From a virus (taxonomy: Duplodnaviria; Caudoviricetes): DNA of 34,309 bases. The DNA is taken from IMG/VR virus record IMGVR_UViG_3300032303_000434, positions 1 through 34,309 of that record; one strand, 5' to 3'. Shown here one piece after another: positions 1 to 34,309 of the stretch. The notes under the pieces are model-generated. The model did not search any database, was not told the DNA's origin, and saw only the letters and a program-made list of their open reading frames with translations. Position numbers and translations under genes: made by a program. Position 1 is the first letter of the stretch; every line of letters starts with the position of its first letter.

Positions 1-1
1 A

Positions 2-376
2 GCGCCAACAGCAGCCGCCCGCGGTTGGGAAATGCAAGTTGGCATGATGCTTGTATGCACTAATGGTCAAGACAAGGATATGCAGGCGCGCTTCACGGCT
101 ACGTCAGTCGGCGGCAAGCGTGCCGTGCAGGCGTTGGCAGTTGCCATCGCGGATCAGGTTGAGAAAGACCAGACCAAGCCTGTACCATTAATTGAACTGA
201 AAAAAGAGCATTATCAGCACAAGACTTATGGTCGTATCTTTACACCTATTTTTGATATTACCGATTGGGTGTCTATGGATGCCAATACGGTTGAAGAGAC
301 AGAGGACGCGGAATTGGAAGTCGCCGCTGAACCTGAAGCCGCTGAGGGTGCGCGTCGCCGGCGTCGCGTAGTTTAA
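2..376 (+). CDS. Putative single-stranded DNA-binding/replication protein, 5'-truncated
   Basis: Frame is open from the window start; YGRIFTPIF..TDW segment and acidic C-terminal tail (EETEDAELEV); lies directly upstream of DNA polymerase. Function is inferred. Confidence 0.5.
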   Translation, partial: APTAAARGWEMQVGMMLVCTNGQDKDMQARFTATSVGGKRAVQALAVAIADQVEKDQTKPVPLIELKKEHYQHKTYGRIFTPIFDITDWVSMDANTVEETEDAELEVAAEPEAAEGARRRRRVV

Positions 377-380
377 GGGG

Positions 381-420
381 CGCGAAAGCCGGGGCGTGTT
401 GGGCGTCCCGGCGAGTAGCG
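381..420 (+). other. Structured RNA hairpin with loop-E/sarcin-ricin-like internal loop
   Basis: CGC-GAAA-GCCGGGGCG-(TGTTGGG)-CGTCCCGGC-GAGTA-GCG: 9-bp stem (one G-U), GAA/AGUA internal loop, closing CGC/GCG; no U-tract. Confidence 0.45.
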
Positions 421-437
421 GAAGAGTGAGAACTTCT

Positions 438-614
438 ATGATCATAAATAATTACAGACACGTTTCGGCAAAAATGCCGCGCATGGCGGTGTGTTCAATA
501 TGCGACCGCGCCGGCGGCGAAGAAAACGCGCCTAAGTTCACCCACATCTGCATCCAGCTATTAAACGGTCAACCATTTATGTGTGATGACTGTTGGGAAG
601 ACCAACATGACTAA
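438..614 (+). CDS. Small Zn-finger-like protein (58 aa)
   Basis: ATG at 438 after GAAGAGTGAG; CSIC...CDDC pair; overlaps the polymerase start. Confidence 0.55.
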   Translation: MIINNYRHVSAKMPRMAVCSICDRAGGEENAPKFTHICIQLLNGQPFMCDDCWEDQHD

Positions 615-2562
615 GCTATGGCTTGACTTTGAAACGCGCAGCCGGTGCGATTTACGCAGCCGCGGCGTTTACAATTACGCGCAGGACGCCAGCACCGACG
701 TGTTGTGTATGTCATACGCATTTGATGACGAAGACGTGCGGACGTGGCTTCCCGGTGAGCCTTTCCCGCAAGCCGTCAAAGACCACAAGGGGCTAGTCTA
801 CGCGCACAACGCAGCATTCGAGCGCCTGATATTCTGGTATGTGCTTCAGGTCGAGTTCAAGTTGGAGCAGTTTTATTGCACTGCAACACAAGCCCGCGCC
901 AACTGTGCGCCGGGTAGCCTTGAAGATGTGGGCCGCTTCGCTGGCGCTACCATGAAGAAAGACCACCGCGGCGGACAATTGATTCGCGCGCTATCTATCC
1001 CGCAGTCCGACGGCACATTTCGTGAAGACGCAAAGCTGATGCAAGAGATGGTTGACTACTGCGAACAGGACGTGCGGGCTATGCGTGCCATAGCGCAGGC
1101 GCAGCGTCCGTTGTCCGGCGAAGAGTTGGCTGACTATCATGTCAATGAGCGGATCAACGACCGCGGCGTGTTGCTTGATAGACCGCTGGCGCTGGCCGCT
1201 GTGCGCTACGCTAAAGAAGAATTGGCGGAGATACAGGACATTGTCGCAGAGATAACTAACGGCGAGATTAAGACTGTCCGCAGCCCGAAGATGAAGACGT
1301 GGGTGCTGGACAGGATAGGGCCACAGGCGCTTGAACTGGCGACCATTTACAAAGACGGCGAACCTAAGCTATCCATTGACAAGAACGTGCGGGCTAACTT
1401 GCTCACACTGGCGGGGGAAAATCCAGATGAAGTACCATCAGAAGTTGCGGAAGTCATCCAGTGCGCGGACGATCTCTGGGCATCGTCCGTCGCTAAATTC
1501 CAACGCGCAGCGGCGCTTGCTGACGAGGAAGATCATAAGGTTAGAGGAGCGTTTGTGTTTGCAGGAGGGAGTGCTACTGGCCGTGCTTCATCATATGGGC
1601 TTCAAGTCCATAACTTCCCAAGAAAGTGCGCCAGCGACCCTGCATTAGTAAGGCAGGCTATGGTGCGCGGGCACAGGATTGTTCCCGATCATGGTCGCCG
1701 CGTAACTGACGTGCTGAAAGGTATGCTGCGCCCGTCGCTGATGGCGGACAAAGGCAAGCGCCTTGTTGTTGCAGATTGGGCTGCGATTGAAGCGCGCGTA
1801 ACGCCGTGGGCATCCAACAGTAGCTTTGGTGCAAACAAGCTGGACATCTTTGCCAAGGGCGAGGATGTCTACAAGCATAACGCTATGGCGACCTTCCATG
1901 TCGGATATGATGACGTTGACAAAGACCAGCGTCAAATTGGTAAGGTGCAAGAGTTGGCGTGCGGCTTTGCCGGCGGCGTTGGTGCGTTTGCCAGCATGGG
2001 CCGCATCTACGGCTTGCTGATGTCAGAGAGCGATGCCAAGCGCATGGTTGACGCATGGCGCAGGGCTAACAAGTGGGCCGTGCCTTACTGGTCTGGCCTT
2101 GAAGACACCTATATGCGTGCCATGCGGAACAAGAACCGTGAGTTTACAACGGGGCGCGTTACATATTTATTTGACGGATTGCATCTTTGGTATGCCCTTC
2201 CGTCTGGCCGTGTGTTATGTTATCCTTTCGCCCATTTCGACGAGGAAGGCAACTTGACCTACGCGAAGGCTTCTTGGAAGCCCGCAGCCGACGCTAAGGA
2301 GTGGCCAAGGGCGCGGCTATGGCGCGGTCTAGCGTGTGAAAACATCACACAAGCTATTGCCAACGACTTGCTGCGCTACGCCTTGCGGCAGTTGGACGAT
2401 GTAGTCTTGCACATCCACGATGAAATCGTTTTGGAAGTGCCAGAAGCAGATGCAGAGGCCGCAGCAACGCGGCTGGTGCAGGTTATGTGTTCGCCGCCAC
2501 CTTGGGCATCAGGTCTACCCCTGAACGCTGAAGTGGCTATCATGGATCGTTATGGAAAATAA
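607..2562 (+). CDS. polA: Phage DNA polymerase, family A, with 3'-5' exonuclease
   Basis: ExoI DFETRS, ExoII HNAAFER, ExoIII YCEQDV; motif A DWAAIEAR, motif B RQIGKVQELACGF, motif C HIHDE; start at ATG 607 (MTKLWLDFET) preferred over 583. Confidence 0.95.
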   Translation: MTKLWLDFETRSRCDLRSRGVYNYAQDASTDVLCMSYAFDDEDVRTWLPGEPFPQAVKDHKGLVYAHNAAFERLIFWYVLQVEFKLEQFYCTATQARANCAPGSLEDVGRFAGATMKKDHRGGQLIRALSIPQSDGTFREDAKLMQEMVDYCEQDVRAMRAIAQAQRPLSGEELADYHVNERINDRGVLLDRPLALAAVRYAKEELAEIQDIVAEITNGEIKTVRSPKMKTWVLDRIGPQALELATIYKDGEPKLSIDKNVRANLLTLAGENPDEVPSEVAEVIQCADDLWASSVAKFQRAAALADEEDHKVRGAFVFAGGSATGRASSYGLQVHNFPRKCASDPALVRQAMVRGHRIVPDHGRRVTDVLKGMLRPSLMADKGKRLVVADWAAIEARVTPWASNSSFGANKLDIFAKGEDVYKHNAMATFHVGYDDVDKDQRQIGKVQELACGFAGGVGAFASMGRIYGLLMSESDAKRMVDAWRRANKWAVPYWSGLEDTYMRAMRNKNREFTTGRVTYLFDGLHLWYALPSGRVLCYPFAHFDEEGNLTYAKASWKPAADAKEWPRARLWRGLACENITQAIANDLLRYALRQLDDVVLHIHDEIVLEVPEADAEAAATRLVQVMCSPPPWASGLPLNAEVAIMDRYGK

Positions 2563-2572
2563 GGAGCAAGCG

Positions 2573-4921
2573 ATGAGTGAGGATCGCACGAAGTTCATAG
2601 ACTATATAGTCGGGTTGGCCGCTGATACAGTGGGCGAAACGGCTCTATTGTTGCGTCAGAAGCCCACGCAAGACAGCGAAGGCAATCTGATATACCACGC
2701 AGATGGTGCGCCGAAGGCCACCTTCCCTGCGTTCCTGCCTGAAAAGGCCCGCATCAAAGAAGGTGAGGCTTGGTATATCAACACCGGCTCGTTCGTCGTT
2801 GACCGCTTTGTAGACGGCAAGCCCGCTGCTAAGTCGAGCAACGTTGAGTTTGTGTTGTTCATGATGCTGGATGACATTGGCACAAAGTCAAAGACCCCGC
2901 CACTTGACCCGACATGGATACTAGAAACCAGCGAAGGTTCGTTCCAGTGGGGTTATGCGTTCAGCGAACAGCCAAACAAGGGCGATTTCTGCGCGGCTGT
3001 CAAAGCTATTGCAGATGCTGGCTACACTGATCCGGGCGCGACCAACGCTGTCCGCAACTGTCGTATTCCCGGCAGCGTCAACCTGAAGCGCGGGCGCGAC
3101 AACTTCCCTGCACGGCTGGTCGAGTTTCACCCAGAGCGTGAATACGATTTAGCACAGATTTGTAGTGCGCTAAACGTTACGCCAGAGGAAGGCGACACCG
3201 CAGAGTTTAAGACTGTGCATTTGCGCGACAGCGGGCTGGATAATGTCCTGACATGGTTAAGCGAAAACAACCTAGTCCTTAGCGCACCTAATACCGACGG
3301 CTGGTGCGGCATCGTCTGCCCTAACCATGAACATCACAGCGATGGCATGATTGAGGCGCGTTACAAGCCGCTGGATCGTTCGTTCTGCTGCTATCATGGG
3401 CATTGCCAAGACCTAGACAGCCGCACGTTCCTTGATTGGGTAGCGACTAACGGCGGCCCGAAGGTAACGCCCGGCTTGCGTGACGAGTTAATCGCAGAGC
3501 GCATGGCATCAATGATGGATAAGATAGCACCAACAGAAGCCTTCCCTGATGAAGCCGCAGCGCGTGTGCGTGAAGTCGAAAAGAAAGAGGCAGGACGGCT
3601 GGAACAAAGTGAATGGTTCGAGCGGTTCGCTTACATACAGTCTGATGATTGCTATTTCGACATGATTACACGTCAAGAGATAGCGCGTAACGTCTTTAAC
3701 GCTTTGTTCCGTCACGTTGACTGCAAATCCATACACAAGAAAACCCGCAGCGTGTTGGCGTCTGTTTATTTTGACGAGCGCCGCCAAGAACGTGGTGCGC
3801 CTGCGCTGGCAGCGGTGACGTTTGCCGCTGGCGATGATGTGCTGGTGACGCGCGACGGGTTGGTCTACGGCAACAGGTGGACAAACGCCCGTCCTGATGT
3901 GTCGGGCAGCGATGACATTGCAGACCATGACGTTGAGCCTTGGCTGGCGCATTGCCGTAATCTGGTGTCAGACGATGCAGAGTTAGACCATATCCTTGAC
4001 GCTATGGCATTCAAGATACAGCACCCCAACATCAAGATAAACCATGCAATCCTTATCGGTGGTGACGAAGGCGCGGGCAAGGACAGTATGTTCCAGCCGT
4101 TTCTTTGGGCGCTTGGCGGTAAGAATTGGCGCAACAGATCAGTCATTGAGGCTGGCGGGTTGGATAGCCAGTGGGGTTATTCACTTGAAGCTGAAGTGGT
4201 CATTCTGAACGAGTTGAAGGAACCAGAGGCAAGAGAGCGCCGCGCTATGGCTAACAAGCTAAAGCCGCTGATTGCTGCGCCGCCTGAAACGTTGTCGGTC
4301 AATCGTAAAGGTATGCACCCTTATGAGTTGGTCAACCGCTTGATGGTGGTGGCTTACACGAATGACCCGTTGCCTATCACGCTACCAACGCAAGATCGTC
4401 GGTGGTTCTGCGTCTGGACACGCGCCCCGCGCATGACAACAGCCGCAGCCAAGGCGCTATGGGGCTGGTATAAGTCTGGCGGTTATGAGAAGTGCGCCGC
4501 TTGGCTGCACCAACGCGACGTGTCTGCGTTCAACCCTGCTGCTGCGCCGCCAGTGACCGAATGGAAGCTGAACATGGTCGAACATGGCATGAGCATAGCG
4601 GAAAGCTATCTGGTAGACCTGATGCGTGCCAAGTCTGGCGTGTTTGCTGATGGTGTTATTGGTGGGCCGTTCCATCGCATCTGCGACGCACTGGCTATCA
4701 ACGTGCCGTCTGGCGTCAAAGTTCCACAGGCTGCGTTGCTTCATGCGTTGAAGGAAGCTGGCTGGGTTGATGTAGGGCGCGTTAACTCGAAAGACTACAC
4801 GACTAAGAAACATATCTTTGCCGCGCCAGATGCGCTTCAGAAGCACAGCAAATCAGAGTTGCGCCGCTTGGCAGAACAATTGCCAAAGAATAGCATCATG
4901 CCAAACATCAGTAAGAATTGA
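2573..4921 (+). CDS. Primase-helicase (RepB-like/AEP primase domain, Zn-binding domain, SF3/D5-like helicase)
   Basis: LDDIG, ETSEGSFQWGY and RIPGSVNLK primase motifs; CPNHEHH...CCYHGHC; Walker A GDEGAGKD, Walker B ILNE, motif C YTN; AAGGAG RBS before ATG 2573. Confidence 0.88.
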   Translation: MSEDRTKFIDYIVGLAADTVGETALLLRQKPTQDSEGNLIYHADGAPKATFPAFLPEKARIKEGEAWYINTGSFVVDRFVDGKPAAKSSNVEFVLFMMLDDIGTKSKTPPLDPTWILETSEGSFQWGYAFSEQPNKGDFCAAVKAIADAGYTDPGATNAVRNCRIPGSVNLKRGRDNFPARLVEFHPEREYDLAQICSALNVTPEEGDTAEFKTVHLRDSGLDNVLTWLSENNLVLSAPNTDGWCGIVCPNHEHHSDGMIEARYKPLDRSFCCYHGHCQDLDSRTFLDWVATNGGPKVTPGLRDELIAERMASMMDKIAPTEAFPDEAAARVREVEKKEAGRLEQSEWFERFAYIQSDDCYFDMITRQEIARNVFNALFRHVDCKSIHKKTRSVLASVYFDERRQERGAPALAAVTFAAGDDVLVTRDGLVYGNRWTNARPDVSGSDDIADHDVEPWLAHCRNLVSDDAELDHILDAMAFKIQHPNIKINHAILIGGDEGAGKDSMFQPFLWALGGKNWRNRSVIEAGGLDSQWGYSLEAEVVILNELKEPEARERRAMANKLKPLIAAPPETLSVNRKGMHPYELVNRLMVVAYTNDPLPITLPTQDRRWFCVWTRAPRMTTAAAKALWGWYKSGGYEKCAAWLHQRDVSAFNPAAAPPVTEWKLNMVEHGMSIAESYLVDLMRAKSGVFADGVIGGPFHRICDALAINVPSGVKVPQAALLHALKEAGWVDVGRVNSKDYTTKKHIFAAPDALQKHSKSELRRLAEQLPKNSIMPNISKN

Positions 4922-4947
4922 CAACTGTTTGGGTGCGATGATATACT
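4918..4947 (+). promoter_or_regulatory. Sigma70-type promoter with extended -10
   Basis: TTGACA (4918-4923), 18-bp spacer ending TG-A, TATACT (4942-4947); no downstream ORF on the + strand. Confidence 0.75.
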
Positions 4948-4952
4948 GTTAG

Positions 4953-5015
4953 GGTTGGCAATGCTCCGCTAACCTGATTAAACCCCCGGCGTCCTCACTC
5001 CGCCGGGGGTTTTTT
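4953..5015 (+). ncRNA. Candidate small RNA (~63 nt) with two anti-SD loops
   Basis: Starts about 6 nt after the -10; hairpin 1 GGTTGGC-AATGCTCC-GCTAACC (4953-4974); hairpin 2 CCCCCGGCG-TCCTCACTC-CGCCGGGGG followed by T6. Confidence 0.6.
4980..5015. terminator. Rho-independent terminator between convergent operons (strong on +, weaker on -)
   Basis: 12-bp perfect stem AAACCCCCGGCG/CGCCGGGGGTTT with T6 on +; TTTAAT follows on -. Confidence 0.85.
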
Positions 5016-5016
5016 A

Positions 5017-5196
5017 TTATTCGTCCCAGACTGCTTCTGCGTCTAGGATCAGTTCACAGGGCGGGTAGCGTAGGTGGCACACCTCATCGTCAGTCAACAC
5101 GCCCCTAAAGGCAAGATGCTCCAACAGGCGATAAGCCAGCGTAGCCTCTGCGCGCTTGTCGTAGTTTTCAAATGCTTCTGCTTCTTCATCGGTCAT
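5017..5196 (-). CDS. Hypothetical protein (59 aa)
   Basis: ATGA overlap with the upstream gene; acidic protein MTDEEAEAF... Confidence 0.7.
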   Translation of the reverse strand: MTDEEAEAFENYDKRAEATLAYRLLEHLAFRGVLTDDEVCHLRYPPCELILDAEAVWDE

Positions 5197-5378
5197 GCTG
5201 GTTTCCAATCTTCAGGGTAGGGAACTGTTTTGGCGGTAGTCTTGTATAGCCGCCCATTTTCATCATAATGCTCTGTCACTGTCGATCCGTCATCGTTCAG
5301 GACAACGGCGCGGTTAGGGTATATTCGCCACGGCCTTCCCGTCTTGGGGTCGATGCGGTAGTTTATTTTGTCCGTCAT
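5193..5378 (-). CDS. Hypothetical protein (61 aa)
   Basis: ATGA coupling on both sides; GAGGA RBS. Confidence 0.7.
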   Translation of the reverse strand: MTDKINYRIDPKTGRPWRIYPNRAVVLNDDGSTVTEHYDENGRLYKTTAKTVPYPEDWKPA

Positions 5379-5554
5379 TTCTTTTCCTCAATCCAAAAGT
5401 GGTGCATCATGTAATGTGTTGCGGTTTCGTCTGTCACCCTATCGCCTATCCCGCCGCTTGCGGTGGTCAAGTGATTGGTGAAGGTGTTGGGGTCTTTAGC
5501 TGAACGCACCGCAGGGATGCGTGTCAGTTTCATATATCCATTTTGGTCTGTCAT
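5375..5554 (-). CDS. Hypothetical protein (59 aa)
   Basis: ATGA coupling; start MTDQNGY at 5554. Confidence 0.65.
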   Translation of the reverse strand: MTDQNGYMKLTRIPAVRSAKDPNTFTNHLTTASGGIGDRVTDETATHYMMHHFWIEEKK

Positions 5555-5718
5555 TTGCGTAACAATCCTTCTAATTCGCGCAGCGCCCACTGGATGCCTT
5601 GGATTTCTACACCCATGTCGTGCAAGCCGTGTGCGTCCTTGGCGTGTAGAAACACTTCTGACATATCCCAGCAGACACGCTCACGTTTGCGTAGTGCTTC
5701 GATGCGTTCTTTAATCAT
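5551..5718 (-). CDS. Hypothetical protein (55 aa)
   Basis: GGAGCAAG RBS, ATG at 5718 (MIKERIEAL...). Confidence 0.7.
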   Translation of the reverse strand: MIKERIEALRKRERVCWDMSEVFLHAKDAHGLHDMGVEIQGIQWALRELEGLLRK

Positions 5719-5881
5719 GTGCTTGCTCCAAGCCTTTACGGATGCCTTCTTCAACGAGGCGCATCCAGATCGTATGATCCCAGCCGCCTGACGCATAAAT
5801 TTGCCAGTCTCCGTTATCCTGCTTGCTGGATTGCTCAACGCAGATAGCGCGGGCTGCTTTTGTAATCTGTTCGTCAGTCAT
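5711..5881 (-). CDS. Hypothetical protein (56 aa)
   Basis: GGAGGT RBS, ATG at 5881 (MTDEQITKAARAIC...). Confidence 0.7.
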   Translation of the reverse strand: MTDEQITKAARAICVEQSSKQDNGDWQIYASGGWDHTIWMRLVEEGIRKGLEQAHD

Positions 5882-6062
5882 CTGCCAATACCTCCGGCGC
5901 TGGTTGCAAGCCCTCCATAAACTTTGCCCAGACTGCCAGAGCGCCTGTGACAAAAGGGCCATCATCCTGCTCACCATCTCTAATCTGGCGGATAAATTCC
6001 GCATTGCCGTGTTTTGTCTGCACATGATCCGCGACCACGTTTCTAAGTTCTATCAATGTCAT
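5874..6062 (-). CDS. Hypothetical protein (62 aa)
   Basis: AGGA RBS, tight packing in the operon. Confidence 0.7.
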   Translation of the reverse strand: MTLIELRNVVADHVQTKHGNAEFIRQIRDGEQDDGPFVTGALAVWAKFMEGLQPAPEVLADD

Positions 6063-6066
6063 TTGT

Positions 6067-6252
6067 TTATCCTAATCTGGTTATGAACGTAACGCCGCCC
6101 ACAGTGCGGCACTTGAACGCCTTGCCGTTGCGTATGCCGTATTGTGACACGTTGCGGCTGGTGCGCTTGGCTGCGCCTTTGTCGGTGGCTGGCATAGTGC
6201 CAACATCGCCAACGGCCAGCGTTGCCATGGGGTAAATCATTGGTCGGCTCAC
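6067..6252 (-). CDS. Small basic hypothetical protein, possibly DNA-binding (61 aa)
   Basis: GTG start overlapping the upstream TGA; AAGGAGCAAG RBS; YP..L.VG motif; Arg/Lys-rich. Confidence 0.6.
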   Translation of the reverse strand: MSRPMIYPMATLAVGDVGTMPATDKGAAKRTSRNVSQYGIRNGKAFKCRTVGGVTFITRLG

Positions 6253-6386
6253 TTGCCTTGCTCCTTTTCTTTGCGGCGCTCTGCCCATGTCTTGCCGTTT
6301 AGGTCGCGCAGCGGCCATGCGCTGTCGGACGATACGCGATATTTGCGGCCCAATGGGGCGGCTTGTTGTGGTTTAATCATACTCAT
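6249..6386 (-). CDS. Hypothetical basic protein (45 aa; not in ORF track)
   Basis: MSMIKPQQAAPLGRKYRV...KEKEQGK*; ATGA/GTGA overlaps with both neighbours. Confidence 0.6.
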   Translation of the reverse strand: MSMIKPQQAAPLGRKYRVSSDSAWPLRDLNGKTWAERRKEKEQGK

Positions 6387-6721
6387 AACTCCACTGTCGT
6401 TATAGGCTTGGCGCGTTTGTCGTTTAGCCTAGCCAGCCAGTATTCTTGTTCTGGCCCGAATGAACGCGCAGCATGGTATTTGAACAGCGCCACAGCCAAC
6501 GGGTCATGTCCCTTGTGCTTATGCGTCACGATTAGCGGCGATGGCATCATTGGCTTATGGTCGGGGCTATAGAACCGCCGCCTATCGTCGGCTGTCACTT
6601 CGATTATATCGACTGTCGATAAGTTCAAGCCATGCTCGTTATTGACATAGGCAGCAACAACGCTCTTGTCGTTGATATAGCTGGCTAGGTGCAGGATTTG
6701 CTTGCGTAGTGCGTATTCCAT
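6383..6721 (-). CDS. Hypothetical protein (112 aa)
   Basis: GGGAGCAA RBS, TGATG overlap. Confidence 0.7.
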   Translation of the reverse strand: MEYALRKQILHLASYINDKSVVAAYVNNEHGLNLSTVDIIEVTADDRRRFYSPDHKPMMPSPLIVTHKHKGHDPLAVALFKYHAARSFGPEQEYWLARLNDKRAKPITTVEL

Positions 6722-6876
6722 CAGTTTTGCTCCCGTTTGATGAGTAGTAATTCGCGGCTATCGCGCAGCCATGCTGTGCGGAACCATTCGCGGTCAATAT
6801 GCGTCTGCCACAGGACAGTCAGCGTTGTGGCTTGCAATGCCAACAGCGCCACGATTGCGATTTGATATTGGTTCAT
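6721..6876 (-). CDS. Small membrane protein (51 aa; not in ORF track)
   Basis: GGAGGA RBS; MNQYQIAIVALLALQATTLTVLW... hydrophobic N-terminal segment. Confidence 0.6.
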   Translation of the reverse strand: MNQYQIAIVALLALQATTLTVLWQTHIDREWFRTAWLRDSRELLLIKREQN

Positions 6877-6936
6877 TTAGTCCTCCAATAATAATGTTAG
6901 TAAGAATAGGGCTGCGCCAGCCAACAGCGCAGTCAT
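6877..6936 (-). CDS. Hydrophobic micro-peptide (19 aa)
   Basis: MTALLAGAALFLLTLLLED*; ATGA overlap upstream and abuts the next ATG. Confidence 0.45.
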   Translation of the reverse strand: MTALLAGAALFLLTLLLED

Positions 6937-7139
6937 TCGGCCATATCATCGCGCAGGGCGTTATTTTCGGCCACTAGGCGGTCGTATAGCGTCTGCAACT
7001 GCTCTAATTCGTCTTTAACGTCCAGCAATTCGCTAAGGCGCTCTGCCAGCACAACAGTTAATTCGTGATTGCGGTCTAATGCCGTTCGCACGAGCTCTGC
7101 ATCTGACAACATTCTGAGATAGTTTCTGTCTTGTGTCAT
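6933..7139 (-). CDS. Hypothetical coiled-coil protein (68 aa)
   Basis: AAAGGA RBS; heptad Leu pattern. Confidence 0.7.
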   Translation of the reverse strand: MTQDRNYLRMLSDAELVRTALDRNHELTVVLAERLSELLDVKDELEQLQTLYDRLVAENNALRDDMAE

Positions 7140-7142
7140 TGC

Positions 7143-7430
7143 TCAGTTTCCTTTTGCTTTGTTGATTGCGGTTTCGGCGCTGTCGATTAGCGGTTTAAGG
7201 TGACGGACGAGATCACGGTCTAAAAAAGATAATGCTTCGCAAGCACCATCCATTAAGTTTTCAAGCGCTGCCAGCATCTCGCTATGGCTGTCTTTCAGCG
7301 CCAAGATTGCGGTCAGGTTCTCTACGCTATCGTCGTATAATTCGCCTTCATTGTTTACGGCGTTGCCCATCAGCACGCATTTGTTGCTTTGGAGTAGTTC
7401 GCGCACTGTGCGGAATATGTCGTTAGTCAT
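7143..7430 (-). CDS. Hypothetical protein (95 aa)
   Basis: AAAGGA RBS; EMLAAL...AINKAKG motif of the kind common in small phage early proteins. Confidence 0.7.
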   Translation of the reverse strand: MTNDIFRTVRELLQSNKCVLMGNAVNNEGELYDDSVENLTAILALKDSHSEMLAALENLMDGACEALSFLDRDLVRHLKPLIDSAETAINKAKGN

Positions 7431-7446
7431 GGTTCAGTTTCCTTTT
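7143..7446. repeat. 13-bp direct repeat TCAGTTTCCTTTT bounding one gene
   Basis: Identical copies at 7143-7155 and 7434-7446 (AAAAGGAAACTGA on -: RBS plus stop codon). Confidence 0.8.
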
Positions 7447-7523
7447 AATGTGATGATGATTGACGTGATTGATAGGGCTAAGACAGACGCAAAGCCTACT
7501 AGGGATAGAGCGTGCGCTATCAT
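7434..7523 (-). CDS. Single-pass membrane peptide (29 aa; not in ORF track)
   Basis: MIAHALSLVGFASVLALSITSIIITLKGN*; ATGA overlap. Confidence 0.55.
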   Translation of the reverse strand: MIAHALSLVGFASVLALSITSIIITLKGN

Positions 7524-7690
7524 GCGTCTTCACCTATAGTTTCCGCATATTCGGCAGCTAATTGCGCGTCATCATAGTTGGCTTGAAACCGAGCCTCGAT
7601 TGTATCGCGGACAATTTCTTCAAGGTCTTTGACGCTAAGGTCAGTCATCCAGCATTCTACCAGTTCATTAATCATTTCTTCGCGTGTCAT
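7520..7690 (-). CDS. Acidic hypothetical protein (56 aa; not in ORF track)
   Basis: AGGAGTGAG RBS; MTREEMINELVECWMTDLSVKDLEE... Confidence 0.7.
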   Translation of the reverse strand: MTREEMINELVECWMTDLSVKDLEEIVRDTIEARFQANYDDAQLAAEYAETIGEDA

Positions 7691-7728
7691 AGTGTCTCAC
7701 TCCTATATTGGCACTAGCGCCATCCTCG

Positions 7729-7746
7729 CGGCGGATTGCTCCGCCG
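7729..7746 (-). other. Intergenic hairpin with GCAA (GNRA) tetraloop
   Basis: CGGCGGA-GCAA-TCCGCCG on the - strand; no U-tract. Confidence 0.6.
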
Positions 7747-7756
7747 TCCGGTGGTG

Positions 7757-7987
7757 TTAGCAGCAGTCGCAAACGGACAAAGGCCAGCCGTTGCGGCACA
7801 GTTCTTCGCCAAATAGCGTTTCATGCTCATCTCTTACGATTGCAGCGCGTGCTGCGATGATGGCGGGGACAAGATAGCCGCCGCTGGGATTATGTGCGAA
7901 AACCGCTGGCAATTGAATGTCAGGGCAATCAGGCGAGACTAGGGCGTCAAGAAGCCCTTGAAGGGCGCTGTGTATGTTGTTGGTCAT
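7757..7987 (-). CDS. Hypothetical protein (76 aa)
   Basis: GGGAG RBS, ATGA overlap; C-terminal C..CDCC. Confidence 0.55.
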   Translation of the reverse strand: MTNNIHSALQGLLDALVSPDCPDIQLPAVFAHNPSGGYLVPAIIAARAAIVRDEHETLFGEELCRNGWPLSVCDCC

Positions 7988-8316
7988 GCCATGTCTCCCA
8001 TTGCTTGCGCCCACAGGCTATTGCAGATGTCGTTGTCGGTGTGATCTTGGATCAGTTCGCTACCATCGTCGGCATTGCCCCAGACAAGATAGAGACTGCC
8101 AGCGTAGTCACCATTGGTGTCTATCAAGCGCAGCACATCGCCGCCTGTGGTTGCCAGCGCATTCATGACAGGCGTCCACATAGTTGCGCGCTTAACAGTC
8201 CATTCTTCACCATCGTTAACGTCGATGGCGCAGCCAGCGGCTAATGCTGCGCGGACTAGCCGCCGCGCTACTGTGCGTTCACCTTGTGTGGTGTAGTGAT
8301 CAAAAGATGTAGTCAT
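7984..8316 (-). CDS. Hypothetical phage protein (110 aa)
   Basis: GGAGTGAG RBS, ATG at 8316 (MTTSFDHY...). Confidence 0.75.
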   Translation of the reverse strand: MTTSFDHYTTQGERTVARRLVRAALAAGCAIDVNDGEEWTVKRATMWTPVMNALATTGGDVLRLIDTNGDYAGSLYLVWGNADDGSELIQDHTDNDICNSLWAQAMGDMA

Positions 8317-8339
8317 GGTTCTCACTCCAGTTGAATTGA

Positions 8340-8531
8340 TTAATACTGATCTGCGCTCTGCGCCCACTGAACCTGACGCATCGCGTCAGACCAGCCAAGC
8401 TGCCAACGATTGTAGCGGCTATCGACTGAACTGTCGGTGCGCGAACTGTATGGACAGTCAGTGTCGCGTTCGCCGCGCCCAAATGCGCGATAGCCTGCGT
8501 GATACTCTACGTTGTCGGTTCTGATGGTCAT
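8340..8531 (-). CDS. Ribosome modulation factor (Rmf)/CrpP-like protein (63 aa)
   Basis: GY.A...G.....CPY...R..W..GW..A pattern matches the Rmf family signature; AGGAGTGAG RBS. Confidence 0.7.
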   Translation of the reverse strand: MTIRTDNVEYHAGYRAFGRGERDTDCPYSSRTDSSVDSRYNRWQLGWSDAMRQVQWAQSADQY

Positions 8532-8555
8532 GTCACTCACTCCTGTTGAAAATGG

Positions 8556-8582
8556 TCTGCGTGACGAGCTGCGCCACGCAGA
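8556..8582 (-). other. Intergenic hairpin
   Basis: TCTGCGTGGCG-CAGCT-CGTCACGCAGA on - (11 bp, one G-U). Confidence 0.6.
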
Positions 8583-8588
8583 GTAGAT

Positions 8589-8807
8589 TTACCATTCGCC
8601 CGCCGAACGGACTTCGTCGCGCATCTCTGCCAGCGGCGCGAGAGCTTCGCGGACATTGTCGATTGCTTGCTTGATAGTGGAAGCGCCGTCTAAGCACTCC
8701 ATGATGTCGCCATCTTCCCAGCACTCCACGACATAGTCCCAGCCGTCTTTATTATAGTTTGCGTGGGCGTAATGGCGGACTGCGTTTATAAGGTCTTGTT
8801 CGTTCAT
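8589..8807 (-). CDS. Acidic hypothetical protein, first gene of the leftward operon (72 aa)
   Basis: AGGAGTGA RBS, ATG at 8807 (MNEQDLINAVRHYA...GWDYVVECW). Confidence 0.75.
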   Translation of the reverse strand: MNEQDLINAVRHYAHANYNKDGWDYVVECWEDGDIMECLDGASTIKQAIDNVREALAPLAEMRDEVRSAGEW

Positions 8808-8841
8808 GTCATTCACTCCTACAGCGTCATGCTGCGCCCTC

Positions 8842-8870
8842 ATTCTACACAATAAGAGGGTATATAAAAG
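8842..8870 (-). promoter_or_regulatory. Possible leftward (early) promoter
   Basis: TAGAAT -10 hexamer about 35 nt upstream of ATG 8807 in AT-rich DNA; the -35 is poor. Confidence 0.35.
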
Positions 8871-8931
8871 TCACTATTTTGCATCGCCATGTCGATTTCT
8901 GGGTTTGCGACAAATTATGTGGCATTTCTGC

Positions 8932-8989
8932 ACTACCCTCTAAAACCGATTTTAAGCCTCATACAGAGCGATTTGAGTTTGAGGGTAGT
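8932..8989. repeat. Inverted repeat / stem-loop
   Basis: ACTACCCTC (8932-8940) / GAGGGTAGT (8981-8989), extendable by AAA/TTT. Confidence 0.6.
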
Positions 8990-9019
8990 CTAGTATGGAA
9001 ACAGGTCGAGTCTGAAAAG

Positions 9020-9050
9020 GTTCTGGTTCTGTTCTGTTTCTGTTCTGTTT
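9020..9050. repeat. Short tandem repeat (GTTCT)n, about 5-6 imperfect units
   Basis: GTTCTGGTTCTGTTCTGTTTCTGTTCTGTTT. Confidence 0.75.
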
Positions 9051-9053
9051 TGC

Positions 9054-9432
9054 AAATGACGTCCAAATGACTACCAAAATGACTACCGGCATTTCGTCGT
9101 GCGATGAACCGAAAATGCCGGGCAATTATGGGACGTCAAATAGTCATTTTGGACGTCATTTTGGAGGGGCAAATGACGTCCCGAAAAATGGCTCGAATGC
9201 GCGGGTTACAGAGAATCGGACGTCAAATAGTCATAAAATAGATAAGAAGGTAAGTTTAAAAAAATGACTATATAATATAACCTATATGGTTTGTAGCACT
9301 CCATTCGTCGGCGACTTCAAGTTTGCGAAAAAATGACTTGATGCAAAAATGTCACACCTCCTTTTGTTCTCATGTTTGACGTTAACGTAAAGCATTCTCC
9401 GGTGACTTGGCGCACCATGACTATTTGACGTC
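9054..9432. repeat. Iteron-like array of AAATGAC(GTCC/TA) motifs in both orientations; putative replication origin or packaging site
   Basis: Copies at 9054, 9065, 9077, 9171, 9262 and 9331 (+); 9141 and 9151 (-); 16-mer GACGTCAAATAGTCAT at 9132 and 9219 and inverted at 9417. Confidence 0.75.
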
Positions 9433-9456
9433 TGTTACTGTGTTAATACAGTAACA
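9433..9456. repeat. Perfect 9-bp inverted repeat (operator-like)
   Basis: TGTTACTGT-GTTAAT-ACAGTAACA. Confidence 0.7.
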
Positions 9457-9700
9457 CACCTAGTGTATTAATATGTTAACACACCGACACACTAGCCAGC
9501 CAATATGTTTTTACTAATGCGAGTCAGTCGCAACAAGGGAAAGGTCACGCGTTAATCTGCGAGACTGTTTTAAGCTGGCCGCCGGCTGGCATGGGGAGGG
9601 GGGTGGCAGGGCCGAGCGCCGCGTGGCTGACACGGTCACGGGTCGCAAACAATTTTTATTTTTTTTAAAAAAGGTTATTGCACCCCTGCACCAAAGCCTG

Positions 9701-9729
9701 TTGCGTATCTGCGTCCAGTAGATTATTGT
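9701..9729 (+). promoter_or_regulatory. Putative sigma70 promoter for the terminase operon (leaderless mRNA geometry)
   Basis: TTGCGT-17 bp-TATTGT; ATG 9737 begins 7 nt after the -10; no SD; upstream A/T tract at 9651-9672. Confidence 0.5.
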
Positions 9730-9736
9730 ACGCGCA

Positions 9737-10234
9737 ATGACATTTTACTCACTGCCATTTACGCCAGAGCGGACGCAGGCCACCGAGTCGCGGCTTGAGG
9801 CAATCTATGAAGCTGCCCGCTACGGGCTAAAAGGTGATAGCCTCGCTATGGCGGCTGGCATGACCCCGCGGCAGTTCCGCATATTGGCAGAGCAAGACCC
9901 GCTGGTTGAAATGGCTGAGATCAAGGGGCGTAGCGACGGCGAGTACACCGCCGGCAAGACTATGTACGAAGCTGCGCGCGATGGCGACGCTAAGGCCGCG
10001 CTGGAAATACTCAAGCACCAGCACGGCTGGGTAGCCAAGCAACAGATTGACGTAAACATCGACCAACAGATAAGCATCACAGGCGCACTGGAAAAAGCAC
10101 AGACGCGCGTCATCGAAGGGCTGTACACTGAACTGCCCCGACTAGAGGATAACTCCAATGCAAGCACCGATATATTCAGCCCAAGACGAGATGGAGTTGA
10201 TGGCAAGGTTGTGGTCCCCCAGCCTGAAAGATGA
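9737..10234 (+). CDS. terS: Terminase small subunit (putative)
   Basis: Position immediately before terL; HTH-like LAMAAGMTPRQF; GD.KAA..ILKH.HGW..KQ.IDV tail typical of small terminases. Confidence 0.7.
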   Translation: MTFYSLPFTPERTQATESRLEAIYEAARYGLKGDSLAMAAGMTPRQFRILAEQDPLVEMAEIKGRSDGEYTAGKTMYEAARDGDAKAALEILKHQHGWVAKQQIDVNIDQQISITGALEKAQTRVIEGLYTELPRLEDNSNASTDIFSPRRDGVDGKVVVPQPER

Positions 10235-11693
10235 CCCACTAGCATTTGTCCTGTACACATTCCCGTGGGGCCAAGCTGGCACACCGTTAGAAAACTTTCC
10301 CGGTCCGCGTAAATGGCAGCGGCAGATACTTGCCGACTTGCGCGACCACATCAAAGAGAACCAAGGCAAGGTAGACTTCAGCACGTTTCGTGAGTCAGTC
10401 GCCTCTGGCCGTGGTATTGGTAAATCCGCACTTGTCTCATGGTTGGTCATCTGGATGCTGTCATCAAGAATCGGTTCGACCACCATCGTGTCGGCAAACT
10501 CCGAAGCGCAGTTGCGGTCGGTAACATGGGCAGAAATTACTAAGTGGCTGGCGATGAGTCTTAACAGTCACTGGTTCGAGATAGCAGCCACACGCATCAT
10601 GCCAGCCAAGTGGCTGACGGAACTGGTCGAACGCGACTTAAAGAAAGGCACGCGCTATTGGTCAGTCGAAGGCCGGCTGTGGTCAGAAGAAAACCCTGAC
10701 GCCTACGCTGGTGTCCACAACTTCGACGGTGTGATGTTGATCTTCGACGAAGCCAGCGGTATACCCGACAGCATATGGTCCGTATCGGATGGTTTCTTCA
10801 CCGAAAATACACCACATCGGTTTCATCTGGCGTTCTCCAACCCGCGGCGCAACACAGGGTATTTTTACGAGACGTTCCACAGCAAGCGGGCGTTCTGGTC
10901 AACACGCGTCATAGACGCCCGTGATGTCGAGGGGACAGACAAAAACCTGTACCAGCGCATCATCGACGAGTACGGGCCAGACAGTTACCAAGCCAGTGTC
11001 GAAGTCTACGGTAACTTCCCATCAGAAGGTGACGATCAGTTCATCGGCAGCAATCTGGTTGATGATGCCATGAAGCGGCCATCTATTAAGGATGACACAG
11101 CGCCCATCGTCATAGGTGTTGACCCTGCACGCTTCGGGGCTGACGCTACTGTCATCGCCGTGCGCCAAGGGCGTGACATCTTGGAACTGCGGAGACACCG
11201 CGGGGCTGACACGATGGAAGTGGCCGGCTACGTCATCGACGCGATAGAGCAGTTCAAGCCTGCACTGGTCTGCATCGACGAAGGCGGGCTAGGCGCAGGC
11301 GTCGTGGATCGGCTGAAGGAACAGCGGTACAAGATACGCGGCGTCAACTTCGGCAACAAAGCTAAGAACCAGATTATGTGGGGCAACAAGCGCGCAGAGA
11401 TGTGGGGCGCCATGCGTGACTGGCTACGCACAGGCCACATACCTAACGACAGGTTTCTGAAGACAGACCTTATCAGCCCGCGTACCAAGCCTGACAGCAA
11501 GGGTACGCTGTTCTTAGAAAGCAAGAAAGATATGAAGTCACGCGGGCTGGCCTCGCCTGACGCAGCGGACGCCATAGCGGTCACGTTTGCCTTTCCTGTG
11601 GCGTCAAGGGATTTTCGACAAGGACGCGTTGACAGACGCACATCAAACGGGTATTCTTCCGCTGGAATATCTACAAGCTGGATGGGCAGTTAA
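10158..11693 (+). CDS. terL: Terminase large subunit
   Basis: Walker A SGRGIGKS, Walker B LIFDEA, coupling motif SNP, nuclease GVDPA...IDEGG...SPDAADA. Confidence 0.95.
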   Translation: MQAPIYSAQDEMELMARLWSPSLKDDPLAFVLYTFPWGQAGTPLENFPGPRKWQRQILADLRDHIKENQGKVDFSTFRESVASGRGIGKSALVSWLVIWMLSSRIGSTTIVSANSEAQLRSVTWAEITKWLAMSLNSHWFEIAATRIMPAKWLTELVERDLKKGTRYWSVEGRLWSEENPDAYAGVHNFDGVMLIFDEASGIPDSIWSVSDGFFTENTPHRFHLAFSNPRRNTGYFYETFHSKRAFWSTRVIDARDVEGTDKNLYQRIIDEYGPDSYQASVEVYGNFPSEGDDQFIGSNLVDDAMKRPSIKDDTAPIVIGVDPARFGADATVIAVRQGRDILELRRHRGADTMEVAGYVIDAIEQFKPALVCIDEGGLGAGVVDRLKEQRYKIRGVNFGNKAKNQIMWGNKRAEMWGAMRDWLRTGHIPNDRFLKTDLISPRTKPDSKGTLFLESKKDMKSRGLASPDAADAIAVTFAFPVASRDFRQGRVDRRTSNGYSSAGISTSWMGS

Positions 11694-11959
11694 TGGCAGG
11701 CAAGAAAAAATCTGTGTCGTTGTCTGTAGGCCGTGGCGAGAAATTGCCTGTGTCTAAAGGCGCGGGACTGACTGCGGCTGGTAGAGCCAAGTATAATGCT
11801 GCAACTGGCAGCAACCTAAAGGCGCCTGCGCCCAGCCCAAAGACAAAGGCTGACGCAGGACGCAAAGCGTCATTTTGTGCCCGCATGGGTGCAGTAGCTG
11901 CTAAGGCTAAAGATGGCGAACGTGCCAAAGCTAGTTTGAAAAGGTGGAAATGCCCATGA
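11693..11959 (+). CDS. Small Lys/Ala-rich basic protein (88 aa)
   Basis: GLTAAGRAKYN...RKASFCARM...SLKRWKC; coupled to terL. Confidence 0.75.
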   Translation: MAGKKKSVSLSVGRGEKLPVSKGAGLTAAGRAKYNAATGSNLKAPAPSPKTKADAGRKASFCARMGAVAAKAKDGERAKASLKRWKCP

Positions 11960-12114
11960 AACCCGGTCTATATGCCAACATCCATGCAAAGCAAAAGCGG
12001 ATTGCCGCTGGTTCAGGCGAAAAAATGCGTAAACCCGGCGCTAAGGGCGCTCCTACCGCTAAGGCTTTTAAAGAAAGCGCCAAGACAGCCAAACCAGCTA
12101 AGAAGGGTAAGTAA
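11956..12114 (+). CDS. Small Lys-rich protein (52 aa; not in ORF track)
   Basis: MKPGLYANIHAKQKRIAAGSGEKMRKPGAKGAPTAKAFKESAKTAK...; ATGA overlap. Confidence 0.7.
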   Translation: MKPGLYANIHAKQKRIAAGSGEKMRKPGAKGAPTAKAFKESAKTAKPAKKGK

Positions 12115-12336
12115 ATGCCAGCCAATAAATACACACGCGAACTGTACAAAGTCGGTACTGTAAAGGCTGAAAAAGCCGCGATGGCTAACAGCGATCCTGC
12201 CCGCAAAATGGCAGCCATGAAGATTATGGCGCAAGAAGGTTCAACAAACGCAGCCGGCGGACGCCCAGCCAAACCACCACAGGTCATCCGCACAACGGTA
12301 AACATGAAGTCAACACCAGCGGCAAAGAAACGCTAA
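12115..12336 (+). CDS. Small basic protein (73 aa)
   Basis: Abuts the upstream stop; Lys/Ala-rich. Confidence 0.6.
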   Translation: MPANKYTRELYKVGTVKAEKAAMANSDPARKMAAMKIMAQEGSTNAAGGRPAKPPQVIRTTVNMKSTPAAKKR

Positions 12337-12337
12337 A

Positions 12338-12478
12338 GTGCCGTTGGTTAAATCACCTAGCAAAGCCGCGTTCCGCAAAAACATCAAGGCTGAAGTAAAT
12401 GCCGGTAAACCTGTCAAACAGGCAGTTGCAATCGCGTATAGCGTAAAACGTGAATCCGCTAAAAAAGGTAAAAAGTAA
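12338..12478 (+). CDS. Small basic protein (46 aa; not in ORF track)
   Basis: GTG start; MPLVKSPSKAAFRKNIKAE...GKPVKQAVAIAYS...KKGKK. Confidence 0.7.
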   Translation: MPLVKSPSKAAFRKNIKAEVNAGKPVKQAVAIAYSVKRESAKKGKK

Positions 12479-12483
12479 CCACA

Positions 12484-14736
12484 ATGGCTGATCCGACAGG
12501 TATTAACAAAGTAGGCGACGTAGCTGACATCGGTAGCGATCCAGCGAACACACGCGGCGATCCAGATACAATGGCAACTATGCGCCATCGTATGCAGATG
12601 GGTATGGCTGCGTTGTCGGACAGCCGTGAAGATGAATTAGACGATTTGCGGTTTATGGCCGGCAGCCCTGACAACCAGTGGCAGTGGCCAGCCGACGTAC
12701 TGGCAACCCGCGGTGCGGTGCAAGGCCAGACGATCAACGCACGGCCATGCCTTACAATCAACAAACTGCCGCAGCACGTCCGTCAGGTTACGAACGAACA
12801 GCGCCAAAACCGCCCAGCCGGTAAAGTAATACCCGTTGATGATAACGCTGACATTGAAGTGGCAGCGATTTTTGATGGCGTTGTGCGGCACATTGAATAC
12901 ATATCCGACGCAGATGTTGCTTACGACACTGCCTGCGACAATCAGGTAACGTATGGTGAAGGTTACATTCGTCTGATTACAGAATATTGTAGTGAAGAAA
13001 CCTTTGACCAAGACGTTCGCATTATGCGCGTTCGCAACTCGTTTAGCGTTTACATGGACCCTACAATCCAAGACCCATGCGGCTCTGACGCTGAATGGTG
13101 CTTTGTCACGCAAGACATGACCAAAGAAGAGTATGAACGCGAATTTCCAGACGCGTCACCTATCTCGTCAATTATGTCCACCGCCGTTGGCGATGAAAGC
13201 CTGTCCGCATGGCTTGACGAAGACACTGTCCGCATCGCGGAGTATTTTTACTACAAACGCAAGCGCGAAACGCTGAATCTGTATCCAGATAACGTATCTG
13301 CGTTCAAAAACACCGACATGGATAAGCAACTGCGCGCCATGTACGGCAAACCTGTTCGCACACGCGAAGTAGACCGCAAAAAAGTCATGTGGATGAAGAC
13401 CAACGGCTATGATGTGCTTGATGAGCGCGAGTGGCCGGGCAGTTGGATACCCGTCGTGCGCGTTGTAGGCAACGAATTTGAAGTGCAAGGCCAAATTTAC
13501 GTGTCTGGCCTAGTTCGCAACGCCAAAGACGCGCAGCGGATGTACAATTATTGGACCAGCCAAGAGGCAGAAATGCTTGCATTGGCTCCAAAAGCGCCAT
13601 TTATTGCATACGGCGGCCAGTTTGAAGGTTACGAACAGCAGTGGAAGACTGCCAACACGACCAACTGGCCGTATTTGGAAGTCAATCCAGACGTTACAGA
13701 CGGCGCTGGTAACACATTACCGCTTCCACAGCGTGCAGCACCACCGCTGCCACAAACAGGTCTGATACAAGCTAAAATGGGCGCTGGAGAGGACATCAAG
13801 TCCACCACCGGCCAGTATGACTCGTCTTTAGGCGCTCAAGGTAACGAACGGTCTGCAAAAGCTATTATTGCACGCGAAAAGCAGGGCGATGTTGGCACGT
13901 ATCACTATGTTGACAACCTTGCCCGTGCGATCCGTCACATTACCCGCCAGCTTGTTGATATTATCCCTAAGATTTATGACACGCAGCGGATTGCACGCAT
14001 CATCGGCGTTGACGGTGAAGTCAGCATGGTCAAAATGGACCCAATGCAACCAGAGCCGGTCAAGGAAATCCGCGACCAAAATGGCGGGCTGATTGAAAAA
14101 ATATACAACCCGTCAATCGGCACATACGACGTTATGGTTACTACTGGCCCCGGTTACATGACCAAGCGTCAAGAGGCGCTTGACGCCATGTCTACGATCC
14201 TGCAATCCAACCCGCAGCTTTGGACTGTGGCCGGCGATCTGTTCATTAAGAACATGGATTGGCCCGGAGCGCAGGAAATGGCGAAGCGGTTCAAGAAAAT
14301 CCTTGACCCGAAAGTCTTGGAAGAAGGCGATCAGTCGCCAGAAATCATGGCTGCCAAGCAACAGATTGAAGCCTTGTCGCAAGAACTCAACCGTGTCTCT
14401 GACATCATGGAGAATATCCAAGATAGCGCAGAGCAGCAGAAAATTTCCATCGACAAGTACAAAGCTGAAGTGCAAGCTTACGAAGCTGAAACCAAGCGCA
14501 TCTCTGCTGTACAAAACAGCATGACACCTGAACAAATTCAGGATATTGTCATGGGTACGATTGCAGGCGCACTGGATACAGGCGACTTGATCGGCGGTTC
14601 ACCTGAAATGCGCGAAGTACCGCAGATGGAAGAGCAGCCGGAAGAAAGCCACGCGATGCCAGACGGCCAGATGATGCCAAATAGCGAAATGCCAATGGAA
14701 ATGCCAGAACAAGCACCTGAAGGAATGATGTCATGA
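12484..14736 (+). CDS. Portal protein, P22 gp1-like
   Basis: 750 aa after terL; QW...RPCLTINKL, GLVRNAKDAQRMYNY, YDV.V.TGP...TKRQEA; C-terminal coiled-coil barrel. Confidence 0.92.
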   Translation: MADPTGINKVGDVADIGSDPANTRGDPDTMATMRHRMQMGMAALSDSREDELDDLRFMAGSPDNQWQWPADVLATRGAVQGQTINARPCLTINKLPQHVRQVTNEQRQNRPAGKVIPVDDNADIEVAAIFDGVVRHIEYISDADVAYDTACDNQVTYGEGYIRLITEYCSEETFDQDVRIMRVRNSFSVYMDPTIQDPCGSDAEWCFVTQDMTKEEYEREFPDASPISSIMSTAVGDESLSAWLDEDTVRIAEYFYYKRKRETLNLYPDNVSAFKNTDMDKQLRAMYGKPVRTREVDRKKVMWMKTNGYDVLDEREWPGSWIPVVRVVGNEFEVQGQIYVSGLVRNAKDAQRMYNYWTSQEAEMLALAPKAPFIAYGGQFEGYEQQWKTANTTNWPYLEVNPDVTDGAGNTLPLPQRAAPPLPQTGLIQAKMGAGEDIKSTTGQYDSSLGAQGNERSAKAIIAREKQGDVGTYHYVDNLARAIRHITRQLVDIIPKIYDTQRIARIIGVDGEVSMVKMDPMQPEPVKEIRDQNGGLIEKIYNPSIGTYDVMVTTGPGYMTKRQEALDAMSTILQSNPQLWTVAGDLFIKNMDWPGAQEMAKRFKKILDPKVLEEGDQSPEIMAAKQQIEALSQELNRVSDIMENIQDSAEQQKISIDKYKAEVQAYEAETKRISAVQNSMTPEQIQDIVMGTIAGALDTGDLIGGSPEMREVPQMEEQPEESHAMPDGQMMPNSEMPMEMPEQAPEGMMS

Positions 14737-15095
14737 GCGCCGCCGATTTTGTAGGTACACTATTTCTTGCGCGCGATGTAACCCATTCGACGCACTTGAA
14801 CACACGCAGCTATGCAAAACACAAAGCACTGCAAAAATTTTACGAAAACATAATTGGTTTAGCAGATGATTTTGCAGAGGCATATCAGGGAAAATATGGC
14901 CTAATTGGCCCTATTACGCTTATGACAGCTAAGAAGACTAACAACATTATTGAGTTTCTTGAAGGTCAGGTAGACGAACTTCAGGAAATGCGGTATAAAG
15001 TTGTCGATAAAGATTGCACCCCCTTGCAAAACATTATCGACGGAATTTTTGGGTTGTATTATGCAACCTTGTACAAACTGAAATTTTTGGCTTAG
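14733..15095 (+). CDS. Ferritin/Dps-like four-helix protein
   Basis: H..HLNT.SYA.HKAL..FY...D..AEAYQG.YG pattern; C-terminal LYKLKFL. Confidence 0.65.
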   Translation: MSAADFVGTLFLARDVTHSTHLNTRSYAKHKALQKFYENIIGLADDFAEAYQGKYGLIGPITLMTAKKTNNIIEFLEGQVDELQEMRYKVVDKDCTPLQNIIDGIFGLYYATLYKLKFLA

Positions 15096-15105
15096 GATAA
15101 TATGT

Positions 15106-15384
15106 ATGTCTGCTAATTTTACCGCTTTGAGTGCCACCGCACAAGTCAAGATTGGTCTTGGTAAGCTGAAGGGTATTTTTGTGTCTTCAGGTACTAGCCC
15201 TACTATCGCTGTTTACGACTCCGCAACGGCGTCTACTGGCGATCCGCTTGTTATGGCAACTTTTACTGGGGCTACCCCCGGTAACTATGTGTTTACTGGT
15301 GACGCAGACGGCGTAGTATTTAGCAAGGGTTTGTATGTCGTTCTTGGCGGCACAACACCTAAAGTTTCTGTTTTTTACGAATAA
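15106..15384 (+). CDS. Hypothetical (probable minor virion) protein
   Basis: AGGA RBS; Gly/Thr/Val beta-rich composition. Confidence 0.65.
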   Translation: MSANFTALSATAQVKIGLGKLKGIFVSSGTSPTIAVYDSATASTGDPLVMATFTGATPGNYVFTGDADGVVFSKGLYVVLGGTTPKVSVFYE

Positions 15385-15426
15385 TATCGTAATCAACATA
15401 TTACTTTTAACGTGTAAGGATATTTA

Positions 15427-17031
15427 ATGGCCGTTAATCTTTCACCCGTTGGCGGCGTCGCGCAACAATTTTTTGATAACAATGGTGTTATCTTGTCGGG
15501 CGGTAAAATATATACTTACGCAGCCGGCACTACTACGCCAAAAGCAACATACACGTCTTCGTCAGGCGCCACGCCACATACGAACCCAATTATTTTGGAT
15601 AGCGCAGGGCGTGTACCGGGCGGCGAAATTTGGCTGACTACAAATTCATCATATAAATTTACTATTGAAACATCAGCCGCCGTTTTGATCGGAACTTACG
15701 ATAATGTAACTGGCATTCCAGTTGACGATAGCCCAATTACAAACGCTTATGCGTCCCAAGGCACAGGCTATATAAATCTTGGTTACGGCAACGCGGGCGC
15801 GGCTGTAATCCGGGTAGGCGCAAATGATGCCAATAACGGGACGGGCGCGCTGCAAGTCGGCGGCGCCGGTCAGTTTGATAGCGGCAATGGTGCGTATGTA
15901 GTAAATGACGGGCATCCTAACTGGAACATAATACAGTCAACTATTCCGTTTAACCCAACAGAATGGAATATATACGGTAACGGCGTTGGTGGAGTTGCAG
16001 TTTCTACGGGCACAACGACCCTAACAAGATCAACTGGTCTTGCGTGGGGTTCATTTATGGTTGGCCTTACTTTGTGGTTTAATGGCATAGCTTACACGGT
16101 TGTTAGCGCCACCGCAAATTCAGCGGTATTAAATAGCGCGCCTCCAGCAGCTACTGCTTGCTGGCAGTTTGTTTATACGACAGGGTCTGGCACTTGCACA
16201 GTGTCAGGGTCTATCGTCACGCGTGTATCGGGCGATCCTTTTATACCAAATACTTTTGGTACGGGTTTTACTTTTTATATAAATGGTGTTGTTTACACTG
16301 TTACTAGCAGCACAAACTCAAACACGTGTACCATTGCATCCCCGCCGGGATCAGGGACGTACACATACAGCTATCGCACAAACATAAACAACCAAGTTGC
16401 TACTTTGCGATTGCAACTTACGGCTGGCGGAAGCGAAGAGAACCTTTCATTTTACGCTAAACCTTCTGGGTACGAAATTGGGCCCCAACAAAGCGGCAGC
16501 GGCAAACTTAGAAGTTTTAGCCTTAACTCTGAGTACCAACCCGTTGTAGAAATGGCTGCGTATGGTAAATTTGTTTCGCTTGGCGGACCACAAAATAATG
16601 AAGCGGCTCGTTTTTTATGGTTAAGCAACGCAATTAACAGAGTTGATTTTGCAGGCGCGCCGACTAGCATATCGCCAAACCTTCGCGGGCGTGGAACCGA
16701 CACTAATGTTGGCATAGGTTACGATACCCAAGGAATTGGGACTCACGTTTTCACGTCTAACTCTTTTTCAGCAATAAATTTTAAAGTTTTTGGGTCAAAC
16801 GCCCCCGACTATCTGTCTGTTGACGCGGGCGTAGCAACAATTCCGTTAGCGGCACAGGGTACGTCCACTAATATTGACATTCGGTTAATACCTAAAGGGA
16901 CGGGTGCTGTTCGGCTTGGGACAACAGTTCGATTTGGTTCGTTTGCAAGCAACGCGGACGCGCCGGTTAATGGGTATATTACGATTGTAGATGACGCCGG
17001 GACAGCGCGGAAATTAGCAACTATTGCTTAG
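15427..17031 (+). CDS. Tail fibre/spike with P22 head-binding-like N-terminus
   Basis: GGKIYTYAAGTTTP..TY...NPIILDSAGR attachment motif; G/T/S/N-rich beta body. Confidence 0.8.
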   Translation: MAVNLSPVGGVAQQFFDNNGVILSGGKIYTYAAGTTTPKATYTSSSGATPHTNPIILDSAGRVPGGEIWLTTNSSYKFTIETSAAVLIGTYDNVTGIPVDDSPITNAYASQGTGYINLGYGNAGAAVIRVGANDANNGTGALQVGGAGQFDSGNGAYVVNDGHPNWNIIQSTIPFNPTEWNIYGNGVGGVAVSTGTTTLTRSTGLAWGSFMVGLTLWFNGIAYTVVSATANSAVLNSAPPAATACWQFVYTTGSGTCTVSGSIVTRVSGDPFIPNTFGTGFTFYINGVVYTVTSSTNSNTCTIASPPGSGTYTYSYRTNINNQVATLRLQLTAGGSEENLSFYAKPSGYEIGPQQSGSGKLRSFSLNSEYQPVVEMAAYGKFVSLGGPQNNEAARFLWLSNAINRVDFAGAPTSISPNLRGRGTDTNVGIGYDTQGIGTHVFTSNSFSAINFKVFGSNAPDYLSVDAGVATIPLAAQGTSTNIDIRLIPKGTGAVRLGTTVRFGSFASNADAPVNGYITIVDDAGTARKLATIA

Positions 17032-17040
17032 AGGTGAGAT

Positions 17041-17220
17041 ATGAAATTAGATAGCGAAGAGCAACGAAATCTTTTGCTTCAGTTAATTGACAGCGTTCCG
17101 GTTCAAGGGAACGTAGCGCAGGTTTTACCTTTTGCAAACAAAGTGCAAGAGATTAAAGATTTGATTCTTCAAGCCGAAGTGGAACTTAACAGTTCGCTAG
17201 AAATGCTAATGAGCCGATAG
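17041..17220 (+). CDS. Small helical protein, possible fibre assembly chaperone (59 aa; not in ORF track)
   Basis: GAGGTGA RBS; MKLDSEEQRNLLLQLIDSVPVQG...; position after the fibre gene. Confidence 0.6.
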   Translation: MKLDSEEQRNLLLQLIDSVPVQGNVAQVLPFANKVQEIKDLILQAEVELNSSLEMLMSR

Positions 17221-17235
17221 GTGGCTTAACCAAGA

Positions 17236-17264
17236 TTGCCAGACTGCATTAAATGATGTAGTCT
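17236..17264 (+). promoter_or_regulatory. Putative sigma70 promoter for scaffold/coat with overlapping inverted repeat
   Basis: TTGCCA-17 bp-TAGTCT; AGACTGCAT/ATGTAGTCT inverted repeat (8/9) at 17241-17264. Confidence 0.5.
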
Positions 17265-17315
17265 AGCCTACAACCGTACTGATGCGGCTCATCAGGAACT
17301 CTTTAAGGGTTAAAC

Positions 17316-18104
17316 ATGGACGATAATGTCTTTACCGAAGCGGATGCCTCCGCGCCAGAACTCGAAGCCACGGCAGCAATCGAGCCTGTAGAAAACACGA
17401 CGCCGGAAGAGCAGTCTGCTGAACCTGAAGCAACTAAGACTTTTTCACAAGAAGACTTAGATGCCATTGTAGGCAAACGACTCGCAAGAGAGCAGCGTAA
17501 ATGGGAACGCGAACAGGCTCAAAGAGCAGAGGAAGTGCGGGCGCGGCAGCAGCCGATCCACGACATAACCCCTGAACAATTTGAGACTTATGAGGATTAC
17601 GCAGAGGTTTTGGCCGAACGTAAAGCCGAAGAAATGCTGGTACGCCGTGAAAGGGACAGCCAGCAACGTGCAATGCTAGAGTCGTATCACGAACGTGAAG
17701 AAGCAGCGCGGGACAAGTATGATGACTTTGAACAAGTCGCATACAACCCCAACCTTCCAATCACCGACGCGATGGCAATGGCAATACAAGCATCCGACGT
17801 TGGCCCTGACGTGATTTATCACTTAGGTATCAACACTAAAGATGCCCAGCGTATTTCGCGTTTAGACCCCATTTTGCAAGCTAGGGAAATTGGAATGATT
17901 GAGGCGCGGCTTTCAGCCGAACCTACATTCAAAAAAACATCTAACGCCCCTGCACCGATTGCACCTGTTAACGCCCGCACCTCTGGTGCGCCAACATTTG
18001 ATACGACAGACCCACGGGCCGTAAAGTCCATGAGTACGTCAGATTGGATTGAGGCAGAACGGCTACGGCAGATCAAGAAGTACGAGGCACAACGCAACCG
18101 ATAA
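17316..18104 (+). CDS. Scaffolding protein
   Basis: Acidic N-terminus, KTFSQEDLDAIVGKRLARE coiled coil, APAPI.PV and MS..DWI..ER C-terminus; precedes the coat gene. Confidence 0.85.
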   Translation: MDDNVFTEADASAPELEATAAIEPVENTTPEEQSAEPEATKTFSQEDLDAIVGKRLAREQRKWEREQAQRAEEVRARQQPIHDITPEQFETYEDYAEVLAERKAEEMLVRRERDSQQRAMLESYHEREEAARDKYDDFEQVAYNPNLPITDAMAMAIQASDVGPDVIYHLGINTKDAQRISRLDPILQAREIGMIEARLSAEPTFKKTSNAPAPIAPVNARTSGAPTFDTTDPRAVKSMSTSDWIEAERLRQIKKYEAQRNR

Positions 18105-18119
18105 ATTAGGATTATTTCC

Positions 18120-19328
18120 ATGAGTAACTCGATTTTAACCATCGACATGATCACGCGTAAAGCGCTTGAGATTCTCGAAAACAACTTGGTTCTTACCCGT
18201 AACGTAAACCGTCAGTACGATGACAGCTTTGCTGTTGAAGGTGCTAAGATTGGTTCAACCCTGCGTATCCGTCTTCCAGACCGCGCACTTGTAACTGATG
18301 GCGCAGCCCTTCAGGTACAGGATGACAACGAGCAGTTCACAACTCTGACCGTTGCCAACCAGAAGCACATCGGCGTTAACTTCACGACTGCTGAATTGAC
18401 CATGCAGCTTGACGATTTCGCTGATCGCGTTCTCAAGCCACGTATTTCGCAGCTTGCATCCAGCATCGACGCTGACGTTGCAAATGCGTTTTTAACCATC
18501 GGTAACACTGTCGGCACGCCCGGCACTACGCCATCGACTTCGGCTGTTCTTCTTGCTGCACAGCAGAAGCTCAACGAAAACGCTGCTGTAATGTCGCCAC
18601 GTTATGCCACTGTCAACCCAGCCGCTAACGCTGGTTTGGTCGAAGGCATGAAGGGTCTTTTCAACCCAACCGACACTGTCAGCAAGCAGTTCAAAAACGG
18701 CATGATGGGTACTGGCGTACTTGGTTTTGAAGAAATCAATATGTCGCAATCCATCAAGCAGTTTACCACTGGTTCGCGTACTGCAACTGGCGGAACGACT
18801 TCGGCGGCTGTTACTTCTGAAGGCGCAACCACCATCGCCATCACTGGCGCTGGTAACGCCGCTGTTGTCAAAGCTGGCGACGTGTTTACTGTGGCTGACT
18901 GCTTTGCGGTTAACCCACAGACCCGTGAAAGCACAGGTTCGTTGTTCCAGTTTGTTGCTCTAGCAGCAACTACGCTGGGTTCTTCGGGTGAAGGCAACAT
19001 CACTGTTGCTCCAATCTACTCGGCTGCACACGCGCTTGCTACCGTCAACACTTTGCCTGCTACCAGCAAGGCAATCGTGTTTGTTGGCGCTGCATCCACA
19101 CAGTACGCTCAGAACCTTGTATACCATAAGGACGCTATCACTTTCGCAACCGCCGATCTTCTGCTCCCACAAGGTGTAGATATGGCTTCGCGTCAAGTGC
19201 ATAACGGCATTAGCTTGCGCGTTGTTCGTCAGTATGACATCAACAACGACCGTATGCCTTGCCGTATTGACGTTCTGTATGGCTTCAGCACGATCCGTCC
19301 GCAAATGGCTGTTCGTCTCTGGGGTTAA
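18120..19328 (+). CDS. Major capsid protein, P22 gp5-like
   Basis: MSNSILTIDMITRKALEILENNL, KIGSTLRIRLP, CRIDVLYG...RP; 402 aa. Confidence 0.93.
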   Translation: MSNSILTIDMITRKALEILENNLVLTRNVNRQYDDSFAVEGAKIGSTLRIRLPDRALVTDGAALQVQDDNEQFTTLTVANQKHIGVNFTTAELTMQLDDFADRVLKPRISQLASSIDADVANAFLTIGNTVGTPGTTPSTSAVLLAAQQKLNENAAVMSPRYATVNPAANAGLVEGMKGLFNPTDTVSKQFKNGMMGTGVLGFEEINMSQSIKQFTTGSRTATGGTTSAAVTSEGATTIAITGAGNAAVVKAGDVFTVADCFAVNPQTRESTGSLFQFVALAATTLGSSGEGNITVAPIYSAAHALATVNTLPATSKAIVFVGAASTQYAQNLVYHKDAITFATADLLLPQGVDMASRQVHNGISLRVVRQYDINNDRMPCRIDVLYGFSTIRPQMAVRLWG

Positions 19329-19337
19329 TCTAATAAC

Positions 19338-19359
19338 GGCCCTCGGTTCGCCGGGGGCC
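19338..19359 (+). other. GC-rich hairpin after the coat gene (mRNA stabiliser or weak terminator)
   Basis: GGCCCTCGG-TTCG-CCGGGGGCC; no adjacent U-tract. Confidence 0.6.
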
Positions 19360-19382
19360 AAACATTCTAAAGGATTTTTACA

Positions 19383-19784
19383 ATGGCTATTCTACCTAAT
19401 GGCGCCGGCGGCTATCAAGTCGGTGATGGTAATCTTACCGAAATATCTTTCACTAACTTTACTGTTCCAGCAGCTTACACAGCTACCGCAACGCTTACTG
19501 TAGCTGATCTCGCAGCAGGCGTGATCATCTACACTTCATCCAGCACGGGCAACCTGACGCTTCCTACGGCGGCTCTTACTGACGCCGCATTTAGCAGCGC
19601 CAAAGTAGGTAGCTCGTTTGATATTGCGCTTGTTGCTACTAGCACTGGCGTACCTACCATTGTGGTTGGTACGGGTTGGTCGCTTGCAAGCACTTCTGGT
19701 GCTGGCGTTGCGTCCAAGAGCGTTCTATTCCGCGCCGTCAAGACCGGCGACGCGGCGTATTCGCTGTACCGCATCGCAGGTTAA
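19383..19784 (+). CDS. Probable head decoration/minor capsid protein
   Basis: Follows the coat gene; TLPTAA motif; A/T/S/G-rich. Confidence 0.6.
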   Translation: MAILPNGAGGYQVGDGNLTEISFTNFTVPAAYTATATLTVADLAAGVIIYTSSSTGNLTLPTAALTDAAFSSAKVGSSFDIALVATSTGVPTIVVGTGWSLASTSGAGVASKSVLFRAVKTGDAAYSLYRIAG

Positions 19785-19789
19785 TTGGT

Positions 19790-19819
19790 TTGCCCCGGCT
19801 ACGGTCGGGGCAACCTTTT
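19790..19819 (+). terminator. Hairpin/weak terminator with C(UACG)G tetraloop
   Basis: TTGCCCCGGC-TACG-GTCGGGGCAA followed by CCTTTT. Confidence 0.55.
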
Positions 19820-19832
19820 CAGGAGAAAACCA

Positions 19833-20246
19833 ATGTCTAATACAAAATCTATTGGTGTTGCTTTCCTCGACCAAGATATTATTGGCGCACAATATATTTT
19901 GGCTGACGAACAAATCGGCTACACCGCCGCGGCGCAAGGTACGGTTACGCAGGCGACAGATAAGTCAACTGCCGTTACGCTGAACAAGCCTGCTGGCCGT
20001 ATCACTATGAACAACGCGTCTTTAACCACTGCAACTAACGCTACGTTCACGCTGAACAACAGCTTCATTTCTGCAAATGACACTGTTATTCTTACTATCT
20101 CTGGTGGTCAAACAACCCCCGGATCATACAACGTGTTTGCTAATGCGCTGGCCGCTGGCACTGTCAGCATCACGCTACGTAACATTTCTGGCGGTACGCT
20201 ATCAGAAGCGATTATCGTAAATTTTGCAATCATCCACTGTACATAA
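19833..20246 (+). CDS. Probable virion structural protein (137 aa)
   Basis: AGGAGA RBS before ATG 19833; GTVTQAT.KST.VTLNK..G.ITM motif; beta-rich. Confidence 0.7.
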   Translation: MSNTKSIGVAFLDQDIIGAQYILADEQIGYTAAAQGTVTQATDKSTAVTLNKPAGRITMNNASLTTATNATFTLNNSFISANDTVILTISGGQTTPGSYNVFANALAAGTVSITLRNISGGTLSEAIIVNFAIIHCT

Positions 20247-20252
20247 ATAATT

Positions 20253-20279
20253 TGGGCGGCTTTCGGGCCGTCCATTTTT
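20253..20279 (+). terminator. Rho-independent terminator
   Basis: TGGGCGGCT-TTCG-GGCCGTCCA followed by TTTTT. Confidence 0.7.
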
Positions 20280-20291
20280 AAAGGTTTTTTT

Positions 20292-20471
20292 ATGGCTGTT
20301 ATCTATCTTGTTCACGATGTCCACGGGGCAAAAGTTGCTATCTCAGAAGAAGAAGCGATTTGTGATGAAGATTTCGGCTGGGAACGCTATAATCCTGACG
20401 AGCCTGTAAAGGAGTCAGTCAACGAAATGCCGGCAGCCAAAGGCCGCCGCCGCACAGCGCAGGAAGATTAA
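20292..20471 (+). CDS. Hypothetical protein (59 aa; not in ORF track)
   Basis: MAVIYLVHDVHGAKVAISEEEA..DE..GWERY...; AAGG RBS. Confidence 0.7.
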   Translation: MAVIYLVHDVHGAKVAISEEEAICDEDFGWERYNPDEPVKESVNEMPAAKGRRRTAQED

Positions 20472-20474
20472 CCA

Positions 20475-21185
20475 ATGGCAACTGCCGGTGACATAATTAA
20501 CGGTTCGCTTAGACTGCTAGGTGTTCTGGCAGAAGGCGAAGTTCCATCGGCTGAAACGTCGCAAGATGCGCTGACCGCCATGAACCAGATGATTGATAGC
20601 TGGAATACTGAACGCCTGTCCGTCTTCTCGACACAAGACCAAGTATTTACATGGCCCGCCGGCTTAATCAGCCGCACGCTTGGGCCTTCTGGCGATTTTG
20701 TTGGCAACCGCCCTATTCAGCTTGATGACAGTACGTATTTTGTCGATCCCGGCACGGGCGTTAGCTACGGCATCAAAATCATCAACCAGCAGCAATATGA
20801 TGGGATTGCGGTCAAGACGGTCACGTCTACGTTCCCGCAAGTCATTTGGCTGAACATGAATTATCCTGACATTGAAATGTACATCTACCCGCGCCCTACG
20901 CGCGCGCTGACATGGCATTTTATTTCTGTAGATGAATTGACGCAGCCCGCAACACTAGCAACAAATTTGGCTTTTCCGCCGGGTTATCTGCGTGCGTTCC
21001 GCTATAACTTGGCGTGCGAAATAGCGCCTGAGTTTGGTGAAGAGCCTTCTGCACAAGTTCGGCGGATTGCTATGTCATCCAAGCGTAATTTGAAGCGCAT
21101 CAATAGCCCCGGTGACATTATGTCTGTACCGTACAGCCTTATCGCTTCACGCCAGCGGTTCAACATCTACGCTGGGAACTATTAA
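20475..21185 (+). CDS. Head-to-tail adaptor, P22 gp4-like
   Basis: TAGDII..SLRLLGVLAEGE.P...DAL..MN.MIDSW; YNLACEIAPEFG. Confidence 0.8.
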   Translation: MATAGDIINGSLRLLGVLAEGEVPSAETSQDALTAMNQMIDSWNTERLSVFSTQDQVFTWPAGLISRTLGPSGDFVGNRPIQLDDSTYFVDPGTGVSYGIKIINQQQYDGIAVKTVTSTFPQVIWLNMNYPDIEMYIYPRPTRALTWHFISVDELTQPATLATNLAFPPGYLRAFRYNLACEIAPEFGEEPSAQVRRIAMSSKRNLKRINSPGDIMSVPYSLIASRQRFNIYAGNY

Positions 21186-22615
21186 TGAAAACGCCGATCC
21201 TTGGGTCGGCGTATGTCGCTAGAAGCGTCAACGCCGCCGATAACCGCATGGTCAACCTGTTTCCTGAGATTGTCCCCGAAGGCGGCAAGGAGCCAGCGTT
21301 TCTTCAGCGCGCGCCGGGGCTGGCTACTTTAGCTACAGTTGGCACGGGCCCTATACGCGGGTTATGGACCTACGGCGGCTATGGCTACGCTGTATCAGGT
21401 TCGTTATTGTACCAAATTGACAGTAGCTGGAATGCAGTTGCTAAAGGAATTATAGGCGGTTCTGGTCCTGTCAGCATGGCTGACAATGGTACACAGTTAT
21501 TCGTTGCGGCTAATCCTGACGGATATATATACAATGCCAACACTGACGTGTTTCAGCAAATTACCGACCCAGACTTCCCCGGTGCGGGCACGGTCGGATA
21601 TATTGACGGCTATTTTACATTCAATGAACCCGAAACGCAGAAAATCTGGGTTACTCAATTACTGGACGGAACGAGCGTTGATCCGCTGGAGTTTGCCAGC
21701 GCCGAAGGCAATCCCGACAATGTTGTTGCGGTCTTTGTGGACCACCGCGAAGTCTGGGTATTTGGTACAAACTCAACCGAAGTGTGGTATGACGCAGGGC
21801 TTCTCGATTTTCCGTTGGCCCGTATCCAAGGTGCGTTTAACGAACTAGGTTGCGCGGCCCCGTACAGCGTAGCTAAGATGGATAACCAAGTCTATTGGCT
21901 AGGTAAGGACGCGCGCGGCCAAGGGATTGTCTACAAGGCCGCAGGCTATATCGGTCAGCGCGTATCTACGCACGCTATCGAATGGCAGATGCAAGAATAC
22001 GCCGACTTGACAGATGCTGTTGGTTACACGTATCAGCAGGACGGCCACAGTTTTTACGTCCTAAACTTCCCTACCGCAGATACCACATGGGTCTACGATG
22101 TCGCTACGGGTGCATGGCATGAACGCGCGTCATTTGCGGATGGCGATTTTAACCGTCACCGGGCCAATAGTCAGATGTTTTTTAACAACGCGACTGTTGT
22201 GGGCGATTATGAAAACGGCAAACTTTATGAATTTGACTTAAACGTCTACGCCGACGATAGCACTCCGCAGAAATGGCTACGGTCATGGCGGGCGCTGCCG
22301 ACAGGCGCTAATAATCTGACACGTACTATCCAGCACGCGCTGCAACTTGACTGCGAGACAGGGGTGGGTTTGAACGACGGCCAAGGCAATAACCCGCAAG
22401 TCATGCTACGTTTTTCTGACGATGGCGGCCATACATGGTCTAACGAACAATGGAAGTCGATGGGCGCTATTGGCAAGTTTGGCAAACGTACCATTTGGCG
22501 CCGTCTTGGCGCTACGATGAAAATACGTGACCGCGTTTACGAAGTGTCTGGCACTGACCCGGTACGGATTTACATCATGGGCGCTGAATTAGCAATTAAC
22601 GGAACAAGCGCCTAA
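21185..22615 (+). CDS. Tail hub / DNA stabilisation protein, P22 gp10-like
   Basis: GPIRG, GPVSMADNG, FASAEG.PD, TYQQDGHSFYVL.FP, SDDGGHTWS, WRRLG. Confidence 0.88.
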   Translation: MKTPILGSAYVARSVNAADNRMVNLFPEIVPEGGKEPAFLQRAPGLATLATVGTGPIRGLWTYGGYGYAVSGSLLYQIDSSWNAVAKGIIGGSGPVSMADNGTQLFVAANPDGYIYNANTDVFQQITDPDFPGAGTVGYIDGYFTFNEPETQKIWVTQLLDGTSVDPLEFASAEGNPDNVVAVFVDHREVWVFGTNSTEVWYDAGLLDFPLARIQGAFNELGCAAPYSVAKMDNQVYWLGKDARGQGIVYKAAGYIGQRVSTHAIEWQMQEYADLTDAVGYTYQQDGHSFYVLNFPTADTTWVYDVATGAWHERASFADGDFNRHRANSQMFFNNATVVGDYENGKLYEFDLNVYADDSTPQKWLRSWRALPTGANNLTRTIQHALQLDCETGVGLNDGQGNNPQVMLRFSDDGGHTWSNEQWKSMGAIGKFGKRTIWRRLGATMKIRDRVYEVSGTDPVRIYIMGAELAINGTSA

Positions 22616-25023
22616 TGGCATTAGCCCCTCTCAACCCTACTAATATTACGCCGCCGCGCGTTGAATTTATCGACCCGCGGACAGGCGCAATTAGCCGTGA
22701 GTGGTATCGGTTCTTTTTGTCGTTACGAAATGCTACGCAGGCTACTCAAGAAGAAGTTACGTTATCGTCGGACACAGGGTCACTGTTAGCCACTTATGAC
22801 AATATGCTAATGACTGCAATCCAAGCGTCCGCAGTTACTTCTGATGGTATGGTGGCAACTCTAGAAAACAGCCTAAACAGTTTGCAAAATGCTTTTGGAG
22901 TTACCCCGCCTGATCTTGGCGGCACTGTCACTTCAGTTGCCGCGTCTGGCGGCACGACAGGCTTAACATTTACTGATTCGCCAATTACATCCAGCGGCAC
23001 ACTTACGCTCGGCGGTACACTGGCTGTAGCCAGCGGCGGCACGGGGCAGACTAGCTTTACCAATGGCCAGCTTTTGATTGGCAACACGACAGGCAACACG
23101 CTGACCAAAGCTACGCTAAGTGCTGGCACTAACATCACAATCACAAATGGCGCTGGCGCAATCACCATCAATGCTACAGACGCATTTGTCGGAACCGTTA
23201 CAAGCGTTTCAGTTGTGTCTGCAAACGGTTTTGCAGGAACTGTTGCTACTGCAACCACAACTCCTGCGATCACTTTATCCACATCGGTTACGGGTTTGAT
23301 AAAAGGCAACGGAACCGCGCTATCGGCAGCGGTCGCAGCAACTGACTACGTCGCGCCAAGTGCGTATGCTTCTGCCAATGGCCTGACAATGGCCACCAGC
23401 CGCCTGTTGGGGCGCACTACTGCCAGCACAGGCGCAGCCGAAGAAATCAGCGTAGCTGGCGGTTTGACGTTATCCGCCGGCGTTCTAACCGGCGCATCAG
23501 GCACAGTTACCAGCGTCACTGGCACGGCGCCAGTTGTATCTTCTGGCGGTACTACTCCCGCTATTAGTATGCCTGCCGCCACATCTTCAGTTAATGGATA
23601 CTTGACTAGCACTGATTGGACTACTTTTAATAATAAAGGTTCAGGCACTGTTACCAGCGTCACTGGCACGGCGCCAGTTGTATCTTCTGGCGGTACTACT
23701 CCAGCTATTAGTATGCCTGCCGCCACAACATCGGTTAACGGCTATTTGACTAGCACTGATTGGACTACCTTTAACAACAAAGGTTCTGGTACTGTCACTA
23801 GTGTCAGCGGCACAGGTACGGTCAATGGGATTACGCTCACCGGCACCGTGACTACATCCGGATCGCTAACGCTTGGCGGCACGCTGTCTGGTGTTAGCCT
23901 TACAACGCAAGTCTCTGGCACGCTACCAATCGCCAACGGCGGCACTAACGGAACATCTGCACCAACGGCAGGGGCTGTACCTTATGGAACCGGCACGGCG
24001 TATGCATTTACGGCTGCCGGCACATCTGGACAAGTGCTTACGTCCGCAGGGGCTGGCGTTCCTACATGGACAACCCCGACTACAGGTACAGTCACCAGCG
24101 TCACAGGTACAGCCCCTGTTGTTTCTAGCGGCGGTACAACTCCTGCCATTAGCATGGCTGCGGCCACAACGTCCGTTAACGGCTATTTGACCAGCACAGA
24201 TTGGACTACATTTAACGGTAAGCAAGCTGCATTAGTCAGCGGAACTAACATTAAAACCGTTGGCGGCGCGTCCCTGCTCGGTTCTGGTGATGTCGGCACT
24301 ATTGGCGCAACCTACGGCGGCACGGGTCAAAGCAGCTATGCGGTTGGCGACATCCTTTATGCGTCTACAACTACCGCGCTATCAAAACTAGCCGACGTTG
24401 CAACAGGCAACGCGCTCATATCCGGCGGGGTTGGCGTTGCGCCTTCATATGGTAAGATTGGCCTTACAACGCACATCAGCGGCACACTGGCGGTAGGTAA
24501 CGGCGGCACAGGCGCAACAACATTAACGTCTGGGTATCTCGTCAAGGGTAACGGGACATCGGCTGTCACCGCGTCTGTAGCTTACGATGATGGCACAAAT
24601 ATTGGGATTGGTACGACTACACCAAGCAAAAAACTTGAGGTAATTGGCCAATTTAGAGTTAGCGGGTTTGCGGCTTCAGGTTACGCATTAATTGAATATG
24701 GAACATCTGCAACAGCTACAAATAACTGGCACTCAGGGACTGAAGGTGATGGCACATTCCGTTGGTATAACGGAAATTTTGGTGCAGGTACAGAACGTAT
24801 GCGGATCACCAGCGCGGGTAGTGTTGGGATAGGCACAGCCCCTAACGCGTCGGCAATTTTAGATGTGCAATCAACTACCCAAGGCTTTCGCCTACCCAAC
24901 ATGACCACAGTGCAAAAAAATGCTATATCTAGCCCTGCCGCTGGTCTTATGGTATTTGATACTACGCTTTCCAAAGCCTGCGTATATAGTGGTGCAGCTT
25001 GGCAAACAATTACTTCAGTGTAA
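22615..25023 (+). CDS. Long tail fibre/needle protein with internal repeats
   Basis: gp26 position; many GTVTSV and L.VA.GGTG repeats; IGIGTTTP and ERMRITSAG.VGIGT fibre motifs. Confidence 0.82.
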   Translation: MALAPLNPTNITPPRVEFIDPRTGAISREWYRFFLSLRNATQATQEEVTLSSDTGSLLATYDNMLMTAIQASAVTSDGMVATLENSLNSLQNAFGVTPPDLGGTVTSVAASGGTTGLTFTDSPITSSGTLTLGGTLAVASGGTGQTSFTNGQLLIGNTTGNTLTKATLSAGTNITITNGAGAITINATDAFVGTVTSVSVVSANGFAGTVATATTTPAITLSTSVTGLIKGNGTALSAAVAATDYVAPSAYASANGLTMATSRLLGRTTASTGAAEEISVAGGLTLSAGVLTGASGTVTSVTGTAPVVSSGGTTPAISMPAATSSVNGYLTSTDWTTFNNKGSGTVTSVTGTAPVVSSGGTTPAISMPAATTSVNGYLTSTDWTTFNNKGSGTVTSVSGTGTVNGITLTGTVTTSGSLTLGGTLSGVSLTTQVSGTLPIANGGTNGTSAPTAGAVPYGTGTAYAFTAAGTSGQVLTSAGAGVPTWTTPTTGTVTSVTGTAPVVSSGGTTPAISMAAATTSVNGYLTSTDWTTFNGKQAALVSGTNIKTVGGASLLGSGDVGTIGATYGGTGQSSYAVGDILYASTTTALSKLADVATGNALISGGVGVAPSYGKIGLTTHISGTLAVGNGGTGATTLTSGYLVKGNGTSAVTASVAYDDGTNIGIGTTTPSKKLEVIGQFRVSGFAASGYALIEYGTSATATNNWHSGTEGDGTFRWYNGNFGAGTERMRITSAGSVGIGTAPNASAILDVQSTTQGFRLPNMTTVQKNAISSPAAGLMVFDTTLSKACVYSGAAWQTITSV
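23497..24222 (+). repeat. 144-bp (48-aa) coding repeats: two tandem plus one dispersed
   Basis: Units at 23497-23640, 23641-23784 and about 24082-24222 (GTVTSVTGTAPVVSSGGTTPAISM.AAT.SVNGYLTSTDWTTFN.K). Confidence 0.9.
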
Positions 25024-25033
25024 GGAATAAGAT

Positions 25034-25369
25034 ATGGCCGTGTCTATCAGTAACATCATCCCCGCTAAGACAGCGGAAGCAACCCAAGTGACGCAGTACA
25101 CGTCGAATGGCGTGCAGACGATCATCGACAAGTTTACTGCAACTAACTACAGCGCAACTGCCGCGACAATCAGCGTCAACCTGATTACGGCTGCGGGCTC
25201 CGCCGGCAACGACAACTTGATTGTCAAAACCAAGACGCTCCAACCAGCCGAAACATATACGTTTCCTGAACTGGTCGGTCATGTGCTTCCTAACAATGGC
25301 TTCATCAGCACTATCGCTGGTACGGCGTCGGCGATCAATATCCGCGCGTCAGGTCGGCTAGTCAGCTAA
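25034..25369 (+). CDS. Probable tail-associated structural protein (111 aa)
   Basis: AAGGA RBS; TIIDKFTATN...ETYTFPELVG..L; beta-rich. Confidence 0.7.
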   Translation: MAVSISNIIPAKTAEATQVTQYTSNGVQTIIDKFTATNYSATAATISVNLITAAGSAGNDNLIVKTKTLQPAETYTFPELVGHVLPNNGFISTIAGTASAINIRASGRLVS

Positions 25370-25911
25370 TGCAATACTTTCTGCGCCTTGCAGATAATAT
25401 AGACACTGTTCCCGTCATGCGTGAACTGGTTACGCAGCCTGAGTTGTGGAACCAGAACACGCTGCGGACGCAGCATCCCGATACGGCCCATGCTGACGTA
25501 AGCGACATTTGGCTTTGGTTCAACGAAGTACCGACTGCCCCTGAAGCGGTTGTCAACGACATACAGACCGTGCCGTATCCTGCATGGGAACGGCTGCCGT
25601 CGCTGCGCCGGCTGGTGTTAGACCTCATGCACCGGGTCAACGGTGTGCAGCTTGGTCGCTGCATTGTCACTAAGCTACCACCGGGCGGTGTCATCACGCC
25701 ACACGTTGACGGTGGTGCGCCAGCGGAGTTTTATACCCGCTATCAAATAGCACTGCAATCTCTACCGGGCGCGCTGTTTCATTCGGGTGACGAAACAGTA
25801 AACTTTTATTCTGGCGAAGTCTGGTGGGTCAATAACCGCGTACAACATTCCGTTGTCAATAACAGTGCAGATGATAGAATAGTCTGCATAGTGGACATCA
25901 GGAGCGCATAA
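25369..25911 (+). CDS. Fe(II)/2-oxoglutarate dioxygenase, aspartyl/asparaginyl beta-hydroxylase-like
   Basis: L.PGG.I.PHVD (HxD), GEVWW.NN...HSVVN (distal His), DRI (2OG-binding Arg). Confidence 0.85.
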   Translation: MQYFLRLADNIDTVPVMRELVTQPELWNQNTLRTQHPDTAHADVSDIWLWFNEVPTAPEAVVNDIQTVPYPAWERLPSLRRLVLDLMHRVNGVQLGRCIVTKLPPGGVITPHVDGGAPAEFYTRYQIALQSLPGALFHSGDETVNFYSGEVWWVNNRVQHSVVNNSADDRIVCIVDIRSA

Positions 25912-26366
25912 TGATCACAGCACAAGTTGAACCGTACAGTAAATGTTTGCCTGAGTTGATGGCCTGTTACGACCTTCACTGGGAAGAATTGGCGCTGAAC
26001 AAAGATAAAGTACCGCTTGATCCGCAATATGATTTGTATGAAGCACGCGACAATGCAGGGCAACTTTTGCTGGTCACGCTGCGCGAAACTGGCCGTTTAG
26101 TGGGGTATTTCATCGGTTTTATTGCGCCGGGCTTTCACTACAAGACGTGCTTGACGCTGACGATGGACATCTTTTGGACGCACCCAGATGTGCGTGGTGG
26201 ATTTAGTGGCGTAAAACTCTTTCGTTTAGTTGAAAAAGAGGCTAAAAGGAGAGGCGTGCATCGTATGTTTTACGGTTCCAAAATGCACAAGGACGCCTCA
26301 CGGCTGTTTCAGTTTTTAAAGATGGAGCCGGTAGAGACATATTACAGCAAGTGGATCGGGGATTAA
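25911..26366 (+). CDS. GNAT-fold acetyltransferase-like protein (position of P22 gp14)
   Basis: G.LVGY strand; DIFWTHPDVRGGFSGVKLF acetyl-CoA loop; EAKRRGV. Confidence 0.78.
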   Translation: MITAQVEPYSKCLPELMACYDLHWEELALNKDKVPLDPQYDLYEARDNAGQLLLVTLRETGRLVGYFIGFIAPGFHYKTCLTLTMDIFWTHPDVRGGFSGVKLFRLVEKEAKRRGVHRMFYGSKMHKDASRLFQFLKMEPVETYYSKWIGD

Positions 26367-26367
26367 C

Positions 26368-27333
26368 ATGGTCGCAGTAGCAATTATTGGGTCGGCGGTC
26401 GTAGGCGGCGCAGCAAGCGCGATTGGGTCTAGCAAAGCGTCTAAGGCACAAGTGCAGGCGTCTGAAGACGCAACCGCTGCCCAAGAGCGTATGTTTGCCG
26501 AGCAGAACAAACTGCAAGAACCATTCCGTCAGGGCGGTTTGACAGCGCAAAATCGAATAATGGAGTTGCTAGGTTTGAGTGCGGCGCCGTCAGCGGCAGG
26601 CGCCGCGCCGGATTGGAACCAGTACCTGACCGCCAACCCTGACGTGAAGCAAACGTACGACGCCGGTGTGGACAAGAGCCAGTTCCCGACGCCGCAGAGT
26701 TTCGCGCAGTGGCACTACCAGACCTACGGCCAGAACGAAGGCCGCGCGGCTCCCACCGCGCCTGCGGGCGGCGCTAACGCAGCGCCGTCTGACTTTGGTA
26801 AATACGCCCGCGACTTTGGTGCATCAGACTTTGAAGAAGACCCGGGCTATGCGTTCCGTCAGTCAGAAGGTATGAAGGCGCTAGAACGGTCAGCAGCAGC
26901 GCGCGGCAATTTACTATCCGGTTCCACCTTAAAGGGTGTGCAGCGTTTTGGGCAGGACTTAGCCAGCCAAGAGTATCAAAACGCATTTAACCGCTATCAG
27001 GTAAACCGTTCTAACCAGCTTAACCCTCTTCAATCGCTAATGGGTTCAGGTCAATCAGCTACAAATGTGCTTACGGGCGCGGCTGGGCAAGCGGGGCAAA
27101 ACGAGGCGTCAAACATCTACAATGCTGGCGCGGCCCGCGCGTCTGGCTACGTTGGCCAGACTAACGCATTGACAAACGCTCTAGGCCAAGTTGGTTCATA
27201 TGCAGCTAACGCACCAATCAACAATGCACTGATTAAATACTATACCAACGCAACACCCGGCGCTGGCGCTGGCGCCGGCGGCAGTTTCGGTTCCAGCACT
27301 GGCAATTATCTACCCGGCGTCCCAAGAGGTTAA
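26368..27333 (+). CDS. DNA ejection (pilot) protein, P22 gp7-like
   Basis: Hydrophobic Gly/Ala N-terminus; PFRQGG, DPGYAFR..EG, SAAARG.L.SG.TLK motifs. Confidence 0.82.
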   Translation: MVAVAIIGSAVVGGAASAIGSSKASKAQVQASEDATAAQERMFAEQNKLQEPFRQGGLTAQNRIMELLGLSAAPSAAGAAPDWNQYLTANPDVKQTYDAGVDKSQFPTPQSFAQWHYQTYGQNEGRAAPTAPAGGANAAPSDFGKYARDFGASDFEEDPGYAFRQSEGMKALERSAAARGNLLSGSTLKGVQRFGQDLASQEYQNAFNRYQVNRSNQLNPLQSLMGSGQSATNVLTGAAGQAGQNEASNIYNAGAARASGYVGQTNALTNALGQVGSYAANAPINNALIKYYTNATPGAGAGAGGSFGSSTGNYLPGVPRG

Positions 27334-27337
27334 TGAT

Positions 27338-29155
27338 ATGCCAAACCAAATGATAGCCCTTCAGACACGCAATCCACAGCTTCCCGATGGTTCGCGGCAG
27401 ATGGCGCAATATGCAAACATGATGAACATGGCGCGGCAGTCAGAAGCCGCGCAGCTTCAAGGCCAACGCGCGCGTCAGGAAATGGAATACGCAAAGGCCG
27501 CCGAAGGGCGGGCAGTTGCTGGTGAAGGTCGTGCTGCGGACAAGTTTGGTTTGGAGCAAGCTACGGCCAGAGTGTCCGCGGTTGGCAGCGGTTTAATAGG
27601 TATGCTGCGCGACCCAAGCGATGCAAACCTAGCCCAAACAGCGCAAACTTTTGCTGCAGTTGGTATGGACCCTAAAGAGTATACGGGGGTATTATCTCAA
27701 ATGGCTGGTATGACTGACCTAAATGAGCGTAAATTGTATGCTTTACATTTTATTTCACAATCTGATGCAGCGCGGGCCACACTTAAAAATGTTATGCCTG
27801 ACGTAAAATCAGAAAAAGTTGGTGACGCCACTGTATTTTACGATAACAATCCTAACTCGGTCACTAATGGACAGGAATTGTTCCGGTTCACTGCGCCCGC
27901 AGAACCTGTTAAGATGAACCAGCAAGTTGTTGATAACACGCTATATAACATAAACCCTGTTACTGGTGTCGCCGCTGAAGCCCTTACTGGCGACCCAACT
28001 CAAAATCTTACTACCCCTTCGCGTCAACCTACTTTTGCCAGTACTGGCGTTAGGTCGCCATACGCCGTTGGTGCCGGTACCGGCGCAAACATATCACAGC
28101 CGTCGATGGCGCCGCCCGCACAGGCAGTTGGAATTCCTGTCGGCGGTCCGCGCGGCGCACCGGGTCAAGGTAACACTGCTGATGTTGTGTATGGGTTTGG
28201 CAAATATGGTTCACCGTCAAAGCCCCTTTCGCAGTCTACCATAGGTGAAGTGCAGGACTTCCAGCGCAACACGCTTATCCCTAACACACGCGGTAAAGTT
28301 GGCGCTGGCCCTGATAAGGGTACGGGCGCTGTCGGTACGTACCAACTTGTCTACGACACACTTAAAAACTACGCGCCAAAGGTTCTTGGCCCTAACTGGC
28401 GCAACGCAACGTTCACCGCAGACGTTCAAGATCAAATTGCAAAAGCTATCTATGACGATGTTAAAGGTGGCAACCTTAAAGATACTTGGGCCGGCTTGCC
28501 TAGCAACCGTCCGGGCCAGTATGCAAACGTGCCGTGGGAACAGGTGCGTGATAAGATCATTAATGTTGAAAGCGTTGGCAGACGCAAACCCACTGGCACG
28601 CCTACACGCACAGGCGGTACTGGCATACCTACCGGCGCGCCCAAAACTATCAGCGAACAGCAGCGGCAGAAAGGGTTTGTAAAAACTCTTGAGTTGTTTG
28701 ACTACGACCCGAAGACAGGCGTAGACTCAATTACACCTTTAATTAAGGCATCCACCAGCGGCGGTTTAGAAAAAATAGGTTCTGACATAGTAGGGTTTTT
28801 TGGTACGGCTACGCCGGGGCGCGTAGCCTTGGGTCAGCTATCCACGTTAAAAGATAGCATGACGTTTACAAAACTGCGTGAAAAGTTAGGCGCGCAAATT
28901 TCAGACGCGGATGTTAGGTTAGTAGCCAACACAATGGGCGACATAGCCAACGCGGACATCCCTGCTAACGAGCGTTTGGCAAAATGGCAAAACGTAGTCT
29001 TGCCAATACTTGTGCGCGGCGCGGGCATGACTTACGTAAAACCAACTGGCGGCGGCACAAAAGTAATTAAAACTTTAACGCCAGCACAAGCCCGCGCGGC
29101 GCCAAGCGGTACGGTTTATAAAACCACGGACGGGCGAAAGTTGACCAAGCCATGA
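27338..29155 (+). CDS. Ejection protein with internal lysozyme-like (lambda R/GH104-like) domain
   Basis: Position after the gp7-like gene; GAVGTYQLVYDT, FTADVQDQIA and TWAGLP motifs. Confidence 0.7.
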   Translation: MPNQMIALQTRNPQLPDGSRQMAQYANMMNMARQSEAAQLQGQRARQEMEYAKAAEGRAVAGEGRAADKFGLEQATARVSAVGSGLIGMLRDPSDANLAQTAQTFAAVGMDPKEYTGVLSQMAGMTDLNERKLYALHFISQSDAARATLKNVMPDVKSEKVGDATVFYDNNPNSVTNGQELFRFTAPAEPVKMNQQVVDNTLYNINPVTGVAAEALTGDPTQNLTTPSRQPTFASTGVRSPYAVGAGTGANISQPSMAPPAQAVGIPVGGPRGAPGQGNTADVVYGFGKYGSPSKPLSQSTIGEVQDFQRNTLIPNTRGKVGAGPDKGTGAVGTYQLVYDTLKNYAPKVLGPNWRNATFTADVQDQIAKAIYDDVKGGNLKDTWAGLPSNRPGQYANVPWEQVRDKIINVESVGRRKPTGTPTRTGGTGIPTGAPKTISEQQRQKGFVKTLELFDYDPKTGVDSITPLIKASTSGGLEKIGSDIVGFFGTATPGRVALGQLSTLKDSMTFTKLREKLGAQISDADVRLVANTMGDIANADIPANERLAKWQNVVLPILVRGAGMTYVKPTGGGTKVIKTLTPAQARAAPSGTVYKTTDGRKLTKP

Positions 29156-30771
29156 AAAAAGATGACCCTTACGCAGGGTTAGGCGCCGAAATAGCCGCAG
29201 ACGCAGACCCTTACGCGGGGTTGTTTGTTGTTGAAGAGCCAAACCGCACAGGCATGGACAAAGCTACGCAAGTGGCTGGTGTTACCACAGACGCGTTTCT
29301 GCCTTACGCAACGGCAGCAGGACTCGGCGCGGCGGCTACTGGTATCCCCACGGGCGGGCTCGGCGCACCATTTGGTGCGGGTGCGGGTATGTTGGCGCTA
29401 GGCGTCGGCGATCTTGGCACAAGCATATACAACTTAGGTGCATCGCTATTCAACGGCGAACGTATGCAGTTGCCGTCGGAGACTATTAGCAAAGCATACA
29501 GGAGCGTTGGCATTGGCCGCGCTCCAGAGACAACCGGCGAACGCGTCTACAGCGACACTCTAAAAGCAGCCGTTGGTGGCGGTAGTACAGCTAAAGGTTT
29601 TCAGCTTGCAGAAAATGTAGCTACATCACCGCAGACGCGGAACTTTATGAATATGATGGGCCAAAACATTAGAGGCCAAGTCGGCGCGTCCGCTGCTAGT
29701 GGCGCGGCGCCATCTGTAGCGTCGAACTACTTTGACGTTACAAACCCATACGCATTAACTGCGCTTTCGTTAGCCAGCGGCGTTGCTGGGGGCAAAATGG
29801 CTACGCCTAGCGTTAAGCCTGTAACTGCCGCCGCGCTAAAACAAGAGTCCGACAATCTTTATCTTCAAATGCGGAACGAAAACGTTAATGTCGCGCCGCA
29901 AGCAATGACGGATTTGGATACTGCTGTCCGCGCAAAAATAGGTACTTTGCGGTATGATCCGCATATACACCCCATGGTCACCGAAGCGTTAAAAGTATTA
30001 GGTTTAAAGGCTGGGCAGCCCATATCATTTGATATGTTGGATGAGTTTAGAAAATATGTCCGCGATTTACCTTATACTGAAGGTGGAAAACCGCGCGGCA
30101 CACCTACAGAACGGGCAATAATCTCGGATATTGACCACACCATAGATGATTACATGAAAAAGTTGACGCCCGCGCAAACAACATCTGGCAATTCAGCATC
30201 AGCGTCTGCACTTCTTCAAAAAGCGCGTGAAGTCGGCGCGCGTAGGTATCAAACTGAAACGTTGGAAGATGCGTTTACACGCGCATCTAATGCGTCAAAA
30301 CGTCAAGATAACCCTAAATCATTTGCTGCGGGCTTGCGGTCTGAATTTAAACGGATTGCCGACAATCCACGTCAAATAGCAAAGTTTGACGCGGCAACAC
30401 AAAAGCTAATCCGAAAAGTCGCCGACGGCACTATCACGCAAAAGGGCTTGCAAGCGATAGGAAAATTAGCGCCTAGTGCGCTTTTGTTTAAAGTAAACTT
30501 AAATAGTGCAGGCATAGGCGCAAAAAACTTGGGTTATGGCGCGGGCGCCGCGCTTGCGCCGGGGCCAACGGCGTTGGTGGCAGGAACCACCCTAGGCGCA
30601 AAAGGTATTGCAAACCAGATGACTAAAAGCCAAGTAAACCGTGCGCTCGTTAGTGCTGCTCAACCCGGCAGCAGCGGTATAAGACCCGGAGGCAGCGGAT
30701 ATTTTCTTCTTTCGCCCTCGGCGCAACAAAACGTAATAGCCCAAGACCGCGCTAAAAGCCGGAAACGTTAA
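29152..30771 (+). CDS. Ejection/DNA transfer protein
   Basis: DPYAGL repeats at the N-terminus; Gly/Ala-rich hydrophobic segments; last gene of the virion block. Confidence 0.65.
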   Translation: MKKDDPYAGLGAEIAADADPYAGLFVVEEPNRTGMDKATQVAGVTTDAFLPYATAAGLGAAATGIPTGGLGAPFGAGAGMLALGVGDLGTSIYNLGASLFNGERMQLPSETISKAYRSVGIGRAPETTGERVYSDTLKAAVGGGSTAKGFQLAENVATSPQTRNFMNMMGQNIRGQVGASAASGAAPSVASNYFDVTNPYALTALSLASGVAGGKMATPSVKPVTAAALKQESDNLYLQMRNENVNVAPQAMTDLDTAVRAKIGTLRYDPHIHPMVTEALKVLGLKAGQPISFDMLDEFRKYVRDLPYTEGGKPRGTPTERAIISDIDHTIDDYMKKLTPAQTTSGNSASASALLQKAREVGARRYQTETLEDAFTRASNASKRQDNPKSFAAGLRSEFKRIADNPRQIAKFDAATQKLIRKVADGTITQKGLQAIGKLAPSALLFKVNLNSAGIGAKNLGYGAGAALAPGPTALVAGTTLGAKGIANQMTKSQVNRALVSAAQPGSSGIRPGGSGYFLLSPSAQQNVIAQDRAKSRKR

Positions 30772-30789
30772 CTAGTAAAAGGTAGTATC

Positions 30790-30960
30790 ATGGCTAACAT
30801 TGACGAAACCCAAGCACAACTCAACACGCACGAACAAGTTTGTGCATTTCGTTATGAAAGCATCTGTGCGCGCATGAAGCGTCTGGAGAGCGTTGGTATG
30901 ACTGCTGCGGGTACAATCATCATGCTATTGATTGGCATATTGATGCGAGGCGCTCTATGA
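30790..30960 (+). CDS. Small coiled-coil protein with C-terminal membrane anchor in the lysis region (56 aa; not in ORF track)
   Basis: HEQVCAFRYESI.ARMKRLE followed by hydrophobic GTIIMLLIGILM; ATGA overlap with the endolysin. Confidence 0.7.
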   Translation: MANIDETQAQLNTHEQVCAFRYESICARMKRLESVGMTAAGTIIMLLIGILMRGAL

Positions 30961-31349
30961 CTATTGTTCTAGGCGCACGGTCACTGGCGCGCCTTGAAGG
31001 CGTCCACCCTGACCTAGTACGCGTTGTAAAAAAGGCGGCTGCACTGTCAGACCTTGACTTTACGGTATTAGAAGGTCTACGTAGTGTAGAACGACAGAAA
31101 CAGCTAGTAGCCCAAGGCGCATCTAAGACGATGAACTCACGGCACATCACTGGTCACGCTGTCGATCTGGCGCCAATGATAGGCGGCGAAGTGAGATGGG
31201 ATTGGCCGCTGTATCATAAGCTGGCTAAAATAATTAAGGCCGCTGCGGCGGATGAGAAAGTCCCGCTTCAATGGGGCGGAGATTGGCGCGCGTTCAAGGA
31301 CGGCCCACACTGGGAACTGCCTTGGAAGTTTTATCCGAAGGGAAAATGA
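30957..31349 (+). CDS. Endolysin, peptidase M15 family (L-Ala-D-Glu peptidase-like)
   Basis: EGLRS.ERQ, SRH..GHAVD, WGGDW..FKDGPHWE Zn-peptidase motifs. Confidence 0.92.
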   Translation: MTIVLGARSLARLEGVHPDLVRVVKKAAALSDLDFTVLEGLRSVERQKQLVAQGASKTMNSRHITGHAVDLAPMIGGEVRWDWPLYHKLAKIIKAAAADEKVPLQWGGDWRAFKDGPHWELPWKFYPKGK

Positions 31350-31350
31350 C

Positions 31351-31533
31351 ATGAAATTTGTATCTTGGTTACTTCAGCGTCTTAAAGAGCCTAGCACCTA
31401 TGCAGGCTTCGCGGGTCTTGCGCTGGCATTTGGTTTGTCTGGCGAAGAGTGGACTACAATCTACACAGCGATTGCCGGATTGGCGAGTGTAGCGGCTATG
31501 TTTTTAGTTGAGTCGCCGCCACCAGCCGCATGA
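31351..31533 (+). CDS. Putative holin (60 aa, two hydrophobic segments)
   Basis: ATG 31351; RLKEPSTYAG followed by two TM-like stretches; follows the endolysin. Confidence 0.65.
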   Translation: MKFVSWLLQRLKEPSTYAGFAGLALAFGLSGEEWTTIYTAIAGLASVAAMFLVESPPPAA

Positions 31534-31745
31534 TAAAGCTACTCTCGTCTTTGCTGTCGCTGCTCGACCGCCTTTGGGCGGCGTGGAGTGATAGTAAACT
31601 GCGGCAGCAAGGACGAGCAGCTACGGTCAAGGAAATGAACGATGAAATTAATCGGCAAATCGAACTTGGCGCTGCTGCTACTAGCGTCCCCGATCCTGAC
31701 CGCACTGAGCGGCTGCGCGACCGTTTCGACCGTTCCCGTAAATAG
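31530..31745 (+). CDS. Putative inner-membrane spanin (Rz-like)
   Basis: Hydrophobic/amphipathic N-terminus and helical body; overlapped by a lipoprotein gene. Confidence 0.55.
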   Translation: MIKLLSSLLSLLDRLWAAWSDSKLRQQGRAATVKEMNDEINRQIELGAAATSVPDPDRTERLRDRFDRSRK

Positions 31746-31875
31746 CTATTGTGCTATTGCGAAACCTATCAGTTACGACGCAACAAAAGATACACCAGAA
31801 ACTGTCAAAGAAATAGAGGCGCATAACAGCGCCTTTGTTTGTATCTGCGAGGCTGATTGCCCGAAAGGCAAATAA
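31642..31875 (+). CDS. Putative outer-membrane spanin lipoprotein (Rz1-like)
   Basis: Signal peptide with lipobox LSG-C; +1 frame overlap with the Rz-like gene. Confidence 0.7.
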   Translation: MKLIGKSNLALLLLASPILTALSGCATVSTVPVNSYCAIAKPISYDATKDTPETVKEIEAHNSAFVCICEADCPKGK

Positions 31876-33069
31876 ATGCCGTCATCTATATCTATAGACC
31901 CAAACTTGTACAACTATTGTACGCCCCGCCAACGTCAGATGCTGGAAGCCATTGAAGAACACGGCGGCGCTAGGGCTGCGTCACTAGCATTGGGTGTCAA
32001 CATGGGCGCCGCAAGCGATGCCTACGTAGCAGTTAAAAAGAAAGCGTCGATGCAGGGCTACGCGCCAGAGCATGACTTCATACGGCCAGTGCCGCAAGGC
32101 TATGTCACTAAGGGCGTGTCAACCTACTACAACTCCGAAGGCAAGCCATCAGGCCAGTGGGTCAAGGCATCACTAACGCATGAGGCGCTTGTTGACGCCA
32201 TGCGTGAGACTGTCGCTGGCTTCAAGGATCAGATACAGCCGGCGGACATTGTCGTTGCGCCAGCGGCTACCGAAGAGCATCTGTGCAACTTGTATACCTT
32301 CACCGACTACCACCTTGGTATGCTGGCATGGCATAAAGAAGGCGGCGCGGATTGGGACATCAGCACTGCGGAAAAAACTATCCTTGCGGCGTTGGCGCAG
32401 ATGGTCAACCAAAGCCCAAGCGCCCACACAGCAGTGCTTAATATCCAAGGCGACTTCCTGCACACCGACGGTAAGACACCTGTGACGCCAGCATCTAAAC
32501 ACGTTCTGGACGCTGACAGCCGCTTTCCAAAGATACGCCGCGCAGCCATACGGATTATTCGCTCATTGATGGCGGTCTGTTTGCAACGGCATCAAGAAGT
32601 CTATCTGATTATAGCTGAAGGCAATCACGACGAAGAGAGCGCCGGATGGCTGGCCGACCTGTTCGCGGTGCATTACGAAGAAGAGCCGCGCGTCACTGTC
32701 AACGACACCGTCCTGCCGTTCTACGTCTTTGAGTGGGGCAACACCATGCTAGGCGTCCACCACGGCCACAAGGTCAAAAACGAATCACTGCCGCTGCTGT
32801 TCGCCGCGCAGTTTCCGCAACAGTGGGGCAGGACTACACGCAGAGAAATACACTGCGGCCACCGTCACCACCGCGATGAAAAAGAATATAATGGTGTGAC
32901 AGTTGTGCAACACCCGACACTTGCTGCGCGAGATGCCTACGCTGCGCGCGGCGGCTGGATTGCAGATCGTGCGGCTTGGGCCATCACGTACCATAAAGAG
33001 TACGGCGCAGTGGGCCGCGTCATGGTAACAACTGAAATGCTAGGTGCGCCGGGCCATCAAGCGGCCTAG
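31876..33069 (+). CDS. Calcineurin-like metallophosphoesterase with N-terminal HTH-like region
   Basis: DYHLG, GDFLH, GNHD, HHGH and GHRHH motifs; N-terminal TPRQ...GARAASLALGV. Confidence 0.82.
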   Translation: MPSSISIDPNLYNYCTPRQRQMLEAIEEHGGARAASLALGVNMGAASDAYVAVKKKASMQGYAPEHDFIRPVPQGYVTKGVSTYYNSEGKPSGQWVKASLTHEALVDAMRETVAGFKDQIQPADIVVAPAATEEHLCNLYTFTDYHLGMLAWHKEGGADWDISTAEKTILAALAQMVNQSPSAHTAVLNIQGDFLHTDGKTPVTPASKHVLDADSRFPKIRRAAIRIIRSLMAVCLQRHQEVYLIIAEGNHDEESAGWLADLFAVHYEEEPRVTVNDTVLPFYVFEWGNTMLGVHHGHKVKNESLPLLFAAQFPQQWGRTTRREIHCGHRHHRDEKEYNGVTVVQHPTLAARDAYAARGGWIADRAAWAITYHKEYGAVGRVMVTTEMLGAPGHQAA

Positions 33070-33171
33070 TAGTATCACCGCCTCGCCTAAGTCTTCTGGC
33101 GCATGGCCTGCTTGCAGCAAGGCAAGTATCTTTTCTAATGCCTCCGCTGCGGCTGCCGCATGGTCTGTCAT
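33040..33171 (-). CDS. Hypothetical protein (43 aa; not in ORF track)
   Basis: MTDHAAAAAEALEKILALLQAG...; ATGA overlap with the upstream gene. Confidence 0.5.
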   Translation of the reverse strand: MTDHAAAAAEALEKILALLQAGHAPEDLGEAVILLGRLMARRT

Positions 33172-33359
33172 TTCTTCAGCCCTATCATAATCTCGACGCG
33201 CTCCCGCGCTGTACGCATCGCAGAGTAACGCTGGTGCAGTCGCCGGGCAATGGCTGGACGCTTGTGCGTCTTCAGTTCAGCGTCCAGCGCCTGCTTTAGC
33301 TGGTCTTCCGTAAGGTCAGACAGCACGGCAATCATTGACCGCCAGTTTAATTTACTCAT
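33168..33359 (-). CDS. Hypothetical protein (63 aa)
   Basis: GAGGA RBS; overlaps the helicase stop; RLHQRY..R..RER motif. Confidence 0.7.
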   Translation of the reverse strand: MSKLNWRSMIAVLSDLTEDQLKQALDAELKTHKRPAIARRLHQRYSAMRTARERVEIMIGLKK

Positions 33360-34308
33360 TTTTTAATTCCTCTAGTGCTATGTCGGACACTGCACGCTTG
33401 TCGTGCAGCGCCGCCCATATGCGTTCATCAATACTCTTTTCGGTTAGCATCACATAGACCCAGACATCTTTTGTCTGGCCGCTGCGGTGCAGGCGTCCGA
33501 CAGTCTGTTCGTACAACTCCAGCGACCACGGCAGCGACAGGAACACCATGTGGCAGCCACCATGCTGTAGGTTCAGGCCATGCCCTGCCGACTTAGGGTG
33601 GGCCAACAGCAACTCGACCTCGCCTGCGTTCCAGCGTTCGATAATGTTGTCATCATCCATCGTCTTTGCGTGTGGGAAGCGGCGCTTTAGTTCTGCCAAC
33701 TCTTCTTGATAGGTATACGCTACTAGCGTATTCGCCCGTTGGTTCTCTGCCAGCAACTCTTCCAGCCTGTCAAACTTGTGGCTGCTGAACCATATCGAAC
33801 CGGGGCCAGCGTCGCGGTTGTAGACAAAGCCAGACGCCATCTGTTGCAGTTTGGTCGTTACCGCGGCTGCGTTCTGCGCTACGATCTGGTCTTCGCCGAA
33901 GCGCACGACATAGTCACGCTTCATCTTTTCGTATGGCGCGCGGTCATCCAGCGGCACGCGTACCTCTGTGACATGGCACGGCGGCAGCTTGTCCTTGTAC
34001 TCGCCCGGCTCCAGCACAAACGTTGCAGGGCGTATGCGGGACATGACCTGTTCAAGCGCGCCGGCTGCTGGAACCCATTGCCCAAAGTCGCGGTTGGTGC
34101 AGATAAAATACTGTTGCAGAAACGCGCCCTTGGCGCGGCCCAACAACTCTTGGTTAATTATCTTGCACTGCCCAAAGACATCCTCCAGCCCGTTCGACGT
34201 AAACGATCCTGTCAGTCCCCACCTTATCCTCATCGTAGACATAATTTTCTCCATCGCCTTATAGCGTTTGCCTGACGGGTTCTTCAGCCGCGTCAGTTCG
34301 TCAAACAC
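33352..34308 (-). CDS. SNF2-family (SF2) helicase, 5'-truncated
   Basis: FDE motif II, GLTGS motif III, KLQQMASGFVY, HPKSAGHGLNLQ motif V, Q..GRLHRSGQ motif VI. Confidence 0.92.
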   Translation of the reverse strand: MFDELTRLKNPSGKRYKAMEKIMSTMRIRWGLTGSFTSNGLEDVFGQCKIINQELLGRAKGAFLQQYFICTNRDFGQWVPAAGALEQVMSRIRPATFVLEPGEYKDKLPPCHVTEVRVPLDDRAPYEKMKRDYVVRFGEDQIVAQNAAAVTTKLQQMASGFVYNRDAGPGSIWFSSHKFDRLEELLAENQRANTLVAYTYQEELAELKRRFPHAKTMDDDNIIERWNAGEVELLLAHPKSAGHGLNLQHGGCHMVFLSLPWSLELYEQTVGRLHRSGQTKDVWVYVMLTEKSIDERIWAALHDKRAVSDIALEELKNE

Positions 34309-34309
34309 C

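Follow-up and report, generated by a model that had tools for sequence, protein, structure and literature searches.

We propose that a short gap in this phage genome encodes an uncatalogued small RNA that acts in trans to repress translation of the phage's own early and replication genes, probably as a timer, and we consider this account likely. The window, by which we mean the entire 34,309-nt stretch analyzed, is a 34.3-kb phage record that is 92% complete. Its polymerase and primase-helicase genes lie on the + strand; the - strand between roughly 5000 and 8850 is taken up by small genes without known function, which are called early here on account of their position and size; and the terminase, portal, capsid and lysis genes follow on the + strand from 9737 onward. 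The element (4918-5015) occupies the gap where the replication operon meets the converging early operon. It is a conserved, structured, promoter-bearing unit whose loops complement a defined subset of the phage's own translation starts; its transcription, pairing, repressive action and purpose we infer. The initial sequence-only reading had taken it for a base-pairing RNA directed against the phage's own early and replication genes, and at the level of sequence comparison this proposal gains support from conservation, from the contrast between early and late genes, from the absence of the element in a sister clade, from a second phage family and from the covariation of seeds with ribosome binding sites (RBSs).

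The element opens with a predicted host sigma-70 promoter (4918..4947, + strand) made up of TTGACA at 4918-4923, an 18-nt spacer, a TG at 4939-40 that extends the -10 box, and TATACT at 4942-4947; with 11 of 12 matches it is the top promoter-like site within positions 1-17000. Because its TTGA overlaps the stop codon of the primase, the -35 box is partly constrained by coding. Among 42 unique promoter variants TTGAC, C4936, the TG at 4939-40 and TAT at 4942-44 are invariant, the spacer drifts, and conservation does not extend to the final T of the -10 box (12/42 variants). The predicted RNA of ~63 nt (4952..5015, + strand, with a putative 5' end) consists of two hairpins; the fold of 4953-5015 has a z score of -5.6, none of 200 shuffles being equally stable, and an RNA model of the element (R1) finds one match in the whole window, at 87 bits. 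Hairpin 1 (4952..4975, + strand) has a G-U-rich stem and displays in its loop (4960-4967) the seed UGCUCC, the complement of GGAGCA. Hairpin 2 (4980..5015, + strand) is an intrinsic terminator between the converging operons, with the seed CCUCACUC in its loop (4992-5000) and a T run at 5010-5015. The promoter match and the fold bear out the near-perfect promoter, two hairpins and terminator described at the outset; the 8-nt match claimed for loop 2 stands as far as complementarity goes, its last C being, however, the closing base pair of the terminator stem, which must open for that pair to form.

All 77 closest relatives (primase 85-93% identical) keep the promoter, both hairpins and the loop cores. 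Over 201 usable primase loci, a set from which the copy in the window itself, duplicate loci and loci with a truncated primase end were removed, the element occurs in 118/118 loci with a primase identity of at least 67% (116 found by script and two by eye) and in 0/83 loci at 53-64%. In 24 diverse sequences hand-chosen from 78, 99.6% of stem cells are paired and 7/20 pairs show two-sided changes; the stems covary and the loop cores CUCC and CUCACU stay fixed, the CUCC of loop 1 being invariant across 27 aligned sequences. The 5' neighbor base of the loop-1 seed varies in the window's clade, and the targets there stay mostly GGAGCAA, a point against our preferred explanation. In the clades at ~72%, the promoter-like sequence lies inside the primase coding end, as judged by eye. 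Neither the element nor loop-complementary motifs were found in the element-less sister clade, and a search of element-less loci L111-L158 for a replacement anti-Shine-Dalgarno (anti-SD) terminator yielded four isolated candidates, of which two have a T run, and none that the loci share; in the annotated phage collection a single record was found, whose primase is 53% identical and which lacks the element. Own promoter, terminator, conserved structure and conserved seeds are thus found together, the combination expected of a trans-acting base-pairing sRNA.

The primase-helicase gene (2573..4921, + strand; PHROG primase matches), the start codon of which we correct to 2573, is both the upstream neighbor of the element and its main predicted target. 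The sequence-only reading overlooked the best site, a 9-nt complement of loop 2 that runs across the first primase codons (2575-2583). It falls in a start hairpin (2570..2587, + strand) with a 5-bp stem that holds the ATG and a loop (2575-2582) that complements loop 2, making it a predicted kissing target, and the duplex of loop 2 with the primase start is predicted at -16.7 kcal/mol. The 18-mer forming this hairpin is identical in 73/75 unique coding sequences; one of the two variants keeps the stem via G-U and the other is changed on both sides. Codons 2-5 use one codon each in all 75 unique genes, compared with column medians for the top-codon share of 0.68-0.79 for S, E, D and R. This count demanded Ser-Glu at codons 2-3, which left 4/97 loci outside the filter; two of these four carry the motif, and L110 carries it as RBS. 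The primase RBS itself (2563..2568, + strand) is GGAGCA, a loop-1 site that is common among relatives and not invariant. Farther upstream, a hairpin with an AGUGAG loop (420..437, + strand) lies in front of ORF 438-614, with which the polymerase cassette begins; most relatives have this site ahead of the polymerase ATG. Most loci show the AGUGAG core at the start of the polymerase cassette, and many show it at the start of the exonuclease. Where AGTGAG lies by starts it is placed in a stem of at least 4 bp in 67/94 contexts, as against 0/18 elsewhere. The element-less clade has no primase start hairpin, and no AGUGAG core was found at its polymerase or exonuclease starts.

The same structures could conceivably be read in the opposite sense, with the RNA pairing to its targets and activating or stabilizing them, for instance if the hairpin at the primase start were opened by the pairing. 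The ATG and the Shine-Dalgarno sequence (SD) of the primase do lie inside predicted stems (-8.3 kcal/mol) that pairing of loop 2 could disturb. However, the duplex would cover either the end of the ATG and the codons next to it or the SD, an arrangement that blocks translation in c4 and sar according to the part of PMC12197685 available to us, and we regard activation as quite unlikely.

The loop-complementary sites are not confined to the replication operon. On the - strand, loop-1 sites lie at the RBSs of early ORFs 5718-5551 (5724..5729), 6252-6067 (6259..6264) and 6721-6383 (6728..6733); loop-2 sites of 8 nt lie at those of ORFs 7690-7520 (7696..7703), 8316-7984 (8321..8328) and 8531-8340 (8536..8543), and one of 7 nt at that of ORF 8807-8589 (8813..8819). 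Every RBS motif position originally listed was confirmed in the window. Upon hand curation of the window's starts, a loop match of at least 6 nt was found at 11/18 early or replication starts, four of which have coordinates that are a few bases off or uncertain, versus 0/28 late starts. The remark, made by eye, that late RBSs lack both motifs holds over a larger sample, with neither class at any of 170 unique late starts (24 genes, 11 genomes), 18 of which do have GGAG. The comparison of early with late starts that had been suggested as a check hence shows the loop-complementary classes enriched early and absent late. Outside the element, 105 of the 107 occurrences of GGAGTGAG in 78 sequences, which were not dereplicated, lie 4-5 nt upstream of an early ATG. 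Counted by protein family in the window's clade, early GGAG is followed by TGAG in 33/101 families, by TGA plus A, C or T in 3, 1 and 1, and by CA in 33; in clade B CA follows in 33/71 families and TGAG never does; in the element-less clade CA follows in 10/121 and TGAG in 0. Nine related genomes with a degenerate loop 1 have 0.33 early GGAGCA sites on average, compared with 1.5 for 44 others (p 0.001, with no correction for kinship). Two observations temper this picture: the loop-1 seed spans just 6 nt, of which four are ordinary Shine-Dalgarno; and clade B often retains CUCACUCC although it is without early GGAGTGAG sites, which counts against our preferred explanation. The window also contains a third class of early RBS, of the AAGGAAAC type and represented by two genes, for which there is no matching loop. 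Early starts of unrelated genes moreover share flanking sequence and may, as a result, be copied together as units; kinship and copied gene starts inflate these counts, and the p-values carry no correction for kinship or tree.

This sharing of flanks is also what an altogether simpler account would build on, in which the element is a bidirectional terminator only, the RBS classes reflect the host's Shine-Dalgarno preference together with copied early starts, and the loops match them by chance or as a relic. Such an account agrees with the location of the element between converging operons and with the fact that GGAG and GAGG are ordinary SD cores. It does not explain why the promoter and hairpin 1 are kept, the promoter even when moved into the primase coding end (by eye), or why the terminator loop is invariant within 37 unique stems, variable in both length and sequence, that are all built around one CTCAC core. 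Late genes use the same ribosome and are without the motifs. Furthermore, the usual 16S tail would favor T after GGAGTGA, yet 33 families have the loop-matching G there and one has T, and in the second family described below seed and RBS change together. Taking these points together, we hold the terminator-only account to be very unlikely.

Another way to account for the recurrence of one sequence in the element and at early starts is to suppose that GAGUGAG and GGAGCA are protein-binding sites, be it in mRNA, at the minus-strand 3' end or in DNA hairpins, with the element serving as a decoy when its opposite strand is read. The minus strand of the terminator loop indeed shows the same sequence as the early sites, and many targets are hairpin loops. 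Strand-specific features nevertheless point to the + strand: hairpin 1 is more stable there in 29/29 unique variants, and G-U pairs are present there. Clade C retains the loop with co-directional downstream genes, and the five seed/RBS classes considered next would require five protein specificities. We find a protein-site explanation the least probable of those weighed here, and highly improbable in itself. A CsrA/RsmA consensus and a RegB-like cleavage site were also weighed and set aside.

Independent evidence for a base-pairing RNA comes from a second, unrelated family. A pattern scan returned 120 loci, 60 of them beside a close primase and many others chance terminators; twelve carried the same two-loop RNA in contigs without a window-type primase. 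These belong to ~62-kb phages whose polymerase is 26-29% identical to that of the window, and for which the window's primase, portal and capsid give no match. Here too the RNA is located at the end of the early/replication operon. A model built from first-family RNAs only finds one match in each of ten whole or nearly whole second-family records, at 24-45 bits; among six other second-family loci, with other seeds or partial cover, it matched L435 only. In four complete genomes of this family GGAGCA makes up 46/80 of early GGAG sites as opposed to 1/62 of late ones.

Second-family relatives bear differing seeds, and the covariation between loop and RBS that had been proposed as a check is seen at one orthologue, a ~140-aa gene, with five matched seed/RBS classes. 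Its RBS matches the RNA of its own genome over 7.4 nt, compared with 6.1 nt for the RNAs of others (52 pairs). Over 18 distinct RBS cores the cognate match averages 8.4 nt versus 6.2 nt when shuffled (p 5e-5), and ten of these cores, in five sequence classes, match the cognate RNA by 9-12 nt. Together with the variants of the primase start stem, such natural covariation takes the place here of engineered compensatory mutations. Three control orthologues gave no signal in this test and one a slight signal, and a permutation over seed groups gave a modest result, with p 0.014 when 3 nt were considered and 0.053 for 2 nt. The ~140-aa gene is weakly Pam3-gp33/Mu-Gam-like. With another seed, that of G033, matches of at least 8 nt occur at 7/40 early and 0/31 late starts. 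The largest second-family seed group (23 loci), however, has 0/57 exact early matches and no self-match, and in two whole genomes of its lineage early matches of at least 8 nt number 3/42 and 1/32.

That one large lineage keeps the RNA without a match to its own starts would be expected if a real RNA acted mainly on host mRNAs, or titrated a host factor such as Hfq, with the self-matches being secondary. Anti-SD seeds would suit many host mRNAs, and the phage RNAs VpdS and PreS act on host RNAs, as the available part of PMC12197685 relates. Nonetheless, selection on phage mRNAs is needed to account both for the invariant synonymous codons at the phage's own primase start and for the way in which its own sites sort between early and late genes, and a primarily host-directed role therefore seems to us unlikely.

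According to the model that we favor, repression of the phage's own starts, host polymerase would transcribe the ~63-nt RNA from infection onward, and the RNA would accumulate and pair through its loops, in trans, with the start regions of early and replication mRNAs. Loop 2 would kiss the small hairpins at the starts of the primase, the polymerase cassette and the exonuclease and, in the window's clade, pair with early GGAGUGAG sites, while loop 1 would pair with early GGAGCA sites. Since the SD or the first codons would be buried in these duplexes, loading of the 30S subunit is predicted to be blocked, and late genes without these sites would escape. The build-up of the RNA would in this manner wind down early and replication proteins, serving as a delay timer or as negative feedback. 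This is the most likely purpose, with superinfection exclusion or a carrier state second; superinfection exclusion is possible under a timer and a dormant-state role alike.

Timer or feedback in lytic growth is ranked over a dormant state because scans of 47 ORFs of the complete genome G001 and of 28 ORFs from G003 and G016 found no integrase, partition or CI-type family, and a search of GTDB (185,579 bacterial and archaeal genomes) gave no clear prophage. Nor did the ORFs scanned include any antirepressor, CI or integrase family, most early ORFs having no family at all; G016 has a small Cro-like HTH gene. The GTDB matches amounted to 12 short MAG contigs of mixed taxa, without prophage context or host assignment. 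The option of a quiescent state that was raised initially thus receives no direct support. Four RNA-labeled runs contain assembled contigs of relatives, in which no transcript was seen, contigs showing neither ends nor strand. One relative's contig ends at the terminator (4839-5018) and another reads through, but since contigs cannot show transcription, their ends were left out of the evidence.

No Rfam family is matched at the gathering threshold. NsiR1 (RF02399) scores 34.5 bits against a cut-off of 39, mostly over the terminator and a linker that is variable among relatives; NsiR1 forms a tandem array in cyanobacteria, and the window holds one copy of the element. Cuckoo/ar14 (RF02344) scores 24.6 bits against 58.8, and the sub-threshold matches as a group (NsiR1, ar14, His leader, CopA) were judged to be terminator similarity. 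AbcR1/2 are not among the Rfam matches, whether gathering or sub-threshold, and c4 (RF01695) is matched neither at gathering nor at E up to 10.

As regards mode of action, c4 of P1 and P7 is a phage-encoded, trans-acting antisense RNA of about 77 nt whose loops pair with an RBS region and block translation, as the available portions of PMC12197685 and PMC2864571 describe it. The element resembles it in that loop-presented sequences complement RBS regions of the same phage, the complementarity being present and the pairing predicted. In the same sources, however, c4 addresses one antirepressor mRNA of a temperate phage, whereas the RNA here is predicted to target tens of early genes that are unrelated to one another, along with the primase, the polymerase cassette and the exonuclease; unlike c4, the element is a plain two-hairpin unit with its own terminator, in phages where neither repressor nor integrase was found. 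The sar RNA of P22 (about 68 nt) likewise blocks translation initiation of a phage gene, but has a single target, ant, in the account available from PMC12197685, as opposed to the many that the element is predicted to reach via seeds of 6-12 nt. AbcR1 of Rhizobiales shares with it two separate single-stranded anti-SD modules with different target sets, and differs in being, in the available text of PMC4152367, a host chromosomal regulator of ABC transporters rather than an RNA with predicted targets among its own phage's genes. Cuckoo RNAs of Alphaproteobacteria consist of between two and four adjacent hairpins whose stems vary and whose anti-SD loops are C/U-rich, features that the element shows in its two, but all cuckoo loops carry CCUCCUCCC in the part of PMC4615179 at hand, from which the element's loops (UGCUCC and CCUCACUC types) differ, as they do from each other. 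We take the element to represent a real RNA family, uncatalogued and probably of the trans-acting anti-SD kind, with a predicted mode like that of c4 and AbcR1, and a member of neither nor of cuckoo. Phage sRNAs covered in the available part of the 2025 review have either a single phage gene or host mRNAs as their targets (PMC12197685), and the accessible text of PMC10914365 lists many ncRNA candidates in virulent phages and assigns none of them such a function. A literature search over titles and abstract starts returned no account of this RNA or of a multi-target anti-early phage sRNA.

To our knowledge, the repressor-less shut-off of early and replication proteins in lytic phages is poorly known. 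If our model is correct, a 63-nt RNA and a short RBS code would make up a whole-regulon switch, testable by a few reporters and natural compensatory pairs, with phage culture unnecessary; the seeds would predict which genes of unknown function are early and would offer orthogonal RNA/RBS pairs for engineering. More tentatively, and with odds that we place somewhat below even, at least two unrelated families of phages that lack a repressor and seem to be virulent may run their early-to-late switch by one exchangeable RNA module. Early and replication RBSs would be sorted into RNA-addressable classes, the primase and polymerase starts would contain kissing hairpins, and the code would be kept out of late starts; the trans-acting RNAs may derive from cis-antisense RNAs over a primase start, apparently retained in a sister clade.

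Finally, the conserved positions of the promoter resemble the Caulobacter RpoD consensus as quoted in the available part of PMC8144410. Together with a weak GcrA-like match, this resemblance suggests an alphaproteobacterial host.

Among the relatives of this phage, the predicted two-hairpin RNA behind the primase-helicase gene (window 4952-5015) also takes variant forms. A longer RNA, in which an insert separates the two hairpins, is found at the related loci L009, L011, L018, L042, L043, L063, L070 and L075-L077, and in these versions loop 1, the hairpin 1 loop complementary to GGAGCA early RBSs, is mostly degenerate. In clade C (L079-L094 and L104), the end of the primase coding sequence contains or adjoins hairpin 1, which carries a different, C/A-rich loop; the genes downstream are co-directional, and only the system of loop 2, the terminator-hairpin loop complementary to AGUGAG-type start sites, is retained. 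Of 31 unique variants of the promoter spacer (the equivalent of window 4924-4941), 8 include a palindrome, which is of one or the other of two distinct kinds and may be an operator or a chance occurrence.

A third repeated class of early RBS, of the AAGGAAAC type, is present on the minus strand at window 7143-7154 and 7434-7445. It is frequent in relatives and has affinities with the RBS class that predominates in the element-less sister clade (loci at 53-64% primase identity that lack the RNA); no loop matching it was found.

Other structures occur 3' of the primase where the window's RNA is missing. At L117-L133 and L221-L222 the RNA is replaced by tandem direct repeats of ~19-20 bp, iteron-like in character, directly after the primase stop codon. 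At L130:12347-12413 and L243 (58-59% identity), the primase is followed by a terminator that matches the RNA model weakly and bears a different C/U-rich loop, for which no clearly matching RBS class was found.

Part of the element-less sister clade carries an A tract and a G/C hairpin between the polymerase stop codon and the primase RBS (L112, many of L116-L138, L149, L160, L171:9941-10003, L239 and genome G024, L399-L400), oriented as a terminator for a putative antisense transcript across the primase start. Cis-antisense control of primase is possible in these phages. The antisense stretch at L171:9941-10003 is similar to the trans RNAs of the second family, ~62-kb phages in which the same type of RNA ends the early/replication operon. 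In the early region of one member, G016 (L386:9292-11575), a gene for a MoxR-like AAA ATPase adjoins that for a DUF2201 vWA/metallopeptidase protein, and both have loop-1 sites.

Elsewhere in the window, an inserted 58-aa ORF (438-614) separates the polymerase from the conserved loop-2 hairpin; in relatives this position is either empty or occupied by different genes. A candidate origin or control region is the long non-coding stretch (8860-9700) that separates the early operon from the packaging operon, in which A/T runs occur along with several copies of ATGACTATTTGACGTC-like motifs.
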